Assembly (NCBI GenBank): GCA_041665545.1
Contig: JBAYIQ010000002.1
Coordinates: 2,369 to 66,368, forward strand
Length of the DNA stretch: 64,000 nucleotides
Source: Patescibacteria group bacterium
GTDB lineage: Bacteria > Patescibacteriota > Patescibacteriia > UBA1558 > GWA2-36-10
Direction of reading: 5' to 3'
The position numbers and the translations under genes were made by a program. Positions 1-64,000 of the stretch are shown one piece after another (positions within the stretch are counted from its first letter, which is position 1; every line of letters begins with the position of its first letter). The notes under the pieces are model-generated. The model saw nothing but the letters and a program-made list of their open reading frames with translations. It did not search any database and had not been told where the DNA came from.

Positions 1-149
1 AACTGCCGATGATTTATAACGGCGTCTTTGGCTAATTTTTTTCGGGCCAAGTAGCCAGCCACAATAATGGCCGATACCAATATAACCCCATACCAATTGA
101 CATCGATGTTACCGATGTGGAATATTTGCGCCTGAGGACTATATTCTTG
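1..149 (-). CDS. lgt: prolipoprotein diacylglyceryl transferase, N-terminal part (gene continues beyond window start)
   Basis: Reverse-strand translation from ATG at 149-147 gives MWWQEYSPQAQIFHIGNIDVNWYGVILVSAIIVAGYLARKKL..., matching the conserved Lgt N-terminus (HxGPIxIxWYGxxxxxG...). It is not in the ORF track because it is truncated by the window edge. Confidence 0.6.
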
Positions 150-157
150 CCACCACA

Positions 158-940
158 TTATTGTTGATTCTTTAATATAAAGCCAACGACTTCTTCCCAG
201 ACGGCAAATTTTATTTCACCCTCGATAAGAGATCCGTTGACGACATAGCTAGGCGTGCCAACCACCTTGACATTATAACCGCTAGCCACATCCTGCTTGA
301 TTTCTTGCAAATATTTTTCTGAGTCAAGACAATTTTTAAACTGAGTATTGTTGACACCAACTTGTCTGGACAAAGTTACTAAATTTTCCTTGGTAAAACG
401 CTCTGGGTTGGCATCAGTGGCTTGGTTGGCATACAACAAATCTCGGTACTCCCAGTATTTTCCTTGCTCATTGGCGCAATTGGCCGCCAAATGGGCATTC
501 AAGACATTGGGGTGCAGGCCTTCAGTCGGGAAATCTTTGGACACAAAACGCACTACAGAGCCAAACTTAGCTATCAATTGCCTAATGTCTGGCTGATTGT
601 CTTTACAAAATGGACAGCCAAAAGACTCGTAAGCCACCACATAAATCACTGGATCTTCTGCGCCCAGCCAAGGATCATCATCAGTAATTGATTCTAATAT
701 TTTTTCCCTACCATCTTCAAATTGAGCTTTGGTAATCCAAGTACCACTCGCCTCTATATAAGTATCACCATTTTTTAAATGCTGATATTGATTGGCCACT
801 CTCACGACCAAATAAATTGTCGAAGCTAAAGCTAAAAATAAAAAAAATATAATCAGACGCCCCCACCAGCGTTTATACCAACGCCGATAATAACTTTTAC
901 TAACTGCTTGCGACAGTCGCTTTTTTATTTCTTGATCCAT
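158..940 (-). CDS. DsbA-like thiol:disulfide oxidoreductase with N-terminal membrane anchor
   Basis: 260 aa with an N-terminal TM helix, a thioredoxin-fold CPFC active-site motif (FGCPFCKD), and DsbA-family architecture. Confidence 0.75.
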   Translation of the reverse strand: MDQEIKKRLSQAVSKSYYRRWYKRWWGRLIIFFLFLALASTIYLVVRVANQYQHLKNGDTYIEASGTWITKAQFEDGREKILESITDDDPWLGAEDPVIYVVAYESFGCPFCKDNQPDIRQLIAKFGSVVRFVSKDFPTEGLHPNVLNAHLAANCANEQGKYWEYRDLLYANQATDANPERFTKENLVTLSRQVGVNNTQFKNCLDSEKYLQEIKQDVASGYNVKVVGTPSYVVNGSLIEGEIKFAVWEEVVGFILKNQQ

Positions 941-1013
941 ATGTTTTAAGTTGAAAGTATAAAGTTAAAAGTTTCACCCACAGGGCGACCGCCCCCTGGG
1001 CGGTAAAGTAATT

Positions 1014-1149
1014 GTCATTCTGGAGGGACCCTGAGCGACTTGTGGTGAGCGTAGCCGAACCAAGTCGAAGGGGACCGATAGAATCCACGGCATTAAAATT
1101 GGTAGATTCTATCGCTACCCGAGCTAAGCTCGGTTCGCCCCAGAATGAC
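1014..1149. repeat. ~135-nt nested palindromic repeat, copy 1 (outer stem GTCATTCTGG/CCAGAATGAC, inner stem CGATAGAATC/GATTCTATCG, GAGCTAAGCTC mini-palindrome)
   Basis: Inverted repeats read directly from the sequence. It shares both stem sequences with the copies at 24733-24870 and 60606-60767. Intergenic between dsbA-like and gatA. Confidence 0.65.
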
Positions 1150-1165
1150 AGCAAATATAATCTTT

Positions 1166-2617
1166 CTATGTTGTTTTTGCATTAATAATTTTTTCAATGT
1201 ATGATCCGACTTGAAAAAGTTTTTCCTCTTGCCAATAATTAGCCAACAGTTGCAAACCAATGGGCAAATTATTTTTGTCACGCCCGATTGGCAAGGATAG
1301 TCCTGGAATGCCAGCAATATTGGCACCGACTGTAAAAGCATCAGAAAGATACATGGACAAAGGATCGCTGGTTTTTTCACCCAAACGAAAAGCAGTTGTT
1401 GGAGTCGTTGGCGTCAATATAACATCAACTTGAGCAAAAGCTTGACTAAAATCCTCTTTCACTAGGGTGCGTACTTTTTGCGCTTGCTTGTAATAAGCAT
1501 CATAATAGCCGGCCGACAATATATAAGTACCCAACATAATACGGCGTTTAGTTTCTTCACCAAAACCCACTGATCGCACAGATTTGTACCAATCATCTAG
1601 AGATAATTTTTTTTCTTTCCTCAAACCATAGAGCAAGCCGTCAAACTTGGCTAAATTAGAACTCACCTCAGCTGGCATTATCAAATAATAAGCGGCCAAA
1701 GCATAATCCATGTTTGGCAAACTGACCACACTAACTTTCCAACCATCTTTTTTTAATTTAGCAACCACATCATTAATAGCTGTTGTAATTTCGGGTTGTA
1801 TTTTTTGATTGGCATATTCTTTGACCACGCCTAAACGCAAATTTTTTTCTTTTTTTTCACAAGCGCGTGGAAAATCTGGCACCGATCTATCAGCGCTAGT
1901 GCTATCATATTCATCAAAACCAGCCATAGCTTGCAACAAATAAGCGCTATCTTTGACTGTATTGGTCAGTGGACCAACCTGATCCAAGGACGAGGCCATG
2001 GCAATCAAACCATAACGCGATACACGGCCGTAAGTTGGTTTCACGCCCACTACTCCACAAAAAGCCGCTGGCTGTCTAATAGAACCACCAGTATCCGTGC
2101 CCAAAGCCACTGGCGCCAGATTGGCGGCTACAGCAGCGGCTGAGCCACCAGAAGAGCCACCCGGCACGCGAGTAAAGTCACTCGGATTCTTGACCGGGCC
2201 AAAACCAGAATTTTCATTGGACGAGCCCATGGCAAATTCATCACAATTTGTCTTGCCCAAAATAATCACTCCAGCTTTTTTCAAACGCTCCACCGCGGTC
2301 GATGAATATGGCGCAATATAATTTTCCAGCATCTTTGACCCAGCTGTAGCTCTTAAGCCCTCCACCACAATAGTATCTTTGATGGCTATGGGCAGACCCA
2401 AAAGTTTGTTAGGTTTCTTTTTGGCTAAAATAGCATCCACTTTCTTGGCTTCGGCTAGAGCATTTTCATTAATACTAATAAAAGAATTAGTTTTATCTTT
2501 TTTTATATTACTCAAAAAAGCCAAGGTCAATTCCTGAGCGGAAAATTCCTTTTTCTGATAGCCCTTATTTATTTTTTCAATGTCAAATTTTTTTATATCC
2601 ATGCCTTTATTTATCAA
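1166..2617 (-). CDS. gatA: Glu/Asp-tRNA(Gln/Asn) amidotransferase subunit A
   Basis: 483 aa with the amidase signature (GGSSGGSAAAVAA), characteristic GatA length, and gatC immediately upstream and overlapping. Confidence 0.9.
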   Translation of the reverse strand: MINKGMDIKKFDIEKINKGYQKKEFSAQELTLAFLSNIKKDKTNSFISINENALAEAKKVDAILAKKKPNKLLGLPIAIKDTIVVEGLRATAGSKMLENYIAPYSSTAVERLKKAGVIILGKTNCDEFAMGSSNENSGFGPVKNPSDFTRVPGGSSGGSAAAVAANLAPVALGTDTGGSIRQPAAFCGVVGVKPTYGRVSRYGLIAMASSLDQVGPLTNTVKDSAYLLQAMAGFDEYDSTSADRSVPDFPRACEKKEKNLRLGVVKEYANQKIQPEITTAINDVVAKLKKDGWKVSVVSLPNMDYALAAYYLIMPAEVSSNLAKFDGLLYGLRKEKKLSLDDWYKSVRSVGFGEETKRRIMLGTYILSAGYYDAYYKQAQKVRTLVKEDFSQAFAQVDVILTPTTPTTAFRLGEKTSDPLSMYLSDAFTVGANIAGIPGLSLPIGRDKNNLPIGLQLLANYWQEEKLFQVGSYIEKIINAKTT

Positions 2618-2909
2618 ATACTTTTGGTACTACTAACAAATCACCGCTTTTTTTACCCTGATTTAAGTGCTGACCTTTAAAAATTTTTACTTTATCCTCC
2701 CGCCAAACTGATTTTTCCGTACTTACTCCAGTCAAACTTTCGGCAACATTTTCCAGTTTAAGCTTATTTATTTTATCAACATAGGCCATGATCTTACCTA
2801 GCTGTTTGGGGAAACTCAAAAACTCTTTAGCTGATAAATTTAATTTAGCTAGATCCGCAATTTTTTGAATTGTTTTTTTGTCTAAAGCCATAATTATTTT
2901 TTCTTCCAA
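2607..2909 (-). CDS. gatC: Glu/Asp-tRNA amidotransferase subunit C
   Basis: 100 aa, MALDKKTIQKIADLAKLNLS... is typical of GatC, and it is translationally coupled to gatA. Confidence 0.8.
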   Translation of the reverse strand: MEEKIIMALDKKTIQKIADLAKLNLSAKEFLSFPKQLGKIMAYVDKINKLKLENVAESLTGVSTEKSVWREDKVKIFKGQHLNQGKKSGDLLVVPKVFDK

Positions 2910-3481
2910 CTATCAATGTCTAATACCCAAAAAGTGAAAGCCACCAAAACTAGGGTTTCCAAACCAAACAACAAAACATTGAATAGCCACCAATTAATAA
3001 TATACCAGTCGTGCCTAGCACTTACTAGTGGTAATAGTATTATACCAGATAATAAAACACTACCATAATAATCAACTGGCGCAAAAGCCAGCCATCTTTT
3101 GTGCCACCAAATATGCTCTTTTTTGAACTTTTTCAAAGGATAGTGGGGATTCAAAACAAACCACAAAAAATCCCACAACACTACAAAAATAAGAAAAAAA
3201 GATAAAGTCTTAAGCCAATGTTCCCAGGATATGTCTAGACCAAATACATAGGGCAAATGAAAAATCAAAAATACAAAAGTGAACATAGTAATATGATAGC
3301 CAGTTGCCTCTCGCCCACTCATAAAATTTACATACAATTTGATATACCACTTATTGGAGTCTGGACGCCAAGTTGGCAAATTTTTGGCCCAGCCATTGGG
3401 ACCCTCAATCTGAATTTCCAAAATTGCTAAAACTGTAGCAAGAATAAAAATATAAATGTTGGTCAAAATTATTTCTGACAT
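2894..3481 (-). CDS. hypothetical polytopic membrane protein
   Basis: 195 aa with several hydrophobic segments and no recognisable catalytic motif. It overlaps the gatC start by 16 nt. Confidence 0.45.
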   Translation of the reverse strand: MSEIILTNIYIFILATVLAILEIQIEGPNGWAKNLPTWRPDSNKWYIKLYVNFMSGREATGYHITMFTFVFLIFHLPYVFGLDISWEHWLKTLSFFLIFVVLWDFLWFVLNPHYPLKKFKKEHIWWHKRWLAFAPVDYYGSVLLSGIILLPLVSARHDWYIINWWLFNVLLFGLETLVLVAFTFWVLDIDSWKKK

Positions 3482-3485
3482 AATT

Positions 3486-5489
3486 TTATTTATTTTTAAT
3501 TAATTCTATAAACTCCTGTTCATTAATTATTTTAATACTTTTAAATTCTTTAGCTTTTTTTAGCTTGGAGCCCGCCTCAGATCCGGCCACCAGATAATCA
3601 AGATTCTGACTAACACTAGACAAAATCTTGCCACCATTTTGGCGCACTAGAGCTTCGGCCTCGTCTCTAGCCATAGATATTGTACCAGTAAATAAAAATG
3701 TTTGCCCAGCTAGCTGGCCCTTGATTTTATCAATATTTTTTATACTAACACCCAATGACCACAAATGTTGCAATAATTTTTTGTTTTGTTCGTCAGCAAA
3801 CCACTCTACTAATGACTTGGCCATTTCTGGCCCAATATCCGGCAAATCTTCCAGCTCTTCTTGCTTGGCTTGGCTTAATTTATCAATACTATTAAAATGC
3901 TGAGCCAAAGAAATGGCTGTTTCTTCTCCGACATGCCTAATACCCAAAGCATAAATAAAGTTGGCTAGTGGCACTTTTTTACTTTTGGCAATTGACTGTA
4001 ATAAATTATTTATTTTCTTGTCGGCAAAACCCGGTAAACCGCGCAAATCGCCATCACAAAGCTCAAAAATATCAGCGCCAGTCAGCAACAAATTGCGTTC
4101 CGCCAAAAGCTTAACAATACTATTACCCAAGCCCTCAATATTGAATCCCTTTTTGGAAACAAAATGTATCAAGCCCTCTACATTTTTGGCAAAACATTTT
4201 TTGTTAGTACAATAAAAGGCCACCTCGCCTTCTTTTTTGTAAACCGCGCTATGACAGACTGGACATTTTTTTGGAAAAATAAATTTTTTTTCGCGACCAG
4301 TACGCAATTTTGGCAAAACCTGCACAATTTCCGGAATAACATCACCGGCTTTTTGCAAAATAACTGTGTCACCAATACGCACATCTTTGCGCTCAATCTC
4401 ATCTTGGTTGTGCAAAGTAGCGCGAGACACAATCGAGCCAGCCACGGCCACCGGCTGCAAAATAGCCACTGGCGTCAGCGCGCCCGTACGACCAACTTGC
4501 ACTTCAATATCAAGCACGCTAGTTGTCACCTGTTCAGCCGGAAACTTGTAAGCCAGCATCCAGCGTTCGGCTTTGCCGATATGACCCAATTTTTTTTCTT
4601 GAGTAAGTTGGTTGACTACAATCACACTGCCGTCAGTCATAAAATCAAGCTTTTTTCTCTTTTCCTGCCATTTGGCCAAATACTGACCCACGGCCTCTAT
4701 ATCCTGACAAAATTCATTATAGGGACTGGTTTTGAAACCCAATTTTTTTAATATGTCATGCGACTCTTGATGAGTTTTTTGCCCCAAGTCACTAATCAGC
4801 TCAAAAGCAAAACATTGTAATTGTCGGCTAGCCATTATTTTGGGGTCTAGCTGACGGATAGAGCCAGCCGCAATATTGCGCGGATTGGCATAGGGAGCTA
4901 ATCCTTTTTTTTCTTGCTCTTTGTTTATTTTATCAAAAATATTTTTGGTCATGACTGCCTCACCACGCACTTCAATAATATTTAGCAACTTGACCCCGGG
5001 CAAGTCATTCAGCACAAGCGGAATACTTTCAATAGTGCGTAAATTATTTGTCACATCTTCGCCAATTGTGCCATCACCACGAGTCGCTCCTTGTGCAAAA
5101 ATATTTTTCTGATAAGTAAGCACCACCGTCAGACCATCAAGCTTTAACTCACAATAATAACCTTTTATTTTTTCTTTTAATATTTTTTCATTCCTCTCTT
5201 CCCAATCTTTAATATCTTGAGCATCAAAAGCATCTACTAATGACAAAATCTTGGTAGAATGTTGAACTTTTTTAAATTTATCAAGGGCTATTCCGCCGAT
5301 TCGCTGACTAGGAGAATCAGCCCGCAACAAATCCGGCCACTCTTGTTCCAATTTGGCTAACTCATTTTTCAGCGAATCCAAAGCCGCGTCAGATATCTCC
5401 TGACGGTCCAAAACATGGTATAGATAGCGATGATGATTTATCTCTGTGATCAGTTTATCTATTCTTTCCTGAATTTGAGCTTTGGTCAT
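3486..5489 (-). CDS. ligA: NAD-dependent DNA ligase
   Basis: 667 aa with the adenylation motif KLDG (CELKLDGLTV), a Zn-finger Cys cluster (CPVCHS...C), a C-terminal BRCT-like region, and LigA-type length. Confidence 0.92.
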   Translation of the reverse strand: MTKAQIQERIDKLITEINHHRYLYHVLDRQEISDAALDSLKNELAKLEQEWPDLLRADSPSQRIGGIALDKFKKVQHSTKILSLVDAFDAQDIKDWEERNEKILKEKIKGYYCELKLDGLTVVLTYQKNIFAQGATRGDGTIGEDVTNNLRTIESIPLVLNDLPGVKLLNIIEVRGEAVMTKNIFDKINKEQEKKGLAPYANPRNIAAGSIRQLDPKIMASRQLQCFAFELISDLGQKTHQESHDILKKLGFKTSPYNEFCQDIEAVGQYLAKWQEKRKKLDFMTDGSVIVVNQLTQEKKLGHIGKAERWMLAYKFPAEQVTTSVLDIEVQVGRTGALTPVAILQPVAVAGSIVSRATLHNQDEIERKDVRIGDTVILQKAGDVIPEIVQVLPKLRTGREKKFIFPKKCPVCHSAVYKKEGEVAFYCTNKKCFAKNVEGLIHFVSKKGFNIEGLGNSIVKLLAERNLLLTGADIFELCDGDLRGLPGFADKKINNLLQSIAKSKKVPLANFIYALGIRHVGEETAISLAQHFNSIDKLSQAKQEELEDLPDIGPEMAKSLVEWFADEQNKKLLQHLWSLGVSIKNIDKIKGQLAGQTFLFTGTISMARDEAEALVRQNGGKILSSVSQNLDYLVAGSEAGSKLKKAKEFKSIKIINEQEFIELIKNK

Positions 5490-5493
5490 AAGA

Positions 5494-6339
5494 TTACAAG
5501 TCCTTGATAAGCTCTTCTTCTGAAAATATTACATAGCTAAAAATATCCGAAGTGGGCTTGAGAGCAGACATTTTGGCTTGCAAAAGATATTCCGAATTTT
5601 TATATTTTCCTTTTACCTGAGTGAGTGTTTCTGAAAAAATGCTTTCAGTTTGCAAAGAAAAATTTAAGTTACTAACCTCGCCATCAAGTGGCCTAAAAAC
5701 AAACTTATAATATTTATTTGGAGAAAGATTAGTTAAATTTAAATAACTACAATAATCTATAAACGAATCACTACGACAGTCACAAACACTTATGGTTTTT
5801 TGGACATCGGGAGCTGTAAAATTATTAGCAAAAGAATATATTGTTGTTTCTATTCTGTCTGAGGCATGCTCGGGAAAGCAATTATCAATCCTCCACTTAA
5901 GAAAGCTTTCGACTGGGCCAGTGACATACCAGGGCCAAGAAATACCCGTAATACTACCACGAGGATCAACAATGTTAACATGAGCTGGATTGGTATTACT
6001 AACATTAGTAGCCGAAAACTCAGCTGCCCGCAATGAGGTGGTAGCATAAGTATAACTAGCGCCACTACCCAAATCATAAGAATTATTAGTTACGCTCAAA
6101 CCTTCATAAATATCAATATTATTACTCAACTGATCGGTAGTCAAATAATACAGGGCTCTTTCAATGCCGCTTTCAGCTGCATAATAAGAGTTGACCACAT
6201 TGGCCGTATTCAAAGAAACACGTACTTCACCAACAATAATACTATTAATAAAAAGACCGGTCAGCATAGCCACAGACAAAATCATCAAGGTCATGATCAG
6301 TGCAAATCCTTTATTTTTTTTTCTTAGTACCTTAAACAT
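5494..6339 (-). CDS. PilX-like type IV pilus minor pilin / assembly protein
   Basis: 281 aa; the N-terminus MFKVLRKKNKGFALIMTLMILSV...NTANVVNSYYAAESGIERALYY resembles the PilX N-terminal domain, and it is the last gene of the minor-pilin block. Confidence 0.5.
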   Translation of the reverse strand: MFKVLRKKNKGFALIMTLMILSVAMLTGLFINSIIVGEVRVSLNTANVVNSYYAAESGIERALYYLTTDQLSNNIDIYEGLSVTNNSYDLGSGASYTYATTSLRAAEFSATNVSNTNPAHVNIVDPRGSITGISWPWYVTGPVESFLKWRIDNCFPEHASDRIETTIYSFANNFTAPDVQKTISVCDCRSDSFIDYCSYLNLTNLSPNKYYKFVFRPLDGEVSNLNFSLQTESIFSETLTQVKGKYKNSEYLLQAKMSALKPTSDIFSYVIFSEEELIKDL

Positions 6340-6341
6340 AT

Positions 6342-7103
6342 TTATCTTTTGTACACCCGCGAAGAAACCGTAGTTTGTAAGTGGTGACTGGCCTGTTCAA
6401 TTGGCTGAGTGCTAAAATATTTTACCACTAAATTAACCGTCACTTTTGGTTGCTGATTGTTCAAGCCAGTGTCGTCAAAATAGGGATTAGTGGTTGGTGT
6501 CAAATTAAAATCCAAACTAGTTATCTGAACTTTATTATAACTTTGAGACAATAATACGACTGGTGCCTGGCCAGTAGCGATACTACAATTTGAGTAAACA
6601 TTATCAAGATAGAAGCAATCCAATTGAACATAATCAATCTCTATTTCAGTATTATCACTGACGCCATCATATGTGCCATCGTAGAAAAAACCCGCTGTTT
6701 CACCATTTTCTCTAACAAACATCAAGCATTTGGTGTATCTAGCATCAACCGACGAGCAAGCCGAAGTGTCAAAACTAATAATTTCATTATTCTTGATTTC
6801 TCTGCTGATTATTTCCAAAACGTACTGAGCGTTGTTTAATAATACTTGCGAACTCTGAGTTCTTTTTTGGTTGTTGGCAAAAGTACTAAACATCGAAGAA
6901 GCTATGGTGGCAATCACAGAAAAAATTGACACAGCAATCAGCATCTCCACCAAAGAAAACCCAGTACGAGAAACCGTAACATTATTCTTTAAAATCAATA
7001 ATTTTTTAATAATCTTAACCACTCTGGGTGACCAACTTAAACTTATTGGTTTCTCTGACTGGGCAAGCCCATTTTTATTATTAACTTTAATCATTGTCGC
7101 CAA
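6342..7103 (-). CDS. type IV minor pilin (prepilin-type N-terminal domain)
   Basis: Class III signal ...SRTG|FSLVEMLIAVSIFSVIA. The true start may be an internal TTG giving a ~13-aa leader. PilW-like position. Confidence 0.65.
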   Translation of the reverse strand: MATMIKVNNKNGLAQSEKPISLSWSPRVVKIIKKLLILKNNVTVSRTGFSLVEMLIAVSIFSVIATIASSMFSTFANNQKRTQSSQVLLNNAQYVLEIISREIKNNEIISFDTSACSSVDARYTKCLMFVRENGETAGFFYDGTYDGVSDNTEIEIDYVQLDCFYLDNVYSNCSIATGQAPVVLLSQSYNKVQITSLDFNLTPTTNPYFDDTGLNNQQPKVTVNLVVKYFSTQPIEQASHHLQTTVSSRVYKR

Positions 7104-7723
7104 TTATAAATATTTTCTACCACATCAATATGGCTGGTCTTGCTACCATAAGTATATTGGACTCGAGAAGTGACCTGTAAGCCAATTTTTTCTAAACCAA
7201 CACAAAACAGGTCGCTGGATACAGTTTCTATAGGAGCCACTGCGCTTGGAGCTGTGTTGAGGCAAATCGCTTTCAAATTTATCACTCGGCGAAAAACAGT
7301 CTCTTGGCTACTCGCACTATCACTAGTATAAAAACCATTTTTAACATACAGCTTAGACAAAGGATTATTTATAGCATCATCAAAATTACTCTCAACTATT
7401 TGGACTGTATTATTTCCGGTAGAACTGGCATAAGAATAATTAAAATTCAAACCACTATCCCAGTCATACAAATCTATGTCTAGATCGCTTGTATCAATAT
7501 CAATATTGGCCTCACGCGCTAGCCAATTACTGTCGCGAATATTACGCATAATCTCAATACCCTCTCTGGCTAAATCCGCGGCTACCACCCTATTATAATT
7601 TTCTTTAACTGTATTTAAATTATTCAAGGACAAAGAAAAAGCCGCTAAAATGCCAATAAAAAACACCGCAATAGCGATCAATAACTCGACCAAAGTAAAC
7701 CCGGTTAGAGAATCACGACCCAT
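7091..7723 (-). CDS. type IV minor pilin (prepilin-type N-terminal domain)
   Basis: Start refined to the ATG at 7723: MGRDSLTG|FTLVELLIAIAVFFIGILAAF, a canonical prepilin cleavage/methylation motif. PilV-like position. Confidence 0.7.
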   Translation of the reverse strand: MGRDSLTGFTLVELLIAIAVFFIGILAAFSLSLNNLNTVKENYNRVVAADLAREGIEIMRNIRDSNWLAREANIDIDTSDLDIDLYDWDSGLNFNYSYASSTGNNTVQIVESNFDDAINNPLSKLYVKNGFYTSDSASSQETVFRRVINLKAICLNTAPSAVAPIETVSSDLFCVGLEKIGLQVTSRVQYTYGSKTSHIDVVENIYNWRQ

Positions 7724-7914
7724 AAAAATTTTTATACTAGAAAATTTATTTGTAATTTTATTTACTTGCTTACACAAATTAAAATTAATAAAATTCTCTA
7801 ACTGGGTAAAGCCCGTCATGGAGTCGCTAAATTTAAAAATATTTATTCCTGCTAATTTTTTACCCACCATTATTATTACTTTAATATAAAGCCGTAAAAA
7901 TTAATTATTTTTTC

Positions 7915-8856
7915 TTAAATACACGGTAGTGGATCAATATCTCCCAACCATTGACAATCCAGACAGTACCCGTGTACGTGGCTAGGGCAACAATTTGGCG
8001 GATCAACAAGACCACCGCAATCACCGTGTGAATTTATATCAAGACATGAATAAAGCCAACCGATATTAGGACATTCCAGATAATTATCTCTGTCCAGACC
8101 ATCAACTATTTCACATGTTTCAGACTGCATGATATAGCTATCACCGCAAGTGTTAATAATACAGTCTGGCCGGCAACTAGGATCAGACACGCCGTTTACA
8201 GTTGGTTCACAAGCTTCCCCAAGCTCTATAACGTCATTGCCACAAACTGGCCGGTTGGTGTCATAGGTAGTAGACAAATTGCTCCAAGTAAAATCATCGC
8301 TAGTTTTCTGACCGATAGTTATGGTTGATTTATAATAAATAGGCAGTGACTCTTCAAGAAATCCGTAATATATATCTATTTGATATTCACCTGTAGCGCT
8401 AGCATAAAAACCGGCTGGCTCAAAAATATTCTCAGTTTTAAAAACAAATCGTTTTTCACCTGTTGCACCCGTTGCATTAATCGCCGCTTCATAGCCATTA
8501 TAATAATTCGGATCAACCAAGCGAAAAGCCACATTGGCTAAGGTGACTGTTTTTAAAACATTAGAAGTACTACCAGCATATAATTTATAATAGCTTTTAT
8601 CGCCCGCCGTGCCATCACCATTGTGGAAAAAAATGCCATAGCCATTGCTTGGGAAGCTGCCGTTGTAGGTGGCCCTGGTAGCGGCCATGCTTCGCACATA
8701 GCGAATATCAGCCGCCAATCTAGTGGTATCCATCCTTAGTAAGGCAATAGTATCTGGTCTCATGTTGACCACAAAAAAAACAGACATTATGCCAATAATT
8801 ACTATCACAGCCATAACCTCAATCAAAGTAAACGCTGAACTATTATTCCAACGCAT
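7915..8856 (-). CDS. type IV minor pilin with Cys-rich C-terminal domain
   Basis: Start refined to the ATG at 8856: MRWNNSS|AFTLIEVMAVIVIIGIM. The C-terminal 90 aa carry more than 12 Cys. FimT/GspH-like position after pilD. Confidence 0.65.
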   Translation of the reverse strand: MRWNNSSAFTLIEVMAVIVIIGIMSVFFVVNMRPDTIALLRMDTTRLAADIRYVRSMAATRATYNGSFPSNGYGIFFHNGDGTAGDKSYYKLYAGSTSNVLKTVTLANVAFRLVDPNYYNGYEAAINATGATGEKRFVFKTENIFEPAGFYASATGEYQIDIYYGFLEESLPIYYKSTITIGQKTSDDFTWSNLSTTYDTNRPVCGNDVIELGEACEPTVNGVSDPSCRPDCIINTCGDSYIMQSETCEIVDGLDRDNYLECPNIGWLYSCLDINSHGDCGGLVDPPNCCPSHVHGYCLDCQWLGDIDPLPCI

Positions 8857-8860
8857 ATTA

Positions 8861-9640
8861 TTAAAACAATAATAAATTAAAATACCATTTGATAATTTCA
8901 CTGCCATATAGCAAACTAGCAAACGTCGCCACAGTCAAAAAAGTACCAAAAGGCACCCTGTCACTCCACTGTTTTCTTTTGCTCAAAATCAGAAAAATAC
9001 TAATAATACTGCCCAAGGTATAGGCCAAGATCAAAGCCAATAGCACCTGTGGCCAGCCAAGTAGCGCGCCCATCAAAAGCCCAATGCGTATATCTCCCCC
9101 GCCAATCCAACGGCCTTTGGACACCACAAACTGCATTAAGAAAAATCCTGCTCCCACTAGGCAAGCCAGTAAAACTTTAAAAATATTGCCACCCAAAATA
9201 ATATTGAACACAAAGGCAATAACGGCCGCCGGTAAAACTACGGCATCAGCCACCAGATAATATTTCCAATCAAAAACAAAAATTATAATCAAAAAAGCCG
9301 TGGCTACCCACCAGTTGAGCAGTGCCAAGTACTGCCAATAAGTGGCCTGATAAATATCAGGGGGCATGACGCTGGTATACACCAAAACCAAGCTCAGGGC
9401 TGTAAATAACTCCACCAAAGGATATTGGATGGAAAATTTGTGCTTACAATGCCGACACTTGCCTCTTAGATAAAAATAGCTAAAAAAAGGCACCAAATCT
9501 CTGACCATGAGCTGATGCTGACAAAAAAGGCACTTGGATCTTCCCTTAACAAAGGTCTCTTGGCGATGCAAACGAAAAACTACCACATTCAAGAAACTCC
9601 CTAAAAATAGACCAAAAATAAAAATTAAAGCTATTAACAT
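8861..9640 (-). CDS. pilD: prepilin peptidase (A24 family)
   Basis: 259 aa; the N-terminal Cys pairs C-x-x-C...C-x-x-C (CLFCQHQ...CRHCKH) and a polytopic membrane body are typical of PilD/GspO. Confidence 0.85.
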   Translation of the reverse strand: MLIALIFIFGLFLGSFLNVVVFRLHRQETFVKGRSKCLFCQHQLMVRDLVPFFSYFYLRGKCRHCKHKFSIQYPLVELFTALSLVLVYTSVMPPDIYQATYWQYLALLNWWVATAFLIIIFVFDWKYYLVADAVVLPAAVIAFVFNIILGGNIFKVLLACLVGAGFFLMQFVVSKGRWIGGGDIRIGLLMGALLGWPQVLLALILAYTLGSIISIFLILSKRKQWSDRVPFGTFLTVATFASLLYGSEIIKWYFNLLLF

Positions 9641-9688
9641 AATAGCTTTATTATAACATATTTAAGGGCTTGTGGGCTAATGACCTAC

Positions 9689-9794
9689 TTTTGTTCGAGC
9701 AAGGTTACGCAAAGCGGAACCGCATCGAGAACTCTAGTGCAGTCGAAAATTGCATTTCATGGATTTCTCGACTCGCTCCGCTCGCTCGAAGAAA
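9689..9794. repeat. GIY-YIG-associated nested hairpin repeat (TTCGAGC...TCGAGAA...TTCTCGA...GCTCGAA), 3' flank of the GIY-YIG gene
   Basis: Nested inverted repeats are visible; it is near-identical to the solo copy at 24887-24993. Confidence 0.65.
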
Positions 9795-10070
9795 TTACAT
9801 AATTTTACCCCACTGTCCATTAATGAGTTTTTCTTTTTTGATCCTGCTCCAATCTTTTATTTCTTTTTCTCTATATCTCGCACAATCAAAATCATCATAT
9901 TCCTCAACATAGATCAATTTTTTAATCCCATGCTTAGCTGTAAATTTAGAACCTAAACCACTTAAATGTTGATCAAGCCTTTTACTGACATCATTAGTTA
10001 AACCAACGTAATAAAGATCATCCTTGCAGAGGATAATATAAACAAACCATGATTTTTCTTTTTTAGACAT
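9795..10070 (-). CDS. small GIY-YIG nuclease family protein (UPF0213/YhbQ-like)
   Basis: 91 aa; WFVYIILCKDDLYYVGLTNDVSKRLDQH is a GIY-YIG motif. A second, interrupted copy lies at 28537-28815. Confidence 0.75.
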   Translation of the reverse strand: MSKKEKSWFVYIILCKDDLYYVGLTNDVSKRLDQHLSGLGSKFTAKHGIKKLIYVEEYDDFDCARYREKEIKDWSRIKKEKLINGQWGKIM

Positions 10071-10113
10071 CGCTTTTCTTAATAACGATTAGTATGTTTA
10101 TTTGGGTTCTGCT

Positions 10114-10236
10114 TTTTGTTCGAGCGAAGTCGAGAACTAATATTTTATAAACTTCTCGACTCCCCCTTCGGTGTCGCTCGAAGAAATAAGCTTTTGTTCG
10201 AGTAAGGTTATGCGAATCATAACCGCATCGAGAACT
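10114..10236. repeat. GIY-YIG-associated nested hairpin repeats (5' flank unit 10114-10190 plus partial unit 10192-10236)
   Basis: Outer stem TTCGAGCG/CGCTCGAA and inner stem GTCGAGAA/TTCTCGAC. It is the reverse complement of the repeat upstream of the pseudogene copy (28453-28536). Confidence 0.65.
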
Positions 10237-10244
10237 AACAAATC

Positions 10245-10682
10245 TTACAAATCCACGCAATACAGCAACGCTTCTTTCAGGATCCGACAACGGCCACCTT
10301 TGAACTTATTCACACCCCAAGCTGGCCAAGAATTATTCACCGAAAAATCTAGCTGATAATCATCATTCTGAATAGCCAAAGTAGTGTCCTCTGGCCAGAC
10401 AACATTATTAACATAAAATATCTGCGAACCACTTTCATTGACTCCTTGATCAGAAATATACTTAAGCTTATCAATAGTGATTTTGTCAATCTCCGGATAA
10501 GAACGATAAAGAGAATAATATTTTTCCAAAGCCCCGACTAGCAGTCTGGCATTGACTGCTGTCTGCACATCACGACTGCGACTATTGTTGTAATTAGTAA
10601 CTAGTACAATACCAATAATAGCCAAGACCATCAGCCCAATAAAAATTGCTTTAGTTTTTAAACTATATCTATCTAGTATCAT
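10245..10682 (-). CDS. hypothetical membrane-anchored protein, possibly degenerate pilin-like
   Basis: 145 aa with an N-terminal TM helix followed by SRSRDVQTAVNARLLVGALEKYY, which resembles the post-helix region of type IV pilins. There is no canonical G-F-T-L-I-E site. Confidence 0.35.
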   Translation of the reverse strand: MILDRYSLKTKAIFIGLMVLAIIGIVLVTNYNNSRSRDVQTAVNARLLVGALEKYYSLYRSYPEIDKITIDKLKYISDQGVNESGSQIFYVNNVVWPEDTTLAIQNDDYQLDFSVNNSWPAWGVNKFKGGRCRILKEALLYCVDL

Positions 10683-10733
10683 ATTTCTAAATTATTCGAC
10701 CCAGCGTGTCGGCCCGACCTCGCGGGTCTATCC

Positions 10734-11138
10734 TCATATGTCAGTTTTAGTACAGCCATCCTGAGTACAAGTCACAGTCGCAATATCAGTAATAGCACTA
10801 AAAGAAAAACTATTGGCCCCCTGATCACTGTCACAAAGGCCTTCGTCTACACCCATGGGGACGCGTGGCCACTCACTGTCAGAGCCATTACACAAAAGAT
10901 CTTCCTCTTGCCAAACTCGCGTGCCGTCACAAGCCACACCAGTACTATCTCTCAAATCCTGTTGAGCATCCTGACACAAAACAGCGGCCGAAATAAGACC
11001 AGACAAGGCCTTCTCAGCAGCCGCCACGCGCGCCAGCTTCCTGGCTCTATCCATACGCACCACTTGATAAGCCCCTAAGATACCAATAATGGCTATAACT
11101 ACCAATATTTCTATTAAACCAAAACCTTTTCTCTGCAT
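10734..11138 (-). CDS. type IV major pilin (PilA-like), paralog 2
   Basis: Start refined to the ATG at 11138: MQRKG|FGLIEILVVIAIIGILG. It shares an LCQD motif and a Cys pair with the neighbouring pilin. Confidence 0.8.
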   Translation of the reverse strand: MQRKGFGLIEILVVIAIIGILGAYQVVRMDRARKLARVAAAEKALSGLISAAVLCQDAQQDLRDSTGVACDGTRVWQEEDLLCNGSDSEWPRVPMGVDEGLCDSDQGANSFSFSAITDIATVTCTQDGCTKTDI

Positions 11139-11224
11139 ATAATATATTATACCATAATATTTGGAGTAACAAAAAACCCTACGCGAAATAGCGAGGGAAT
11201 TTTGTTTTTGAACTATAATAAATG

Positions 11225-11647
11225 CTACGAACAATAAGTAGCAGTTTGATTGGTAGCAGAAACACAACCATTTTGATTACATGTTATGCTCTCCCATGAA
11301 CCAGGTGTACCTGATTCTAAACCAATCTCCCATGTGCCATTTTGCGGATCCGCCTCAATGACGCAAGGTGTATAACCAGTTGGTGCTGTTGGCCATAATT
11401 GACCAATGGCATTACCAGCCGCTAATCCACAAATATCTGCAGTAACAAGATAAGGATTTAATACAGCAGTGGTGTCTTTATCTTGACACAAAACAATAGC
11501 GCCAGAAAGACTGGAACCCCAAGCTTTGGCAGCGGCTACTTTGGCTTTGTTTCTAGCTTGGTTCAAGTTAACAACGGCCACGACTGACAAAATACCGATA
11601 ATGGCAATAACCACTAACAACTCAATTAAAGTAAAACCTTTTTTCAT
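11225..11647 (-). CDS. type IV major pilin (PilA-like), paralog 1
   Basis: Start refined to the ATG at 11647, preceded by a GGAGGTG RBS: MKKG|FTLIELLVVIAIIGILSVVAVVNLNQARNKAKVAAAKA. Confidence 0.85.
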   Translation of the reverse strand: MKKGFTLIELLVVIAIIGILSVVAVVNLNQARNKAKVAAAKAWGSSLSGAIVLCQDKDTTAVLNPYLVTADICGLAAGNAIGQLWPTAPTGYTPCVIEADPQNGTWEIGLESGTPGSWESITCNQNGCVSATNQTATYCS

Positions 11648-11760
11648 TGTTGTTTCACCTCCCTTCAAATACCCAAGGCAATAATCTATAGCTTGAGATC
11701 CCCAAAGCTCTAAATAAATCCTTGGTTTTTTTAATTATTAAATTAATAAATACTTCTTAT

Positions 11761-11769
11761 ATTATATCA
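11761..11769 (-). promoter_or_regulatory. candidate extended -10 promoter element (TGATATAAT on minus strand) upstream of the major pilin gene
   Basis: The reverse complement of 11761-11769 reads TGATATAAT. A ~110-nt leader with a CCAAGG...CCTTGG palindrome precedes the RBS. Confidence 0.3.
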
Positions 11770-11793
11770 CAAAATAAGCCGAGCAACAATTTG

Positions 11794-13002
11794 CTAATCA
11801 ATATTTTGGGCTACTTTGTACATAGGCAACATAATAGCCGCTACTATACCACCCACACCCACACCCATCAGTATCAAAATTAGTGGCTCAATCAAAGTGG
11901 TCATATTGGCTACCATAGTATTGATTTCTCGACTATAAAAATCACTTAAGCGCTCCAAAATAGTGTCAATGCGACCGGTCTTTTCACCCACAATCATCAT
12001 CTGGGAAAGCATTTTGGGTACAAGGGGAGACTTGGCAAACAAAGTAGAAATAGAATTACCGGCCTCTACCTCAGCCACGGTCTTCATAATCAAATCAGCG
12101 TAAGCTTTGTTGTCCACCACCTCAGCCGTAATACGCAAGGCCATAGAAATCGGCACTCCGCCTTTGATCAGCGTATGCAAGCTCCTCGTAAAACGCACTA
12201 AATATATTTTCTTAAACAGTCCACCAAAGATGGGAATTTTGATCTTGATAGAGTCCCACATATTTTTACCACTTTGGCTCTTGGTCCAATACACAAAAAT
12301 AAAAGCTAATATTAATAATATAAAAAGAATATAATACCAAGAGCTGACCATAAAATCAGAAATAGCAATCAGCCAATTGGTGATAGCTGGCAATTCGGCG
12401 CCGCTTTCTTTGAGCATGGGCGTCAATTTGGGCAAAATATAGACCATCATCAAGACACTGACCCCAACCAAACCCACCAGAATCACCACTGGATAAATCA
12501 TGGCGCCTTTGATGCGAGCCACCAGATCATAATCTTTTTCCATTTGGTCGGCTAGGTACTCCAAGACCTCCTCCAGACGGCCAGAAGTCTCACCGCTTTT
12601 TATCATGGCCACAAAAAAATTGCTGAATATCTTGCTGTGCTTACTCATGGCATCAGATAGCTTCATGCCACCATCCACATCATTGGCAATTTCTATTATC
12701 TTGTCGGTGAACACTGGGTTACTAGTCTGCTGGGACAAAATACGCAAGGCCTGCACAATCGGAATAGTAGCGCTGATCATCACCGCCAACTGCCGAGAAA
12801 ATATCACCAAATCTTTTTGGTTGACTCCGCCGAGATTGATATTGATGCCTTTGAAATTCTTTTTCTTGCCCGCCACCAGTGACAAGACAATCAAACCGCG
12901 CTCACCCAAAAGCTCGGCGGCCTCGTTTTCTCCGGGCGCCTCTACGATGCCCGACAGTGACTCGCCATCCATGCTCCTAGCTCTGTATTTATAAGTGGCC
13001 AT
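11794..13002 (-). CDS. pilC: type IV pilus assembly platform protein (GspF family)
   Basis: 402 aa with two T2SS-F-like domains and polytopic membrane topology; operon position between pilT and the pilins. Confidence 0.88.
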   Translation of the reverse strand: MATYKYRARSMDGESLSGIVEAPGENEAAELLGERGLIVLSLVAGKKKNFKGININLGGVNQKDLVIFSRQLAVMISATIPIVQALRILSQQTSNPVFTDKIIEIANDVDGGMKLSDAMSKHSKIFSNFFVAMIKSGETSGRLEEVLEYLADQMEKDYDLVARIKGAMIYPVVILVGLVGVSVLMMVYILPKLTPMLKESGAELPAITNWLIAISDFMVSSWYYILFILLILAFIFVYWTKSQSGKNMWDSIKIKIPIFGGLFKKIYLVRFTRSLHTLIKGGVPISMALRITAEVVDNKAYADLIMKTVAEVEAGNSISTLFAKSPLVPKMLSQMMIVGEKTGRIDTILERLSDFYSREINTMVANMTTLIEPLILILMGVGVGGIVAAIMLPMYKVAQNID

Positions 13003-13004
13003 AA

Positions 13005-14072
13005 TTATTGTTTGAAATTCTGCTTAAATACTTGCGGGTTTCCTGCTACCTTCATAGCATCTTCAGGGTTGACCTCTCCGGCTTTGACTAGGTCAGACAG
13101 TGATTTGTCAAAATAGACCATACCCTCTTCCCGCGAAGTCTGCATGATGCTATTGAGTTGATAAAGATGATTATCCTTAATACTGGATCTGACGGCTGGG
13201 GTGTTGGTCAGCACTTCGCAAGCCAATCGTAAGCCCCCGCCCACTCGAGGCAATAGTCGCTGGCCAATAGCTACCAACAATACTTCGGCTAGCAGATTCT
13301 GACCCCAAGCTTTTTTGTCCGGCCCCAAGTTGCTGATAAAGCGGTCTAGACTGGAGATGATAGACTCGGTTTCCATGACTATAATGACTAATTTTCCGCT
13401 TTCGACTAGCTCGAGCGCCGACTCTTCCAAACCATCTTCTACCATACCACCGATAAATACCACATCAACATCCTCTTCTTTTATGGCCTCTAGGCCTTTG
13501 AGGTAGCTGGGCGTGTCGCGGCCGACTTGGCGCTGTTCGATGATTGATTGGTTGTTGACAAACAAATATTCAATGGGATTTTCCAATATTTGGATATGGA
13601 GGCCGCGATTGTGATTGAGAGTTTCTATTAAAGAAGCCGCGGTAGTGGTGCGTCCACTGCCAAATGGTCCAGTGATGATGATTAGGCCGGAATTTTTGGT
13701 CAATGCCTGTGTCACTGCTTGGGGTATGCCCAAATCTTTGGGTGACATAATAAAAGGCGGTATCATCCGAAAAGACAGGGCCAAAAATCCTTTTTGATAA
13801 AAAACTTTGGCTCGGTATCTGGCGCGCTCATTCCAAGTATAGACAGTGACCACTTCCCGCTCCTTGGTCAGTCGCTCTAATTCGTCTTTGCTCAAAAATG
13901 ACTCCGCCAAACCATTGATAATATCTGGTGTCATCACCTGCTCTTCACTAACTGTTGATAATTTGCCATCTATCCGCAAAACTGGATTATTGCCAGCCAC
14001 AAGATGCACATCAGTCGCCTTGCGCTCTGAAGCAATGTTTAATATTTTATTGATTAACAAGGTGTCAGTCAT
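13005..14072 (-). CDS. PilT-like retraction ATPase homolog with degenerate catalytic motifs (probable pseudo-ATPase)
   Basis: 355 aa and alignable to PilT along its length, but Walker A is GPFGSGRTT (K->R), the Asp box is LENPIE (D->N), Walker B is FIGGMVED (catalytic E->G), and the His box is GKLVIIVMET (both His lost). Confidence 0.8.
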   Translation of the reverse strand: MTDTLLINKILNIASERKATDVHLVAGNNPVLRIDGKLSTVSEEQVMTPDIINGLAESFLSKDELERLTKEREVVTVYTWNERARYRAKVFYQKGFLALSFRMIPPFIMSPKDLGIPQAVTQALTKNSGLIIITGPFGSGRTTTAASLIETLNHNRGLHIQILENPIEYLFVNNQSIIEQRQVGRDTPSYLKGLEAIKEEDVDVVFIGGMVEDGLEESALELVESGKLVIIVMETESIISSLDRFISNLGPDKKAWGQNLLAEVLLVAIGQRLLPRVGGGLRLACEVLTNTPAVRSSIKDNHLYQLNSIMQTSREEGMVYFDKSLSDLVKAGEVNPEDAMKVAGNPQVFKQNFKQ

Positions 14073-14078
14073 GCTTTA

Positions 14079-14453
14079 TTATTTGTCTAAAATCTTTTTT
14101 ATTTTACCTACTACCTCTGATGGCACAAAATGGGCCTTGATTAGATAATCAGCGGCTCCCAAAGCAAAACATTGATCAATGTGCTCTTTTTCAGAATAAT
14201 TAGTCAGCACAATGACTGGTATCTTACTAGTTTCTTGGCTGGCTTTGATGTTTTTTAACACTTCAAAACCATCCATTTCTGGCAATTTCAAATCCAGCAG
14301 AACCAAATCAGGCAAATCTTTGGCAATCATTTTTAAAGCTTGCACGCCAGTGGTGGCCTGTATGACTTTATAATTTTCCAAATTTAGTTTGGTGGCATAC
14401 ATAGATAATAAAAATCCATCATCCTCTACCACCAGTATCATTTTTTGTTCCAT
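14079..14453 (-). CDS. single-domain response regulator receiver (CheY/PilH-like)
   Basis: 124 aa; MILVVEDDGFL...DLVLLDLKLPEMDG with conserved acidic pocket and phospho-acceptor Asp. It sits inside the pilus operon. Confidence 0.8.
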   Translation of the reverse strand: MEQKMILVVEDDGFLLSMYATKLNLENYKVIQATTGVQALKMIAKDLPDLVLLDLKLPEMDGFEVLKNIKASQETSKIPVIVLTNYSEKEHIDQCFALGAADYLIKAHFVPSEVVGKIKKILDK

Positions 14454-14468
14454 AAAAATTTCTTAATA

Positions 14469-16205
14469 TTAAGATTTGCTGACCCTCATTACTTCTTCCA
14501 AGGTAGTCCAACCCAAAGCAACTTTTATCAAGCCATCTTGCTCCATGGTGATAAAATGCTGTTTTTGTAACTCCGCTTCGGCTTGACGCCTATCAAAGCC
14601 CTTGGCTACTATTTCTTGAAGCTCACGATCAATACTCATGGCCTCGACTATTGATAAACGGCCTTTGTAGCCAGTCTGGCTACAGTTGGGACAGCCCACG
14701 GCTTTATAAAATTTTATATTTTCCACCTTGAAACCACTATAATAAGCTTCCTTGGGTATGGTAGCTAGCTTGCTCTGCACCTGTGCGCTAAGATCGGCTG
14801 GCAACTGACTTTCTACCTTGCAACTATTACACAATTTCCTGACCAAGCGTTGAGCCACGACGGCGTTTAAAGTATTAGCCAGCAAAAATGGCTCCACTTT
14901 CATATCAAACAAACGGGGTATAGCACCCATGCAGTCATTGGTGTGCAAAGTGGTTAAGACTGAGTGTCCAGTCAAACCAGCATGAATGGCTAACTCAGCT
15001 GTTTCATTGTCGCGAATTTCTCCCACCATGATAATATCAGGATCTTGCCTCAAGAGTGAACGCAAACCAGTGGCAAAAGTAAAATTAACCTCGGGCTTGA
15101 TCTGGGCCTGATTGACTCCGGGAATATAGTACTCCACTGGATCTTCCAAGGTAGCAATATTTATATCTTCTTTATTTAAAAAACTCAAAGCCGCATAAAG
15201 AGTGGTTGATTTACCGCTACCGGTAGGCCCTGTCACTAGAAATAGCCCGTGGGGCTCATTGATGCTTTCCATGACAATCTTGGCCTGCAAACCAAAAAAT
15301 CCTAAGTCAGCAAAAGTCGGCGCTTTATCAGGAGTTTCCAAAAGCCGCATAACTACTTTTTCTTGACCCATCAAGGGCAAAGTAGAAACGCGAATATCAA
15401 TTTCTTTGTTGTGGACATTGATGCGAATACGACCATCTTGCGGTATGCGAGTTTCATCAATTTTCAAGTTGGCCATGACTTTGATTCTGGATATCAAGGC
15501 GGCGTGCACATAAATAGGCAAGACAATGGTCGTGTGCAAAATACCGTCAATTCTATATCTAACTCGACTTTGTTTGTTCACTGGCTCAATATGAATATCC
15601 GAAGCGCGCCCTTCAATAGCGTGCCTCAGCACCACCGAAACAATTTTGGAAACTGGAGCGCTTTTGACTACCTCAGATACATCGGTCTGAGCGCCGGTCT
15701 CAACATCCATGGTACCAAATATCTCTTCGGCTGTACCCAGGGCCTCGCCTACTTCATGCCCCAAGGTCTCATATTGCTTGATAGCGCTACGATAGCTGTC
15801 CTGGGAGATGATATAGTACTTGACGCCATATTGTCGCTTGCGAGCCAAAAAATTAAGGGCTTCAACCGCTTTAAGGTCAGTGGGGTCTACTAGGCCGGCT
15901 GATAGATTATCCCCTTCCCGACCAAAAACTACCATATGATAATTATCAGCTAAATCTTGAGGAAAAATATTTAATATTTCACTGGAAATGACTACGCCCA
16001 TCAAAGAACGATATTCCAAACCATAGAAAATACCCTTGGCCTGCGTCCAATCCTCTTCCGATAAAATAACCATCTGCCTGATGGCATTTTCCATATCAGT
16101 AAAAGAAGCGAATTGTTGGTTAGACAATTCGTTGCGTTGAATATCGGTAATATATTGATGGCTAGCCAGCCAGGCCAGTAATTTGTCTGTTTCTTTTTTT
16201 ATCAT
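14469..16205 (-). CDS. pilB: type IV pilus assembly ATPase (GspE family)
   Basis: 578 aa with intact Walker A (GPTGSGKST), Asp box (LEDPVEY), Walker B (MVGEIRD) and His box (GHSVLTTLHTND), plus a tetracysteine CNSC...CPNC. Confidence 0.9.
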   Translation of the reverse strand: MIKKETDKLLAWLASHQYITDIQRNELSNQQFASFTDMENAIRQMVILSEEDWTQAKGIFYGLEYRSLMGVVISSEILNIFPQDLADNYHMVVFGREGDNLSAGLVDPTDLKAVEALNFLARKRQYGVKYYIISQDSYRSAIKQYETLGHEVGEALGTAEEIFGTMDVETGAQTDVSEVVKSAPVSKIVSVVLRHAIEGRASDIHIEPVNKQSRVRYRIDGILHTTIVLPIYVHAALISRIKVMANLKIDETRIPQDGRIRINVHNKEIDIRVSTLPLMGQEKVVMRLLETPDKAPTFADLGFFGLQAKIVMESINEPHGLFLVTGPTGSGKSTTLYAALSFLNKEDINIATLEDPVEYYIPGVNQAQIKPEVNFTFATGLRSLLRQDPDIIMVGEIRDNETAELAIHAGLTGHSVLTTLHTNDCMGAIPRLFDMKVEPFLLANTLNAVVAQRLVRKLCNSCKVESQLPADLSAQVQSKLATIPKEAYYSGFKVENIKFYKAVGCPNCSQTGYKGRLSIVEAMSIDRELQEIVAKGFDRRQAEAELQKQHFITMEQDGLIKVALGWTTLEEVMRVSKS

Positions 16206-16549
16206 GGATTGACCTCAACTTTTGGTTTGTTAAATGGCTCAGGATTCCCCACGCCCTCTTCTATATTTATATTGACACTAAAACCCTGCAATTGCTTGTA
16301 TTGCTCACTATTAAATAAATCGTCCAAACTATTACTACGCACAAAATTTTTATAATTTTCCTCGGTCAAAATCCGCTCTCGCTGAGCATCAACTTTTTGT
16401 TGATTGATTGGCTTGATTTGTCCCATTATTTTCCCCCAAACTTCTATCACTGATATATTTTTTTGCTGTAAATATATAAAGCCGCCAGCCAGAACAATGA
16501 CTAGACCCAAAGTAATTAATTCCCAAGATAATCTTTTTTTACTTTCCAT
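16202..16549 (-). CDS. small membrane-anchored protein (PilP-like position)
   Basis: 115 aa with an N-terminal TM helix; assignment rests on operon position after the pilO-like gene only. Confidence 0.35.
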   Translation of the reverse strand: MESKKRLSWELITLGLVIVLAGGFIYLQQKNISVIEVWGKIMGQIKPINQQKVDAQRERILTEENYKNFVRSNSLDDLFNSEQYKQLQGFSVNINIEEGVGNPEPFNKPKVEVNP

Positions 16550-16552
16550 ATT

Positions 16553-17284
16553 TTATCGATAATATGTCTGGACTGAAAATTGAAATTGCGGTGGAGTTTT
16601 TGAATCTTCCTGCAAAGAAGCAAAATTTACTGTTTGGATATCAGTCAAGCGTAAATTTTTCTCCAAGGCATCCAAAAATTCTTTGAATGACTCATAATAT
16701 GTTTTGTTTTGGCCACCATTGGCTTCTTCCATAGTTACTTCACCATCTGTAGCTTGAGGGCTTATTTTGAAGGCCACCACCAAAGTCTTCAGTGCTATAA
16801 TATTTTTACTTTTCGTGGTGGTGGCAACTTGAGTAGTAGTATTACCATCTTCATCGCTGACTACTACTTGGGGACTAGACTTTTTTTTGTCCTCGCCGTC
16901 AGTGATACTAATATCCAAAAGTTGGAAGCCATATTCCAAGGCCAATCTATCACTCAAAACAAAAAGCTCAGCAATTTGCGGATTGTTGGGTACAATTTCT
17001 TTCAAGCGCTCTAAATCAGCCTGACGATTACTCATAATACCTTCATAAGTAGTCTTCAGGGTCTCTAGATTTTTTAATAATTGCTGACTTTTATCTTTAT
17101 CTACCGAGGTCTGCAGAGCACCCTCGCGTAAAGTATCATTGCTTTTTATTTTTTGTTGAATAAGTATATAGTAACCGCCCAATAGCAAAACTCCCACTAA
17201 AATCGCAGTAATAATAATCCAAAAACGATTGAAGAAAAGCAACAATTGTGAGGGCTGTTCAAATTGTACTTGTTTGTCTGGCAT
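16553..17284 (-). CDS. PilO-like pilus assembly protein
   Basis: 243 aa with an N-terminal TM helix then a coiled-coil region; position after the pilN-like gene. Confidence 0.45.
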   Translation of the reverse strand: MPDKQVQFEQPSQLLLFFNRFWIIITAILVGVLLLGGYYILIQQKIKSNDTLREGALQTSVDKDKSQQLLKNLETLKTTYEGIMSNRQADLERLKEIVPNNPQIAELFVLSDRLALEYGFQLLDISITDGEDKKKSSPQVVVSDEDGNTTTQVATTTKSKNIIALKTLVVAFKISPQATDGEVTMEEANGGQNKTYYESFKEFLDALEKNLRLTDIQTVNFASLQEDSKTPPQFQFSVQTYYR

Positions 17285-17289
17285 AAATA

Positions 17290-18762
17290 TTAGTTTTCTT
17301 GACTATAATAAAATAAGTCTTGATTGAGCGATAAAATAATTTGAAAACTGACCGCACCATCTTTATCTTGTTTGGCACTGGTGATACTGGCCTCCTCCAC
17401 AAATTCTTGAGCTTTTTCAGAATTCAAAACTTTGAGCTGTTTGGCCACACTATCATAGCTATTAGTAGAGGCGTTTAGTGTCAAACCGCCATTAGTACCA
17501 ACTGCCAGGCCCGAATAATAAACATCGCTGACTGTATATTTTTCTAATAAGCTGAAAAAGTGTGTCCAATAAATATGCTTATTTAGGGCATCCTGAACTA
17601 CTCTAATTTCTTGGCCCAGGGTGTTAATATTTTTGTTTAATTCCGAAAAAGTTAATATCTTTTTTTCAATTTCAGATATTTGCTGTTTCTGATTATTTTG
17701 ATTACCTATAATCTTCTGTTGTTCCAACATCAAGTAGCCATAAAGGCCGCCTAATATTGCCAATGACAAGACCAGTCCAAAAGCCAGCAATGAGCCAATT
17801 TGTTTCCAGCTCCTGACTTTGGCGGCAACAGGAATCAAGTCCACTATACCACTAAGCAAAGAATTTTTTTCACCAACTTCCGGCATGTGAAATTTCGGCC
17901 CAGTGGTCAATGGCTTGGGGATGTCGGTGTTGTCTTCTATGGATGCCATTTTCGGTTCTGGCTCTACTGCTTTTGGCGCAATCGGCATGGCAAAATCATT
18001 GACGATTGGCTGGGCTTCAGCTTTTGGTAATTCTGACGTCTGGCTAACTGGCCAGAGTGGAGCGGCACTGACTGGTTGAAGTGGAGCTAAACCCACTTCT
18101 TCACTGACTTTTTTGGTCAGATCAAAATTTGTTTCTGGCTGTGTCGTGACACTTACCTGATCATTTATTTTTTTTGGCTTTAGATCATTGCTGTCAGCGC
18201 TTTCAGCTGACTTATTCAATTCTTGAAGAACCTTGATGCTTGGCTTGGCTTCTGGCTGATGCACACCATTGCCATTGTATTTCAGGCCATTGCTAAGAGC
18301 TGAACTGTCTGATTTTTTGGCTTTTGGCTTTGATTTGAACATGGCCAAAAATCTAGACCAAAAAGACGGACCGTGGGGCTTATTTTCTTTTGACAATTTG
18401 GCTTTTTCCGGCACAAAATCCTGAATATGCTCTTCTATTTTAGCTGACATTTTTTCCGGTACTCGCATATCAATGGAAACAACTTTTGGTTGACTATTGG
18501 TCTTGTCGTCATTATTGTATTTTATACCCTGACCCAAGGCCGAAACAGTCGGCGTGTCTGAAGTGGCTTTTTTGGGCTTTTGATCATGCTTAAATAATTT
18601 TGACCACCAAGAAACTTGCCCACCGCTGAGTTTTGGCTCTTTAAATTTTTCTTTTTTACCAGATATTTTGAAGTCCGGATCAAATTTAAAAATGGGGCGC
18701 TTGGATTTATCCTCTCTAGAGCGTAAATTTTCTGGCATTAGATTAATTTTCTTGTCGTCCAT
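17290..18762 (-). CDS. PilN-like pilus assembly protein with long disordered N-terminal extension
   Basis: 490 aa; a Lys/Pro-rich low-complexity N-terminal half, then a TM helix and a C-terminal PilN-like domain; immediately after pilM. Confidence 0.45.
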   Translation of the reverse strand: MDDKKINLMPENLRSREDKSKRPIFKFDPDFKISGKKEKFKEPKLSGGQVSWWSKLFKHDQKPKKATSDTPTVSALGQGIKYNNDDKTNSQPKVVSIDMRVPEKMSAKIEEHIQDFVPEKAKLSKENKPHGPSFWSRFLAMFKSKPKAKKSDSSALSNGLKYNGNGVHQPEAKPSIKVLQELNKSAESADSNDLKPKKINDQVSVTTQPETNFDLTKKVSEEVGLAPLQPVSAAPLWPVSQTSELPKAEAQPIVNDFAMPIAPKAVEPEPKMASIEDNTDIPKPLTTGPKFHMPEVGEKNSLLSGIVDLIPVAAKVRSWKQIGSLLAFGLVLSLAILGGLYGYLMLEQQKIIGNQNNQKQQISEIEKKILTFSELNKNINTLGQEIRVVQDALNKHIYWTHFFSLLEKYTVSDVYYSGLAVGTNGGLTLNASTNSYDSVAKQLKVLNSEKAQEFVEEASITSAKQDKDGAVSFQIILSLNQDLFYYSQEN

Positions 18763-18772
18763 TTCAAAAAAA

Positions 18773-19873
18773 TTATATATCGCGCATACCTAGGCCAATA
18801 GCCACGGACATGCGTGGACCAATCTCATGCAAAACTGGCTTCAAATCCAAAGGATAAATCACTCTGTCCCAAGGATCACCAATCACCACTGGCAAATTCA
18901 AGATGGTGTTCAAATACTGTGGTAAATTTGGTAAAAAAGCGCTACCACCAGTCAAGACAATCTTATCAATCATGGAATTACCTAGGCGCTGATAACTGTC
19001 AAAAATAAATTTTATTTCATTGATAACTGGTGTCAAAGATTTTTCAATAACCTCTGGAATGTTTTGGGTATTGCCAGCTGACAAACCAAAATCTCGCTTG
19101 AATTGCTCGGCTCGATCTTGGTTGATATTCAAGCTGTTCATAATAGCCTTGGTGATTGACTCACCACCAGTGTCAATACCGCGGTTTAAGACCGGCACTC
19201 CTTCTTCAATAATACAAATATCCGAATTACTGGCGCCAATATCCACTACCATGACCGTGGACAAATCATTGCCAATCAAAGAACGCGACAAGGCAAAGGC
19301 CTCAGTTTCCAAGCTCAATAAATTAAGCTTGGCTTTTCTAAATATATCAATATAGCGGGCTACTAAATTTTTTGGCGCCGCCGTTAATAAAATACGATAA
19401 TTTTTGTCATCATCTTTTTTGGCGGCACTTTGATTTTTTACCAAATCAATACCGGCTACTGGCGTGGCTGTGGCCGCTGATTTTTTCCTCTTACCTAATA
19501 TCTTGTGATCCAAAATCATTTCTTCAATTGGCACGGGAATAAATTTCTTAGCTTCCCACTTGATAGCCGCTTGTAAATCTTTTTTGGGCATGGGTGGCAA
19601 AGTGATAATAAAATTGAACACCGAAAAAGTAGGCAAGGCGGCTACTACCTGCTTGGTTTCCATTTTGGATTTGTGAGCGATCAAATTGATATAATCAGCA
19701 ATAGCTTGGTTATTTTTTTCGGCTGAACCACGCAAAATATTGGCCGCCACCTCAGCGTAACCATAAGTTTTGAGCTTGGCCTGGCCCTTGAAATTTTCCA
19801 GCTCCACCAGCTTGATGCTGGAGGTGCCTATATCAACGCCTAAATAGCTAGTAGTATTAGAAAATAAACCCAT
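18773..19873 (-). CDS. pilM: type IV pilus assembly ATPase-fold protein PilM (actin-like)
   Basis: 366 aa; GVDIGTSSIKLVEL... and ...MVVDIGASNSDICI are actin/FtsA-like phosphate motifs typical of PilM. Confidence 0.85.
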   Translation of the reverse strand: MGLFSNTTSYLGVDIGTSSIKLVELENFKGQAKLKTYGYAEVAANILRGSAEKNNQAIADYINLIAHKSKMETKQVVAALPTFSVFNFIITLPPMPKKDLQAAIKWEAKKFIPVPIEEMILDHKILGKRKKSAATATPVAGIDLVKNQSAAKKDDDKNYRILLTAAPKNLVARYIDIFRKAKLNLLSLETEAFALSRSLIGNDLSTVMVVDIGASNSDICIIEEGVPVLNRGIDTGGESITKAIMNSLNINQDRAEQFKRDFGLSAGNTQNIPEVIEKSLTPVINEIKFIFDSYQRLGNSMIDKIVLTGGSAFLPNLPQYLNTILNLPVVIGDPWDRVIYPLDLKPVLHEIGPRMSVAIGLGMRDI

Positions 19874-19953
19874 AATATTTAAAACAATTTTGTTCCTGCT
19901 TGCTTATCATTCAACTCACATATTATAACACATTTTTTACTCTCCCACCAAAT

Positions 19954-22860
19954 TTAATAACTAGAAAATCTGGGTATAACTCTACTCATGTCCGTCAAGC
20001 CCAATGGCGGATTGGATTGCAGACGTCCATCATTAATAAACCTCTCAGCTGGATCACCGTCAGTATTCACAGAAACTCTACCCAAGACAAACTGTCGAGC
20101 TAAAACACTACCTTTAACTTTTAAAAATTTATCATCATCAATAGGAGTCGAAGCTGTTGTGGATTTAAATCGCCCACAACCAGAAGCGGGACAAGCCGTT
20201 GATCCATTACCCAAAACAATAAATGTGCCTGCAATCTCTGTAACATCTGAATCTACGGAAACATCACCTTTAACTATCCAAACCAAGGAAGGAATTTTTT
20301 TTAAATTATCTATAACACAAGACTCATATCTAATGTCATTTTCTATTTTCATACTACCCTCAACAACGATAATACCAGCCCCGCTTGAACTACTAGCATC
20401 ACCACACTTCACTACCAAATCAGTACCATCACCAAATTTTACTCCATACCCCAAGTTAAATGGGACGCCAGTCACATGAAATACCTGATTATTAAAAGGA
20501 TTATTAAATATGTCATTATTAGCATAATTATTAGAACCAACTGTTTTTTCTTCTATGGCTCCACCGTATTTATTATAATCAACTAAGCCAACAGTTTTAG
20601 CTACGGTAATCAGACCAGTGTAGTCTAGTTTACCCAAAGCATTTGTGTATTTGGTACTACCCAAATTACTCAAAAAATTAATCAGTGGCCTACTCTCCAA
20701 CTCACCTTGATACTTTTCAGTCTTTGACACCTCGCTGACAAAGTTTGTAATAGTGCCACCAGATTCTATCAAATAAGAAGCATTGTATTTATTGATTGGT
20801 GGCTGATAGCGAGTTACTATCCTATTTTTAGAATAAATATTCCCCTTGTCCACTGAAAAATAGGGCTTGGTACTAGTAGAAATACGTGGCGAAAAATTGA
20901 CCCAGCCAAAACCTCTGTTGCCAGACGCACTGGACCAGGCATTGTAGCCCCAGCCACACAAAGTGCTGGCGCTAGATAGACCGTGTTGATTATCATAAAT
21001 CACCCCTCCATCACGATAAAGAGTGGATTTGATGCCAGAACCATCGTCTATCTCACATTTACTACAACGATTGTTATTAAGACCAGAAGCATTGAGAGTG
21101 CAGGAATTAGCTAAATTTTCGATTGTACAGTCTGTGCAGTTAAAACCAGATAAAACCTTTTTTAAATCTCCGGCTTGATGAGCAATACACTTGTCACCAG
21201 TTATGAAACCGTTACACTGAGCATCTGTTGTACAGGTAGTATCTGGCTGTAGTTGGCAAGTCGAACTATTAGCTGAATAATAAAAATATTCCTGACAATT
21301 TTCACAAGTGGACAGAAGATCATCAACCACACAAATATCAGTATTATCAATGCATCCATTCTGGGTAAAGTCGCTACAAGAATTAACACTTTGATCACAA
21401 ATACAACTACCACCAGAAGTTGCGCATTTATATGTTTTTTCTCTATAACAATTAAAGCAACCCCTCAAAGGATTGTTGGTACTAGTGGCTAAGTTGGGAT
21501 TATCATCGTCGTGAGTAATTTGAGTAGATAGAATTGTTGCATTGTCTATATAAAATTTTATAGGAAAACCCAGACGATTGGCTTGACTATATCCATTAGT
21601 GGTAGTGACTGACTCCATTTTGACGATACTGGCGTAACCTTCGTTATCTGAGCCATAGGGATTTAGGGCATTTATGTATTCGGTTGGTGAGTTTGTATAA
21701 TTGTACGGCTCATAGCCCTCCTTACAAATATTTACATCACAACTATTAGGAACATCTAACCAACTCAAGGGAGCGTTGAGCCCGCAATAAAAAAGATCCC
21801 GATCGCCACAGTCAAAATCATAAGCGCAATTTTTTGCTGGAAACGTTGGGTCGTCTGAGCTTATGTCATAGCAAACGCCAGTACCTAAAGCCGAAGAATC
21901 CAAACTAGCCTGCGGGAAAACACACTCCGCGCCACTTGAACAATTTTTATCAAGATAGCACGAAGTCATGGCCGGATCAACAGCCGTAATATCATCAAAA
22001 GGTGGCTTATGACCACGAAAATCATTGAGCACGGCTGTTTGCTTTGGAGAATTATCAAAACAAACTCCTTTTAATAAAAAATATTGATCAGCATCATTTT
22101 CACAGGCAAATTCACAATCATCGTCATTATTGCAAGAACCACCTGATACCAAGCAAGTATTAGCGACGCACGGGTTACCACAATCATTATCATCATTGCA
22201 AGAACTATGTGATATCTGACACTCCTTAGTAATGGTATTACACGAGTTACCACTCGAACAATAATTAGAACTGGAACATGATCCTGAATTAAGACTACCA
22301 GATTCACAGGTTCCCGTAACCATAGTGCACTGACAATAGCTAACATCAACTGTGGCGTTACTCATCAAAACGCCATTTTTCGGAGCATTCGTGCCACCAG
22401 AGTCAGGATCAGAAAAACAAATCCAACCGGGAGTAGTGTAGTTGGACCCAGCAGGAAGATTACCATCCTCATCTGGCTCCAGAGCCGTACTACCGGCCCA
22501 AGCGCAACCTTTTATATAATCCAAATCAACACTCGGTGTGGCTGGATCATTATCGTGATCAACGTTGGGCATGATAGTCATTTTCAAACCCCAAGGACTG
22601 GGTGATGCGCAAGAGCCAGTCCCTAAAGCATAGTTACCATCCGGCTCGCCATCACCATCAAAATCATTGGCACAGCTCAAGGCAATCCAGCCCATAGCGT
22701 CATTCCAAGCCCAACCAACAATTGGCGTGTTATCTTGATAAACATTTTGTATCAGGGCCTTGGTATCCACGGATTTTTGTAACAAAAAAAAGCCAAAAAC
22801 AAAAATCAGCATACTTATCACAATACGACTATAAAAATGATAGTGAAAATCAACTTTCAT
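19954..22860 (-). CDS. large Cys-rich secreted/membrane-anchored protein (putative pilus-associated adhesin)
   Basis: 968 aa with an N-terminal TM anchor and more than 60 Cys in a CxxC / C-rich extracellular body; first large gene upstream of pilM in the same operon. Confidence 0.55.
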   Translation of the reverse strand: MKVDFHYHFYSRIVISMLIFVFGFFLLQKSVDTKALIQNVYQDNTPIVGWAWNDAMGWIALSCANDFDGDGEPDGNYALGTGSCASPSPWGLKMTIMPNVDHDNDPATPSVDLDYIKGCAWAGSTALEPDEDGNLPAGSNYTTPGWICFSDPDSGGTNAPKNGVLMSNATVDVSYCQCTMVTGTCESGSLNSGSCSSSNYCSSGNSCNTITKECQISHSSCNDDNDCGNPCVANTCLVSGGSCNNDDDCEFACENDADQYFLLKGVCFDNSPKQTAVLNDFRGHKPPFDDITAVDPAMTSCYLDKNCSSGAECVFPQASLDSSALGTGVCYDISSDDPTFPAKNCAYDFDCGDRDLFYCGLNAPLSWLDVPNSCDVNICKEGYEPYNYTNSPTEYINALNPYGSDNEGYASIVKMESVTTTNGYSQANRLGFPIKFYIDNATILSTQITHDDDNPNLATSTNNPLRGCFNCYREKTYKCATSGGSCICDQSVNSCSDFTQNGCIDNTDICVVDDLLSTCENCQEYFYYSANSSTCQLQPDTTCTTDAQCNGFITGDKCIAHQAGDLKKVLSGFNCTDCTIENLANSCTLNASGLNNNRCSKCEIDDGSGIKSTLYRDGGVIYDNQHGLSSASTLCGWGYNAWSSASGNRGFGWVNFSPRISTSTKPYFSVDKGNIYSKNRIVTRYQPPINKYNASYLIESGGTITNFVSEVSKTEKYQGELESRPLINFLSNLGSTKYTNALGKLDYTGLITVAKTVGLVDYNKYGGAIEEKTVGSNNYANNDIFNNPFNNQVFHVTGVPFNLGYGVKFGDGTDLVVKCGDASSSSGAGIIVVEGSMKIENDIRYESCVIDNLKKIPSLVWIVKGDVSVDSDVTEIAGTFIVLGNGSTACPASGCGRFKSTTASTPIDDDKFLKVKGSVLARQFVLGRVSVNTDGDPAERFINDGRLQSNPPLGLTDMSRVIPRFSSY

Positions 22861-22867
22861 TAATTAT

Positions 22868-24013
22868 TTAATTTAGCACAACCTTCTTCCAAATATAACC
22901 ACCAAGAGTATTAGTGCTACAAATATACAACTCTCCTGTGTCAGCTCTAAACCAAACTCGGCCTCGTTCAATATTACTATCACAATCAGTGACTAACGGA
23001 TTAGCGATATTACTAACTAACTTGAAAAAATTACTAGTCATTGTCAAATTGCCACCAATATTAACTGCGCCGGTAAATTGCCCAGCCAAACTGCCCGTGT
23101 CTTCAGCCACACCGTTAATCGCTATACCTCCACCGGCAGCTGTACCATAAACTCCATAGGTGCTAACAGCACTACCACGACCCCACAAACCATAAGTGCC
23201 ACCCTCTCCTTTCACCCCGTAGTATCCCCTGCCATAAACACCGGCTCCGCCAACAAAAATAGCGGTATTAGCTTCACCTCTTACTCCGGCTCCATTATTT
23301 GGAAAACCAGAAAAATCGTTGTAACCAGAAATAGCCGGCACAATTCCTGATGTTGTTGAAGCGTAAATTCCTGTTTTAGTATTGCCCCTGACTAATAATT
23401 GATAAGCAGTATCTAGGGTTGTGTTTATGGCTACTTCTCCGGTATCTGCAAAAGTGACTCGGTTTTCATTGCCTTTCCAAAAACGCAAATCATTGGAAGC
23501 GCTATCATGATATATGCCCCAATGACTATCATCGCCTCCTGCCCCACCAGTTTGAATGTCTATTTCTGCATTTTGTGCGGTCGCTAAAACATGCAACCTG
23601 TGGCTCGGAGAATTCGTGCCAATACCGACATTACCACTTGCACTGGGGGTGGTGGTAGTGTAATAAAGTGCCCGGCTAGCAGAATAGTTAATTGCCCAGT
23701 CACTAGCCAAGCTAGCCCCACCGCCACTGACGCCATTGATTGTGCCACTGACCAACAAATTACCATTAACACTGACGTCGTCATTCAAAGTAATAGGACC
23801 ATCAGCGTCAACAATTGTACGAGTGCCTAAATCAAGATCTTGGGCTAAGGGCGTAAAAACAAAATTCTGAAGCAAGCTTGTATTGCTTGGTAAATAATTC
23901 GGCTCAACCCAAGCAGCTTGAACCTGTCTAAGAACTACCAAAACGCTCAAAAAAGAAACAATAACAATCAAGGTAGAAAGTGGCCAATTGGCCATCTGTT
24001 TTTTCTTTAGCAT
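22868..24013 (-). CDS. secreted Gly-rich protein with phage tail-fibre-like repeat motif
   Basis: 381 aa with a signal anchor; GNVGIGTNSPSHRLHV matches the tail-fibre repeat motif (G.vGIGT..P...LhV). It also has a GYG-rich segment and a C-terminal ELYICS...GGYIWKK region. Confidence 0.5.
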   Translation of the reverse strand: MLKKKQMANWPLSTLIVIVSFLSVLVVLRQVQAAWVEPNYLPSNTSLLQNFVFTPLAQDLDLGTRTIVDADGPITLNDDVSVNGNLLVSGTINGVSGGGASLASDWAINYSASRALYYTTTTPSASGNVGIGTNSPSHRLHVLATAQNAEIDIQTGGAGGDDSHWGIYHDSASNDLRFWKGNENRVTFADTGEVAINTTLDTAYQLLVRGNTKTGIYASTTSGIVPAISGYNDFSGFPNNGAGVRGEANTAIFVGGAGVYGRGYYGVKGEGGTYGLWGRGSAVSTYGVYGTAAGGGIAINGVAEDTGSLAGQFTGAVNIGGNLTMTSNFFKLVSNIANPLVTDCDSNIERGRVWFRADTGELYICSTNTLGGYIWKKVVLN

Positions 24014-24171
24014 ATTATTATATTTTTTATTTTTTAACTCTTATATTATAACATATTTGGAAAGCCAATACTAGATTTGTGGATAAATAATAAAATAAAA
24101 CTCTATTTGCCAAAAGAGTCATTATTTTATACAATAAAGAGTGGTATTATAAATATTAAAAATAAACACTT
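24014..24171. promoter_or_regulatory. AT-rich divergent promoter region (pilus operon leftward, lemA rightward)
   Basis: 158-bp AT-rich spacer between divergent genes. Plus-strand candidates are TTGCCA at 24107-24112, a 17-nt spacer and TACAAT at 24130-24135; an alternative is TGgTATTAT at 24144-24152. Confidence 0.4.
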
Positions 24172-24729
24172 ATGCCAACTATCGCTATTATTATCTTGGT
24201 CGTTGTCGTGGCCTTGATACTTTGGGCCATCGGCATCTACAACGGTTTGATCACTCTCAAAAACCGAGTCAAAGAAGCTTGGTCAGACATTGATGTCCAG
24301 CTCAAAAGACGCTATGACTTGATCCCCAACTTGGTTGAGACAGTCAAGGGCTACATGAAGCATGAAGCTGGAGTTTTTGTCAAAGTGACCGAAGCCCGAT
24401 CGACAGCTATGCAAGCCAAGGGCACAGCCGAAAAAGCCAAGGCCGAAAATGCCTTGTCTGAATCACTAAAAAGCTTGTTTGCCGTGGCCGAGGGCTATCC
24501 AGATCTCAAGGCCTCACAAAACTTTTTGCAACTACAAGACGAGATCTCTGACACCGAAAACAAAATTCAGGCCTCTCGCCGCTTCTACAATGGACAGGTG
24601 CGCGACTTCAACACCAAAATCCAGGTCTTCCCTAATAATTTTTTTGCCAACCTGATGCACTTTGTGGCTTTTGAATTTTTTGGAATAGAAAACAAAGAAG
24701 AAAAAGAAAACGTCAAAGTTCAGTTTTAA
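24172..24729 (+). CDS. lemA: LemA family protein
   Basis: 185 aa; N-terminal TM plus the LemA signature region ([38 protein letters not shown]). Confidence 0.85.
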
Positions 24730-24732
24730 TTT

Positions 24733-24870
24733 AAAAAAACCGCCTACCAATTGTCATTCTGGAGCGAAATCCGCAGGACGAAGCGATAGAATCTACAGTT
24801 TGATTAAAACCCGTAGATTCTATCGGTCGCTCCGCTCCCTCCAGAATGACGACGAAACAGGCGGTTTTTT
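24733..24870. repeat. ~135-nt triple-nested palindromic repeat, copy 2 (A7CCGCCT...AGGCGGT6 outermost stem; GTCATTCTGGAG/CTCCAGAATGAC; GCGATAGAATCTAC/GTAGATTCTATCG)
   Basis: All three stem levels were read directly. It is flanked by an A-run and a T-run and so looks like a bidirectional intrinsic terminator, directly downstream of lemA. Confidence 0.7.
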
Positions 24871-24886
24871 ATTTTTAACAACTCTG

Positions 24887-25026
24887 TTTTTGTTCGAGTA
24901 AGGTTACGCGAAGCGAAACCGCATCGAGAACTATAGTGCAGTCGAAAATTATATTTCATGGACTTCTCGACTCCCTACGGTCGCTCGAAGAAAAAAAGTT
25001 ATTATGGATCGCTCAAAGAAATAAGC
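24887..25026. repeat. solo copy of the GIY-YIG-associated nested hairpin repeat (no nuclease gene)
   Basis: Near-identical to 9689-9794 (TTTTGTTCGAGTAAGGTTACGCGAAGCGAAACCGCATCGAGAACT...TTCTCGACTCC...GCTCGAAGAAA), followed by a short terminal motif resembling the 5'-flank repeat. Confidence 0.65.
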
Positions 25027-25089
25027 CCCCCGCAAATTGACACCAAACATCAATAATGTTATATTATCGTAACTATAATCTAAAAAACT

Positions 25090-25968
25090 ATGTATAAGCA
25101 AATTGCTAGTAACAAACGAAAAAGCTACTTATTAATGCTTTTATTTTTCGTGGTTTTGGTAGGCATTGTTTGGGTCTATTCCCAATATTTTGGTACAGAT
25201 TCGGGCTATAGTATGGTTATTTTTGCTGTAATATTGGCCACAGGCATGAACCTAGTCAGCTTTTATGCTGGAGACTCTATTGCCTTGAGTATAGCTGGTG
25301 CTAAGCCAATCAACAAAGAAAAAAATCCTTATGTCTATAGAATGGTAGAAAACCTCAGTATCACAGCTGGACTGCCGATGCCCAAAATATATATTATTTC
25401 TGACCCAGCCATGAATGCTTTTGCTACTGGACGCGACCCCAAGCACGCCTCCATTGCTCTGACCTCTGGCATTATCGAGGGCTTGGAAAATGAAGAGCTA
25501 GAAGGCGTCATTGCTCATGAACTTTCACATGTCAAAAATTATGACATCCGCCTGATGATGATAGTAATAGTCTGTGTTGGCGTCATTGCTCTGCTAGCCG
25601 ACTGGATGACTCGCAGTTTGTTTTGGCGTAACAGGGACAACAATGAACGCGGAAATAACGGAATATTTCTAATTATTGGTTTGGTTTTGGCTATATTATC
25701 TCCAATTTTTGCTAAACTCATCCAGCTAGCTATTTCCCGCAAGCGTGAATTTCTAGCTGATGCTTCGGGTGCGCTTTTGACTCGCTACCCAGAGGGATTG
25801 GCACGCGCTTTGGAGAAAATATCTAGCCAAAAAAAAGCCCTACGCCACGCCAACAAAGCCACCGCCCATCTCTACATTGCCAATCCTTTTGGTAGTGAGA
25901 AAATGGCTAATTTGTTTTCCACACATCCACCGGTGGCAGCACGACTAGCGGCCTTAAGATCTATGTAA
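25090..25968 (+). CDS. htpX: zinc metalloprotease HtpX (M48 family)
   Basis: 292 aa with HELSHV (HExxH) and membrane topology typical of HtpX. Confidence 0.85.
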   Translation: MYKQIASNKRKSYLLMLLFFVVLVGIVWVYSQYFGTDSGYSMVIFAVILATGMNLVSFYAGDSIALSIAGAKPINKEKNPYVYRMVENLSITAGLPMPKIYIISDPAMNAFATGRDPKHASIALTSGIIEGLENEELEGVIAHELSHVKNYDIRLMMIVIVCVGVIALLADWMTRSLFWRNRDNNERGNNGIFLIIGLVLAILSPIFAKLIQLAISRKREFLADASGALLTRYPEGLARALEKISSQKKALRHANKATAHLYIANPFGSEKMANLFSTHPPVAARLAALRSM

Positions 25969-25972
25969 AAAA

Positions 25973-28450
25973 ATGAGTACTCAACCACAAAATATCTTAA
26001 ATAAATTTACTTACCACTTTAAGCGTGTTTTGATTAACGCCCAGAATTTGGCTTTGGCCAAAAAAAATACTGAAATAGAGCCGGAAGATTTGCTAGTTTC
26101 GCTATTTACTACCAAAGGCGCCTTGGGCTCTGATATTTTGATAAAACATAATGTCAAAATTGATTTAGGCAACCCCAATAATAGTATTGATTTTGAAATT
26201 GTAGCTACTGTGGATCCAAGTCATTTACCACAACCCTCTACCCTAGCCCAACGGGTTATTGAACGAGCGGTTATTGCGGCTTACAAATTTCAGCACAAAT
26301 ATGTGGGCACTGAACACTTGCTCTACGGCTTCATGGACACGGCTGATGAAAATATTGCTGTTATTTTACAAAAGGCCAATATCAATTCCCACAATTTGAA
26401 ACAGCACTTGAATATGGTGCTAAAAAGCAACAACAAATTCAATGATTTAAGCGCCGAAGAAAATACTGTCAAAGACTTGGACGCTCTCTTTGATGAAAAC
26501 GCACCCGAGCCAAATCCCCTGGACATCTACACTATCAATCTGACTAGCGCCGAGGTGCAAAAAGACATTGACCCAGTCATCGGTCGCCAAAAAGAATTGG
26601 ATAGATTGATTGAGATCCTATCACGGCGCACAAAAAATAATCCCGTGCTTTTGGGTGATGCTGGCGTGGGCAAAACCGCCATCATTGAAGGTTTGGCCAA
26701 AAGAATTTTGGAAGGCCAAGTGCCTGATGTTTTGCTAAACAAAACTATCTTGAATTTGGATCTATCTGCCCTGATTGCCGGCACTATGTACAGAGGCGAG
26801 TTTGAAAATCGCCTCAAGCAAGTCATTAATGAAATAAAAAACAACCCCAATATAATTATTTTTATTGACGAATTGCACACCATCATGGGCGCAGGAGCGA
26901 CTGCTGGCTCACTGGACGCGGCCAATATCTTGAAGCCGGCTCTGGCCAGGGGCTACTTGCGCTGTATTGGTGCCACTACTTTTGAGGAATACAAAAAACA
27001 CATTGAAACTGACCGCGCTTTGGAAAGACGCTTTCAGTCTGTAGTCATCAATGAATCCAGTGAAAAAGAAACCTTGGAAATTCTCAAGGGTTTGAAAAAA
27101 AATTACGAAAAATTCCACCAAGTCAACATCAAAGACGAGGCCTTGGAGGCGGCTGTACTTTTGAGCAAACGATTTTTGCCAGACAAAAAACTACCAGACA
27201 AGGCCATTGATTTGATTGACGAAGCTTCGGCTCGACTCAAGGTCAGGCAAACCAAACGCAGTCTAGCTAAAGAAATCAGAAAACTAGAAGAACAAGCGCA
27301 AAATTGCCAAAACAATAAACGCCAAGCTATTTTGTCTGAAGATTATTTGGACGCTCTCAAATACCGCGATGAAGAAGAAGTGATATTAACCCAATTGGTC
27401 GGCCTACAAGCCCAAGAAGACAAACAAAAACAATCTAGTCTTGGCGAAATCACAAGCATTGATATTGCCGAAATAATTTCGGAAATGAGCCAAGTACCTG
27501 TAGGCGATCTAACAGCCACTGATCAGCAAAACCTCATCCAATTGGAAGAAAAAATTGGTCGCTATGTTTTTGGTCAAGAAAATGCTCTACAAACCATTGC
27601 TCAAACCATCCGCCAAGCCAAAGCGGGCTTAACTGACAAAAACAAGCCATTGGCTTCATTTATGTTTTTGGGACCATCCGGAGTCGGTAAAACCGAAACT
27701 GCTAAGCAATTAGCCAATTTTGTTTTTGGTGGCAAACATAATTTATTGCGCATTGACATGTCAGAGTTTTCTGAAAGCTTCAATATTTCCAAATTGATTG
27801 GCTCTCCGGCTGGCTATGTGGGCTATCGCGAAGGCAATAAATTGACTGACACCATAAAAAATAAACCCTACACTTTAATATTGTTTGATGAAATTGAAAA
27901 AGCTCACGCTGATATTTTTAATCTGTTATTACCGATCTTAGAGGAGGGCGAATTGACTGATGCTACTGGTCGGACCATAAATTTCCGCAATTGTGTTATT
28001 ATCATGACCTCCAACATTGGCCTGCCAGAATTCAATCACGAAGCAATCATGGGCTTTGATCTTGGTAATGAAAACAACAGCCAGTTCAAACATGTGTCCA
28101 ACAAAGTATTGAGCAGTTTGAGCAAACATTTTCCCCCGGAGTTTATCAACCGCTTAAATGGGGCCGTAGTTTTTGACCCCATCAGCAAAGAAGCGGCCAA
28201 CAAAATAATCAAACAAGAAATCAAACAATTGTCCCAAACCTTGTCTGACCAGGATATACGGCTGACTATACCAGTTAGCGTCACTAATAAATTGCTGACT
28301 ATGGCGCCAGAGTACATTCAGACTGGCGCTCGTGGCTTGAAAAAAATAGTTGATCAGGAATTAGCCAATCCTATAGCTAAAATATTGCTAAGTAAAAAAA
28401 CCAAAAATATCCGCGCCAGCTTGATAAAAGAAAAAATAGTTTTGAAATAA
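25973..28450 (+). CDS. Clp-family AAA+ chaperone, ClpC/ClpB-like (two ATPase domains)
   Basis: 825 aa with an N-terminal Clp repeat region, two Walker A sites (GDAGVGKTAI, GPSGVGKTETA) and a short middle region, so more ClpC-like than ClpB-like. Confidence 0.85.
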   Translation: MSTQPQNILNKFTYHFKRVLINAQNLALAKKNTEIEPEDLLVSLFTTKGALGSDILIKHNVKIDLGNPNNSIDFEIVATVDPSHLPQPSTLAQRVIERAVIAAYKFQHKYVGTEHLLYGFMDTADENIAVILQKANINSHNLKQHLNMVLKSNNKFNDLSAEENTVKDLDALFDENAPEPNPLDIYTINLTSAEVQKDIDPVIGRQKELDRLIEILSRRTKNNPVLLGDAGVGKTAIIEGLAKRILEGQVPDVLLNKTILNLDLSALIAGTMYRGEFENRLKQVINEIKNNPNIIIFIDELHTIMGAGATAGSLDAANILKPALARGYLRCIGATTFEEYKKHIETDRALERRFQSVVINESSEKETLEILKGLKKNYEKFHQVNIKDEALEAAVLLSKRFLPDKKLPDKAIDLIDEASARLKVRQTKRSLAKEIRKLEEQAQNCQNNKRQAILSEDYLDALKYRDEEEVILTQLVGLQAQEDKQKQSSLGEITSIDIAEIISEMSQVPVGDLTATDQQNLIQLEEKIGRYVFGQENALQTIAQTIRQAKAGLTDKNKPLASFMFLGPSGVGKTETAKQLANFVFGGKHNLLRIDMSEFSESFNISKLIGSPAGYVGYREGNKLTDTIKNKPYTLILFDEIEKAHADIFNLLLPILEEGELTDATGRTINFRNCVIIMTSNIGLPEFNHEAIMGFDLGNENNSQFKHVSNKVLSSLSKHFPPEFINRLNGAVVFDPISKEAANKIIKQEIKQLSQTLSDQDIRLTIPVSVTNKLLTMAPEYIQTGARGLKKIVDQELANPIAKILLSKKTKNIRASLIKEKIVLK

Positions 28451-28452
28451 TT

Positions 28453-28536
28453 TTTCTTCGAGCGATCCCGAGCAAAGCCGAGGGAGAGTCGAGAAGTTCT
28501 CGACTGCGCTCGAACAAATATTATATAAGAAAAGCG
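28453..28536. repeat. GIY-YIG-associated nested hairpin repeat (upstream of pseudogene copy)
   Basis: TTTCTTCGAGCGA...GAGTCGAGAAGTTCTCGACTG CGCTCGAACAAA...TAAGAAAAGCG-ATG, with outer and inner palindromes. Confidence 0.65.
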
Positions 28537-28815
28537 ATGATTCCCGTTAGAAATTCCCAATGGTTTGTTTATATTATCCTGTGCAAGGATGATCTTTATT
28601 ATGTTGGCCTAACCAATGACATTAGTAAGAGATTTGATCAACACTTGAGTGGCCTGGGATCAAAATTTACCGCTAAACACGGGGTGAAAGAGTTAGTTTA
28701 TGTGGAGTAATATGATGATTTTGATTGTGCGAGATATAGAGAAAAAGAAATAAAAGATTGGAGCAGGATCAAAAAAGAAAAACTCATTAATGGGCAGTGG
28801 GGTAAAATTATGTAA
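28537..28815 (+). pseudogene. GIY-YIG nuclease family gene interrupted by an in-frame TAA (codon 58; GAA in the intact paralog)
   Basis: Translation MIPVRNSQWFVYIILCKDDLYYVGLTNDISKRFDQHLSGLGSKFTAKHGVKELVYVE*YDDFDCARYREKEIKDWSRIKKEKLINGQWGKIM is ~90% identical to the 9795-10070 product apart from the stop. Confidence 0.7.
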
Positions 28816-28900
28816 TTTCTTCGAGCGACCATGGGGAGTCGAGAAGTTAATGAAATACTAGTTCTCGACTGCGCTCGAACAAATATTATTTAAGAAAACA
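28816..28900. repeat. GIY-YIG-associated nested hairpin repeat (second copy, immediately upstream of the comF-like gene)
   Basis: Same architecture as 28453-28536. Both copies end in ...TAAGAAAA[GCG/CA]ATGATTCC, so the repeat plus ~20 nt of the gene 5' end are duplicated. Confidence 0.65.
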
Positions 28901-29566
28901 ATGATTCCTTTTAGCCAATATCTAAATAATTTTTTAGATTATATATTCCCTCAATTTTGTTTGGGCTGTAAGCAAGAAGGAAATATATTTTGTGATTCTT
29001 GTCTAAACAAATTAGAATTACTACCCGACAACCAGAAACCCTGGCCTGAGGAAAATTTTTTGTTTGATGAGTGCCATATTTGCCTTGATTATCACGATCC
29101 AGTTGTCAAAAAATTAATTAAAAAATATAAATATGGCTATTTTGACAACTTGGCCAATCCAATTGCCGCGGTCTATATCAAAAAAATAAACAATTTAAAT
29201 TTAAATAATGCTTTTATTATCTGCAATGTTCCTCTGCACAAACGCAAAAAGAAAAAACGTGGCTTTGACCAAACCGAATTAATTGCCAAAAAAATTAGTG
29301 CTAATACTCAAATCCCCTATTTTGATTTATTAAACCGCCAGCGTTTCACCAAAGCACAAGCCGAGCTTGATAAAGAGCAACGACAAAAAAATATGTCGCA
29401 AGCTTTTGTGATTAACAAAAAAATTAACTCACTGGAGTTAATTAATCACCCTGTATTATTGATTGACGATATTGCCACCACTGGCACCACTCTGAATGAG
29501 GCCTCTCGTGCCCTCCAACAAGCTGGTTTTAAACAAATTATTTGCCTAGCCTTAGCTAAAAACTAA
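28901..29566 (+). CDS. comFC: ComF-family protein (phosphoribosyltransferase-domain competence protein)
   Basis: 221 aa with an N-terminal Zn-finger (CLGCKQEGNIFCDSC) and a C-terminal PRTase motif (VLLIDDIATTGTTL). Confidence 0.75.
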   Translation: MIPFSQYLNNFLDYIFPQFCLGCKQEGNIFCDSCLNKLELLPDNQKPWPEENFLFDECHICLDYHDPVVKKLIKKYKYGYFDNLANPIAAVYIKKINNLNLNNAFIICNVPLHKRKKKKRGFDQTELIAKKISANTQIPYFDLLNRQRFTKAQAELDKEQRQKNMSQAFVINKKINSLELINHPVLLIDDIATTGTTLNEASRALQQAGFKQIICLALAKN

Positions 29567-29601
29567 AAACGCAGCCTATACAATTTTTTCTGGTGATTCC
29601 A

Positions 29602-30153
29602 TTATTTAAATTCACTAAAGGTAATTACAGAAAGATTGTCCATATTGTGGCCATAGTGCTTGAAAACTTCCCGCGCATCGCCATCAAATCTTTTTTCCCA
29701 ATCAATCTCTAGTTGATTACAGATATTTTTTAGAGATTCCACTGACGCTCCTTCCAGCTCCACATAAGCTGGTGTCTTTGGCCAGGTGTCAATATCAATA
29801 ATTACATCGCCAAGTTGGAATGTGTGTCGATATTTTTCTATTTGTCGTATAGCCCTTAATCCAATTTTATTAAAAAGTTCCGAACATTTATTTAAATCCG
29901 ATACTTCCAGTTCAATTTCCTCAGCACTGTCTACTGTCTGTTTTTCGTTACTTTTATAGGTCAGCTTTATTTTACCTTTGGTTTTTCGGAGTCGTACAAA
30001 TTTATTCTTCCCCTTCCATGACATAGCTTGATCATAGAAAATTATTTCCTCCAGTTTTTCCTCATCTTTATCAATAGCGCCAAGCGAAACGAGTTTTTTC
30101 ATGAGCTCGTCTTTGTTTATATCAAGAAATCTTGTTTCTATTTCTTTTTCCAT
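29602..30153 (-). CDS. CYTH-domain protein (CyaB/ThTPase-like)
   Basis: 183 aa; the N-terminal EIETRFL motif and the alternating acidic/basic beta-strand pattern of CYTH domains. Confidence 0.6.
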   Translation of the reverse strand: MEKEIETRFLDINKDELMKKLVSLGAIDKDEEKLEEIIFYDQAMSWKGKNKFVRLRKTKGKIKLTYKSNEKQTVDSAEEIELEVSDLNKCSELFNKIGLRAIRQIEKYRHTFQLGDVIIDIDTWPKTPAYVELEGASVESLKNICNQLEIDWEKRFDGDAREVFKHYGHNMDNLSVITFSEFK

Positions 30154-30248
30154 AATATCTGTTTAAAAAACTTGGCGGAGAGTGAAGCCCGCCGTCGCTT
30201 CGCTTTGGCGGTACTTTGGCGGGTAAAGATTCTCACCGATAAATAATC

Positions 30249-30338
30249 TGGCGGAGAGTGAGGGATTCGAACCCCCGATCCCCTTGCAGGGATAACAGTT
30301 TTCAAGACTGTCGCATTCGACCGCTCTGCCAACTCTCC
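30249..30338 (-). tRNA. tRNA-Ser (anticodon TGA), 90 nt including encoded CCA
   Basis: Manual cloverleaf: acceptor GGAGAGT/ACTCTCC, anticodon stem ACAGT/ACTGT, loop CTTGAAA, long variable arm, T-loop TTCGAAT, 3' GCCA. Confidence 0.8.
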
Positions 30339-30445
30339 GGGTCTATAATAAATTGTAAGCTTTGTTGTTTTTTATTAGTAAGTGGTTGAGGGTTTGAAAA
30401 ACCCGAAACCACGAGCGAGCCCAAGCTATGCTTGGGCGAGTCGAG

Positions 30446-30521
30446 TGGTGACCCCGGCAGGAATCGAACCTGCAACCTTTTGGACCGCAACCAAACGCTC
30501 TATCCATTGAGCTACGAGGCC
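30446..30521 (-). tRNA. tRNA-Arg (anticodon GCG), 76 nt including CCA
   Basis: Manual cloverleaf: D-stem GCTC/GAGC, anticodon stem TTTGG/CCAAA, loop TTGCGGT, 5-nt variable loop, T-arm GCAGG TTCGATT CCTGC, 3' ACCA. Confidence 0.7.
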
Positions 30522-30533
30522 ATGTTAAAAAAA

Positions 30534-31145
30534 TTATTGGTTTATTTTTGTTTTACGAAATTTTTTGCGGAAGTAATAAAAAATTAAAGCCAGAACCGCA
30601 ATTATTAAAATAACATCTAACACTTCGCTGTATTTACGAACCAAAGCCCAATTATCTCCTAAAGAGTAGCCAGCATAAGCCAATATTGAATTCCAAAGGC
30701 CAGCTCCCAAAGTGGTGTAGATAATAAATTTTCCTAATTTCATTTTGCCAGTGCCAGCGGGAATGGAAATCAAGTGTCTAACTATTGGAATAAAACGGCT
30801 AATAAAAATTGTTTTATCCCCAAATTTATTAAAAAAATTTTCAGTTTTTACTAAATGATGTTCATTGAGTAAAAACCATTTACCGTATTTAATTATCAAA
30901 GGGCGTCCACCATATAGACCCAAGCCATAGGAAAGCAGTGAGCCGATAATACTACCAATGGTGCTGCTAATAACAATTAAGACAAAAGACATCTGTCCAG
31001 AATGCCACAGGAAGCCAGCAAAAGGCATGACCGCCTCACTGGGCACGGGCAGTATCATGCTCTCCAAAACCATCAAAAATCCTAAGCCATAATAAGAACC
31101 AGCCGAAATAATATTAGTGAAAAGATCAACCAGGTATTCAACCAT
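30534..31145 (-). CDS. dedA: DedA family membrane protein
   Basis: 203 aa; GLGFLMVLESMILPVPSE is the DedA/SNARE-associated signature. Confidence 0.8.
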   Translation of the reverse strand: MVEYLVDLFTNIISAGSYYGLGFLMVLESMILPVPSEAVMPFAGFLWHSGQMSFVLIVISSTIGSIIGSLLSYGLGLYGGRPLIIKYGKWFLLNEHHLVKTENFFNKFGDKTIFISRFIPIVRHLISIPAGTGKMKLGKFIIYTTLGAGLWNSILAYAGYSLGDNWALVRKYSEVLDVILIIAVLALIFYYFRKKFRKTKINQ

Positions 31146-31181
31146 TTTTTATTTTTTAATTTAAACTAGTTTATTCGACAC

Positions 31182-31273
31182 TAAATTATGGTGGCGGAGA
31201 GGGCGAGATTCGAACTCGCGGACCAGTTTAACCCGGTCAACAACTTAGCAGGTTGCTGCTTTAAGCCACTCAG
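31182..31273 (-). tRNA. tRNA-Ser (anticodon GCT), 92 nt including CCA
   Basis: Manual cloverleaf: acceptor GGAGAGG/CCTCTCC, anticodon loop CTGCTAA, long variable arm TGACCGGGTTAAACTGGTC, T-loop TTCGAAT. Confidence 0.8.
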
Positions 31274-31487
31274 CCACCTCTCCACAGTAATACATCAATT
31301 AAATTTCCCGAAAAAATTTATTACAAATAAAATATAAATTGGCAATTAAGCCCCGTATATGAGCGTAGCGAATTGTACGGGGCACCTCTCCGTGCATAAA
31401 TCAGCTTATATAGTAATATATTTTGTTGATTTTGGCAAGGGTGCTAATGTTCAAAATAAACAGCCTATTTTTTGTTTACCAAACATA

Positions 31488-31516
31488 TTGACACTGCATT
31501 TTGGCTGTGATATATT
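31488..31516 (+). promoter_or_regulatory. near-consensus sigma70 promoter (TTGACA, 17 nt, TATATT with TGn extension)
   Basis: TTGACA at 31488-31493, a 17-nt spacer, and TGaTATATT ending at 31516, about 50 nt upstream of the GGGAGG RBS and ATG at 31568. Confidence 0.6.
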
Positions 31517-31567
31517 GCCTTGTTATCAATCAGAACCTACCACCATCAACCCTTGGGAGGCGTGCAA

Positions 31568-32101
31568 ATGTCTAGGGTCAAAAAGGTGTGCCTGATCGTT
31601 CCCTTGGCCTGTGATCTGGCTGAGCAAGGCCGCAAGCTTGGACCCGAATCAATCTGGCGCTTGAGAAAAGCGCTCGGAGTCTATTACTCAAAACTAGCCG
31701 ACGGCTGGCAGGTCATGTTCACCTTCAGCGCTGGCATGGCTCCGCCCAAAAGCTGTCCCAATCAGACCATGTCCATGAGTTTTCTTCAGCGGCAATTCTT
31801 AAGCTATTTAGGAGTTGCCGACCAACACATGGGCTACACCACCAAACCAAGCTGGGGAAGCCGTGCCGAAATGGCCGAGGCCTTGACTCAGGCCAACACC
31901 ATGGGTCAAGGAGAAATCGAAGTCATCTTCGTCTCCAGCTGGTACCACCTGCCCCGCCTGCGCCTACTTCTCCGCCAGCACCTTGGGGCTGAAAAGGCCA
32001 GACTCAACATCACTATCAGCTTCAATGCTTCTCGCGGTCGGCTCATCAACGCCCTCAAGGAGCCAGCCAAGTTGTTGGTGCAGTTCTTGGGCCTAGCGTG
32101 A
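31568..32101 (+). CDS. DUF218 (YdcF/ElyC/SanA-like) domain protein encoded by a GC-rich (~55-60%) gene
   Basis: Start refined to the ATG at 31568 after a GGGAGG RBS; SSWYHLPR resembles the DUF218 signature. Composition is strongly atypical for this window. Confidence 0.55.
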   Translation: MSRVKKVCLIVPLACDLAEQGRKLGPESIWRLRKALGVYYSKLADGWQVMFTFSAGMAPPKSCPNQTMSMSFLQRQFLSYLGVADQHMGYTTKPSWGSRAEMAEALTQANTMGQGEIEVIFVSSWYHLPRLRLLLRQHLGAEKARLNITISFNASRGRLINALKEPAKLLVQFLGLA

Positions 32102-32117
32102 GCCCTCGTTGTGTGTG

Positions 32118-32155
32118 CGGCGGCGATCCATCGGGATCGCCGCCGCCTTTTTTAT
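32118..32155 (+). terminator. Rho-independent terminator (13-bp GC stem GCGGCGGCGATCC/GGATCGCCGCCGC, 4-nt loop, T7 tail)
   Basis: Read directly from the sequence, 17 nt after the stop of the GC-rich gene. Confidence 0.85.
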
Positions 32156-32196
32156 TTTCCGGCTAATATGTTATAATATAGGCATAATATAAAAAT

Positions 32197-32793
32197 ATGG
32201 CTAATGAAAAAAAAGAACCAACAGATGCTAAGGAAACTAGCAACCAAATCGGTAATTATGTCGATTATGGACAAATTTTGGCTTCCTGGCAGTTTCCCGA
32301 ACACATAAAACACGAACGTAGCTTAAAGTGGTATGTTTTCTTTTTTCTGATACTAGCGGCCATTATTTTGGTCTCAATAGTTGGACTAGACATTACTTTT
32401 TTTAGGATCGCCGGCGGACCATTTGCCCTGACCATTGATAAAGGTAATTATTTATTCGTGATTTTGATTGTTTTGTTCCTGATACTGTATTTTTACTATG
32501 AACGCAAAGAAATAGAAAATATAGTTATATTTTTGACTGAAGATGGTGTGGTTATCAACAACAAATTAATTGAATATAGCTCCTTGGACCACTTTTATAT
32601 TGTCTATTATCCACCAAAAATACAAAATCTATACTTACAGCCCAAAAATATACTACGACCAGTGATTGTCGTACCCTTGGAAAATGAAAATCCAATTGAA
32701 GTCCGAGAAATTTTACTGCGCTACCTCGAAGAAAATCTAGAAAAGGAAGAAATGCCAGCCAGCGAGTCCTTATCAAAAGTTTTAAAATTATAA
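32197..32793 (+). CDS. hypothetical membrane protein
   Basis: 198 aa with two hydrophobic segments and no recognised motif. Confidence 0.4.
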   Translation: MANEKKEPTDAKETSNQIGNYVDYGQILASWQFPEHIKHERSLKWYVFFFLILAAIILVSIVGLDITFFRIAGGPFALTIDKGNYLFVILIVLFLILYFYYERKEIENIVIFLTEDGVVINNKLIEYSSLDHFYIVYYPPKIQNLYLQPKNILRPVIVVPLENENPIEVREILLRYLEENLEKEEMPASESLSKVLKL

Positions 32794-32852
32794 TTACTAA
32801 TACACCCTTCTAACAATAAGCTGAACCTCGCGTTCAGCTTATTTGGCCTAAT

Positions 32853-34985
32853 ATGGCAAAAAATTTTTTTTATCATACTCCTCTCTCTGAATTGCACGCT
32901 ATAACTTCTGGCCTGCAAAAAGATTTTAATAAATTAGAAATAAAAACAGTCGGCGATCTGCTGTGGTATTTTCCTTTTAGATATGACGACTTAAGTGAAG
33001 TAAAAAAAATTAGCGAGCTGACTGATGACGAGCTAACTACTATCAAAGTAAGTATTTTAAAAATACGCTCTTTTCGCTCTTGGAAAAGAAAAATAATGAT
33101 TACCGAAATCGTAGTCACTGATGGTGAGGAACAATTGACCGCTACTTGGTTTAATCAAAAATTTGTCAGCCAAATATTAAAAATCGGCGATGAAGTTTTT
33201 TTGAACGGCAAACTGCAAATGAAGGGCACCAAATATCTAATGTCCAATCCTAGCTATGAAAAAGTCAAAGACCGACCTCTGCATAGCGCCCGCTTGGTGC
33301 CCAACTATCATCTCAGTGGGAAAATAACCCAAAAACAATTGCGTTTTGTGATTGATAAGGCCCTAAAAATAGCCCCTAGCGTCGAAGACCCCTTTCCCGT
33401 GGAAATATTAAACAAAGAAAAATACCCCTGGCTGTTTGAAGCCCTAGAGCAAATTCATTTTCCCGGTGATTTAGTTCATTTGGAAAAAGCCATTCAAAGA
33501 CTAAAATTTCAAGAGCTATTTTATCTGCAACTCAAATACCAGCTAGCCAAAAAAGATTACCAAAACAACCCCACTTATCAAATACCAACTGCTAAAATAT
33601 TTTTAAATAAAATAATCAAAAATTTACCATTCCGACTGACCGCTGATCAGCTAGAATCCTTAGATGAAGTATTGAGCGATATTGCTAAAACCCAACCCAT
33701 GAATCGACTGTTGGAGGGCGATGTTGGCTCGGGCAAGACAATAGTGGCCATGCTATCTGCTTTTAGCGTCATAAAAAACGGACAGCAAGTGGCTTTCATG
33801 GCGCCCACTGAAATATTGGCCCGCCAACACTACCTAAATGCTCTGAAATTATGGCCCACGCTTTTAGCCAAAAATACCGCCCTATTGAGCAGTAGCCAAC
33901 AATTAGTGGGCTTGGAAGAAAAATCAACTAAACAAAATATTTCTAAATTATTAGCCAATGGCAAAATAAAATTAATTTTTGGCACCCATAGCTTGATTCA
34001 AGATAATATTTCTTTTAAAGATTTGGCTCTAGTAATTATCGACGAACAGCATCGTTTTGGCGTCAAACAAAGACAGGCCTTGAAAACAAAAAATAATAAC
34101 AATTTTGTGCCACATCTTTTGTCTATGACCGCCACACCCATTCCTCGCACTCTGTCACTCACTCTCTATGGCGATCTAGATATTTCTTTGATTAAAAGCA
34201 AACCACTAGGTAGACAAATTGTAAAAACTTTTCTAGTGCCAGAAAAAAAACGGCTTGATGCTTATAATTTTATCCGCGAAAAAATAAAAGCCGGTCAACA
34301 AGCTTTTATTATCTGTCCGCTAATAGATGAAAGTGACCCGTCTCGCCAACCAGCTTCGCCAGCGAAGCTGGGCGAGGGCAAGGCCGAGGCGGACAAACTG
34401 GGCGCCAAATCAGTACTTAAAGAATACGAAAAAATAAAAAATGAAATTTTCCCAGATTTAAATATTGCCATGCTCCATGGCCAGATGTCAGCCGAAGAAA
34501 AAAATGCTGTCATGACTGATTTCAAAGCCAAAAAAAGCTCCATATTGGTAGCCACCTCTGTCATTGAGGTTGGGGTGGATATACCGGGTGCAACTTTGAT
34601 GCTTATCGAAAGCGCCGAAAGATTCGGACTGTCACAACTGCATCAATTCCGTGGCCGAGTTGGTCGTAATGATTTGGAAAGTTTTTGCCTGCTTTTTACT
34701 AGCGACCCCACCAAACAAACCACTAAACGACTCCAAATTTTGACATCAGAAAATGATGGTTTCAAGCTAGCGGAATTGGACTTGGAGCTCCGAGGCAGTG
34801 GCTCGATATTTGGTACCAAACAAACCGGCTTGATGCCCTTAAAAATTGCCACTCTTACCGACACTGTCTTATTAAAAAAAGCCCAAGAGTGGGCTCGGAA
34901 AATAATAACTAATAAAAAGTATCGCTCACAAACTCAGGTCGTAAAACTGCTTGAGGATCTAAAAACCGAAATGCATTTGGAATAA
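32853..34985 (+). CDS. recG: ATP-dependent DNA helicase RecG
   Basis: 710 aa with an N-terminal wedge/OB region and helicase motifs GDVGSGKT, DEQHRFG and QLHQFRGRVGR. Confidence 0.9.
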   Translation: MAKNFFYHTPLSELHAITSGLQKDFNKLEIKTVGDLLWYFPFRYDDLSEVKKISELTDDELTTIKVSILKIRSFRSWKRKIMITEIVVTDGEEQLTATWFNQKFVSQILKIGDEVFLNGKLQMKGTKYLMSNPSYEKVKDRPLHSARLVPNYHLSGKITQKQLRFVIDKALKIAPSVEDPFPVEILNKEKYPWLFEALEQIHFPGDLVHLEKAIQRLKFQELFYLQLKYQLAKKDYQNNPTYQIPTAKIFLNKIIKNLPFRLTADQLESLDEVLSDIAKTQPMNRLLEGDVGSGKTIVAMLSAFSVIKNGQQVAFMAPTEILARQHYLNALKLWPTLLAKNTALLSSSQQLVGLEEKSTKQNISKLLANGKIKLIFGTHSLIQDNISFKDLALVIIDEQHRFGVKQRQALKTKNNNNFVPHLLSMTATPIPRTLSLTLYGDLDISLIKSKPLGRQIVKTFLVPEKKRLDAYNFIREKIKAGQQAFIICPLIDESDPSRQPASPAKLGEGKAEADKLGAKSVLKEYEKIKNEIFPDLNIAMLHGQMSAEEKNAVMTDFKAKKSSILVATSVIEVGVDIPGATLMLIESAERFGLSQLHQFRGRVGRNDLESFCLLFTSDPTKQTTKRLQILTSENDGFKLAELDLELRGSGSIFGTKQTGLMPLKIATLTDTVLLKKAQEWARKIITNKKYRSQTQVVKLLEDLKTEMHLE

Positions 34986-34986
34986 A

Positions 34987-35916
34987 CTAATCACCTCCAC
35001 AACGACTAGCGTCTATACCCCACTCACCTCCTACTGGCGCACACTTATCAGCACGATAAGGTATGTCCTCACAACACCAGGTTCTAGAATCTGGATTATT
35101 TTCAATTTGACAATCACTATTACTAGAACATGATTTTGTTCTTAAATCTGAACAAATTGTGCTCCAATAACAAACCTCACCTAGTGGAGAGGTGCCATTT
35201 TTAAAATTTTTACCATAACAGGCATTAACGCGGCAGTTTGGTTCATCCAAAGCATCCATGAAATATCTAATACCTTCATAACCACTTGAGGAGTAGGTTC
35301 TTTCTGATGAAATGGGAAATTCTATTTGCAGACAATCTATAACCGTACTTGGTGCTGTGGCAGCTACTGCTGTTGTATCTAGGCATTTGCCAGTAGCCGT
35401 GGCATCAAGGGCTATCTGTTCTGGAGTGGCCTTTACCCACTTACAACTAGGTGCTGGACAAGATTTTTCTATAGTAAACACCGAACAAGTAAGTTTTGGT
35501 AAATCCCTGTTCAGTGGCTCAAAAGATACTAAACGCTGACTAATTAGTGATAACAATATATAGCCCCCAAACAAAAGAGCCAAACCAATCAAGGTGCTAT
35601 TGATCTTGTCTCGAGCACTAGATATTTTGGATGAATTACCACCAGCCAGTAACCACTCCCAGCCAGCATAGACCAACATAAACATAGCCACCACCCCAGC
35701 AAACATACCGCCATAGCGGTATATACCAACAATGTATTTGGCTAAAGATGAGCCATCAACTAAAAATGGCTCTCCGGCTGTATAAAGCCCAGGAATAGTC
35801 ATGGATGGTATAAACTCTAGTGGCGTAGTATTTTCCTTATCAGCGGCTATTACAATATTGGCCAACACAAAACCAAGAGAAAAAATCAGCAATAAAATTA
35901 TTTTTTTATTTTTCAT
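34987..35916 (-). CDS. VirB2/TrbC-like pilin-fold membrane protein with Cys-rich C-terminal domain (paralog A)
   Basis: 309 aa with a signal peptide and two hydrophobic helices separated by a short polar loop (GMFAGVVAMFMLVYAGWEWLLAGG-NSSKISSARDKIN-STLIGLALLFGGYILLSLIS). The C-terminus has ~18 Cys. The N-terminal 150 aa are near-identical to 35932-36978. Confidence 0.45.
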   Translation of the reverse strand: MKNKKIILLLIFSLGFVLANIVIAADKENTTPLEFIPSMTIPGLYTAGEPFLVDGSSLAKYIVGIYRYGGMFAGVVAMFMLVYAGWEWLLAGGNSSKISSARDKINSTLIGLALLFGGYILLSLISQRLVSFEPLNRDLPKLTCSVFTIEKSCPAPSCKWVKATPEQIALDATATGKCLDTTAVAATAPSTVIDCLQIEFPISSERTYSSSGYEGIRYFMDALDEPNCRVNACYGKNFKNGTSPLGEVCYWSTICSDLRTKSCSSNSDCQIENNPDSRTWCCEDIPYRADKCAPVGGEWGIDASRCGGD

Positions 35917-35931
35917 GAAAAAATTCTATAA

Positions 35932-36978
35932 TCAATTTAATTGAAAGTGCCACCATTCGGTATCAAGTTGTTTAAAACCAGCACTACGCATTGTTTGAAG
36001 CAAAACCCATTGAGCATCATACAATCCAGGTACTCCGGCGCAAGGAGCAGGATTGGAGTGATTGTCCATGGCGCAATTGTATGCTTTGTTAATATACCCA
36101 CAGGTATCAACCGTGGAATTCTTAATGCAAATATCCACCGCTGTTCCAGTTTGGTGAGGAGCATCACAACCTGGTTTAGCCGCTTCATTACACGAGCGAC
36201 AACCAGTGGGACAAGTATTACCATCCTTATTAATATAACAATCATACAACTCCTTTTGTAAGGCCGTTGTACGATAAGCGCTATTTATTTGTAAACTATG
36301 CCCAGGATAGGCATTCAAAAATATTACTGCACTTCCTAGAGCTGAAATTGTCGGGCCAGTCAACCTGCAATCGGTGCACTCCGAACTAAGAATAATACCA
36401 CTAACTTGTATCGGCTTAACCAATGACTCTGAAGGACAAGCCGTAGACGCCAACGACAAAGCGTCTTTACAAAAACCCAAAACTTTTGGATCTTTTGCCA
36501 ACTCCTCGGCTGTAGCTGGAATCCAAAAACATCTAGCTTTGGTGCATTCATCTGGTTTACTAAAAGCCATACAAATTGCTTTCACATCAGGCAAAGCTGT
36601 ATTCAGTGGTTTAAATTTTACTAAATTTTCGCTAATCAAAGAAAGCAAAATATAGCCACCAAATAAAAGTGCTAAGCCAATCAGCGTGCCATTGATCTTG
36701 TCTCGAGCACTAGATATTTTGGATGAGTTACCCCCAGCCAGTAGCCATTCCCAGCCAGCATAGACCAGCATAAACATAGCCACCACGCCAGCAAACATAC
36801 CACCATAACGGTAAATGCCAACAATATATCTGGCTAAAGTTCCTCCATCTACCGTAACTTCCTTTGTGAATTCACTACCGGGTATATCGATGCTCGGTTT
36901 GAATTCTATAGCCATTACTAAAAGCGGCAAAAATATTGCTGTTACAAAATAAAAAGTTATTAAAAACTTTTTTAACAT
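35932..36978 (-). CDS. fusion protein: VirB2/TrbC-like membrane module plus C-terminal peptidase M15 (VanY/D-Ala-D-Ala carboxypeptidase-like) domain (paralog B)
   Basis: 348 aa with the same N-terminal module as paralog A. The C-terminus carries LAS/M15 zinc-hydrolase motifs SAYRTTALQKELY, HQTGTAVDI and EWWHFQ. Confidence 0.55.
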   Translation of the reverse strand: MLKKFLITFYFVTAIFLPLLVMAIEFKPSIDIPGSEFTKEVTVDGGTLARYIVGIYRYGGMFAGVVAMFMLVYAGWEWLLAGGNSSKISSARDKINGTLIGLALLFGGYILLSLISENLVKFKPLNTALPDVKAICMAFSKPDECTKARCFWIPATAEELAKDPKVLGFCKDALSLASTACPSESLVKPIQVSGIILSSECTDCRLTGPTISALGSAVIFLNAYPGHSLQINSAYRTTALQKELYDCYINKDGNTCPTGCRSCNEAAKPGCDAPHQTGTAVDICIKNSTVDTCGYINKAYNCAMDNHSNPAPCAGVPGLYDAQWVLLQTMRSAGFKQLDTEWWHFQLN

Positions 36979-38213
36979 TATTTTAATCTTATGCCTTGCA
37001 AAGTCCCACTATTTCTATCCATAAAATACAACATAGTGCCATCAGCCGAAACTGATAAATTGTAAGCAGAGTAGGCACCCTCAGAGCCGACTGGACTAGC
37101 TAGTAAAGTTTTTACACCAGAATTCAAATCCACACGATAAAAATTGTCTGGATACTGATAGGATATTTCTGGATAAATACCGGCTCCGCGGGGTAGACCT
37201 TGAGGCACTGCACAAAACATAGTTGATTCGTCAGTATAGGTGCATTTATCTGGCCAAGTATTGATGCTAAGTGATACTTTGAGATCTCCCATTTCTCCGG
37301 TCTTACCACTAGTCACCCACAAATTAGGCAAATAATCAGTCTGCGTATTGTACACGCTATAAACCAAGGAATTGCCGGCTGGTGACCACTTGGAAACAAA
37401 ACCAGAACCAGCGACCTCAAAAGCTTTGAGACTTTCGCCATTCAAGCCAATGGGGTACACCATTTGTCGCAAATTATCAATACTTTTTTCATGCAAAGCG
37501 GCAACTTGGTTGTCCGGCGAATAAACTATTTGCGTACTGTATGACTTGTCGCCAAGTTTTTCTACCAAAGCCAAACCCGAGCCATCATCTTTGGCTGATA
37601 TAATCCAATTATTATCTGAATCATTTTGACTGGCGTCACTAAACCATTTAGCGGTTATGGCATCGCCCTGTTTGCTAAAAGAAAATTCCTCCATTTCTTT
37701 GGGCAAGGTCACTTGTTTTTCTTGCTTAAAATTATACAAAACATTGGCACCATCTGGATACTCAATAATTGCTTTTTCTCCGCTATTGCTCCAAGTAACG
37801 TTAGACACACCATAAAATAACTTGTCACTCAACAATTCTATTTGACCATTGGCGTTTATCTTAAAAAATTGCTGTTTGGTCTGATCATAAAAATTTATAC
37901 CACTAGTGCTTTTGACCAAACCAACCACTGAATCGGCTATGACTTTGTTGACCTCAGTCAGTCCGCCACTAGCTACTTTGGAAACCTTGCTATTATCAAA
38001 CTGCTGCCCCGGCAAAATCGGTATAGTGTTGGTATTACCATTGGTCGTCTGTGGAGTACCTGTGGCAATATTTGGCAAATTACCACCACTGATATTGTTA
38101 TTATTCTGATTAGCTGGTGGAACTGATCGAAAAAATACCCAGTACAGGGCAAAACCCAAACCCAAAACCGCTAGCACAAACAAAGTCACAATCAATATTT
38201 TTTTTAGACTCAT
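36978..38213 (-). CDS. membrane-anchored extracellular PD40/TolB-like beta-propeller protein
   Basis: 411 aa with an N-terminal TM helix and repeated YSPDNQ..., WSPAGNSLVY, SADGTMLYF motifs typical of PD40 repeats. Confidence 0.4.
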   Translation of the reverse strand: MSLKKILIVTLFVLAVLGLGFALYWVFFRSVPPANQNNNNISGGNLPNIATGTPQTTNGNTNTIPILPGQQFDNSKVSKVASGGLTEVNKVIADSVVGLVKSTSGINFYDQTKQQFFKINANGQIELLSDKLFYGVSNVTWSNSGEKAIIEYPDGANVLYNFKQEKQVTLPKEMEEFSFSKQGDAITAKWFSDASQNDSDNNWIISAKDDGSGLALVEKLGDKSYSTQIVYSPDNQVAALHEKSIDNLRQMVYPIGLNGESLKAFEVAGSGFVSKWSPAGNSLVYSVYNTQTDYLPNLWVTSGKTGEMGDLKVSLSINTWPDKCTYTDESTMFCAVPQGLPRGAGIYPEISYQYPDNFYRVDLNSGVKTLLASPVGSEGAYSAYNLSVSADGTMLYFMDRNSGTLQGIRLK

Positions 38214-38257
38214 CGGGTTAGAAATTAATTTATATTATTATTTTTTTTAATCATTTT

Positions 38258-38821
38258 TTATTCACCCTTTAAAATACCCCAAAATACTTTCCAGAAAATA
38301 CTACTCAAATTACTAAGCGTCTCTAATGGATTTTCATAAACTTGAACCATGAGGGTAATGCCCAGCATTATCATGTTAAAAATCGTAAAAATCACCAACA
38401 AGCCAATGAGCCACAATATTATTTCCCCCATACCCAATTTCGGAATAATCTTGGAGCCGAAAATGTTGCCAGCGATAAACTGCACGGTCCAAATCAAAAC
38501 CGTCAAGAATGCCAGAATGACCGTAGCCCCCATAGCCATGTTGACCGCTCGCCAAGTCAATTTTTGGGCTATTTCTTTTTTTATTTTTTCTTCGGCCTGT
38601 TGTTGTAAAACATTGCCATCCTTCTCGCCTTCTTGCTGTTTGGCCTTACCACGCAAAGATTCCAAACGTCGACGCAAAAATCCCTGACTTTTTTCCTCTT
38701 GTTCGGCTACTGGGTCTAGCTCCTCTGCTGTATCCGGCACAGAACTAGAAGCTACTCGACGAGCCGCTGCTAAATCCCTTTGATAATTTGCCTGTAAAAC
38801 TTCGGCCATAATTATTGCCAA
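38258..38821 (-). CDS. hypothetical membrane protein (cytoplasmic N-terminus, 3 C-terminal TM helices)
   Basis: 187 aa; hydrophobicity pattern only. Confidence 0.35.
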   Translation of the reverse strand: MAIIMAEVLQANYQRDLAAARRVASSSVPDTAEELDPVAEQEEKSQGFLRRRLESLRGKAKQQEGEKDGNVLQQQAEEKIKKEIAQKLTWRAVNMAMGATVILAFLTVLIWTVQFIAGNIFGSKIIPKLGMGEIILWLIGLLVIFTIFNMIMLGITLMVQVYENPLETLSNLSSIFWKVFWGILKGE

Positions 38822-39411
38822 TAAGCTGCGTCAACTAACCACTGCTTATCACTTTTTACTAAATTAACTTTTATATCTTGATATAATGTATTAGAAACTA
38901 ATTTACCATCCACCGACTTTGTTTCTTGTCTTTGAGTCTGGACCGTAATATCTGCCCGACTAGCAGAAATACTATTCACCTTCTGGGAAATACTCTTAGT
39001 GGTAATTCCTGTATAGCTTGTGGCCTTATAATCCATTTCTAAATTTTTTAAATAAATAGCCATCTTGTCAGTACACTGACCGAGAACTTGCTTGATATTT
39101 TCTCCTGGCAAGTCCGAGGAATAAGTGCCATAACGCTCAGCAAAATTCAGGGCTGTTTGGATGGCCAATAATTCGTCATTACTAACAATTGGCGACACTT
39201 CTTTGTATTGCAAATTGGCACTAGCCGGTTTAAACTCTGGCAATTGGTTACTATTTTTATCATTGGGCTTTTGTCCAAAATCAGTCAATTTGAAGGCCAA
39301 GAACAGAGCCACGGCAACTATTATAACCACCAAGGCAATTATAATTATTTTTTTTCTTTTTACTGCATCCATATATTTTATATTTACCCCGTTAAATAGA
39401 ATTAAAGCCAC
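38812..39411 (-). CDS. bitopic membrane protein (possible VirB8-like role, speculative)
   Basis: 199 aa with an N-terminal TM helix then a ~150-aa extracytoplasmic domain; directly downstream of the VirB4-like gene. Confidence 0.3.
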   Translation of the reverse strand: MALILFNGVNIKYMDAVKRKKIIIIALVVIIVAVALFLAFKLTDFGQKPNDKNSNQLPEFKPASANLQYKEVSPIVSNDELLAIQTALNFAERYGTYSSDLPGENIKQVLGQCTDKMAIYLKNLEMDYKATSYTGITTKSISQKVNSISASRADITVQTQRQETKSVDGKLVSNTLYQDIKVNLVKSDKQWLVDAAYWQ

Positions 39412-39519
39412 GCTTTAATTCTAAATTTATTTTATTAGTGTATTTTGTTTTCATAAAACCATTATTTATTTCTTGCTTAAATATATTACTTGGAAAATAA
39501 ATTTATTTAACGGGGTGAA

Positions 39520-41427
39520 TTATTTTTCTTCCGCGATCATAGATTCCTCAAACTCTTTTTTGGATTGCTCAATTTCCAACAACTGTCTAGGGTCAGAAGT
39601 GATGATTAGATGTTCAGCGTATGAGGCCTGCACTTTGATAGCGGCGTGCTTGGCTCCAGCAAAAAATATACCCTCGCCCACTCCTGATTCTAAGAGTAAA
39701 TATTTTTCCCCTTCAGTCAACATGAATGTCTTTTGGATCAAATTGACAGCGGCTGGTGACTGCTTGAGCAACAATTGCATTGAAGAGTTGGTGACGATGG
39801 CATTACCAAATGGCGAAGTCAAAAAGTCATTGACATCTTGAGTGATGGTAGTGACGCCAAGATAATACTTACGACAACGCTTGACCAGAGCAAACATAAA
39901 TTTGGCACTATCATCATGACGCATCATAATCCAAGCTTCGTCAACTACCAAAATGCGCCGTTTCAATTCACTACGAATAATATTCCAAATATAGTTCACA
40001 ATAACATACATGGCAATTGGCCGGAGCTCATCTTCCAAGTCCCTGATACAAAAGACGATCAATTGATTGTTGACCTTGACATTGGTTGGACTATTGAATA
40101 GACCGGAAAAAGTACCTTCAGTATATTTCTTGATCCTCAAAGCCATATCTTCTCCGCCCTCCATGCTGAGTAAAACCTCTTCCAAATCAGACATCAACGG
40201 TGGCTCAATATTACTCAAATCACTGGCTGGCGTAATATCTTTTTTGGCATAAGTCTCGATCAAGGCCCGATCCAATAAAGAATCCTCAGTATTGGTGACA
40301 TTACCTATCATCAAGCGAATCAAGCCTTTGAGAGTAATTACCGCGCTACGCAATATATCCTCTGGTTTGCTATCGCCACCAATACCACGCGGTAGATCAA
40401 AAGGATTGAGCTTGCTTTCGGAGTTCAAAGACACGTTGATATAGGCGCCGTTGACAGCTTCTGACAAGTGCTGATATTCATTCTCTGGGTCAATGATAAT
40501 CACATCAGTGCCCAACATCAAGGAACGCAATACTTCTAGCTTGATGGCGTAACTTTTGCCAGCACCCGAAGTAGCGAAAACGACCATATTGGCATTTTGC
40601 AAACTAAAACGATCAAATAATATCAAACTATTGTTGTGACGATTGATACCGTACAAAATTCCTTGATCAGAGGTCAGTTCAGAGGACACAAAGGGAAAAG
40701 ACGAAGCAATCGGTGAACTGTTCATGTTGGTGGTGATCCCCAGCTCGTCATTACCCAAAGGCAAAGTAGAGTTGAAGCCCTGTTCAGCTTGCCACAAAGC
40801 CCGGCGAGAATAAATCAACTGTGTGCCTAGTAAATTTTCAATGCGATCAGAGACAAGATCTAATTCTGTTTTGTCTTTGGCGTACAAAGTAATATAAAGG
40901 GCAAATTGAAAAAACTTTTCACTGCCTTGCGACAAGCTATCACGCAATCCCTCAATATCTCTCAAAGCAATTTCGGCAATAGGATCGCGTGGCGCTCCTT
41001 TTTCGGCATCAGCCATAATTTGCGCTTCCATGGTACCGACTTTGTTTCTCAATTGCTTCAAGACTAGCCGTATATTCATGGGATAAAAATACATGCTAAT
41101 GTCCAAAGTCAAACTTTCATTGATAATGGGCGCAAACCAACCAATAGACACATAACGCGGATAAGTGACCACAAATATTGTGCGTAAAAAAATATCATTG
41201 AGCTGCAAAAAAGTACTCTCAATTTTCATGGCCGCCGGAGCGATGATATCGCGCACTGAAACAATGCCTTCGCGCAAAACTTTTTCCGCTTCCAAAAGCT
41301 CTTTGTCACTCTCCTCTTTTTGCTTATGGCTGGCTTGGGCCTTTAGGGCTTGAAAACGTGCCGCTCCTTCTTCAGCGTTCTTATCGGCGGCTTGTTTTAT
41401 TTGGTTGGCTTCAAACATTGGTCTCAA
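39520..41427 (-). CDS. VirB4/TrbE/CagE-family type IV secretion ATPase, ATPase domain ORF
   Basis: 635 aa with Walker A FATSGAGKSY, Walker B ILVVDEAW and GVTTITQDVNDF, plus the conserved YPRYVSIGWF region of VirB4. Confidence 0.75.
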   Translation of the reverse strand: MRPMFEANQIKQAADKNAEEGAARFQALKAQASHKQKEESDKELLEAEKVLREGIVSVRDIIAPAAMKIESTFLQLNDIFLRTIFVVTYPRYVSIGWFAPIINESLTLDISMYFYPMNIRLVLKQLRNKVGTMEAQIMADAEKGAPRDPIAEIALRDIEGLRDSLSQGSEKFFQFALYITLYAKDKTELDLVSDRIENLLGTQLIYSRRALWQAEQGFNSTLPLGNDELGITTNMNSSPIASSFPFVSSELTSDQGILYGINRHNNSLILFDRFSLQNANMVVFATSGAGKSYAIKLEVLRSLMLGTDVIIIDPENEYQHLSEAVNGAYINVSLNSESKLNPFDLPRGIGGDSKPEDILRSAVITLKGLIRLMIGNVTNTEDSLLDRALIETYAKKDITPASDLSNIEPPLMSDLEEVLLSMEGGEDMALRIKKYTEGTFSGLFNSPTNVKVNNQLIVFCIRDLEDELRPIAMYVIVNYIWNIIRSELKRRILVVDEAWIMMRHDDSAKFMFALVKRCRKYYLGVTTITQDVNDFLTSPFGNAIVTNSSMQLLLKQSPAAVNLIQKTFMLTEGEKYLLLESGVGEGIFFAGAKHAAIKVQASYAEHLIITSDPRQLLEIEQSKKEFEESMIAEEK

Positions 41428-42097
41428 TATTTAATTTACTTATATCTTCTAGGGGTTGTTTTTGAAATAAATTTGGATTGTAGCTATTGTAATAAACTTC
41501 AATTAATTCCTGCGTCTTGAGCCGTTCACTGCGCAAACCCAAACTAGCTAAACCAGACTGGATGAAACTACAACGCTTGTCTAGTTGGGCGCTAAATTCA
41601 TCAAGTCGCTTGCGACTTAAACGCACTATTTTAGCTGAGGAAAAAACTGCTCCAAAACGATTGACAAATTTGCGACCCTTGTCGCTTACTGGATTATAGG
41701 GCACCACCACATAAAATCTTTTGCTCATGATTTTTTCTAGGGTCAAAAGCTCTAGCACAAACTGTCGATAATCAGCGGTTTGGATGCGCAATAATTCATT
41801 GGTCTGCTCTTTTTCTACTTTTTTTAGACGATTAAGATAATCATCAATATTAAGTGGCCGTGACTGAATCAATACTTGCAAAGGATAGTCCAAGGTATTC
41901 AAAAAACTCACATAGCCAGAAATAATAGCCGCTTGCTCGTCTTCTGATTTGAGATCAAAATTTATAGAGGAAACCAAGAGTACTCCCCGCACCGTGCCAT
42001 CATTCAAAATCACCAAGTCATCACGCACCTCGGCAATGTCCAAAAATCTTTGAGTGGAAACTTGTGGCTTATTACCAGCCAACTTTTTACTACGCAT
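41411..42097 (-). CDS. VirB4 N-terminal (CagE_TrbE_VirB-like) domain encoded as a separate ORF
   Basis: 228 aa; FLDIAEVRDDLVILNDGTVRGVLLVSSINFDLKSEDEQAAIISGYVSFLNTL matches the VirB4 N-domain pattern. It overlaps the ATPase ORF by 17 nt in a different frame. Confidence 0.5.
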   Translation of the reverse strand: MRSKKLAGNKPQVSTQRFLDIAEVRDDLVILNDGTVRGVLLVSSINFDLKSEDEQAAIISGYVSFLNTLDYPLQVLIQSRPLNIDDYLNRLKKVEKEQTNELLRIQTADYRQFVLELLTLEKIMSKRFYVVVPYNPVSDKGRKFVNRFGAVFSSAKIVRLSRKRLDEFSAQLDKRCSFIQSGLASLGLRSERLKTQELIEVYYNSYNPNLFQKQPLEDISKLNIETNV

Positions 42098-42101
42098 ATT
42101 A

Positions 42102-42572
42102 TTATTTATTTATTTTTCCGTTTGGTAAATTATTCATGGTATTGGCCAACAGTTCTCCTTGATATACTCCGCCAGTATCAATAATCAATGATAGTTCTGA
42201 TAATTTTTTGCCGGTCACCATTGTTTTGGGAGCTATTGTTTGCACTACTAAATTTTCATCTTTATTTTTGCGCTCTTCAATTTTAATATATTCTTTTTTC
42301 CAAATCCGCAATCTCGGTCTTTTCAAAGTCTGGATAAGGGACAACAAAAACATAGGAAAAATAGCACCATTTATTTTAACAAAACCAAAGATTACTATTA
42401 ACAAAATAATAACTATAGTCTGCGTCAAAAACAAAGCAAAATCAGCCAAACGATAACTAATAAATATAAAAAGAGCCCCAACGATAACAATGGCAAACTG
42501 CCGGACAGTAATCGGTCCCCAGATTCTATCCTCGGCATCAATAAATTGTGGCACAATAAAACGATTTTGCAT
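42102..42572 (-). CDS. PrgI/VirB3-like two-TM membrane protein
   Basis: 156 aa with two adjacent TM helices near the N-terminus; located immediately upstream of the VirB4 ORFs, as VirB3 and PrgI are. Confidence 0.4.
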   Translation of the reverse strand: MQNRFIVPQFIDAEDRIWGPITVRQFAIVIVGALFIFISYRLADFALFLTQTIVIILLIVIFGFVKINGAIFPMFLLSLIQTLKRPRLRIWKKEYIKIEERKNKDENLVVQTIAPKTMVTGKKLSELSLIIDTGGVYQGELLANTMNNLPNGKINK

Positions 42573-42577
42573 AAAAG

Positions 42578-43789
42578 CTAAAAGCGTAATAATTTATTTA
42601 AATCGCCAATGGCGTTAAACTCTTCGATGGTCAAAACTTCTTGGCCGGCGGCTTTTTGTTCGGCAATCAGCTGGGATACCTCCTGACCCTTCATCAAGCT
42701 GGAAGCGCCTAGATCCAAATATAGCTTGTAGACTGGGCTTTTACGCCAAGCAGCAATACCCATTGTTTTTTTGGTTACTGACTCCTTTTCTAAAATATTG
42801 ATTTTCTGCAACAACTTCTGGGCTCTCTCAGATGCTGTATTACCATAGCGCCTAAAAGTAGACAAAAGCATATTTTCTAATTCCTGCACTGGGCCAGTCA
42901 AAACTGCTTTTTCTTTGCCCGAAGCTAAATTAGCTTTGGCCACCACATCAGACATCAGTGGCTTGACTGGACTAATCTGCTCCCCGCGCATGACTTTGGG
43001 CATAGATGGTGTACTGACTATCTCTGGAATCTGTTCCTCTACTTTTGGTTTAAGCTCAACTTTTATTGGTTCAATTTTTGGTGGCTCGGGTTTCTTTTCT
43101 TCCACAAAATCCGTGGCCATTTTGACTGGAGGAAAAGCATCTATAATCTCTGGTTTAGCTGGTTTTTTAGGTAATTCGGCCACGTCTTTTTTGATATCAC
43201 TCTGCCTGACTACCAAGCCACCTTCAGCCTCTATCCTTTCTTTGATGCCTTTGACTATAGAACCAATGTGGTCAATCACTTGATTGGATAAATTGTGGCC
43301 ATTGGAAAACACCTTTTCAATCAAGTATCCTCTACTAATAATATAATTCTTTCGATTGCGAAAATAATCAAACAAAATATTATTAAAAATTTCTTGATTA
43401 TTTTTGTCCAAAAGTAAATTATTTTTTTCCGCTATTCTTTGAGTGATTTTTTCCAAACTATACTTCTTACTCTCATCCGTGGGTAAATTTAAATTAAAAT
43501 TTTCAATCTGTTCGTGGTCTTCCGGATGAAAAACAAAAATAGCCGGCTCGTGCGCCTGTCCGCCACCATGAAAAAAATCAAAATTAGCATCAAGCGGAGC
43601 AACATTGAGGGTGGTCAATTCATGTGGAGGAGCTATTTCCAAAACAGTCCTACTATCTACGGGCCTGATGTCACTGGGTGGAGTATTTTTTGTCTGGTGA
43701 TAGGGTTTTAGACGCCCAGACAAATCTCTAACCAATAAATCATCAACCCAAGGTACACTGGTGCTTGTTTGGCTTAAAAAATCAGGCAT
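42578..43789 (-). CDS. hypothetical protein with Pro/Lys-rich linker (first gene of the VirB4 operon)
   Basis: 403 aa with no TM helix and a PEPPKIEPIKVELKPKVEE low-complexity segment. Confidence 0.35.
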   Translation of the reverse strand: MPDFLSQTSTSVPWVDDLLVRDLSGRLKPYHQTKNTPPSDIRPVDSRTVLEIAPPHELTTLNVAPLDANFDFFHGGGQAHEPAIFVFHPEDHEQIENFNLNLPTDESKKYSLEKITQRIAEKNNLLLDKNNQEIFNNILFDYFRNRKNYIISRGYLIEKVFSNGHNLSNQVIDHIGSIVKGIKERIEAEGGLVVRQSDIKKDVAELPKKPAKPEIIDAFPPVKMATDFVEEKKPEPPKIEPIKVELKPKVEEQIPEIVSTPSMPKVMRGEQISPVKPLMSDVVAKANLASGKEKAVLTGPVQELENMLLSTFRRYGNTASERAQKLLQKINILEKESVTKKTMGIAAWRKSPVYKLYLDLGASSLMKGQEVSQLIAEQKAAGQEVLTIEEFNAIGDLNKLLRF

Positions 43790-44056
43790 TGGCTGTCATT
43801 TATATTGTTATATTATAACATATTTTAGGTCCATAAGCCAATGGAATACTTTTCGCCTCGCGCTTGAGCGCGAGGCGTCTAAATTGTTCATTTCATCCCT
43901 CGAAGCATTGTTCTATTTTTCTGCCAAGTGAGATTAAAAAAATTCACTTGGCCGTTTTTTCAAAACAAAAACTTGAAAAACTAGGCAAAGAGGGATAATA
44001 AAATTCTCCCCAAGTGCCTGACTTAAAAGGAGAATTTTATTTAGTAAAAAATTATA

Positions 44057-44614
44057 TTAAGCTCGAGATACGTATTCGCCTGTTTCCGTATTTATGATCA
44101 ATGTATCGCCACTTTTTATAAAAAGCGGTGTCCGGACTTCCAAACCAGTTTCCAAAATCACAGCTTTGGTCACAGCTCCGGCGCTATTGCCCTTGACTCC
44201 TTCGGGAGCAGAAACGACTTTTAGATTAATCTTGGCTGGCAAGGATACAGCCACTGGCTTGTCATTGAAAACCATAACATCAACCTCTTGGCCTTCTTTC
44301 AAATATTTTTCCATGTCATTCAGCTCTTTTTTGTTGAACTGAAATTGCTCAAAGTCGGCGGCATCCATAAAAAAATAATCATCACCCTGAGCATAAAGAT
44401 AGCTGGCATGACGTCGAGCGGTATCGGCAATTTCCACAGTATCAGATCCGGAAAAAGATTTTTCCAAAGTATTGCCATTGACCAAATTCTTCAACTTGGT
44501 TTTGACTACTGCTCCACCTCTAGCCACCTTGATGTGCTGATTGGAAACAATCTGGTAAGGGTCATTGTTGACCACAATAATCTTACCGACTTTTAAATCG
44601 CTTAAACTACCCAT
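44057..44614 (-). CDS. efp: elongation factor P
   Basis: Start refined to the ATG at 44614 (MGSLSDLKVGKII...); KOW-like N-terminal domain plus two OB domains, and EF-P length. Confidence 0.85.
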   Translation of the reverse strand: MGSLSDLKVGKIIVVNNDPYQIVSNQHIKVARGGAVVKTKLKNLVNGNTLEKSFSGSDTVEIADTARRHASYLYAQGDDYFFMDAADFEQFQFNKKELNDMEKYLKEGQEVDVMVFNDKPVAVSLPAKINLKVVSAPEGVKGNSAGAVTKAVILETGLEVRTPLFIKSGDTLIINTETGEYVSRA

Positions 44615-44618
44615 AATA

Positions 44619-44840
44619 TTATCGTGAAACAAAAGGCAATAAAGCCATAAATCTGGCTCGCTTGATTACTTGAGCTAATTTGCGTTGGTGTTTGGAACAA
44701 ACGCCATTTCTCCTCTTGGGAGTAATTTTCCCGTAAGAAGAAACATATTTCTGTATTTGTTGCCAATCTTTGTAATCAATCTCTAATTGATTATTGACGC
44801 AAAAATTGCAGTGTTTAGTGTTACTTTGCTTATTATGCAT
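44619..44840 (-). CDS. rpsR: 30S ribosomal protein S18
   Basis: Start refined to the ATG at 44840; CNFCVNN...[41 protein letters not shown] is the S18 signature. Confidence 0.85.
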
Positions 44841-44974
44841 ATATTTTAGTTTAAAGTTACAAGTTGAAAGTTGCAAGTACCACCCCTGTGGCAGTAGAGT
44901 AAAAGTTAATTACTTTATCACCCAGAGGGCGATCACCCTTTGGGTGATACTTTTTACTTGCTACTTTTTACTAT

Positions 44975-45460
44975 TTAGAATGGTATATCCTCGATACTAA
45001 TTTCTTCCTCATTGGACTCGGGCGCGGGTTGAACACCTTCGGACACGTTGGGCATATTGTTGGTGTAACTTGCTTGCCGATCAGTGGCGCGCGGAGCGCT
45101 TGGAACTTGGTAATCCTGATTGCTATTGCCACCAGCGCGATCAAGCATGATCATGTTTTCAGCAATAATCTCTGTGCGATAACGCTTGACGCCATTGGGA
45201 TCATCCCAAGACCTGGTCTGCATCCGACCTTCGATGTAGACTTTGGAGCCCTTTTTCAAATATTGGCTAGTGATCTCCGCCAAACGACGCCAGGCCACAA
45301 CATTGTGAAACTCCGCTTTTTCTTGGCGTACTCCAGCTTGATCTTTCCAGACAAAATTGGTAGCCACAGAAAAACTAGTGACATTTTGGCCACCAGTAGT
45401 GGAGCGCATTTCTGGATCACGCACCACATTACCGATAATCATTGCTTTGTTGAGATTCAT
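44975..45460 (-). CDS. ssb: single-stranded DNA-binding protein
   Basis: 161 aa with an OB fold (MNLNKAMIIGNVVRDPEMR...) and the C-terminal acidic tail ending DIPF. Confidence 0.9.
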   Translation of the reverse strand: MNLNKAMIIGNVVRDPEMRSTTGGQNVTSFSVATNFVWKDQAGVRQEKAEFHNVVAWRRLAEITSQYLKKGSKVYIEGRMQTRSWDDPNGVKRYRTEIIAENMIMLDRAGGNSNQDYQVPSAPRATDRQASYTNNMPNVSEGVQPAPESNEEEISIEDIPF

Positions 45461-45471
45461 ATTTTTTATGA

Positions 45472-45975
45472 TTAATCAACTTTTGGCTCTTTGGCCAATA
45501 TCGCATCCAGTTGTTTATCAATGTCATCCAAAACAACTTTCGGCTTAACCACGGGCTTATCCTCTGCCTTCTTGACCTGAGCCATTGGTCGCAAAGGGCG
45601 AGTCATTGGTCGTCTGGCCTTCTTGGCAAAGTCTGGCTTAGTAGTCTGTTGCCAACGCAAAATTTCTGAGCTAGTAGCAACTTTTTGGCGCTTGACTATC
45701 AAGTGACGCAAAATGTTATTGTCTAGCTTCAAATCATGATCTAATAACTTAACAGCTTTTTGTTCTGTTTCGTCAAAAGAAAATTCCACGTAAAAATAAA
45801 AACCGTGCTTTTGTTTTTTAATCGGATAAGCTAGCTTTCGCCGGCCACCCGGATAAAAATCGTGCACAATTTTAGCGTTGATTTTTTTTAGATAGCCCAA
45901 AACCTGCTCCTGAACCTGTTTGTGTTCGGTTTCAGGAACATTAGGATTGACTATCAAACCTAATTCGTAGTGCAT
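45472..45975 (-). CDS. rpsF: 30S ribosomal protein S6 (with basic C-terminal extension)
   Basis: Start refined to the ATG at 45975 (MHYELGLIVNPN...); rpsF-ssb-rpsR synteny. Confidence 0.85.
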   Translation of the reverse strand: MHYELGLIVNPNVPETEHKQVQEQVLGYLKKINAKIVHDFYPGGRRKLAYPIKKQKHGFYFYVEFSFDETEQKAVKLLDHDLKLDNNILRHLIVKRQKVATSSEILRWQQTTKPDFAKKARRPMTRPLRPMAQVKKAEDKPVVKPKVVLDDIDKQLDAILAKEPKVD

Positions 45976-46194
45976 AGTATGGATCTTAATTACCTTAGCT
46001 GATAAATCAGGCAAGGGTCAACCGAGGCAAGCTCGGCCACATGGTTAATTAAATACCCAAATTTTTGAGCAATTTGGATTCGGCTACTTTACCACAATGA
46101 AAACTAAAAGTCAACACCCAAAACAACCCGCCGGGTAACCCGGCGGGTTGGCAAAAAGATTGCCTAATATACTATTTTTTACTATTATTAAGCC

Positions 46195-47376
46195 ATGCCA
46201 AAATATATTTTAATCACTGGCCAGTCGCGAGATCTAGCTCAAGCTGAGATCTGGTCTGTTTTCAATAAACAAGCAAAAAACTTAGAATTTCACCCTAATT
46301 ATTGCTTGTTGGAGCTTGATTTAGATGCTGAACAGCTAATGAACCGCTTAGGTGGCACTATCAAGATAGCTAAATATTTAGCTAGTTTTGACAATCTAAA
46401 TCAACTGACTACTGATTGGTGGGCAAAAAATTTGGATAAAAAAGATAATAAAATTAATTTTGGTTTTAGTCTTTATGGCGGACAAAATAAAAAATATTTA
46501 CCAATCAAAAAAATTGCGCTGTCTGTAAAAAAAGAATTATCAGCCCAAGGGTATAAGAGCCGTCTAGTCACCAGCCAAGAGTTAGAACTATCCTCAGTAG
46601 TGGTCAAAAAAAATAATTTATTGGGTAATGAACTATTAATTATCCCTGATTCCGACAAGTACATTATCGGGCTGACTCAGGCCGTGCAAGATTTTGAAGA
46701 CTATGCTGAACGCGATATGAATAGACCCGGACGCGACGATAGATCGGGTATGCTACCGCCCAAAGTAGCCAAAATGATGGTCAACTTGTTGGGAGCAGAA
46801 ACTAAAGAAATTTTACTAGACCCTTTTTGTGGCTCAGGTACGGTCTTACAAGAAGCTGTAATTTTGGGCTACAAAAAATTGTTAGGCACAGACAAGAGTG
46901 CCAAAGCCATTGAGGACAGCCAAAAAAATCTAGCCTGGCTAAAAAAACAATACCAATATTCTTTTGAGGCCAAAATTATAAAAGCTGACGCTGAAAATTT
47001 AAGCAAATATTTATCACCCCACTCGGCTGACTACTTGGTGAGCGAGCCGTTTATGGGCTCGGCTCCAGAAATTATGAAAAAAAATAATTTGAGCTACTTT
47101 CATGATTTGAGTCAAGAATTGGCTGGGCTTTATTTCTACTCTTTTCAAGAATTTTATAAAATATTAAAACCGGGTGGAAAAATAATTTTTGTTTTTCCAA
47201 TTTTCAATGTCCAAGATATAAAAATAGACACTCTAGATATAAAACGAATAGAAAAAATCGGTTTCAAAAATATTGGGCTACCAATAAATTTTAAATCAGC
47301 AAAAAACGGGCAGATTGTCTATCAACGCCCGCAACAAAAAGTGTCCCGCCAAATTACTATTTGGGAAAAAATATAA
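46195..47376 (+). CDS. SAM-dependent RNA methyltransferase, UPF0020/RlmL-like (putative N2-guanine or N6-adenine)
   Basis: 393 aa with SAM motif I DPFCGSGTVLQEA and motif IV SEPFMG ([DNS]PP[FY]-like). Confidence 0.6.
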   Translation: MPKYILITGQSRDLAQAEIWSVFNKQAKNLEFHPNYCLLELDLDAEQLMNRLGGTIKIAKYLASFDNLNQLTTDWWAKNLDKKDNKINFGFSLYGGQNKKYLPIKKIALSVKKELSAQGYKSRLVTSQELELSSVVVKKNNLLGNELLIIPDSDKYIIGLTQAVQDFEDYAERDMNRPGRDDRSGMLPPKVAKMMVNLLGAETKEILLDPFCGSGTVLQEAVILGYKKLLGTDKSAKAIEDSQKNLAWLKKQYQYSFEAKIIKADAENLSKYLSPHSADYLVSEPFMGSAPEIMKKNNLSYFHDLSQELAGLYFYSFQEFYKILKPGGKIIFVFPIFNVQDIKIDTLDIKRIEKIGFKNIGLPINFKSAKNGQIVYQRPQQKVSRQITIWEKI

Positions 47377-47387
47377 TTTTTGTCATT

Positions 47388-47645
47388 GCGCACATTATCT
47401 GTGCGTCACCCCGCACTGACCACGTTAAACGCGTCATCCCGCACTTGTTGCGGGATCTAACCAAAAATAATGACACGCTAGATTCCTGCCTGCGCCCCCT
47501 TCGCCGCGAGGCGAGCGGGAATGACGACAAAAAGCATGAGAATGACAACTTTAAGTATGTCATTGCGAGCGAACGTAGTGAGCGTGGCAATCTACAGCTT
47601 TTGGATTGCTTCGTCGCCTGCGGACTCCTCGCAATGACGAATCAT
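47388..47645. repeat. array of ~5 degenerate 35-45-bp hairpin repeat units (GTCATTGCGAGCGAAC...GCAATC / GTCATCCCGCACTTGTTGCGGGATC type), some in inverted orientation
   Basis: Read directly; the units at 47559-47593 and 47602-47637 are inverted copies. The array lies between convergent genes and generates the spurious ORFs 47357-47590(-) and 47361-47651(+). Confidence 0.6.
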
Positions 47646-47657
47646 GATTAACATAAA

Positions 47658-48899
47658 TCAATTATCCTGCCAGCTGAGCTGGTTTTTTGTCACTTGCAAA
47701 TTACGCCACTTGAGCTGACCATCTTTTTGATCAAGGTAAGTCACTTGACCAGATTGTGCCCACTGACTGGTCAGATAAAAAGCGGCCACGGCTGATTCTA
47801 GTTCTGACAAACGCAATTTTTCGGCTAAGATTAGCTCCAAAAACAAACGCCGACCCAAGAGCTTATCTTGATTGCTACCAAACCATAAGCCAATATCATT
47901 GCCATAGCGCACGCCAATAAATCTTTTCAAAATACTTATGAAGCGACTATCCTCACTAATCAAACTATCTAGGGCCTTGTGACTGACTAGTACTTTCAAA
48001 CAGCTCAATACTTTTTCTTTGTCATTCATAGCCACGGCATTCCACAAAATATCCCGCACTTTATAAATATCATTTCCCGCTTCTGATAAAACAAAACTTT
48101 CTGGCAAAAGCAATTGATCTAGTTTGTTGACATTATTATTGAGGTTGGCAATAGCTGTTTCGATATTAATTACTTCGGGAGCTTGTTCATCTTTTTCCTG
48201 CTTTAGCTCAGCCCACAAAACGCCCTCTTGATTCTCAATATCAATGGGCATATTTTCATCATAGGACAACAAGAAACAGCGCAAAGATTCTCGCTCTTTG
48301 GGATCAAGCTCTAGGGCATTGGGACTTTTGGCTAGATATTGCGCGCGTTGCAAGGAGTTGTGATAGCCAGCGCCAAGATAATGCACGTAGTCTTTGATCC
48401 AGTTGTCTAGAGTAGGCATCAAGCGCCGAAAATCAGTGCCCGCAATCTTTTTGGCTGAAATGCGTAACTCTACAAAATCATCATAATCGGACATAAATTG
48501 CTTGACTGTGCCGTGAGCATGCTCAGGAAATAATTTTTTTTGCAAAGTGACGCTTTTTAAATGTATTGCTTTGGGTACTTTGCCACCCAAACGCAAAATA
48601 AGACGATCAACATTACCTAAATAATCTTGGATAGGCCAAAAAATATTTAGAGCAATGTCTAATGAAATAGCTCTTAGGTCATAATAACTTGCCCGCTCCA
48701 TCTCTTCCAAGCGTACCGGAAAATCAAGTACAGATATTTTCTTTAAAAAAACTAAATTTACCAAGTCCATGATAAAAAAAGTCTGAGTATTGTTTAAAGG
48801 ATAACGTCCAAAAATCTGAATATTTTTATTAATCAGCTCATCACTGGAAATATATTCCCGAATTTCATCGGGAAGATTCTTTAGATCATCTATAAACAT
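47658..48899 (-). CDS. hypothetical cytoplasmic protein
   Basis: 413 aa with no TM helix and no recognised motif. Confidence 0.35.
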   Translation of the reverse strand: MFIDDLKNLPDEIREYISSDELINKNIQIFGRYPLNNTQTFFIMDLVNLVFLKKISVLDFPVRLEEMERASYYDLRAISLDIALNIFWPIQDYLGNVDRLILRLGGKVPKAIHLKSVTLQKKLFPEHAHGTVKQFMSDYDDFVELRISAKKIAGTDFRRLMPTLDNWIKDYVHYLGAGYHNSLQRAQYLAKSPNALELDPKERESLRCFLLSYDENMPIDIENQEGVLWAELKQEKDEQAPEVINIETAIANLNNNVNKLDQLLLPESFVLSEAGNDIYKVRDILWNAVAMNDKEKVLSCLKVLVSHKALDSLISEDSRFISILKRFIGVRYGNDIGLWFGSNQDKLLGRRLFLELILAEKLRLSELESAVAAFYLTSQWAQSGQVTYLDQKDGQLKWRNLQVTKNQLSWQDN

Positions 48900-48906
48900 T
48901 TAAAAA

Positions 48907-51435
48907 TTAGGTTATTCCTTGCTTCTCCTCTAGTAGCTTCAATTGAGCTGTAGTTAATCCCTTGTCAGCAATTGGCGAATGAGGAGTTCCAGCAACTACT
49001 GGATTCATCTTTACTAATCTTGTTAATTGACTTCTATCCAGTTTCAAAAGATCGTCAAACCTTAAGGTCTGAGCAAATTTTGATAAGTCTGCATCATTCA
49101 CTGCCCCCGAGTTAGGGTCAGCAAAAGCTAAATGTCCATACTTCAAATCATTATGAGCTAACTGCCCTTGAGCTGCAAATTTTGCATCAACAGCTGACAT
49201 TCCTTTGGCAACACCAACTTTTACTAAATCGGGTATTTGACTAACAAAGTTAGCTATAATATCTGACTCCTGAATATCACCCTTATTTATAGATGGTATA
49301 TTAATTATATTTTGGATGCGTCCCATTCTAATCTGATTATTAACAATCTCCTTTCGCTGGGTATCAGTATTTGATAGATTGTACATTTCGGCTGTCTTAC
49401 CAGGACTGGCATGACCAGCAACATCTCTAAATAGAGCTGATTTTTCGTCAATTTTAATCAAATCCTCTGCTTTGGTAGTTGTGGCCAAATTCTTAGCAAA
49501 TTTTGCTCGCTGTACATCATTGGCTTTAGCATATTCGGCATTAATACTACTCTTTGTCCCATCTTTCGCGTCAAATTTACCCAACAACAACATTGCTTTA
49601 CCAAAATCTGACTTATCGTCATCGATGGTGCCAACTAGCTTACCACTACGTACGTGCTTATCCAACTCATCCATAAAATAATCACGCATTTCTTTTGTCA
49701 TGGACTCTGCACCGCTAGTAACGGCCTTAAAATCCTCACTGAGTAATCTTTGGGTCTGTGCTAAACTCATGCCCTGAGGATTCATCTTGCTCAGTGTAGC
49801 GGCAACACCATTAGCAGTAATTTGTTTTTCAAAACTTTCAGGAGTGGCTACAGCCATACTTCTAGCACGCAACCTTTCTAGTGATTTGTAATCACCAGCT
49901 GCTTCAAAGTCTTTAGCCATGTCTTCAGCTCTTTTGGGATCAATGGCCTTTTTACCTTCTAAGTCAAGTTTTGCTAAATTTGCTTTAGCTTCACGCTTAC
50001 CCATAAATCCAACACCTTTAGCCACTGTCTCATTATATTCTTTAATTTGCTCATCAGACATGCCTTCAAACCGCTTGTCATATTTGGTCTGCTTTCTCTG
50101 CCTGCGACTAGATTCTTTGGCTTGCAGTGCTAGGCCAGTCCTTTGCATAGCGCCAATACCCAAAGCTCCACCCATAACTGCCAAACCCTTGCCCGTAAAA
50201 CCACCTGCTTGACCCACAAAACCTTTAGCTCCGCCTTCTCCGCTAGTGCCTTGCCAAGCTAGCCTGGTTGCTCCTCCAACTGCAAAACCAGCGGCGCCAA
50301 TAGTAGCACCCCGGCCAATGCGACTACCCCACTTCTGCAAGCTGTTTGAGGCCTTGCCAGCCACCGAGGCACCGGCGGCGCCTGAAGAAGCGGCAAACTT
50401 CAAGCCAGCCATAAGTAGCGTAATAGCAATCACAAAATTCAACATATTGGCTGTATCGGCTACTTCACTAACAACTGTATCGTATGTTTTAGTCTCATTT
50501 ACATATTTAGTACCATCTGGTGCTGTTGTATTTTCAGGAAAAGAACTGGCGATACTGCCCTGACCTACAATACTAAAAGCCAGCCACATAAAAAAAGCCA
50601 AAGCCGGACCAGTGGTCAAATTCTTGGATAACTCAGTTTCCCACTGCCCGTAATAGCTACTGGTTTTGGGAAAAGCGCGAGCCAAAAAAGCCATTGGCGC
50701 TAAAATAATCAAAATCCAAAAGCTAATAATACGCATAACAAACATAATCAGTATCACACCCATAATAACTGTAGTAATGATCATCATAATACCGCCCAAA
50801 ATCATGGCCATTAAATAAGATACTCCCGTATAAGTGCCAGTAACCCCACTAGGAAGATTCATTATTTTTTGCAAACCTAAAGCAACTACGTAATTACCAG
50901 CCAGATTCTCAAGAACTGGCGCTAGAAATGTCAAAGTTATGACTTGCGAAAAATCAATTAATAAAGCAACAATTGACTTGCTAAAATTTATCAAAATAGC
51001 CATAAGTAGTAGCTTTGACAAAAGCTGGCGATAGCCAAAACCCTGCACCTGTAAAATAGTACCAAAGGCCATAAGCAGGAGGATCAAAATAAAAAACATA
51101 TTAGCCAAATCACGCACTGTTACCCAAGCTTGTTTTACCTGATCTTGACCAGTAAAATTATTATAGGTTCCAACTGTATTAAACATTTTTATCTCCAACA
51201 GCAAAATGACACTGGGTAGCTTGATGGTAAAAAGATAAACAATGGTTCCAAGTTGTTTGGCTAGCCAATCGCCTGTATCGGCGGTAATTTTATTATTTAT
51301 AAATCCTTGCACCAAATTACCTGCGACATTTGTTGCATCTGCCTGAGCTTCAGCAAATTGCGGCACAAAAGTAACAAAAGTAAAACTGGCCAACAAAATC
51401 ATCAGCAAATACTTGGGCTTTTTAAATAAATTCAT
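48907..51435 (-). CDS. VirB6/TrbL-like polytopic membrane protein with Gly-rich hydrophilic C-terminal half
   Basis: 842 aa with a signal-like N-terminus, about 8 TM helices in the first ~340 aa, then a Gly/Ala-rich segment and a long hydrophilic tail. Confidence 0.4.
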   Translation of the reverse strand: MNLFKKPKYLLMILLASFTFVTFVPQFAEAQADATNVAGNLVQGFINNKITADTGDWLAKQLGTIVYLFTIKLPSVILLLEIKMFNTVGTYNNFTGQDQVKQAWVTVRDLANMFFILILLLMAFGTILQVQGFGYRQLLSKLLLMAILINFSKSIVALLIDFSQVITLTFLAPVLENLAGNYVVALGLQKIMNLPSGVTGTYTGVSYLMAMILGGIMMIITTVIMGVILIMFVMRIISFWILIILAPMAFLARAFPKTSSYYGQWETELSKNLTTGPALAFFMWLAFSIVGQGSIASSFPENTTAPDGTKYVNETKTYDTVVSEVADTANMLNFVIAITLLMAGLKFAASSGAAGASVAGKASNSLQKWGSRIGRGATIGAAGFAVGGATRLAWQGTSGEGGAKGFVGQAGGFTGKGLAVMGGALGIGAMQRTGLALQAKESSRRQRKQTKYDKRFEGMSDEQIKEYNETVAKGVGFMGKREAKANLAKLDLEGKKAIDPKRAEDMAKDFEAAGDYKSLERLRARSMAVATPESFEKQITANGVAATLSKMNPQGMSLAQTQRLLSEDFKAVTSGAESMTKEMRDYFMDELDKHVRSGKLVGTIDDDKSDFGKAMLLLGKFDAKDGTKSSINAEYAKANDVQRAKFAKNLATTTKAEDLIKIDEKSALFRDVAGHASPGKTAEMYNLSNTDTQRKEIVNNQIRMGRIQNIINIPSINKGDIQESDIIANFVSQIPDLVKVGVAKGMSAVDAKFAAQGQLAHNDLKYGHLAFADPNSGAVNDADLSKFAQTLRFDDLLKLDRSQLTRLVKMNPVVAGTPHSPIADKGLTTAQLKLLEEKQGIT

Positions 51436-51471
51436 AAATATGTTTTATTATTCTAATGATATTTTTTTCGA

Positions 51472-54400
51472 CTATTGAAGTACCACGATCCAGCCGGCAA
51501 AAGAGGTCCAAGCACTCCAGTTTCCCCAGTTGTCCTGTACCCTGACTGTCGGCTTATAGCATGAAGCATTATCAATGTAAGGCTCGTTCATTGGTGTGGA
51601 AATGTCACCGTCACACAAATCTCCCTGACCACCAAGCTGATAATCATGATAAAAAGTCTTGTAGGCCTCACGGCAAGCTCGCTCCGTGCCACCAAAACCC
51701 TGCTTAGTAGTAAGAATTTGGCCGGGCAGTGGAGCATCAACATTACAATCAGGTATATTGTTTTTGTACTTGCCGGGTATGGTGGTGATGGCGCTACCAT
51801 CTCCCCAGTCAACCTCGATACTTTTGACTGGCATGTGATCGGGGTGGGCATAATAATAAAACTTGAGCGAAGCAAAGAAAGATTGTTTAGCCTCAATACT
51901 GCCACCCTGCGCCTCGTTGACTGTCACACCATTAATCACTACTTTATTTGCGTCGCGACAAACATCCGAGCCACAAACTGTCAAAATCCGCGGTACAAAA
52001 TCTGGACCAGCCAGAGTGTTTTGGCCACGAGTTGCGGCCGCGCCAACATAAATATTATCTACTGTGTATGGCTCATAGACACTATTTGTATTATTCCACT
52101 GCATGTTATAAACCCGATAAAACATGTAAGCCAACTGAGTATGAGCTGCCGTCAAATCAGTTGATAAATTGCCTGTACCGGGCGCATAAAAAGTAGCGGC
52201 CGCTAGCGGTGAAAAAGTGCTGGCATTTACTGGCACGCGAACATTGACTACATCTTTGCCTAAATAGCCCAAAGCTGAACCAAAATGAGTAAATTTGTTA
52301 TTTTCACCAGTGATGCTGGCATAATTAACATTAGAATTTTGGATGAACCCAGACTTGTAATAATAGGACAGCCAAGTATTTGGCGTGGGATAATTGTTGC
52401 GTCCTGAATTGCCACTGCCGGTTTCATTGCGCCACCAAATATCCGTCCTAACCCAAGATTTGTCACCTTCAGAGTCAAGATCAACCACAATCTTACACTG
52501 CTGATAACAGGCCATGCCTGTACAGGTCCTGCCAGACATTTCGGCTGTATAAAATGCTGAATCTGCATCACATGGAACATCACACGACTTATCGGGAAAT
52601 GGTGTTGGATTTGAAACCGCTGTAACACCAGTAAATATATCTGACTGCAGACAGCCATCGATAGAGCTCTCATCCACCAACCAAGTATCAAGACCATCTT
52701 CTACTCTGGTCACATTGCCAAGGGCTTGGGCTATCAAGCCATTGTAAAGTGTATCATCAGGATCAACGCCTTGCCTTATTTTTAAACCACCGGTGGCGCT
52801 AGCTATACTTATTGGTTCGACACTTAGGATGTTACTAAGACAACCAGTTACTGAATTCACATCACGCATGGTTGTACCATCTGCTGACCAAGTGTCGCTA
52901 CCATAAATGATAGAGCCATAATCCACACACAAATAAGGAGAAGAAATATCTTCCACACAGTTCACAAAAGCGCAGCCCGGCACAGAGTCTGAGCCACATG
53001 AAGCTTCTAGAGCCCTATAGGGGTCTGAAGTCATCAAGCACGCTCGCCCTTTTGCTGGCGCTTCAGGCGCTCCACATATTGGCCCCGTGCCACTCACAAC
53101 ATCGGCTAATTCGGCTTTGACATAATAATTCCAAGATCCGGGATTACAAAACCCTTGATAAACTTGGTGATAAGGCCCATTAAGACATGTATCACTCGTA
53201 CTCGTGCAAGCATTTGACGCGTCATCTGGCCTATCAGGTTCGGCAGTGACTGAGCTAACACAGCCGGTAGTAGGATCGCTCGTTGTGTCACCGATATAAA
53301 TTCTGGCATCCTCATCACCATCTCCGAACCGGTCTATATTTTCATCATAATAAAACAAGTCTATTTTATTTGTTCCCGTATCAAAAAGATTCCTTAAGAC
53401 AGATTTATCAACAACTGGCATCTTGGATAAGTCATTACCCGGCGTCAGGACAAAATCTTCCACTGAAAACTTGGCCCCCTCATAAGAGACGCCCACGCTT
53501 AAGTCTCTTTTTTCTATATATTCAAAGGTGTAAGGTGGAGTGCTTGGTGGTGATGAGTCATAATGATTCATTTTCTCTGGCCGTAAATAGTTGTAGCTTA
53601 TCAAACTACTATTGCCAGCTATACTATTCGCTAAAATTTTTGAACCAGCTGGTATACGTATCAGCAGATTGCAATTCCGAGGGTCAGTACCACCACGACG
53701 ACCACAATATATTCTACTTTCCTGCAATATATAGGGCTCAGTCACTGAACAAAATAATGCCTCCCGACCACCCGGTTCATAATACCCAGCTTCACGGTAA
53801 TTATCATACAGTGAATTAGTACCACTTATCTGGTCAGCTGGATACCACTGGTTGCAATAATTAGTACCACCAGTGTCATTGACCACTTTGGAGTTGGCAT
53901 CATACTCTAGACAAATACCTGACCAATTAAATATAGTTTCGGCTTTTACTTTCTTATCACAAGTTCCATCACTTCTGGAAGTGCCATCGGTATTGTAAGT
54001 ATCACACAAATTATTTTGCGCAAAACCAGCACTGTCCACACAATCAACATTAGTATCAGTATTACCCGAACTACAAATACCTCCCGGACTGGGGAAATTC
54101 TTTGGATAATATCTGACCGTACCACCAGCGCCATAAGTCACCTTGATATAGGTAGCTTCACAGCCATTAGGTGAAGCCGTGATTGGTTCTACCTGATCAA
54201 CCTCACACATATTAGCACCAGCATAAGATTGGAGACGATCGAGACGACCAGAGTCTGGCGAGATAGATCCAGGGAAGGGCGAATCAGATTGGGCATAGCC
54301 CCTAGTTTCTACTCCCAAAGCTTTATTAGTATCAACTACCGGATTGAGTAAACAACGACTGCCACGACACACGCCATTAAACAAATCACCAGCAATGACT

Positions 54401-57400
54401 GCTGTACAATCCGTCCCCTCTCCGCTACAACCTGAGCCATTGTATACCAGTTGTGGCAATGGCGCAGTAGCTGAACCAGCATTGGTCACACCTAATGTGG
54501 CTATCGGCAACATATTTGGTATAGAGTAGCCGGTGTATTCCTCATCGCCAAACTGCATATGATTGTCTGCCCCTGTAGATCGATTTTGATAATTATCGAC
54601 AGTCAAGGCCTGGATTGTTGGCGTTGCCCATTCACCACACTTAGTAACATTATTTTTACTATCAAATTCTGTGCAAGTTCCTATATCAGCACAAACGACT
54701 TTGTATCTATTATTATCATTGTCCCAGACAACCGAAGAAGAGCGACAAGCCAGCCACTCGCTACACTGACGATCTTTGCGGACTTTAAGCAAAACATTGG
54801 AGTCAAGATTACAAGGTGGATCAAGAGTGGTGTCAGTCGGATCACAAGTCACCGGGCTAACTGCCGTGCCTTTAGAAACATTGAGATTATAACTTTGGAC
54901 AGCGTCATAGTTGAGATTCACCATGGTATGATCGCTGTTCCAATTATTGGCTTCCTTGAACAAAACGCAACCATTATTTTCATTGACTTGACCATTGCAA
55001 CTGGCCTTATCTATTTTTTCATTATTATAATAATAGTAGGGTTGACATTCTGCTGAATTGGGATTAAGGGTAAAGGTACCACCAGCCCCACTGCAATTTA
55101 ACTCATCAGTAATGCCTATACACTCGGTTGCTGCCAGTGTGGCACAATCACTACAAGTACCCACACCGCAACCAATAGGATCAGTTGGGTCATAAAAAGT
55201 TGTGCAGAGGTTTTTATCAGCTGGACAAGAGGCCACATTTTCGCCTAAGGCAAAGTCCGCCGCATCATAAGCATTGTCGGTATCCAAGCAACCCAAAGGC
55301 AGTGGGTCTTTGAGGTTGGCCGTCTTGAACCAACCAGTTATTATATTGTTACCAACAGTCACATTGGACTGGTAGGTACAGGTCTCAGTTCTCGGGTCTT
55401 TAAAATAATACGCTCCTTTATCAGAAGAATATTCTTCACAATACAAGTCATCACTGAAGCACAAAGATGAAACATATTGATCGGGATCGTTTATTTTGTA
55501 AACCGTTGGCAAATAGCTAGAAATGGTCCTATCGGGCAGACCCAAGGCCTGACAACCCTGATAGACTGCTGGACAGTATTTTCTATTATCTGGCACCAAG
55601 TAAGTAATGCTGTCAGCTGGCACTGTAATCTGCGAAGGATCAGTTGGGTTATTGTGAAATGTTTCCGTAAATGGATTGTCAGAATTATGAGTATCTACCA
55701 CCGCCATACAACCAATGGCCTCTACGCGACATAAATTCTGGAATGACTTTAAGTTATATTTATTGTTATTGGTGTCAGTGTATGTCTGGCAACCTAGATG
55801 ATAACCAACATAGGGGGTATCACAAGACACTGGTGTCTGCCAAGAATTCCTAATGACATAGATATTACCAGCTACTTCTTTGAGTATGATATTGTCCAGA
55901 AACACACTGCCGTTTTCATTGGCCGCATTACGCCCGGAAGAAAATACAATTTTTGCGCTATTGAGATTATAAGCTGTTGGATCAAGTTGATCGAAATATT
56001 GGGTAACAGTATAGTATTGCCAATTATTAGCTGGTATATTCTGTAATGAAGCATCAGTACCCATACTTATTGGAAATAAAACCTCTCCTCCCGAACTATT
56101 TGTCACCGATAGATTCCAGGCGACCTGTCCGAGCGATACTGATGGCTTCATCCACCAAGACAACTTATATTGCTTGTTATTTTGGATCGCCCCTACGGCA
56201 ACCTGAGCTACGCCATTGGTCCTGTCTAATTTTAGAGAGTGCCCATTTCTTTCCAATGATTCGCTGGACAAGTCTAACACTGTTCCCATCAAGCCCTGCC
56301 AAGGCGTATAAGCGGCGCGCTCAAAATCATCAGTAAATATATTACGGACATTGTTGGCGGTATTGCCATAGTAAGCACGACAACCGTTTTGAGCAGCTGA
56401 GCATTTGTTGCTCAACGACGGTGTAGCTCGATAAACGACATTGGGATTTAGTGTTCTTCGATAGTCGTGACAATCATCGCTGGCAAAAATTACCCGGTCT
56501 TGTAGACGATAAAAACTATTGCCAGCTGGATTAAAAAATTGTCGACAATTAGCGTTAACGCTTGGGTCATCAAGTAAGCTGGCTGTCTCTGTTCCGCAAG
56601 CAGCGACTGTCACCCCAACTCCATTATCATTACAAGCGTTACTACCCGACAAAATATTAGTGCATGGTGCATAAACAGTGCCAGTTGGTAATACTGTAGG
56701 CACATTGCTAGGCAAGGCCTTCCAAGCTCTGATTTGATAACCAGCCACATCAGTGCCTTCCCAAGTGATATAATCTTCTCCTTGATCAACAGACACACAT
56801 TGTCTTAGATAAGTATAATATTCTTTGCCCTCACCGCCAGCAGCCACAGCGTCAACATTGGTGAACTCTTCACAGCCAGCCACTGTCGCTGAACAAGATT
56901 TAGCTGTAGATGGTATAAAATTATAATAATTAAAATCAGCAGTTGGATTTTCAATTAAGTCAAAATTATCTGGCTCTTCGGCAAAACTAGCATAGCCCAC
57001 ACATTCGTTGGGACATAAATCGTTTTGCGAAATAACAGCTGGGATCATGGGGTCGCCATTTGAAGGAGTATAGCCCTGACAACCAATTTCTTGAGCAGTG
57101 CACATAAAGCGACTGCCATTCATATATATTTTTAAATCATTACCATAATTCGAATAAGCTGAAGCCGCGCGAGGTTCACTAACTGCTTCTATTTTAAAAT
57201 TGTCAAAATAAGAAGGCAAAAAACTAACATTGTTAGCATCATACGACCCGAAACCGATCATACATTTGACACTACTGCCAGTATTAAAAGTTCCACTAAT
57301 AACCGCATATTCCGTAGTACTAAGTTCACTGGCCGGTACCATTATATTAGCCTCATCAAACAAATTACCCGCCGAATCATTAGTTATACGGGTTGCCGGA

Positions 57401-59745
57401 ATTGAACCATCTGGAGAAAATATGCCACCATAATTATCATTGGCATCTTTGCAATCATCAATCATAATTCTAGCATATCCTGGATTCTCAGCTCCCGGGA
57501 CTCTCCTAACGGCTATGGACACAATATAATTAGTATTTGGTCGCACAGAAAATCTACCAGGACTAATTTGATCAATAAAAAAATAATCTTCATTAATATT
57601 AGCCAACAAAGCTTTTGAACCACTCACTCCCTCTCCATCCACCAAATTGTTTGGTATGAATGTGGTGGGATGTGCTCCTACGTTAACAAAGTTATCTGGT
57701 AAATTATCGTTGTTTGTGTCTGTTTCAAAATCACCATTAGCCACTAGATTCGCTCCAGTATCAACAGCCATGACCATATATTCAGAACAGCCCGCATAAT
57801 CAGCCGGACAAGTAGCTGATTTGTTGTTCAAAAATAAATCATTAGTATCGGTGGCTATATCTTGGAGAACCCAATCACCATCATTATTTTTTTCTTGCGA
57901 GTAGCGCTTGCAACCAGCTTGATCAGCCGAGCAATAGTCCAGTGATTGTTCCAGATAGGACGCCACTGGTAAATTATCATTTTGAAAAGTCAGACAGCCC
58001 GAATAAATATCACCATCCACACATTCATCACCAGTGAAACGCCAAATATTTTCAGACTTAGTGCAATAGCCATATTCACCAGCTAGACAATTACCCTGAT
58101 CATCCTCACGCAAACAAGTTTTGATATCAGCGCAGTACTGCTGACGATTGCTAGTATCTGGCGACTCTAAGACTGGGGAATAAACATAGGCATTACACAA
58201 GGCTGGCGGGGATTTCAATATCCAATAAGGGTCTATCAAATGATAATATGGATTATTTGTCTCGCCTACGGCTGGTTTAATTTTACATTTTCCAGTATTT
58301 TCCTCAAAACAATCCATGGCCTGTTGTAAAGTGGTCGGTGATGTCATTGGACTGCGTAGAGCGGCCATTTCCCAACCCGTCGGAATAATATTGGCTTTTC
58401 TTAATTTTACTAAATTGCTATAACACAAAGCGTCTTTGTAGCACTCTTTATTGGCATTACGTAAAGTTTCATCACTACCAATGAGTGGCAGACTGCCACT
58501 GATCAAACCATTGTCTATGGCTTCCTGTAAAGTAGTCCGACTAGCCAGAGCTTCTAGAAAATCCGCAGAAATTACACAGTTGTCTGGCTTACGAAAATCT
58601 ACTTCTTCGGGACAAATAGCAAATTCATCCAAAATATTATAGGCCTCCAAAGTTTCTGGCTGTATTTTTTGGAAATCCACAAATAAACCGCCACCACTTG
58701 TTTTATCAACACTAGCCCCGCCTCGAAGTTGAGCCAAAAGACTAGATCGCAAACTAGGATTAGTGGCTTTTTTGCCACCCAAGACTGACCACATGCCGTC
58801 CTTAATCCAACGGTTCATCAATTTGGAAGTAAAAGTATTAACAAAAATATTACCAGCCGTCTTCATAATCGTACCAATAACACCGACCTCTTTTTTTAGG
58901 GCACTATCAGTAACTTTACTGGTGTCTGTCTCAGCCACCACATTGAAAGTGACACCCTGCAGTTGTAAAATAGCCATACAACTAGTCTTTATTTCCTCAG
59001 TAATAGGCGTGGTATTGTCCAGATATCCCTGGCACTTTCTGGTTAATTCCTTTTTAGCCTCGATTGCCTCGGACTCTTTTTGCTCAGCTGACTGACTTAA
59101 CTTGGCAAAAACACCTAAATCAGTTTGCTCCAAAGAAAATCCATTAGCAAAAAAATCTTCCAAGCCCTGACTACCGCCCCTAGTATCAAGCTGGACTTTA
59201 ATCAAGTCAGCCGTAAAATTATCACCAAATTTGCTCCATTCTCTTTTTACCTTAGTCCAATCACAAGTTGGTCTAGGTGGAGCTTTGCTATCAATCAAAG
59301 ATAAGGTCAAAGATAACTTAACTGACAATGAGGGATCACAAAGATTAAAGCCCAAATCCTCAAAACTGTTCTGACTAATTTGACCAATAAATTCTCCCAA
59401 AGCCGCGTCCCGAGCAGTTTGCAAACTCTTGGTAAAACTTTCTCTTTCAAACAATGGTGTCCGGCCGGGTCCGCTGGTCGCCAAGTTGTTGGCCAAATCA
59501 TAAGCCAACTTGTTAGCAAAGGTTGACAAAGTTCTGTTGATAATTTGGGTGACTATAGAGCCTTGAGCTGCTTCTACGGCTGTTTTTGCCCTAGTCCAGA
59601 GCCACTCTTGATAACGAGGCCAATCATACATCACCCATACCGGACCACCGAAGCCAAAACCTTGAGCTGGTCTACTAACCAAAATCACTGAAGTAGCTAG
59701 TAATATCCCGATGATGACTAATATTAATTTTTTGTAACCCGACAT
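51472..59745 (-). CDS. giant (2757 aa) Cys-rich secreted/surface protein
   Basis: N-terminal signal/TM anchor (MSGYKKLILVIIGILLATSVILVS); more than 150 Cys spread through an otherwise hydrophilic, Asn/Thr/Gly/Asp-rich body; a single uninterrupted 8.3-kb ORF. Confidence 0.7.
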   Translation of the reverse strand: MSGYKKLILVIIGILLATSVILVSRPAQGFGFGGPVWVMYDWPRYQEWLWTRAKTAVEAAQGSIVTQIINRTLSTFANKLAYDLANNLATSGPGRTPLFERESFTKSLQTARDAALGEFIGQISQNSFEDLGFNLCDPSLSVKLSLTLSLIDSKAPPRPTCDWTKVKREWSKFGDNFTADLIKVQLDTRGGSQGLEDFFANGFSLEQTDLGVFAKLSQSAEQKESEAIEAKKELTRKCQGYLDNTTPITEEIKTSCMAILQLQGVTFNVVAETDTSKVTDSALKKEVGVIGTIMKTAGNIFVNTFTSKLMNRWIKDGMWSVLGGKKATNPSLRSSLLAQLRGGASVDKTSGGGLFVDFQKIQPETLEAYNILDEFAICPEEVDFRKPDNCVISADFLEALASRTTLQEAIDNGLISGSLPLIGSDETLRNANKECYKDALCYSNLVKLRKANIIPTGWEMAALRSPMTSPTTLQQAMDCFEENTGKCKIKPAVGETNNPYYHLIDPYWILKSPPALCNAYVYSPVLESPDTSNRQQYCADIKTCLREDDQGNCLAGEYGYCTKSENIWRFTGDECVDGDIYSGCLTFQNDNLPVASYLEQSLDYCSADQAGCKRYSQEKNNDGDWVLQDIATDTNDLFLNNKSATCPADYAGCSEYMVMAVDTGANLVANGDFETDTNNDNLPDNFVNVGAHPTTFIPNNLVDGEGVSGSKALLANINEDYFFIDQISPGRFSVRPNTNYIVSIAVRRVPGAENPGYARIMIDDCKDANDNYGGIFSPDGSIPATRITNDSAGNLFDEANIMVPASELSTTEYAVISGTFNTGSSVKCMIGFGSYDANNVSFLPSYFDNFKIEAVSEPRAASAYSNYGNDLKIYMNGSRFMCTAQEIGCQGYTPSNGDPMIPAVISQNDLCPNECVGYASFAEEPDNFDLIENPTADFNYYNFIPSTAKSCSATVAGCEEFTNVDAVAAGGEGKEYYTYLRQCVSVDQGEDYITWEGTDVAGYQIRAWKALPSNVPTVLPTGTVYAPCTNILSGSNACNDNGVGVTVAACGTETASLLDDPSVNANCRQFFNPAGNSFYRLQDRVIFASDDCHDYRRTLNPNVVYRATPSLSNKCSAAQNGCRAYYGNTANNVRNIFTDDFERAAYTPWQGLMGTVLDLSSESLERNGHSLKLDRTNGVAQVAVGAIQNNKQYKLSWWMKPSVSLGQVAWNLSVTNSSGGEVLFPISMGTDASLQNIPANNWQYYTVTQYFDQLDPTAYNLNSAKIVFSSGRNAANENGSVFLDNIILKEVAGNIYVIRNSWQTPVSCDTPYVGYHLGCQTYTDTNNNKYNLKSFQNLCRVEAIGCMAVVDTHNSDNPFTETFHNNPTDPSQITVPADSITYLVPDNRKYCPAVYQGCQALGLPDRTISSYLPTVYKINDPDQYVSSLCFSDDLYCEEYSSDKGAYYFKDPRTETCTYQSNVTVGNNIITGWFKTANLKDPLPLGCLDTDNAYDAADFALGENVASCPADKNLCTTFYDPTDPIGCGVGTCSDCATLAATECIGITDELNCSGAGGTFTLNPNSAECQPYYYYNNEKIDKASCNGQVNENNGCVLFKEANNWNSDHTMVNLNYDAVQSYNLNVSKGTAVSPVTCDPTDTTLDPPCNLDSNVLLKVRKDRQCSEWLACRSSSVVWDNDNNRYKVVCADIGTCTEFDSKNNVTKCGEWATPTIQALTVDNYQNRSTGADNHMQFGDEEYTGYSIPNMLPIATLGVTNAGSATAPLPQLVYNGSGCSGEGTDCTAVIAGDLFNGVCRGSRCLLNPVVDTNKALGVETRGYAQSDSPFPGSISPDSGRLDRLQSYAGANMCEVDQVEPITASPNGCEATYIKVTYGAGGTVRYYPKNFPSPGGICSSGNTDTNVDCVDSAGFAQNNLCDTYNTDGTSRSDGTCDKKVKAETIFNWSGICLEYDANSKVVNDTGGTNYCNQWYPADQISGTNSLYDNYREAGYYEPGGREALFCSVTEPYILQESRIYCGRRGGTDPRNCNLLIRIPAGSKILANSIAGNSSLISYNYLRPEKMNHYDSSPPSTPPYTFEYIEKRDLSVGVSYEGAKFSVEDFVLTPGNDLSKMPVVDKSVLRNLFDTGTNKIDLFYYDENIDRFGDGDEDARIYIGDTTSDPTTGCVSSVTAEPDRPDDASNACTSTSDTCLNGPYHQVYQGFCNPGSWNYYVKAELADVVSGTGPICGAPEAPAKGRACLMTSDPYRALEASCGSDSVPGCAFVNCVEDISSPYLCVDYGSIIYGSDTWSADGTTMRDVNSVTGCLSNILSVEPISIASATGGLKIRQGVDPDDTLYNGLIAQALGNVTRVEDGLDTWLVDESSIDGCLQSDIFTGVTAVSNPTPFPDKSCDVPCDADSAFYTAEMSGRTCTGMACYQQCKIVVDLDSEGDKSWVRTDIWWRNETGSGNSGRNNYPTPNTWLSYYYKSGFIQNSNVNYASITGENNKFTHFGSALGYLGKDVVNVRVPVNASTFSPLAAATFYAPGTGNLSTDLTAAHTQLAYMFYRVYNMQWNNTNSVYEPYTVDNIYVGAAATRGQNTLAGPDFVPRILTVCGSDVCRDANKVVINGVTVNEAQGGSIEAKQSFFASLKFYYYAHPDHMPVKSIEVDWGDGSAITTIPGKYKNNIPDCNVDAPLPGQILTTKQGFGGTERACREAYKTFYHDYQLGGQGDLCDGDISTPMNEPYIDNASCYKPTVRVQDNWGNWSAWTSFAGWIVVLQ

Positions 59746-59764
59746 AGAGTTATTTTATATTTAT

Positions 59765-60544
59765 TTATTTTTTTAATAAATTATCCCTAAACTCGGTTAA
59801 TTCCTGAGTAGTCATTTTATTGATGTCAGCTTCATTGGCTCCTGGTTGTAGTAACAAAAACTTCCTGACTTGCTCTGGAGTAGTGGTAGCTGTCCACGAT
59901 TCAGCCGGTATGATTTCGCTATCGGATATGGCCTGAAAAATTTCCATCAAATCATCATCAGTTAGATTATTCAACTCGTCTTGAGTCATGCCATTATCCA
60001 ACAAAAACTGCCTAAATTCATTGAGCGCCGCTGTACGCAAAGTCAAATCAGTGTTGATAGAGGTATCTTGTAAAATATCAGACAATCTGTTTTCTGGAGT
60101 AATTAGGGCCAGCAGACTACAATCCTCTCCCGGAGGACAGGTGGGATCAGCACCGCTTTTTACTTCTTCAAAATCAGAAACCCCGTCACTGTCAGTGTCT
60201 TCCAGAAAAATACTGGTCCTAGTCTGGTAGAGCTCAGTAAAGTCTGATAAGCCATCGCGATCGGTATCCTTATTTTTCAGTTCCTCCAGGGACACCTCAG
60301 TGTTTTGGTTGGTGTTTAATTCTTTTTGTATAAAGTCAGGAATGACATAACCAACATTTTTTTTGACATTGCCATACCAGTAGTTGACCACAAACAAAAA
60401 TAAAGCTCCAGCCACTAGTACTAGAACTAAAAATAAACCCTTTTTGGGCTTGGATCCAGAAAAATAATGCTCTTCTGAGGCATTAATCAAGTCACTGGTA
60501 TCAACCTCTTCATCGATGTTGATTCGATGCAATTGTTTGGCCAT
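59765..60544 (-). CDS. membrane-anchored protein with thrombospondin type-3-like Ca-binding repeats
   Basis: 259 aa with one TM helix (LFLVLVLVAGALFLFVV) and DTDRDGLSDFTE / DTDSDGVSDFEE repeats. Confidence 0.5.
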   Translation of the reverse strand: MAKQLHRINIDEEVDTSDLINASEEHYFSGSKPKKGLFLVLVLVAGALFLFVVNYWYGNVKKNVGYVIPDFIQKELNTNQNTEVSLEELKNKDTDRDGLSDFTELYQTRTSIFLEDTDSDGVSDFEEVKSGADPTCPPGEDCSLLALITPENRLSDILQDTSINTDLTLRTAALNEFRQFLLDNGMTQDELNNLTDDDLMEIFQAISDSEIIPAESWTATTTPEQVRKFLLLQPGANEADINKMTTQELTEFRDNLLKK

Positions 60545-60605
60545 TTATTCGCCTTTAAGTTTTTATAATTATAACATAAAAACCAAAATAAACCAAAATA
60601 AAAAA

Positions 60606-60767
60606 CCACTAACTTCTTTTGGTCATTCTGGAGCGCCGTCGAGCTAAGCTCGACAAGCGATAGAATCCAAAACTCTATTTAAAATTTGTAGATTCTATCG
60701 ATCGCTCCGCCTCCGCCAGCTGGCGGATAGCGGAGCTCTCTCCAGAATGACGACGCAAAGTGAGTGG
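60606..60767. repeat. ~135-nt nested palindromic repeat, copy 3 (GTCATTCTGGAG/CTCCAGAATGAC; GCGATAGAATC/GATTCTATCG; GAGCTAAGCTC; CCGCCAGCTGGCGG)
   Basis: Read directly; it shares both stems with copies 1 and 2 and has an additional outermost imperfect stem CCACTAACTT/AAGTGAGTGG. Confidence 0.65.
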
Positions 60768-60788
60768 TAATTTAAATAAATAAAATAA

Positions 60789-61631
60789 TTATTTTTCGTA
60801 CAACAATTCTGCCAATTTTACCCAAAGCTTAGCCTCCAAATTCTCAGCACGAACATTTTCGCTAAGACCCATTTTTTGAAAAGCTTTTGACAAAGATTCT
60901 TTATCCAAATCTTGGTCACTGAGCAAATTATTGACCAATTTTTTTCTTTTTTTGGCAAAGCCACGTTTAATCAATTGCCAGGTTTTCTTTTCATCCACTG
61001 GATAAGACCATTTTTTTATACCAAAAATATGAATTACAGCCGAATCAACTTTTGGCTCTGGCCAGAAACTTTTTTTACTGACCAGGCGCAAAATTTCCAC
61101 TTGTCCATAAAGTTGTACGGCTAGTGCCAGTAAACTCATTTTTTTGTCCTTGGCTTCTATTCTTTGAGCTACTTCTTTTTGGACCATCAGAGTCAGACTT
61201 TGGGGCACTGGATCAAAAGCTACAAATCTTTGGATAAATTTACCCGTCAGATAGTAGGGAATATTGGCTACAATCTTATAGTTGGTTTTTTTATATTGAG
61301 CTAGAATAGCTTGCCATTGTTTTGGACTCAAGGTCAAAATATCTTGCCATTGCAAATTAATATTATTATTCACTTTGGCAATTTTGGCTAAAGGTGTTTT
61401 AAAACTTTTTTCTATTTCAAAAGCCACTACTCCATCAGCTTTGGCTGCTAATTTTTGAGTCAAGGCCCCAAGCCCAGGCCCCACTTCCAAAACTAAATCA
61501 TCTTTACTAACCTTGGCTTTGACAACAATGTCATCCAACACTTCTTCATCCAGCAAAAAATTTTGACCGCGTAATTTATTGGGGGTCAAGTCATAGCGCT
61601 GAAGTAAATATTTTATTTCTTCTTTGGTCAT
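60789..61631 (-). CDS. rsmA: 16S rRNA (adenine1518/1519-N6)-dimethyltransferase
   Basis: 280 aa; GQNFLLD... and VLEVGPGLGALT (SAM motif I) are the KsgA signature. Confidence 0.85.
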   Translation of the reverse strand: MTKEEIKYLLQRYDLTPNKLRGQNFLLDEEVLDDIVVKAKVSKDDLVLEVGPGLGALTQKLAAKADGVVAFEIEKSFKTPLAKIAKVNNNINLQWQDILTLSPKQWQAILAQYKKTNYKIVANIPYYLTGKFIQRFVAFDPVPQSLTLMVQKEVAQRIEAKDKKMSLLALAVQLYGQVEILRLVSKKSFWPEPKVDSAVIHIFGIKKWSYPVDEKKTWQLIKRGFAKKRKKLVNNLLSDQDLDKESLSKAFQKMGLSENVRAENLEAKLWVKLAELLYEK

Positions 61632-62813
61632 TTAAAGTAGCATATATAACAAAGTCATGGCCCCAGCGAGCACAAATATGAGCTTGAAAGCTAAAATCTC
61701 ACTGGGTATAAAAAACAAAGCAACATAGATCAATAAAATAGCCAGCAATTTGCCAATCACTAAACTCATTTCAAAAAATACCACCCGCGTCATGATGTGT
61801 TGATGGCTGTCTGAAGTAATAATTTTGGCTCGATCATAGGTAATGGTGGTCAGTGGCACGCTCAAAGTATTTTTGCCTAGACGAGAAAAAGTGTCTAAGA
61901 AAAAAACGCCCGTAGCATTGACTATGAATATCCTAATAAACCAAGACAGTGAATAAAAAGCGCTACTTAAGGAAAGAATTTGTTTTTTATTATTTTTGTC
62001 AGTCAGTTTCCCCACATACAAAGTAACCATTGAGGTGACCAAGGTAGCTAGAGCCACTACCACGCCCAAATCAAAAACATCGCCTATTATTTTAGAAATA
62101 AAAACTGGCCAAATTACCAAAACCACAAATTCTTCGCCAAAGCCCAAATAAGCCAAAAATTCTTGCCGATGTTCTTTGCGAAACAGCGCTTTAAAGCTTT
62201 TGAAATAACTAAAGTGCTCACGCGTAAAAACTTCCTTGGTTATTAAAATCGGTATATTGGAAGCGAAAAAAATTATTGATACCAAGGCAAAAAGTATACC
62301 ATAACCAAACTGGACAATGATAAAACCAGCTAAAGCCGGGCCAATAATATATACCAAAGAAGTAGCCACGGTCATCAAACTAATTTCGCGACCCTCCTCG
62401 TCTTTTCCAATATACTTGGCAAAATTGGCATGATAAGCTGGCCAATAAAATAATTTTTGTAAAGTCAAAATAAAAGCCGCCACATAAAAAAATGGCGGAT
62501 AAAATTGCACAAAATAAAGGGAAATATAAAACAAAGCGTAAAGCGAGGTGCCAATCGCCAAGCTAGCTTCATAGCCATAACGTTTGGCAAATTTGGCGCC
62601 CAAGGGCATCAGCACCATATAGGCCACATAGGTGACCAAATAAAATGAGACTATTTTCTGCAATTGGTAGCCAATTTGATATAAATATACTGGCTCCCAA
62701 AACATGACCATGGCTAAACCAAAATTAACAATGATGGTAGAAAAATAAAGCTCGCGCACTTGCTGGCGAACTTTGCATGGTAGCCATGATGAAAAAAATC
62801 CCAAATTCAACAT
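61632..62813 (-). CDS. MFS-type transporter
   Basis: 393 aa with about 12 TM helices in a two-times-six arrangement. Confidence 0.55.
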   Translation of the reverse strand: MLNLGFFSSWLPCKVRQQVRELYFSTIIVNFGLAMVMFWEPVYLYQIGYQLQKIVSFYLVTYVAYMVLMPLGAKFAKRYGYEASLAIGTSLYALFYISLYFVQFYPPFFYVAAFILTLQKLFYWPAYHANFAKYIGKDEEGREISLMTVATSLVYIIGPALAGFIIVQFGYGILFALVSIIFFASNIPILITKEVFTREHFSYFKSFKALFRKEHRQEFLAYLGFGEEFVVLVIWPVFISKIIGDVFDLGVVVALATLVTSMVTLYVGKLTDKNNKKQILSLSSAFYSLSWFIRIFIVNATGVFFLDTFSRLGKNTLSVPLTTITYDRAKIITSDSHQHIMTRVVFFEMSLVIGKLLAILLIYVALFFIPSEILAFKLIFVLAGAMTLLYMLL

Positions 62814-62822
62814 ATTTTTGTT

Positions 62823-63431
62823 TTACTCTTTTATTATTATTTTTCCCTGACGAAGTATTTTTGTTTTACCAGCCTCACTCTTGATAATGGTAGAAGGCAA
62901 AGTCAATGGTAAATTTCCGGCATTGATAAGAAGATCCGGCTTTACATTACAATGACTAAATTGCTCTTTGATCTGTTCAATATTATAGATAGCTTTTTGC
63001 CCAGAAATATTAGCCGAGGTGCTGACAAGCGGATTAGCAAATATTTTGCTTAAGGCCAAACAAAAAATATTACTGGAAATTCGTAAAGCCAATGTTTCTG
63101 GAAAATAACTTTTTTGGCCAAATAATTTAAAAGGCAAAACCACGGTGAGCGGCCCAGGCCAGTACTGAGCTACCAATTGCCTAATTTTATCATCAAAAAT
63201 TACCAACTTTTCAGCAGCTTCTAAATCAGCCACAATGACTGGTAGCGGCTTGTCTGCCTGACGCTGTTTGATAGCACAAATTTTGTTGACCGCCTCTTCA
63301 TTAAAATAATCAGCACCCAAACCATAGGCCGTTTCGGTGGGATAAACAATCACTCCGCCTTGAGCCAGTACTTCTGCGGCCTGGGCCGCAGTACTTTCCA
63401 AATTATTTTCGCGTAAAAATATTTCCTGCAT
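62823..63431 (-). CDS. tsaC: L-threonylcarbamoyladenylate synthase (YrdC/Sua5 family)
   Basis: 202 aa; VIVYPTETAYGLGADYFNEEAVNKICAIKQRQADKPLPVIV is the YrdC signature. Confidence 0.8.
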   Translation of the reverse strand: MQEIFLRENNLESTAAQAAEVLAQGGVIVYPTETAYGLGADYFNEEAVNKICAIKQRQADKPLPVIVADLEAAEKLVIFDDKIRQLVAQYWPGPLTVVLPFKLFGQKSYFPETLALRISSNIFCLALSKIFANPLVSTSANISGQKAIYNIEQIKEQFSHCNVKPDLLINAGNLPLTLPSTIIKSEAGKTKILRQGKIIIKE

Positions 63432-64000
63432 TAAAAAACAATACTAATAATTTTATTTTTGATATAAATAAATTTTTTCACTTTATTATTGGCCAATATA
63501 TTTTGCACTTTTTGCCTGGCCAAAATTTGTTTTTGCAAATCAACACTATCTTCGGTATCCATTGGTAACTCTATTGTGTCGCGCACTTTGCCGTTGATCT
63601 GAATAGCAATGGTCAACAGTTGTTTTTTGACCAAATTCTCATCATATTTTGGCCAGGACTCATGGGCCAAACTATGCTTGTGACCCAAAAGTTGCCACAA
63701 TTCTTCAGCCATATGTGGCGCAAAAGGTGAAATCATGACAACTAATTTTGACCAAATATTTTGATCAATTTTGGCTTCCTTATCAAGCGCATTGGCCAAT
63801 ATCATAAGCTGAGAAATGGCGGTATTAAAATGCATTTGGCTAATGTCTTCACCAATTTTTTTTATACTTTGATTTAATAATTGCTCAATTTCAGTTGAAG
63901 TGTCGCTTTTTTTACTAAGCTTGGCTTGCAAATTCCAAACTTTATTAACAAAACGATAAGCCCCCACCACTCCCTGATCATCCCAAGCAATGGGTTGGTC
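63431..64000 (-). CDS. leuS: leucyl-tRNA synthetase, C-terminal anticodon-binding region (gene continues beyond window end)
   Basis: FNTAISQLMILANAL, PFAPHMAEELW and IQINGKVRD are LeuS C-terminal motifs; the ORF is open to the window edge. Confidence 0.8.
   Translation of the reverse strand, partial: DQPIAWDDQGVVGAYRFVNKVWNLQAKLSKKSDTSTEIEQLLNQSIKKIGEDISQMHFNTAISQLMILANALDKEAKIDQNIWSKLVVMISPFAPHMAEELWQLLGHKHSLAHESWPKYDENLVKKQLLTIAIQINGKVRDTIELPMDTEDSVDLQKQILARQKVQNILANNKVKKFIYIKNKIISIVF

Follow-up and report, generated by a model that had tools for sequence, protein, structure and literature searches.

In the type IV pilus operon of a Patescibacteria group bacterium (contig JBAYIQ010000002.1), a gene for a 91-aa GIY-YIG nuclease stands between pilD (8861-9640) and the gene for a 145-aa protein, which is followed by N-methyl pilin genes. 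The locus raises the question of what kind of element this is and how it came to be there. The initial annotation described the gene as bracketed by nested-palindrome repeats and read the whole as a mobile, homing-like selfish element whose repeats might be recognition or cleavage sites of the nuclease, or structured RNA. The bracketing was confirmed (a PF01541 gene with a full repeat unit on each side), and the position between pilD and the pilin genes was correct. Taking together the window (the whole 64,000-nucleotide stretch of DNA that was analyzed) and its relatives, we consider the region to be probably a nuclease-plus-hairpin module that resembles an IS and belongs with the Ssn/SRM systems.

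The GIY-YIG gene of the pilus locus

PF01541 covers residues 8 to 79 of the 91-aa protein and is its sole Pfam match, with no extra DNA-binding domain. Residues Y11, Y21, G23, R31, H35 and E68 are invariant in an alignment of 18 members of its clade, throughout which the catalytic Tyr, Tyr, Arg and Glu are kept. Pfam identified no recognized transposase family at the locus, the protein being a GIY-YIG nuclease and not an HUH/Y1 enzyme, and the group I intron endonuclease model TIGR01453 gave 20 bits, far under its 56-bit cutoff. The gene is under selection, with dN/dS values of 0.077 against L005 and 0.125 against L007, and, judged from such alignments, it is old, vertically inherited and under purifying selection (dN/dS ∼0.1). 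The protein, which lacks a DNA-binding domain, is not a homing endonuclease of the classical type with the pilus operon as its target, and the gene has been inherited vertically at this site. Free-standing homing endonucleases (T4 Seg, I-TevI) also have a GIY-YIG gene between host genes with empty alleles in relatives, and a mosaic tract common to the two GIY-YIG copies of the window resembles gene conversion; unlike them, however, the gene here has no DNA-binding domain, NUMOD modules or intron, and insertion is into varied intergenic spacers instead of a single conserved target gene.

Among solved structures, the UPF0213 proteins 1zg2 (BH0048; E = 8e-13) and 1ywl (EF2693; E = 3.7e-9) matched best; both are likewise minimal stand-alone GIY-YIG domains. 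Bacterial Slx1-like GIY-YIG proteins are regarded as vertically inherited repair factors, and no association with repeats is reported for them (PMC1564403), whereas the gene here is linked with repeats. As proxies for SsnA of Neisseria meningitidis (CAX49033.1) and cd10448, we used proteins flanked by GTCATT hairpins (from L220, Planktothrix and Rhizobium), to which the 91-aa protein aligned at 57 to 69 bits and 40 to 44% identity; its scores against the UPF0213 structures were 51 to 60 bits. In a wider comparison, canonical GTCATT-type Ssn-like proteins gave 45 to 69 bits and UPF0213/Slx1-like structures 50 to 66 bits, and with this equal similarity the protein is a candidate member of cd10448 at most. 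Scores within the protein's own clade were 115 to 137 bits.

Nested-hairpin units in the window

Full units are nested palindromes, in agreement with the initial annotation, and combine an outer stem, TT(T/A)TTcTTCGAGCGA / TCGCTCGAAcAA(A/T)AA with a conserved C.C mismatch, and an inner stem, GAGTCGAGAA / TTCTCGACTC. A covariance model run over the whole window with filters off recovered the five full units, at E = 1e-10 to 1.5e-19, with no other convincing match (Table 1). All five, and one half-unit, have a single orientation relative to the GIY-YIG genes. The 10-mer TTGTTCGAGY, allowing one mismatch, occurred 18 times against 6.7 expected, a count reached in 0 of 100 shuffles.

Table 1 Positions of GIY-YIG genes, nested-hairpin units and a related palindrome in the window
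Feature	Position	Strand	Support or detail
Long nested-hairpin unit	9686-9799	minus	covariance model 46.4 bits, E=1.3e-10
GIY-YIG nuclease gene, intact, single-domain, 91 aa	9795-10070	minus	Pfam PF01541 E=7e-18
Short nested-hairpin unit upstream of GIY-YIG gene	10111-10191	minus, gene's orientation	77.4 bits, E=1.5e-19
3' half-unit, just past stop of 145-aa gene	10192-10236	minus	87% identity to matching part of 9686-9799
Sibling-family palindrome GTCATTCTGGAGCGA...CTCCAGAATGAC, inner stem GATAGAATCTAC/GTAGATTCTATC	24745-24875	.	DNA fold -31.9 kcal/mol, z=-7.2
Solo long unit	24885-24998	minus	covariance model 54.4 bits, E=6.2e-13
Unit upstream of second GIY-YIG copy, directly past clpB-like gene	28448-28522	plus	57.1 bits, E=1.1e-13
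Second GIY-YIG copy, pseudogene	28537-28815	plus	in-frame TAA at codon 58
Unit downstream of GIY-YIG pseudogene, upstream of comFC-like gene	28811-28887	plus	72.2 bits, E=4.5e-18

The long unit of the pilus locus lies directly 3' of the GIY-YIG stop codon, which it overlaps, and is a composite of a 5' part and a 3' half with a side hairpin (GGTTCCGC/GCGTAACC); in L005 the 3' half alone follows the GIY-YIG stop. The piece beside the 145-aa gene is, as a correction to the initial annotation, a half-unit only, comprising the inner-stem 3' arm, a side hairpin and the outer-stem 3' arm. The solo copy noticed earlier was confirmed; it has lemA on one side and an M48 peptidase gene on the other and lies antisense to the two genes.

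Of the repeats said to surround a second GIY-YIG copy, the units are indeed present on both sides, but the gene between them is a pseudogene. The last ∼95 nt of its ORF differ from the first copy at one position, the rest being ∼78% identical, and the near-identical tract extends into the start of the downstream unit. This copy is decaying. The palindrome next to the solo unit has the architecture of the nested units with different arms, matches the covariance model weakly (E = 0.15) and is followed by a T run; at the same position relatives carry canonical SRM/NTS-like hairpins, in a spacer that fits the published SRM pattern.

Insertion, loss and reshuffling in relatives

A search for empty pilus sites succeeded in L225 and L226 (63% PilD identity), in which 43 nt separate a 143-aa gene from pilD without the element. 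The pilus sites of L223 and L224 lack the GIY-YIG gene, and repeats are present at this site in all relatives of 80 to 95% PilD identity, with arrays that vary among close relatives. In L220 the pilus site holds a different GIY-YIG subfamily, which sits within remnants of the nested unit. Every relative has a TATAAT promoter-like sequence (AAATATGTTATAATAAAGCTA) directly upstream of pilD. In the lemA spacer, L234 and L235 carry an 86-nt unit that L237 and L231 lack, despite identical LemA proteins in L234, L235 and L237, and the insertion is bordered by an 11-nt direct repeat. Insertion polymorphisms of the units thus exist among relatives, and comparison with these relatives shows that the nested-hairpin repeats have moved. 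The earlier reading as a mobile selfish element is partly supported: it gained from the linkage of gene and repeat, the empty site and the 86-nt polymorphism and lost ground to the vertical inheritance seen at the pilus site. A general target-site duplication was not found across the units, whose conserved TTA...ATAA ends alone stood out; an extension of the outer stem would account for these ends just as well.

Distribution of units and nesting of the ORF

An exact-pattern scan found the nested unit in many phyla, on at least 120 contigs. Searching beyond the window for the repeat consensus cut both ways for the proposed linkage of repeat and nuclease: among the matches listed, 119 of 120 unit loci selected by pattern lacked an adjacent GIY-YIG gene, which speaks against it, and conversely the GIY-YIG genes of the 91-aa protein's clade usually carried the unit, which supports it. 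Across phyla, gene and repeat are linked. Among 80 metagenome loci selected by protein, 23 had the ORF nested exactly within the inner-stem loop, preceded by the 5' half of the unit and followed by the 3' half, and 20 more were unit-flanked among the 84 loci scored (these 80 plus four earlier ones). In nested loci, ∼1 to 39 nt (mostly 2 to 8 nt) separated the 5' half from the start codon, and the 3' half lay directly after the stop codon or within ∼16 nt of it. An ORF nested within the repeat was also found in L096, a contig of a different phylum. Most of the remaining loci had the same layout with compensating arms (CCTGAGCGA..GTCGAAGGG with CCCTTCGAC..GCTCAGG, and CCCGAG with CTCGGG). Arm type tracked protein clade, with nearest neighbors agreeing in 38 of 55 cases (null mean, 20.7; null maximum, 35). 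Compensating changes are also expected of terminal inverted repeats bound by one protein, which counts against the Ssn/SRM reading: the arms could be such protein-bound repeats, so their compensating changes are no proof of hairpin formation.

The ORF-less copies carry traces of the ORF. TAG stands directly before the 3' inner arm in 36 of 94, at the stop-codon position of filled units, and TGGTAG is kept in one. Unit copies are numerous in several MAGs. Carriage by phage was rejected, with two matches in 2.9 million viral contigs.

Two side observations concern sequence data. Several contigs end inside nested repeats, so that the repeats break assemblies, and nested repeats yield spurious ORFs in reduced genomes.

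The great excess of units without a gene, 119 of the 120 repeat-selected loci listed, would be expected if these were MITE- or REP-like repeats moved by a transposase encoded elsewhere, with the GIY-YIG gene carried along as a passenger or serving, as a host repair gene, as a preferred landing site. The conserved TTA...TAA ends would suit a TA or TTAA target, one polymorphic insertion has its 11-nt direct repeat, and the GIY-YIG gene is vertical and under purifying selection. As in MITEs with a parent IS, composite arms form terminal inverted repeats around an ORF, and remnants of the ORF end persist in the shorter copies that lack the ORF; one insertion has an 11-nt direct repeat. Unlike those systems, however, there is no DDE, serine, tyrosine or HUH transposase here and no consistent target-site duplication among units. 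RAYT genes, flanked by their own palindromes, whose hairpins are described as recognized in the form of ssDNA (10.1101/2022.05.22.493013, PMC3479197), resemble the element in being single, mostly vertically inherited genes among their own palindromic repeats with many ORF-less copies. They differ in their enzyme, an HUH/Y1 (IS200/IS605-like) transposase where a GIY-YIG nuclease is found here, and in having REP doublets rather than nested palindromes; here the ORF can also sit inside the unit. A passenger gene is, moreover, difficult to reconcile with exact ORF nesting that recurs across phyla and arm families, with arm type co-varying with protein clade and with the stop-codon triplet retained in 36 of 94 ORF-less units. 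No transposase was seen beside units in the loci inspected by eye, a general target-site duplication was not found, and the published Ssn family has an equivalent gene-repeat linkage plus biochemical specificity. We regard movement by a transposase encoded elsewhere as quite improbable.

Exact placement of the ORF in the loop of the unit could instead point to a structure-specific, Slx1-like nuclease that homes from one dispersed palindrome to another. Short-loop, ORF-less units would be extruded as hairpins or cruciforms and cut, and repair from an ORF-filled copy via arm homology would then supply the cut unit with the gene. Copies already filled, with arms ∼280 bp apart, would be spared. 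The protein matches the Slx1-family structures 1zg2 and 1ywl (classification, PMC1564403), and there is a precedent in a stand-alone GIY-YIG protein of the SLX1 lineage that needs no partner to cut junctions and a cruciform on a plasmid (PMC9071465). The tract with one difference in the two window copies is as gene conversion would give, and in L220 a second GIY-YIG subfamily is inserted within a resident unit. Against this, SsnA, the one characterized small GIY-YIG protein associated with repeats, is inactive on double-stranded DNA, though extruded cruciforms were outside that assay. Homing also leaves unexplained how units without an ORF arrive elsewhere, as in the case of the 86-nt insertion with its 11-nt duplication. 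Filled units are far outnumbered by ORF-less ones, and the pseudogene indicates that filled units decay as well. Such homing seems to us unlikely.

Folding and covariation of the units

RNA folding, a check called for in the initial annotation, gave a divided result: four of the five units folded better than shuffles (z about -4), and the solo long unit did not stand out (z = -1.8; 10 of 200 shuffles as good). As DNA, three units had z scores of -4.0 to -6.1 (the short unit upstream of the GIY-YIG gene having -6.1), the long unit of the pilus locus had -2.5 and the solo unit had -1.4 (19 of 200 shuffles as good). Across loci, side hairpins varied in sequence and kept their pairing (closing pair GC in 25, CG in 10, AU in 10 and UA in 4 sequences). 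Insert segments on the 3' side folded better than shuffles (P = 3.6e-6), those on the 5' side less strongly (P = 0.002), and outer-stem pairs covaried (AU 59 versus UA 8 at one pair, UA 38 versus AU 7 at another).

Strong predicted RNA folds and covarying side hairpins would also be expected if the units were structured RNA, either cis-regulatory or processing elements (RNase III sites, or translational control through pairing of the ribosome-binding region with the 3' end of the GIY-YIG mRNA) or small RNA genes. Mostly 2 to 15 nt separate the inner 5' arm from the start codon downstream of it, and the 3' arm either overlaps the stop codon or comes immediately after it, so pairing in the mRNA could mask translation initiation. 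Solo units, however, were in the same orientation as flanking genes in 26 cases and in the opposite one in 23, and G.T and A.C mismatches in the units numbered 38 and 36, giving no strand bias from which a functional strand could be read; this even split also counts against the Ssn/SRM reading. Rfam 15 at gathering thresholds found only tRNAs in the window and eight related loci, and a search of 9600-10300 at E up to 10 found nothing relevant. Indel polymorphism and the rearrangement of arrays are what DNA elements show, and SsnA does not interact with RNA. Damping of nuclease translation could coexist with a nuclease-hairpin module and would leave the dispersed copies unexplained. With orientation, Rfam and mismatch counts all speaking against it, the structured-RNA option of the initial annotation is very improbable.

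Other structured elements were considered and set aside. Hammerhead, twister and pistol cores, compared by eye, did not fit the unit. Integron attC R'/R" boxes, likewise compared by eye, were rejected because the unit has GTTCGAG and not GTTRRRY. A cis-regulatory RNA or terminator did not suit the random orientation to neighboring genes or units with no T run after them.

Comparison with Ssn systems and a proposed model

SsnA of N. meningitidis and three homologues cut ssDNA beside their own flanking hairpin repeats (Chenal et al. 2025, PMC11893778) and have no activity on RNA or double-stranded DNA (PMC11893778). Hairpin repeats occur near 71% of ssnA homologues, an IS-like origin has been proposed for the systems and SsnA affects natural transformation (PMC11893778). 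The pilus-locus element shares with them a single-domain GIY-YIG protein of ∼90 to 95 aa without a DNA-binding domain; hairpin repeats on both sides of the gene that are also dispersed and mostly intergenic; a fixed repeat orientation; nuclease-repeat pairs that diversify together; and a layout resembling an IS with domestication-like inheritance. It differs in its repeat, a two-stem nested palindrome of 65 to 115 nt with optional side hairpins in contrast to the simple 20- to 50-nt hairpin of SRM, and in the ORF that lies within the repeat loop in many relatives. The protein falls in its own clade, ∼40 to 44% identical to the canonical GTCATT type and about equally near UPF0213; its hosts belong to Patescibacteria, Omnitrophota and further uncultured groups unmentioned in PMC11893778; and unit copy number in the 64-kb window is low. 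The SRM pattern HGTCWYN(0-2)YYVSBRHN(0-5)WNVSBRGN(0-2)RNCYNB had no match on either strand of the window (0.16 expected), which, with a unit more complex than the NTS hairpin, weighs against the Ssn/SRM reading. The pattern does find NTS and the hairpins of the relatives' lemA spacer, but it does not detect the NTS-like GTCATTCTGAG hairpins that flank the Planktothrix gene and is therefore a narrow test. In the literature on GIY-YIG proteins tied to MITEs, REPINs or cruciforms, nothing specific was found besides the Ssn paper. Taken together, the 91-aa GIY-YIG gene and its nested repeat look like an undescribed variant of Ssn nuclease/hairpin-repeat systems. That the repeats are recognition sites of the nuclease, one of the two roles first offered for them, is consistent with the published Ssn/SRM precedent.

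We suggest that the module consists of the minimal 91-aa GIY-YIG gene and a cognate nested-hairpin repeat; in the basic form seen in relatives, a pair of inner arms frames the ORF and a pair of outer arms frames the inner ones. The intergenic ORF-less copies (65 to 115 nt) would be derivatives or non-autonomous partners of the full element. By homology with SsnA, the protein may recognize the folded hairpin on one strand of ssDNA, exposed by replication, repair or DNA uptake, and the nuclease would then cut near the hairpin. We infer that units move by way of such breaks, which would favor unit copying, insertion, loss and recombination. The module would have entered the spacer that separates the gene for the 145-aa pilus protein from the promoter-like TATAAT of pilD, before the lineage of the window split from relatives of ∼80% PilD identity; since then the gene would have been kept by purifying selection and the surrounding repeat array reshuffled. 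The Ssn/SRM reading must accommodate that, among the repeat-selected loci listed, just one of 120 has a GIY-YIG gene adjacent, and long vertical retention under purifying selection would equally fit a domesticated host function.

A bolder form of the argument, which we hold tentatively as possible, is that the nested hairpin and GIY-YIG ORF are a self-contained mobile element, with autonomous copies that carry the gene in the loop and ORF-less copies moved in trans. If so, minimal Ssn-like GIY-YIG nucleases would be the mobilizers of a previously unrecognized class of ssDNA hairpin transposable elements. Such elements would cross the boundaries between phyla, Patescibacteria and Omnitrophota among them, and their diversification would come from arms and protein evolving together.

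Implications

The window copies adjoin the type IV pilus operon and comFC, whose genes serve DNA uptake, a co-location only, which is of interest given the effect of SsnA on transformation. If the Ssn/SRM reading holds, the pairing of a minimal GIY-YIG nuclease with its own hairpin repeat reaches candidate-phyla bacteria, and the Ssn idea would gain a second, more complex repeat architecture. To the proposed IS-like origin is added direct comparative evidence from loop-nested ORFs and ORF-less copies that retain TAG, together with evidence of mobility in the form of empty sites and a very recent insertion polymorphism. The newly defined nuclease-hairpin pairs, with their covarying arms, are candidate site-specific cutters of ssDNA.

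Hairpin units and GIY-YIG genes in the window

Copy 1, the intact gene for the 91-aa protein, encodes one GIY-YIG domain (Pfam PF01541, E=7e-18) and lies inside the minus-strand type IV pilus operon of a metagenome-assembled genome of the Patescibacteria (candidate phyla radiation). In gene sense, the stop codon of the 145-aa gene is followed by a 3' half-unit, a full short unit (a nested hairpin with outer and inner stem), a spacer of ~40 nt, the copy 1 ORF, a long unit, a spacer of ~45 nt and a conserved TATAAT-containing sequence upstream of pilD, judged by eye to be promoter-like. The initial annotation had described a 91-aa GIY-YIG gene bracketed by nested-palindrome repeats between pilD and the pilin genes, with the same repeat around a second GIY-YIG copy and as a solo (ORF-less) copy; Pfam and unit mapping confirmed both descriptions, and its interpretation as a whole was supported in part.

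GIY-YIG genes, hairpin units and neighboring genes (window positions)
Feature	Position	Strand	Remarks
pilD	8861-9640	-	A24 prepilin peptidase
Long unit	9686-9799	-	Overlaps copy 1 stop codon
Copy 1 GIY-YIG gene	9795-10070	-	91 aa
Short unit, full	10111-10191	-	
3' half-unit	10192-10236	-	
145-aa gene	10245-10682	-	
Two N-methyl pilin genes, then pilC-like and pilT/B-like genes	Beyond 145-aa gene	-	
Solo unit	24885-24998	-	Between lemA and M48 peptidase gene
Unit upstream of copy 2	28448-28522	+	
Copy 2 GIY-YIG ORF	28537-28815	+	Between clpB-like and comFC-like genes
Unit downstream of copy 2	28811-28887	+	

Searching the whole window, filters off, with a covariance model derived from units of relatives recovered the five full units at E=1e-10 to 1.5e-19 but no further convincing match. 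Folding beat shuffled sequences in four of the five as RNA (z about -4) and clearly in three of the five as DNA (z -4.0 to -6.1); the long unit at copy 1 reached z=-2.5 as DNA, and the long solo unit was marginal (z -1.8 as RNA, -1.4 as DNA). Copy 2 is a pseudogene with an in-frame TAA at codon 58. Its 3' ~95 nt of ORF differ from copy 1 at one position while most of the remainder is ~78% identical, and the near-identity extends past the ORF into the beginning of the downstream unit, a pattern pointing to a recent conversion event between the two gene copies. The mosaic boundary in copy 2 adjoins the stop mutation. In all, the window carries one intact copy of the element in rearranged form, a second that has become a pseudogene, and single examples of a solo unit and a half-unit. 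Both GIY-YIG copies adjoin DNA-uptake or competence genes, namely the pilus operon (8861-11668) and the comFC-like gene (28901-29566), whose product is a phosphoribosyltransferase with a double zinc ribbon. In Neisseria, the small GIY-YIG nuclease SsnA modulates natural transformation; here there is co-location only, which may be coincidence.

Structure and distribution of the repeat family

One genome per species was scanned for the exact pattern TTCTTCGAG N8-30 TCGAGAA N3-33 TTCTCGA, which was present in at least 120 contigs (Patescibacteria classes, Omnitrophota, MAGs labelled Gammaproteobacteria and others); among the matches listed, ~90 were true distinct units, the others being chance matches in GC-rich coding DNA. 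Viral contigs almost never carried the unit (2 matches). In GIY-YIG sense the consensus reads TTA TTCTTCGAG CGA (variable segment) GAG TCGAGAA G before the loop and AG TTCTCGA C (variable segment) CTCGAACA ATAA after it, and the 3' outer arm and TTA/ATAA ends are conserved though absent from the search pattern. RNAalifold independently recovered both stems, together with the base pair that closes the side hairpin on the 5' side. Outer-stem pairs left free by the pattern covaried (AU 59 versus UA 8; UA 38 versus AU 7), and a C.C mismatch in that stem was kept in 64 of 69 sequences. The variable segments are either short linkers that are exact complements across the two sides (e.g., CGAACGGAGTGAG and CTCACTCCGTTCG), predicting one long stem of ~33 bp, or unrelated local hairpins, predicting a three- or four-way junction.

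In one strain only (L235 ~2150-2200, compared with the related contigs L234 and L237), a GC-rich hairpin (CCCGCCCGCC...GGGCGGG) has been added in the loop of an SRM-like hairpin (SRM being the cognate repeats of Ssn nucleases); insertion of one hairpin into another in this way may account for the variability of side hairpins among units. In the relative L007 (2900-2950), the 3' arm of one unit occurs in tandem triplicate (GTTCTCGACAAGCTCGA x3), and the CGAG/CTCG motifs that recur in the arms appear liable to slip. Several assemblies of related strains break inside units, and short-read contigs end in repeats or in the copy 1/copy 2 tract (L002 1-171; ends of L230 and L233-L236); the elements leave assemblies of these genomes fragmented.

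The initial annotation had allowed that the repeats might be structured RNA. Rfam gave no match to the unit from the window or related loci, solo units lay in either orientation to flanking ORFs (26 same, 23 opposite), and G.T and A.C mismatches were balanced. On these grounds we interpret the unit as an interspersed element of the DNA rather than a cis-acting RNA, the less likely and disfavored alternative.

Linkage between repeat and nuclease gene

The outcome for linkage depended on the starting point. Starting from the repeat, linkage was mostly missing, with a GIY-YIG gene adjoining 1 of 120 loci among the matches listed. Starting from the protein, relatives at 92%, 82% and 73% GIY-YIG identity all had units, and in 23 of 80 metagenome loci chosen by protein alone (42-67% identity) the ORF was nested exactly in the inner-stem loop. 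In nested loci the gap between the 5' half-unit and the start codon is ~1-39 nt (mostly 2-8 nt), and the 3' half-unit follows the stop directly or within ~16 nt (e.g., ...TGG TAG TTCTCGAC AAG CTCGAACAATAA). Units flanked the ORF at 20 more loci (of 84 scored, the 80 plus four earlier), and a locus on a 320-kb contig labelled Pseudomonadota (L096) was nested likewise. Most loci scored as “none” had the same architecture with compensating arms, such as CCTGAGCGA..GTCGAAGGG with CCCTTCGAC..GCTCAGG, or CCCGAG..TCGAGGG with CCCTCGAC..CTCGGG. Arm type tracked protein clade (nearest neighbors agreed in 38 of 55 cases; null mean 20.7, maximum 35), and 36 of 94 ORF-less units had TAG at the place of the filled-unit stop codon (TGGTAG in one). 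Nesting, flanking units, compensating arms, the arm-clade match and the retained TAG together define a superfamily of GIY-YIG elements embedded in hairpins, with the ORF-less units as derivatives. That the GIY-YIG gene is a passenger among MITE- or REP-like repeats is less likely. A different 14-bp inverted repeat (ATCCCGCACCTTTT / AAAAGGTGCGGGAT) exactly brackets a small, more distantly related GIY-YIG gene that lies between leuC-like and leuD-like sequences at another locus (L034 4430-4720).

History of the pilus site and recent mobility

The same GIY-YIG gene, with units differing in number and arrangement, occupies the pilus site of L005 (95% PilD identity) and L007 (82% GIY-YIG identity). 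At 80% PilD identity (L220 1880-2470, also L221), a 96-aa GIY-YIG protein of another subfamily (MQNQYFVYILASQKNGTLYVGVTNDL...) is encoded inside TTCGAG-unit remnants, with arms that begin GTCATTGCGAGCGA and are chimeric with those remnants. At 78% (L223 320-430, L224 605-715) there is only an unrelated nested palindrome (AACCCCCT..TCCCCCTTAACAGGGGGA..TTCCCCTGTCAAGGGGAG..GGAGGGGTT) and no nuclease gene at the site. At 63% (L225/L226, 1.03-Mb contig) the element is absent and 43 nt separate a 143-aa gene from pilD, providing the empty site for which the initial annotation had suggested searching. The site appears to have been re-used by different nuclease-hairpin families. Directly upstream of pilD, AAATATGTTATAATAAAGCTA is kept in every one of these relatives and reads like a promoter, in which case the insertion would sit between stop codon and promoter. 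GIY-YIG dN/dS was 0.053/0.69 against L005 and 0.109/0.877 against L007; the pilus-site insertion is old and maintained by selection.

Four contigs encode an identical LemA protein beside the lemA-M48 spacer, where the window has its solo unit. Two of the four, L234 and L235, have a unit there, and it is missing from L237 and from the close relative L231, the difference being an 86-nt insertion between 11-nt direct repeats (TTTTTTATTTG). The proposal of a mobile element gains from this polymorphism and from the empty pilus site, but the pilus copy itself is old and kept by selection. In relatives, this spacer also holds two inverted hairpins (TGTCATTCCCGCGCAGGCGGGAATCTAC) that match the published SRM pattern; at the orthologous spot the window has a 130-nt nested sibling palindrome (24745-24875; GTCATTCTGGAGCGA ... 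CTCCAGAATGAC, inner stem GATAGAATCTAC/GTAGATTCTATC, then a T run; DNA fold z=-7.2). Canonical SRM-type repeats thus occur in one lineage together with this second family. The window contains no canonical GTCATT-type GIY-YIG gene.

Relation to known systems and proposed mechanism

The best solved-structure relatives of the 91-aa protein are the UPF0213 proteins 1zg2 and 1ywl, which Dunin-Horkawicz et al. 2006 (PMC1564403) assign to the bacterial Slx1 family, in their view inherited mostly vertically. The closest known system is Ssn/SRM (Chenal et al. 2025, PMC11893778). The N. meningitidis protein SsnA (cd10448) has 94 aa and a single GIY-YIG domain, and its gene is flanked by NTS hairpin repeats, of which there are hundreds. 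SsnA binds the single-stranded DNA form of the hairpin and cleaves on its upstream side, and is inactive on double-stranded DNA, RNA or the reverse strand (PMC11893778). Repeats lie near 71% of SsnA homologues and on both sides of 42%, an arrangement likened to insertion sequences and compared with RAYT/REP (PMC11893778). The window shares with Ssn/SRM a single-domain GIY-YIG gene flanked by hairpin repeats, but its repeat family is different and more complex, many relatives have the ORF within the hairpin, and its protein clade is distinct. The published SRM search pattern had no match in the window, and Chenal et al. mention neither Patescibacteria nor an ORF nested in the repeat. Pairwise scores indicate a distinct clade (115-137 bits internally), and placement in cd10448 is ambiguous because scores against GTCATT-type proteins (Patescibacteria relative, Planktothrix, Rhizobium; 45-69 bits) overlap those against UPF0213 structures (50-66 bits).

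By analogy, an Ssn-type mechanism is the probable, though by no means assured, explanation for the 91-aa nuclease and its unit. On single-stranded DNA, the nuclease would recognize the folded form of its own unit and cut nearby, and through these breaks units would be copied, inserted, lost and recombined. In the main rival, the protein would be an Slx1-type enzyme that cuts short-loop palindromes once they are extruded, and the ORF would spread when a filled copy serves as the repair template. This would fit the nesting of the ORF, the copy 1/copy 2 mosaic and the cruciform activity of stand-alone SLX1-lineage proteins (PMC9071465), but leaves new solo insertions unexplained. The general nuclease-hairpin principle was already published in 2025 (PMC11893778); new here are the distinct protein clade, a repeat family of greater complexity, the nesting of the ORF within the hairpin, the host phyla and evidence of mobility from direct comparison of relatives. 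Both the new nuclease-hairpin pairs and the mobility of the element deserve follow-up.

Follow-up and report, generated by a model that had tools for sequence, protein, structure and literature searches.

The type IV pilus operon in the window, the whole stretch of 64,000 nucleotides analysed here, encodes in the position of PilT a protein that is very probably a conserved, functional and catalytically impaired PilT ortholog. It is designated PilT*, a label for the motif-degenerate PilT-slot protein of a large Patescibacteria lineage. The best explanation as a whole is that PilT* is a PilT ortholog forming a predicted nucleotide-binding, hydrolysis-deficient ring that would gate the extension ATPase PilB at the platform protein PilC. 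A probability of about 0.5 was assigned to this reading.

Table 1. Features of the pilus locus and motifs of PilT* (positions in the window).
Feature	Position	Strand	Remarks
GatC/GatA	1166..2909	-	Pfam; after LigA
NAD-dependent DNA ligase LigA	3486..5489	-	Pfam; downstream anchor of the locus
Four minor-pilin / PilX-like genes	7915..8922, 7091..7870, 6342..7103, 5494..6339	-	Prepilin-like N-termini
PilD prepilin peptidase	8861..9640	-	PF06750 and PF01478
Major/minor pilins	11225..11668, 10734..11267, 10245..10682	-	G/FTLIELLVV-type N-terminal prepilin motifs
PilC platform protein	11794..13002	-	PF00482 2.9e-59; 2 nt past the PilT* stop
PilT*	13005..14072	-	355-aa ORF, ATG start; degenerate at R141, N165, G209, K227, E234
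AIRNLIRE-equivalent AVRSSIKD	13173..13196	-	Partly conserved, A-V-x-S-x-I-[KR]-[DE]
Former His box SGKLVIIVMET	13368..13400	-	H->K227, H->E234
Atypical Walker B DVVFIGGMVED	13434..13466	-	Catalytic Glu->Gly at residue 209
Asp box ILENPIEY	13566..13589	-	Asp->Asn at 165; glutamates E164, E168 retained
Walker A / P-loop GPFGSGRTT	13644..13670	-	Lys->Arg at residue 141; translation
Arg-finger region RARYRAKVFYQKGFLALSFR	13767..13826	-	R85, R87, R102
Single-domain CheY-like receiver	14079..14453	-	PF00072 6.4e-25; 6 nt upstream of PilT*
PilB extension ATPase, MshEN N-domain	14469..16205	-	Pfam T2SSE 7.4e-130 and MshEN; motifs and Cys4 intact; 15 nt from receiver
PilN / PilO / small-protein positions	17290..18762, 16553..17284, 16202..16549	-	Placed by position
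PilM	18773..19873	-	PF11104 2e-45

The identity of PilT* was established by sequence and fold comparison. In a HMMER search of solved structures, residues 6–349 align to residues 14–358 of A. aeolicus PilT (2ewv, E=3.8e-66) without a gap across the motif region, which bears out the full-length PilT alignment claimed in a preliminary description of this DNA. The next matches were the PilTs of G. metallireducens, T. thermophilus and P. aeruginosa, and a family-profile search with PilT* reached solved PilT at E 1.4e-107. The AF2 model has a pLDDT of 93 and matches PilT4 in Foldseek with a TM of 0.86–0.90. It consists of an N-terminal PAS-like domain and a RecA-like ATPase domain, without the Zn tetracysteine. 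On the curated NCBIfam model TIGR01420, PilT* scores 284.5 bits, under the cutoff of 319.1, and the intact Paceibacterota PilT P0159 scores 427.2 bits. The sub-cutoff score explains why NCBI names the homologues ‘ATPase, T2SS/T4P/T4SS family’ and ‘TadA’. PilT* does not qualify as PilU, since its motifs are degenerate and no additional PilT was found in the operon, the window or the flanks.

PilT* fills the PilT slot in a complete monoderm-type type IV pilus operon. The order PilM-N-O-x-PilB-CheY-PilT*-PilC-pilins-PilD-pilins-LigA-GatCA is conserved and was seen in Komeili-, Kerfeld-, Buchanan-, Nomura- and other Parcubacteria-type genomes. The three genes between PilM and PilB (16202..18762) had no Pfam match; their placement is conserved in loci L001, L003, L006, L086 and L087, and a faint PilO match was obtained for their L087 counterpart. 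N_methyl genes of L001 and L003 are syntenic with the pilins at 10245..11668, and N_methyl and PilX_N genes of L001 with the genes at 5494..8922. The LigA anchor is common to PilT* operons (L001, L086) and to the intact-PilT locus (L005, L085), in which PilT is followed by the same PilC-pilin-PilD-pilins-LigA-GatCA block. Moreover, the same operon in L055, PilB-CheY-PilT-PilC, has a fully intact PilT. An intact PilT in the same slot of a related locus indicates that PilT* is the PilT ortholog. Rather than being a supernumerary gene next to the machinery, it holds the PilT slot itself.

PilB was described as intact, and every motif (GPTGSGKS, EDPVE, DIIMVGEIRD, TGHSVLTTLHT) was indeed found together with the tetracysteine (CNSC...CPNC). 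Its TIGR02538 score is 521 bits (cut-off 675.65) and that on TIGR02533 (GspE) is marginally higher, 526.7, also under the cut-off. The CheY-like receiver next to PilT* was likewise recognised correctly. Among the syntenic loci D11, D12 and D54 are invariant, T84 is kept in 55/56 with one Ser, the DYLIK lysine is kept in at least 90%, and the DYLIKAHF tail is conserved. The DD acidic pocket, phospho-acceptor Asp, Thr/Ser and Lys of a receiver are all present. The receiver was also considered as a marker of PilT degeneracy, and this was ruled out because the same receiver adjoins the intact PilT of L055 and is absent beside the degenerate PilTs of L043 and L087. By the same observations, this neighbour does not point specifically to a regulatory PilT, contrary to the initial suggestion.

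All four motif strings quoted in the preliminary description were located in the translation of PilT*. By alignment with solved PilTs, the Walker A Lys (R141), the catalytic Glu (G209) and both His-box histidines (K227 and E234) are lost, as had been proposed. A motif misalignment is ruled out: four solved PilTs and the family profile put Arg, Gly, Lys and Glu at the catalytic positions, and no shift of the alignment restores a Lys, Glu or His. We take E168 to be the equivalent of PilT E163, K227 that of H222 and E234 that of H229. The Asp-box Glu that is invariant family-wide is either E164 or E168, and on this numbering presumably E168. By spacing to PilT numbering, R141 corresponds to K136 and G209 to E204 (PMC6762196). 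Across the PilT-like ATPase superfamily the Walker A Lys, the catalytic Glu and the Asp-box Glu are invariant and one His-box His is highly conserved; the Asp-box Glu coordinates Mg in PilB, and one His-box His contacts the gamma-phosphate (PMC5424180). Of the residues that define the PilT/PilU family, PilT* lacks the Walker A Lys, the catalytic Glu and the two His, and has the Asp-box Glu and the two Arg fingers. R87 and R102 are spaced by 15 residues, like R271/R286 of GmPilB (PMC5424180). AVRSSIKD is identical to the PilT-specific AIRNLIRE at 4/8 positions, or 7/8 with conservative replacements. The statement that all four motifs are degenerate was therefore too strong, because the Asp-box glutamates, the P-loop glycines with the Ser/Thr, and the Arg-finger positions remain. 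As for the Asp box, the Asp->Asn replacement is real, but E164 and E168 are present and 99–100% conserved. This box is not truly degenerate; the Asp alone is altered. The retention of the P-loop glycines and Ser/Thr, the Asp-box glutamates and two Arg-finger positions points to retained nucleotide binding rather than to a dead pocket.

The conservation of these residues was determined in a close set, the best 120 homologues listed (45–99% identity to PilT*), and a wide set of 100 non-redundant relatives without the His box. Among the matches listed in the close set, R141, E164, E168 and K/R227 each occur in 120/120, His is found at neither 227 nor 234 in any of the 120, and D/N234 is present in 107/120. 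In these same matches Glu occupies position 209 in 22/120, R87 is kept in 111/120 (the other 9 have Lys) and R102 in 118/120. In the wide set, residue 141 is Arg in 66 and Lys in 32 ([KR]141 98%), G135/G140 are conserved at 98–100%, E164 and E168 are found in 99/100, and the catalytic Glu at 209 in 33/100. The catalytic Glu is dispensable in the PilT* family; its position is occupied by S, A, G, C, Q and others. Asp-box position 165 varies freely in the family, and at the Arg-finger positions K/H is tolerated in the wide set (R87, 61% R and 34% K; R102, 60% R). About 14% of the His-box-less relatives still have the Lys as well as the Glu. These might hydrolyse ATP slowly, and the family may therefore not be uniformly inactive. 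An alternative signature, GSG-R-[TS]T, LExPIEY and SG-[KR]-L...M-[DN]-A, is conserved. When the 100 non-redundant degenerate sequences were compared with 25 intact ones, no migrated acidic residue or Lys stood out; conservation specific to the degenerate set was limited to L68 and G278, and position 212 varies.

Purifying selection acts on PilT* and PilB with equal strength. Against two close genomes, dN/dS was 0.015 and 0.028 at dS ~0.69 for PilT*, 0.022 and 0.015 for PilB, and 0.030 and 0.072 for PilC. At greater distance on the same contigs PilT* is slightly less conserved, with 61–71% identity vs 67–75% for PilB. The motif states are identical in independent assemblies at 98%, 96% and 89–92% identity. 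The preliminary description had asked whether orthologs share the degeneracy or the gene decayed recently, and the answer is conserved degeneracy, with the same substitutions in 120/120 homologues listed and dN/dS of 0.015–0.03. The hallmarks of a pseudoenzyme are present: the catalytic residues of the parent family (Lys, catalytic Glu, both His) are gone, and purifying selection with a kept fold is evident from the dN/dS, the pLDDT of 93 and the synteny in ~57 loci.

The lost catalytic residues and their conserved degeneracy make a non-motor role the most economical reading. The preliminary suggestion of a regulatory or scaffolding function in place of retraction would hinge on the presence or absence of an active PilT/PilU at another site of the genome. 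PilT* would retain ATP/ADP binding, probably as a hexamer, and its ATP hydrolysis would be absent or very slow, as in RecA-type ATPases mutated from Lys to Arg in Walker A or at the Walker B Glu. In RecA-type P-loops, Lys->Arg (RecA K72R, Rad51 K->R) typically keeps binding and abolishes turnover. PilT* may then be a nucleotide-dependent, non-motor ring that competes with PilB or gates it at the PilC/PilM platform, as a brake or clutch ending or licensing extension. Retraction would be passive or powered by another ATPase, and the phosphorylatable CheY-like receiver is a plausible input choosing the engaged ring. This specific brake or clutch mechanism is put forward tentatively. A broader proposal is also speculative: in a large part of Patescibacteria (ABY1-type Komeili-, Kerfeld- and Buchananbacteria and Nomurabacteria-type Paceibacteria) the sole PilT-type protein may be a selected pseudo-ATPase that binds nucleotide without hydrolysing it, and their type IV pili, presumed to serve in host attachment and DNA uptake, may lack a dedicated retraction motor. 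PilT* would there be a nucleotide-gated and possibly CheY-gated switch displacing or licensing PilB at PilC. Within the PilT/GspE/VirB11 secretion-ATPase superfamily it would be the first non-catalytic protein from nature with a part in the core machine. V. cholerae cells with an ATPase-dead PilT and no PilU have the phenotype of a pilT deletion (PMC6821130), and PilT promotes the extension of MSHA pili only if PilT or PilU is an active ATPase (PMC9815625). By these results, there is no experimental precedent for a PilT ring that is useful yet hydrolyses no ATP at all.

A first alternative, which we regard as unlikely, is that PilT* is an inactive docking ring recruiting a second, active ATPase of the PilT/PilU type whose gene lies at another site of the genome. 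A dead PilT with an active PilU functions in V. cholerae and A. baylyi (PMC6762196, PMC6821130), and PilT* could be likened to V. cholerae PilT(K136A), with which retraction is still supported via PilU. Intact and very conserved PilTs do occur in Paceibacterota (the P0159 family), and in the fusion proteins P0134 and P0199 the N-terminal PilT half is degenerate and the C-terminal half intact. However, neither the 64-kb window nor the flanks of 10 kb on either side in ~57 Patescibacteria loci contained a second PilT-like ORF. An extra T2SSE gene of L087 was ruled out as a PilT; its product is a short ATPase of the PilB/GspE kind that has a tetracysteine. The intact Paceibacterota PilT lies in the PilC-PilD-LigA locus held elsewhere by PilT*, and so looks like its ortholog in other lineages rather than its partner. 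The match lists of PilT* and PilB share many contigs, and that no contig, compared by length, is common to them and the intact-PilT list (best 120 matches per list) argues weakly in the same direction. The scan patterns QLxSIMQTS[KR] and NNQS[IV]IEQ do not match P0159-type PilT, so the genome scan with them does not bear on its presence. Furthermore, a single pilT KO is reported for each closed ABY1-class genome (PMC11809585), which also speaks against a recruited ATPase.

It is rather improbable that PilT* still retracts as a non-canonical motor, in which phosphate binding would fall to Arg141 and Lys227 and water activation to another acidic residue or a partner protein. Catalytic residues have reportedly migrated in some predicted pseudoenzymes (PMC10211241). 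The pocket of PilT* is not randomised: it has the conserved R141, K/R227 and D/N234 signature and retains its P-loop, Asp-box glutamates and Arg fingers, and a subset of relatives retains Lys and Glu. Against such a motor stands the loss of turnover that is typical of Lys->Arg in RecA-type ATPases. In addition, the Glu position is variable with no other acidic position conserved across the family. Everywhere else in the superfamily the Lys and Glu lost here are invariant, and one His of the His box is highly conserved (PMC5424180).

It also seems quite unlikely that PilT*, instead of being an antagonist, aids extension by PilB through chaperoning or initiating the minor-pilin complex, in pili that are essentially non-retractile adhesins or DNA receptors. 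The operon is rich in minor pilins and has a large PilX-like gene, and selection on PilT* matches that on PilB. Extension of V. cholerae MSHA pili needs PilT, but that function required the ATPase activity of the retraction motor (PMC9815625). Finally, a decaying pseudogene, or assembly and sequencing errors as the source of the substitutions, is ruled out for practical purposes by the intact 355-aa ORF, the motif states shared across assemblies and candidate phyla, the dN/dS of 0.015–0.03 at dS ~0.7 and the confident fold.

Few systems are enriched throughout the Candidate Phyla Radiation (CPR). Type IV pili are one of them, and they are central to models of host finding and DNA uptake by ultrasmall episymbionts. 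‘PilT, retraction ATPase, twitching motility’ is a routine entry for CPR in genome papers (PMC5220378, PMC7143001, PMC11809585, PMC6744442), and a full-text search of incomplete coverage brought up no report that remarks on degenerate PilT motifs there. If the PilT-slot protein is non-hydrolysing in many lineages, the inferences of twitching, forceful retraction and retraction-driven DNA uptake need to be revisited, and pilus retraction in a large part of Patescibacteria may depart from the textbook scheme. Since the PilT functions of every model system studied need the ATPase of PilT or PilU, a strongly selected PilT without catalytic residues implies a partner or a chemistry that is new to science, or else a ring that does not act as a motor. 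For dissection of the PilT mechanism, the family is moreover a source of natural ‘mutants’ in a graded form, with only the His box lost, with Lys->Arg in addition, and with the Glu lost as well.

Compared with known systems, PilT* is closest to PilT (2ewv/2gsz, G. metallireducens PilT4 6ojx, P. aeruginosa 3jvu). It resembles PilT in its full-length homology, its two-domain fold, the lack of a tetracysteine and of an N-terminal extension, and its slot between PilB and PilC, and also in the P-loop scaffold, the Asp-box glutamates and the Arg fingers; the AIRNLIRE-equivalent segment matches in part. It differs in the Walker A Lys->Arg, the missing catalytic Glu and His-box histidines, and the sub-cutoff TIGR01420 score. 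The intact Patescibacteria PilTs (Saccharibacteria TM7x, the Paceibacterota P0159 family, and L055) share the phylum and neighbourhood of PilT*. Unlike PilT*, they keep GxGKST, EDPIE, GEMRD, GHLV..LHT and AI[KR]NLIRE (including PMC11623550), and the P0159 family is far more conserved, with 81–100% identity among its best 120 matches listed. PilU belongs to the same PilT/PilU subfamily, and solved PilU structures are the next-best matches of PilT* after PilT. PilU, however, keeps the four catalytic motifs, requires ATPase activity and is encoded besides PilT, whereas PilT* is motif-degenerate and takes the place of PilT. ArlH/FlaH of the archaellum is a RecA-type protein that binds ATP, has incomplete catalytic equipment and modulates a PilB/FlaI-type motor. 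It belongs to a different, KaiC-like rather than PilT-like family and resembles PilT* by analogy only. The engineered dead PilTs (K136A / E204A) of V. cholerae and A. baylyi show that a non-hydrolysing ring is still functionally relevant (PMC6762196, PMC6821130). They work via PilU alone, whereas no PilU-like partner was found near PilT*, and they are laboratory mutants, while PilT* is a natural, ancient and selected state.

PilT*, the 355-aa PilT look-alike of the window, aligns over residues 6-349 with A. aeolicus PilT (HMMER, E=3.8e-66). The next matches in rank are the PilTs of Thermus, Geobacter and Pseudomonas, then PilU and DotB, and PilB comes after all of these. The motif region aligns with PilT without a gap. 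The motif strings GPFGSGRTT, ILENPIEY, DVVFIGGMVED and SGKLVIIVMET agree exactly with the preliminary description, and the degenerate positions hold in this alignment. All four motifs had been called degenerate. This is correct for the Lys, the catalytic Glu and both His, but the Asp box lost its Asp alone (N165) and retains both glutamates. We take E168, K227 and E234 of PilT* to be equivalent to E163, H222 and H229 of PilT. R141 corresponds to K136 and G209 to E204 when the spacing is counted from the PilT numbering in the literature (K136 and E204; PMC6762196). One Asp-box Glu coordinates Mg in PilB (PMC5424180), and one of the two retained glutamates should be its counterpart; which one depends on the numbering assumed here.

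The pilus genes form one tightly packed minus-strand operon, in which the gaps are 15 nt between PilB and CheY, 6 nt between CheY and PilT* and 2 nt between PilT* and PilC. No outer-membrane secretin was found in this operon. Both the genes of the window and its closest relatives point to Patescibacteria/CPR as its origin. The neighbouring PilB is intact, as had been described, with all four motifs and a CxxC...CxxC zinc site, and the CheY-like neighbour is a genuine receiver domain. Residues 61-147 of PilB form an MshEN-type N-terminal domain (PF05157, 1.2e-11). MshEN is the c-di-GMP-binding domain of MshE-type ATPases. Inside the operon, a GIY-YIG nuclease-domain ORF separates the pilin genes from PilD. 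This ORF is absent at the equivalent position in L001 and L003, two related pilus loci, and may have come in as a small insertion of a mobile or homing type. Directly upstream of PilM, two large proteins, a Cys-rich one of 968 aa and one of 381 aa, have no Pfam match. Large unannotated genes are found at the same place in L001, L003 and L006, and may encode conserved pilus-associated surface proteins.

Features of the window by position
Feature	Position	Strand	Remark
968-aa and 381-aa proteins	19954-24013	-	upstream of PilM
PilM	18773-19873	-	
Three unannotated genes	16202-18762	-	PilN/PilO positions
PilB	14469-16205	-	
Receiver domain (CheY)	14079-14453	-	124 aa
PilT*	13005-14072	-	ATG start, 355 aa
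PilC	11794-13002	-	
Pilin genes		-	after PilC, before PilD
GIY-YIG ORF	9795-10070	-	91 aa (PF01541, 7e-18)
PilD	8861-9640	-	
Four minor-pilin/PilX-like genes		-	after PilD
LigA, GatC, GatA		-	after minor-pilin/PilX-like genes
tRNA gene	30252-30338	-	
tRNA gene	30449-30521	-	
tRNA gene	31195-31283	-	
Mostly unannotated block	36978-43789	-	
TraG/VirB4-like P-loop ATPase	39520-41427		in the block (PF19044, 7.7e-29)
842-aa ORF	48907-51435		no Pfam match
Giant ORF	51472-59745	-	2757 aa

Elsewhere in the window, the block with the TraG/VirB4-like ATPase is a candidate module for type IV secretion or a process like conjugation. The 2757-aa and 842-aa ORFs are presumably giant surface proteins of the kind typical of CPR. 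Two of the three tRNA genes are 87-89 nt, a class II length.

The pocket residues were tallied in the 120 database proteins nearest to PilT* (45-99% identity). R141, E164 and E168 are present in all of them, position 227 is always K or R, and position 234 is D/N in 107. His is found at neither His-box position in any of the 120, and a Glu at the catalytic position in just 22. The orthologs thus carry the same substitutions, which is conserved degeneracy and no recent decay. The dN/dS of PilT* against two close genomes (L014, 98% protein identity; L007, 96%; dS about 0.69) is 0.015 and 0.028, equal to PilB (0.022, 0.015) and below PilC (0.030, 0.072). On contigs with both genes, the identity to the query is 61-71% for PilT* and 67-75% for PilB. 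The AlphaFold2 model (88 family members) has a mean pLDDT of 93 and a pTM of 0.87, and in structure it comes closest to chains of G. metallireducens PilT4 (TM up to 0.90). Because of the shared motif state, the low dN/dS and the confident model, PilT* is folded and functional, and its alternative pocket is a fixed state. A pseudogene or a sequencing error as the source of the motifs is ruled out on the same grounds.

An exhaustive search with 50%-identity representatives gave dozens of separate clusters of ~355-aa PilT-like proteins without His box. In a sample of 100 such sequences, non-redundant at 80% identity, residue 141 is Arg in 66, Lys in 32 and another residue in 2, and residue 142 is Ser/Thr in 97. 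G135 is kept in 100 and G140 in 98, E164 and E168 in 99 each, and Q180 and D186 in 100 each. The catalytic Glu (209) is present in 33; the first His position (227) is Arg/Lys in 70 and the second (234) Asp/Asn/Glu in 80. No new universally conserved residue appeared in these 100 sequences, and L68 and G278 alone stand out. Judged from these residues, the phosphate- and Mg-binding scaffold is retained, with the residues for hydrolysis and gamma-phosphate sensing lost or relaxed. The loci show graded states. In L047-L049, L052 and L054 the histidines alone are missing, with Lys and Glu present; other loci have Arg together with Glu, and others, including the window, have lost everything. In the representative P0161 (L086), Val replaces the Walker A Lys, and the operon around it is of the same type. 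Outside the group without His box, the CPR-type PilT P0243 (GHG-R-ST) has Walker A Lys replaced by Arg and the catalytic Glu by Asn with an intact His box, and is an independent degeneration route. Tandem double-PilT fusions of 700-1000 aa were also seen (P0122-P0129, P0133, P0134, P0199), most with two intact halves. In P0134 and P0199, a degenerate N-terminal half (e.g. GSGRSC, no His box) is joined to an intact C-terminal PilT. These two suggest that a degenerate PilT module can act jointly with an active one.

The scan of GTDB species genomes gave 78 loci. About 55 are from Patescibacteria with the order PilM...PilB-CheY-PilT*-PilC, and include Komeilibacteria, Kerfeldbacteria, Buchananbacteria, Nomurabacteria, 'Parcubacteria' and many MAGs wrongly titled 'Gammaproteobacteria'. 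In L055, the operon is identical, but its PilT is fully intact (GHGKST, EDPIEY, GEMRD, GHLV..LHT, AIRNLIRE). The intact Paceibacterota PilT (P0159 family) is very conserved, with 81-100% identity among the best 120 matches. The block PilC-pilin-PilD-pilins-LigA-GatC-GatA lies 3' of this intact PilT and likewise 3' of PilT* in L001, L086 and the window. Two PilT-like genes were not found together in any scanned locus. Therefore, PilT* occupies the PilT slot itself and is no added paralog. In one MAG (CAIRBL01, LaPlata-b_bin-0293), a complete PilB-CheY-PilT*-PilC locus occurs on each of two contigs (L030 and L042), at ~62% identity to the query in both cases; either the locus is truly duplicated or the bin mixes two species. 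In L087, a short 392-aa PilB/GspE-like ATPase, fully intact with the tetracysteine (17734-18912, minus strand), lies 6.6 kb downstream of the PilT* operon on the opposite strand. It is a second assembly-type ATPase and no PilT. The title 'uncultured Gammaproteobacteria bacterium' stands on many GTDB MAG records from SRP*/binchicken co-assemblies (L008-L012, L014, L020, L021, L023, L026, L036, L045, L049, L056, L057, L072). Their pilus operon and neighbours are clearly from Patescibacteria, and the records look mislabelled.

In the receiver, D11, D12 and D54 are invariant, residue 84 is Thr in 55 of the 56 loci and Ser in the other, and the DYLIKAHF tail is conserved. From these residues it is predicted to be phosphorylatable. 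The preliminary description had read this neighbour as a pointer to a regulatory PilT. The receiver also stands beside an intact PilT in L055, and it is lacking from L043 and from L087, where the PilT* operon has no CheY gene. It is a general member of the PilB-CheY-PilT-PilC operon type, and therefore its presence alone is no argument for a regulatory PilT.

PilT* folds like PilT, takes the PilT slot and is under strong constraint. Its P-loop (with Arg), Asp-box glutamates and Arg-finger positions are conserved, and the catalytic Glu and the His box are lost. In RecA-type ATPases, P-loop Lys to Arg replacement (RecA K72R, Rad51 K to R) or loss of the catalytic Glu generally keeps nucleotide binding and abolishes turnover. 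Taken together, we infer that PilT* would form a nucleotide-binding, hydrolysis-deficient ring. Most economically, this ring would not be a motor but would compete with PilB, or gate it, at the PilC/PilM platform. The CheY-like receiver possibly selects this ring, and pili would retract passively or not at all. The strongest objection to a non-motor ring is experimental. In V. cholerae, a dead PilT in the absence of PilU has the phenotype of a deletion (PMC6821130), and the promotion of MSHA pilus extension by PilT likewise depends on ATPase activity (PMC9815625). There is no precedent for a PilT ring that is of use while nothing in the complex hydrolyses ATP. The finding is therefore interesting, and two other explanations are still live. 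PilT* may hydrolyse with other residues, or it may be inactive and dock an active PilT/PilU encoded elsewhere. Against such a partner, no second PilT-like gene was found in the 64-kb window or within 10 kb of the loci on either side. Among the best 120 matches per search, the PilT* and PilB lists have many contigs in common, and the intact-PilT list has none in common with either, which at this depth is a weak pointer. One pilT KO is given for each of two closed ABY1-class genomes and seven drafts of this class, as a KO count without PilT type (PMC11809585 supplement). This indirect evidence, with the positional orthology, leans to no intact PilT/PilU elsewhere in PilT*-bearing genomes. That PilT* is the sole PilT-type protein of its genomes has about three chances in five, or slightly better.

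McCallum et al. (PMC5424180) reported complete conservation throughout the PilT-like ATPase family for the residues of Walker A and Walker B, the catalytic Glu, an Asp-box Glu and two Arg fingers. The four motifs are kept in all five PilT paralogs of M. xanthus (PMC13584747) and in the PilT of Saccharibacteria TM7x (PMC11623550). PilT* breaks this conservation rule. It is like PilT in fold, homology and position; unlike a PilT ATPase, it has no defining Lys, Glu or His box and scores 284.5 bits with TIGR01420, under the curated cutoff of 319.1, and falls outside the family on both counts. For this reason it is labelled 'ATPase, T2SS/T4P/T4SS family' or even 'TadA' by NCBI. In CPR genome papers it was entered as 'PilT retraction ATPase / twitching motility' with the degeneracy uncommented, and a literature search of incomplete coverage found no published description of it. 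PilT* is classified here as a conserved pseudo-ATPase branch of PilT. The closest in working are engineered ATPase-dead PilTs, whereas PilT* is natural, ancient and apparently without PilU.

Follow-up and report, generated by a model that had tools for sequence, protein, structure and literature searches.

The nested palindromes in the 64,000-nt stretch of Patescibacteria DNA that we analysed (hereafter, the window) are, with a probability of roughly 0.8, SRM-type repeats of an Ssn-like nuclease system. Ssn nucleases and Ssn-related motifs (SRM), including the Neisseria NTS/dRS3, were described in 2025 (Chenal et al., Nat Commun 2025; PMC11893778). The system itself is therefore already known, and what is new here are sequence variants, hosts, evidence of mobility and of insertion into a terminator loop, a sister nuclease/hairpin family and the finding that the published motif has a blind spot. 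On this reading, the conspicuous "nested palindromes" that crowd the DNA between genes in CPR/Patescibacteria and other MAGs, where they interrupt assemblies, would be the ends of Ssn-type elements rather than riboswitch-like RNAs.

The initial annotation of the window reported a family of three triple-nested palindromes with A-run/T-run flanks, the most perfect of them at 24733-24870, and all of the stems that it quoted there are present in the sequence. Comparison of loci showed that each nested palindrome consists of two head-to-head copies of a 30-75 nt hairpin unit, GTC-AyyCT-GGAG-(variable apical hairpin)-CGAT-AGrrT-CyAC (Table 1). At the base of the unit is a 5-bp stem (AyyCT/AGrrT), above which come a G-T pair, a tandem G-A/A-G step and a variable apical hairpin whose inserts are responsible for the range in length, while the GTC 5' of the stem and the C 3' of it are invariant. 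The frame GTC-stem...stem-C(Y)A was found in all six units of the three copies, which we call family 1, and in four units at 47.4 kb. An outer arm (GTCATTCTGGAG / CTCCAGAATGAC) is common to 24733-24870 (copy 2), 1014-1149 (copy 1) and 60622-60751 (copy 3), and so is an inner arm (CGATAGAATCyAC / GTAGATTCTATCG). The outer-arm pattern matched the window 12 times against 3.5 expected and the inner-arm pattern six times against 0.86, in both cases above every shuffle, which bears out the claim of shared stem sequences. All three copies are real, but the count was too low, as the window also contains a doublet of a sister type and two single units. In copy 2 (24753-24850), a 16-nt AT-rich spacer at 24797-24812 separates the two units.

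Table 1. Positions of hairpin units, terminator halves and GIY-YIG genes in the window.
Feature	Position	Strand	Evidence or remark
Copy 1, left unit, with branched apical insert of ~50 nt	1014-1088	+	
Copy 1, right unit, apical module CCGAGCTTAGCTCGG	1102-1149	-	covariance model E=1.9e-08
Intact gene for a 91-aa single-domain GIY-YIG protein, UPF0213-like	9795-10070	-	PF01541, 7e-18
Host LemA intrinsic terminator, 5' half (A-run + CCGCCT), outside the repeat	24733-24745	+	
Copy 2, left unit, GTC-ATTCT-GGAGCGA-(ATCCGCAGGAC)-GAAGCGAT-AGAAT-CTAC	24753-24796	+	covariance model E=6.7e-11
Copy 2, right unit, GTCATTCTGGAGGGAGCGGAGCGACCGATAGAATCTAC (minus-strand reading)	24813-24850	-	best model match in the window, 64.3 bits, E=8e-16
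Host LemA terminator, 3' half (AGGCGG + T-run)	24858-24870	+	
Family-2 doublet just downstream of copy 2	24889-24993		TTTGTTC-GAG..TCGA-GAAC (+), TTTCTTC-GAGCGA..GTCGA-GAAG (-)
Block of family-2 doublet, GIY-YIG pseudogene and family-2 doublet	28453-28898	+	
Single simple unit GTC-ATCCCGCA-CTTGT-TGCGGGAT-C, near the canonical NTS shape	47433-47457	+	
Single unit GTC-ATTCCCGC...GCAGGAAT-CTAG	47481-47525	-	
Fourth head-to-head doublet, sister type, ATTGC/GCAAT basal stem	47559-47638		units 47559-47592 (+) and 47604-47638 (-); left-unit model E=1e-05
Copy 3, outer stem, 5' half CCACTAACTT...	60605-60615	+	approximate, from predicted fold; partner ~60758-60768
Copy 3, left unit, apical module GTCGAGCTAAGCTCGAC	60622-60670	+	covariance model E=2.6e-07
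Copy 3, right unit, with long apical hairpin	60688-60751	-	sequence, fold and covariance model

As had been noted from the sequence, all three copies lie in 3' intergenic positions, 4-40 nt past a stop codon, with the next gene on the same strand. Copy 1 follows a GatA-like amidase gene and precedes a DsbA-like gene, copy 2 lies between LemA and an M48 peptidase gene, and copy 3 between KsgA and a hypothetical gene. The flanks of the three copies (AATT/GACG, AATT/AGCA and TTTG/GACG) showed no target-site duplication. No Rfam family matched the copies: three tRNAs were the only matches in the window at gathering score, and relaxing the search to E ≤ 10 for the region returned only chance-level miRNA and snoRNA matches.

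Base pairing was conserved within each unit and not between the two arms of the palindrome. The two free positions of the stem were complementary in 126 of 130 units, with the context alone held fixed, and occurred as four pair types (TT/AA in 100 units, CT/AG in 15, TC/GA in nine and TG/CA in two). In a seed alignment of 18 equal-length units, 98.3% of cells were paired and five of the ten pairs had changed on both sides; none of 500 shuffles was as good, and no more than 50% of cells paired when partners were slid. A covariance model built from these 18 units returned known sites only when scanned across the window. At independent loci selected by protein, the model recovered 35 distinct units in which 99.3% of cells were paired, 46 cells had changed on both sides and eight of ten pairs showed such changes (0/500 shuffles as good), with the caveat that this alignment was fitted to the model and is somewhat biased toward structure. 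The covariance test that the initial annotation had proposed thus revealed preserved pairing within units, and copies were mostly intergenic rather than coding. Its other proposed check, RNA folding energy, gave values far better than those of shuffled sequences in the regions of copies 2, 1 and 3, respectively (-67.8, -63.2 and -80.4 kcal/mol; z = -11.8, -6.2 and -8.3).

The two arms of a palindrome, in contrast, were often unable to pair along their full length. Of 78 distinct head-to-head doublets, 45 combined units with unlike basal stems, such as ACTCT/AGAGT next to ATTCT/AGAAT. Because such heterotypic doublets break the hairpin between arms yet keep the hairpin of each unit, the conserved structure is each unit's own hairpin, and a model in which the long inter-arm hairpin is what matters was ruled out. 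The nested palindrome as a whole is a by-product, and its near-perfect form in copy 2 is fortuitous. The hairpin also has a direction. The G-T pair conserved in its helix, and the tandem G-A/A-G steps, of which there are one or two, turn into A-C and pyrimidine-pyrimidine mismatches on the complementary strand, and the GTC strand had the more stable fold in 77 of 91 distinct units under DNA parameters.

The outermost stem of copy 2, A7CCGCCT/AGGCGGT6, had been taken for a stem of the family, but it occurs in copy 2 only; copy 3 has an outer stem of different sequence and copy 1 has none. As an orthologous site shows, this stem is the intrinsic terminator of the host LemA gene rather than part of the repeat. 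At a LemA orthologue in a relative (L145/L146; 81% identity), the corresponding place holds an insert-free terminator, AAAAACCGCC-TTAAGG-GGCGGTTTTTT, and the same promoter, TTGACA...TGTTATATTA, follows the terminator there and in the window. The window instead reads AAAAAAACCGCC-TACCAATT-(doublet)-GACGAAACA-GGCGGTTTTTT. Given the bare terminator in L145/L146, the copy 2 doublet sits in the loop of an ancestral terminator; this comparison used raw sequences, the MAFFT alignment of these sites being poor. The supposed triple-nested palindrome is hence a composite of real stems, in which a host terminator carries a two-unit insert in its loop, and the earlier view that the family is something other than a generic terminator was correct. 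Neither the T-run nor the G+C-rich stem is part of the repeat: copy 1 lacks both, and units elsewhere lack T-runs. Transcription of a doublet would probably extend the terminator hairpin incidentally. An incidental influence on the termination of transcription or the stability of mRNA is predicted to be likely.

Other relatives differed at the LemA site. Three had different simple terminators (L137, L141, L143), and three with 88% LemA identity (L138-L140) carried a different, NTS-type doublet within an AT-rich stem. In one of the latter, L139, a unit carried in its apical loop a hairpin module that L138 and L140 lack, although the LemA protein is identical in all three. Location in a terminator loop, tested as enclosure by complementary flanks, was ruled out as a general rule for all doublets (Mann-Whitney p=0.32 over 74 doublets).

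We compared the units with the published system, in which Ssn proteins are ~94-aa single-domain GIY-YIG proteins (CDD cd10448) and an SRM is a hairpin-forming semi-palindrome of 20-50 nt (PMC11893778). The Neisseria NTS, CGTCATTCCCGCGMAVGCGGGAATCYRG, contains dRS3 and is arranged as NTS-ssnA-NTS (PMC11893778). SsnA binds the hairpin as single-stranded DNA only and cuts a few nucleotides upstream, 5' of GTC; it is inactive on double-stranded DNA, RNA and the reverse strand (PMC11893778). Cutting depends on the three nucleotides 5' of the palindrome (GTC) and binding on the 3' C; in N. meningitidis, transformation by NTS-carrying DNA is reduced by the enzyme, which acts on dispersed repeats in vivo (PMC11893778). 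The window's units likewise form an oriented hairpin with an invariant GTC 5' and C 3' of the stem, share the ends GTCATTC...GAATCYA with the NTS, and occur in many intergenic copies, of which inverted ones flank a gene for a ~95-aa single-domain GIY-YIG protein. The shared ends together with the gene association led us to file them as SRM-type repeats.

The window's units also depart from the published system. They are longer (30-75 nt), compound, equipped with an exchangeable apical hairpin, and both longer and more interrupted than any SRM that was assayed. Their host is a Patescibacteria (CPR) lineage, and the copies here are tight head-to-head doublets lacking a gene, one of them in a terminator loop. 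Chenal et al. mention neither Patescibacteria nor Bacillota, doublets or terminators (PMC11893778). Whereas the published enzymes are known from biochemistry, the window's subfamily is known from sequence. The published SRM search sequence, HGTCWYN(0-2)YYVSBRHN(0-5)WNVSBRGN(0-2)RNCYNB, is an operational tool that allows up to ~35 nt, and it had no match on either strand of the window. Since it misses the window's units, we regard these as an extended variant; what it overlooks is a whole compound-hairpin subclass, of which identical unit sequences occur in MAGs that bear the labels of several phyla. Literature searches for GIY-YIG together with REP, REPIN, MITE, YhbQ or Patescibacteria, or for the unit sequences, returned nothing.

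A six-frame search of genome loci revealed small GIY-YIG ORFs between or beside units in L009, L018, L032 and L052; in L009, a Christensenellaceae MAG, the order is left unit, GIY-YIG gene, right unit. Among 29 ORFs of 70-250 aa located within 150 nt of units in the genome fragments examined, GIY-YIG was the sole recurring Pfam family, with three members, and there was no Y1_Tnp or other transposase. As an independent test, we searched an alignment of the GIY-YIG proteins against metagenomes and examined the flanks of 80 returned loci for generic units, defined as GTC, a 5-nt stem, a loop, the complementary stem and then C. Counting all unit types at these protein-selected loci, a forward unit lay within 150 nt upstream of the GIY-YIG gene at 51 of 75 loci (68%), a reverse unit downstream at 43 of 78 (55%), and units on both sides at 31 of 73 (42%), against a background of 0.03 generic units per 150 nt per strand. 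These rates resemble those published for Ssn homologues, which have at least one SRM nearby in 71% of cases and SRMs on both sides in 42% (PMC11893778). Most units at protein-selected loci were of the type GTC-ATTCCCGC-GAAA-GCGGGAAT-CCAG, and units of the family-1 type were found near GIY-YIG genes at four metagenome loci (L062, L067, L074, L077).

Protein look-ups led to three further loci in relatives (L147-L149) where a GIY-YIG gene adjoins family-1 units. In the window's lineage, the family-1 doublet starts 5 nt past the stop codon of its cognate GIY-YIG gene; in L018, L147 and L149 the two are placed between pgk and eno, and in L148 at a different locus. Within the 64-kb window itself there is no ssn gene of the family-1 type; such genes came solely from close relatives and the assemblies of these. 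At 97-98% identity, proteins matching the Ssn of L018 occur in relatives' assemblies, including ERZ781236, the source of the closest MAG, and none of the three closest Ssn homologues was traced to the window's own sample. The associated proteins are ~95 aa long, have PF01541 as their only Pfam match, and share 51-72% identity with proteins that have NTS-like ATTCCCGC..GCGGGAAT hairpins on their flanks. A candidate enzyme/site pair for site-specific cutting of single-stranded DNA consists of the 96-aa nuclease of L018/L149, which begins MDNKQYYVYILATYKNGTLYVGV..., and the GTCATTCTGGAG...CGATAGAATCTAC hairpin.

To place the units in a wider context, we scanned one genome per species for GTAGATTCTATCG-N12-42-CCAGAATGAC. 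The scan returned 53 loci from many Patescibacteria MAGs and from MAGs with other labels, exact units being carried by genomes labelled Christensenellaceae, Clostridia, Eubacteriales, Fibrobacter, Opitutales and "Gammaproteobacteria". Across the 53 loci, the half-palindrome occurred singly, in tandem arrays and as inverted pairs. Pairs of adjacent units were mostly arranged head-to-head (80), as against tail-to-tail in 27 cases and in tandem in 24. At orthologous sites in genomes 85-89% identical, unit ends were kept and apical modules swapped, with the swapped modules drawn from a small shared set (e.g., GTCGAGCTAAGCTCGAC, GTCGCGTCTGACGCGAC, CCCAGCTGCTCGCGAGCGGCTGGG). No filled/empty pair at near-identical sequence was obtained for family-1 doublets among the compared loci. 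On viral contigs, the inner-hairpin pattern had one match, which lacked the unit architecture, and the unit pattern matched five contigs, none with a GIY-YIG ORF. Some MAG labels look doubtful: CAZILH contigs labelled Gammaproteobacteria have 80-89% DNA identity to the window.

The window contains a second hairpin/nuclease system. Separate from family 1 are 11 palindromic units, hereafter family 2, in which TTTGTTC-GAGCG...TCGA-GAAC is paired with TTTCTTC-GAGCGA...GTCGA-GAAG and which form doublets at five places (9690-9794, 10115-10238, 24889-24993, 28453-28518 and 28816-28883). The first two of these doublets flank the intact GIY-YIG gene, and the last two flank a GIY-YIG pseudogene (28537-28815) with an in-frame TAA. 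In the window, genes for DNA uptake lie beside both family-2 GIY-YIG copies, namely a type IV pilus cluster and a gene resembling ComF. The doublet downstream of copy 2 is missing from three orthologous loci, and the whole block around the pseudogene is missing from the orthologous locus L031, so family-2 elements have been gained or lost between close relatives. Together with the insert in the LemA terminator loop, these empty and filled orthologous sites are sequence-level evidence that nuclease/hairpin modules are gained and lost in the manner of mobile elements.

The intact family-2 protein matched the UPF0213 structure BH0048 over its full length with E=8e-13, as compared with a weaker match, E=1.2e-7, for the family-1 nuclease. 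It also shares the motif H-x-SG-x-G-x-K-[FY]-T with BH0048. Its likeness to UPF0213 proteins (BH0048, PDB 1zg2; EF2693, PDB 1ywl; the YhbQ family) consists of this match and motif, and it differs in that its clade is flanked by a hairpin family of its own. We know of no report of cognate hairpin repeats for UPF0213 proteins. The search returned 33 proteins of the clade, and all members with a named source were Patescibacteria. Family-2-like units flank clade members from three further lineages, making four independent lineages with the window. If the pairing is as it appears, this clade would extend the nuclease-plus-repeat principle beyond the published cd10448 family.

We considered how else the family-1 repeats might be explained. 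They could be REP/REPIN elements mobilised by a RAYT, a domesticated transposase of the IS200/IS605-type Y1 kind. A GTAG followed by an imperfect palindrome is the REP signature, and the bottom strand of the unit conforms to it, reading GTAG-ATTCT...AGAAT-GAC. Like the REP/BIME/REPIN-RAYT repeats, the units are short imperfect palindromes with a conserved GTAG foot that occur as singlets and as inverted doublets forming long hairpins (the 80 head-to-head pairs being arranged as in REPINs), are dispersed in intergenic DNA after genes, and have an associated gene flanked by repeats. Chenal et al. themselves note the likeness to insertion sequences and REP/RAYT, leaving mobility as a hypothesis (PMC11893778). 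However, the associated gene encodes a GIY-YIG nuclease rather than an HUH/Y1 transposase: the ORFs adjacent to units in the genome fragments examined included three GIY-YIG members and no transposase, and units flank GIY-YIG genes that were selected by protein alone. Moreover, the exact unit is common to MAGs labelled as several phyla, whereas REPs are typically species- or genus-specific. Mobilisation by a RAYT is thus very improbable, although a single-copy RAYT gene could lie far from the fragments covered.

A primary function at the RNA level (termination, stabilisation of mRNA by a 3' hairpin, or a role as structured non-coding RNA) would fit the position of the copies just past stop codons, the folding z-scores of -6 to -12 and the T-run at the end of copy 2. 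Three C-A mismatches on the plus strand of copies 1 and 3 would also become G-U on a transcribed minus strand, but in two of these three cases the residue is the Y that varies in the CYA flank, which is outside the unit hairpin. The T-run of copy 2 and its stem belong to the pre-existing terminator, and Rfam offered no match even at E ≤ 10. Structure is conserved per unit, yet a doublet has one unit on either strand, and units are sense upstream and antisense downstream of ssn genes. SsnA, furthermore, does not bind RNA (PMC11893778). A primary RNA-level function is accordingly unlikely, though a secondary action in termination or stabilisation may exist, and of the classes that the initial annotation had offered (structured RNA, protein-binding element or MITE), a conserved, multi-copy, protein-binding and MITE-like kind was retained while the structured RNA was not, given the lack of an Rfam match and per-unit hairpins on both strands. 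About equally unlikely is that the repeats are native to the host, where they have a role of their own, and that the GIY-YIG genes are homing-endonuclease-like parasites that target the repeats rather than spreading or using them. In favour of such parasitism, GIY-YIG genes lie exactly at the "loop" position of doublets (L009, L155), the module of gene plus doublet is found at different loci in related genomes, and a whole block of doublet, gene and doublet is present or absent between relatives. Yet gene-less doublets are polymorphic too, and the Neisseria nuclease acts on dispersed repeats in vivo (PMC11893778). Each nuclease clade also has its own hairpin family, with family 1 matched to the Ssn type and family 2 to the UPF0213-like type, although this fits co-evolution as much as targeting, and sequence alone separates the two models poorly.

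If the repeats belong to an Ssn-like system, the GTC strand of a unit would fold into its hairpin whenever DNA becomes single-stranded, which could happen in incoming transforming DNA, at replication forks or during repair. To judge by the enzymes tested from Neisseria and Wolbachia, a cognate Ssn (a single-domain GIY-YIG protein of ~95 aa) would then bind the folded unit and cut a few nucleotides 5' of GTC. A full-length element would comprise a forward unit, the ssn gene and a reverse unit, and doublets would be the same ends without the gene, comparable to REPINs or MITEs. Their architecture suggests that doublets spread with help from the nuclease, possibly through repair of the cut by recombination or gene conversion. 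We infer cleavage by a cognate Ssn in this host, the mode of spread and a role in DNA uptake, and we place much less confidence in any specific biological role than in the class of repeat. The doublets resemble MITEs such as the Neisseria Correia elements and cyanobacterial Nezha in being gene-less derivatives that keep inverted ends, measure ~100-135 bp, lie between genes and vary in presence. They differ in that the window's copies lack a visible target-site duplication, each end is itself a hairpin, and the partner enzyme is a nuclease specific to single-stranded DNA that has no known strand-transfer activity.

A more speculative extension of the Ssn-like reading, which we hold as possible but doubtful, is that the modules, with or without the gene, are active mobile elements that insert into single-stranded hairpin loops, whether those of terminators or the apical loops of other units, and thereby layer palindromes upon one another, and that alongside them a Patescibacteria-specific clade near UPF0213 has its own hairpins and may be tied to DNA acquisition in CPR. 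The preference for hairpin loops is suggested by the insert in the LemA terminator loop, the gain of an apical module in L139 and the complementarity of sequences flanking doublets. Specifically, the flanks of 13 of 74 doublets ranked below the 5th percentile when mismatched flanks served as the control, against an expectation of about four, and several of these 13 were terminators of the form A-run/stem...stem/T-run.

A second family of hairpin repeats is present in the window. These family-2 units have basal stems of GTTC/GAAC and CTTC/GAAG and a core of GAGCGA...GTCGA, and within the window they are arranged solely as heterotypic doublets. Both the UPF0213-like GIY-YIG gene and its pseudogene are flanked by such repeats. 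Relatives of this gene in other Patescibacteria have similar flanking hairpins, and the presence or absence of family-2 elements differs among relatives.

At the pseudogene, a 39-nt direct repeat (28495-28533 and 28860-28898; 97% identity) contains one hairpin unit and the upstream region, and the first codons of the pseudogene (ATGATTCCCGTTAG) are similar to those of the ComF-like gene (ATGATTCCTTTTAG). Judging from these similarities, it is as if the start region of the host gene had been duplicated by insertion. The leader AATCGTTAYTAAGAAAAGCGAT(T)ATG is conserved 5' of GIY-YIG genes in both clades, and at L031, an orthologous locus without the GIY-YIG block, it also lies 5' of the ComF-like gene, where the window has the block. 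This leader may represent either a footprint or a common promoter/RBS module. DNA uptake is a theme common to both GIY-YIG neighbourhoods in the window, which is suggestive because the GIY-YIG nuclease Ssn has a role in transformation, with only two cases to consider.

Coordinates of repeats, genes and leader sequences (window positions unless a locus is named)
Feature	Position	Strand	Context
Family-2 repeats	9690-10238; 24889-24993; 28453-28898		Second hairpin-repeat family
Type IV pilus cluster (PilB, PilT, PilC, pilins, PilD)	7915-16205		Encloses intact GIY-YIG gene
ComF-like phosphoribosyltransferase	28901-29566		Immediately downstream of GIY-YIG pseudogene
Leader	10071-10095; L018 2735-2769; L147-L149 upstream of ssn; L031 ~7085-7117		
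Further SRM-type units	47380-47640		Intergenic, convergent genes either side
Direct repeat, 263 nt, 83% identity	35498-35760; 36590-36852		Within two adjacent ORFs
ORFs carrying the 263-nt repeat	34987-35916; 35932-36978	minus	Neighbouring

Turnover of hairpins was directly visible downstream of LemA. Three orthologous loci (L138, L139 and L140, at ~1790-1900) encode identical LemA proteins but are distinguished by the presence or absence of a ~40-nt G+C-rich hairpin module in one unit's apical loop, which is a direct case of hairpin gain or loss within a hairpin. Several relatives' contigs (L137-L140; P0001-P0010) stop 130-270 nt past LemA, within or just beyond the repeats, and elements of this kind probably break metagenome assemblies.

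The three copies listed in the initial annotation stand, but that inventory lacked the cluster of SRM-type units near 47.4 kb. Along with fragments, this cluster holds a canonical short hairpin, one unit of the ATTCCCGC type and a doublet whose basal stem is ATTGC/GCAAT.

Several metagenome-assembled genomes (L017, L018, L031, L035 and L056, of the CAZILH010000xxx series, and similar ones) are labelled "uncultured Gammaproteobacteria". They have 80-89% DNA identity to the window and gene order in common with it. Their labels are probably wrong, and the apparent spread of units across phyla is therefore weakened. Eight family-1-type units, in pairs ~50 nt apart, were also found on a 5.3 kb IMG/VR contig classed as viral (L157). 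No GIY-YIG ORF was detected in those 5.3 kb, and the contig may be a host fragment.

The two ORFs that contain the 263-nt direct repeat are probably tandem paralogues.
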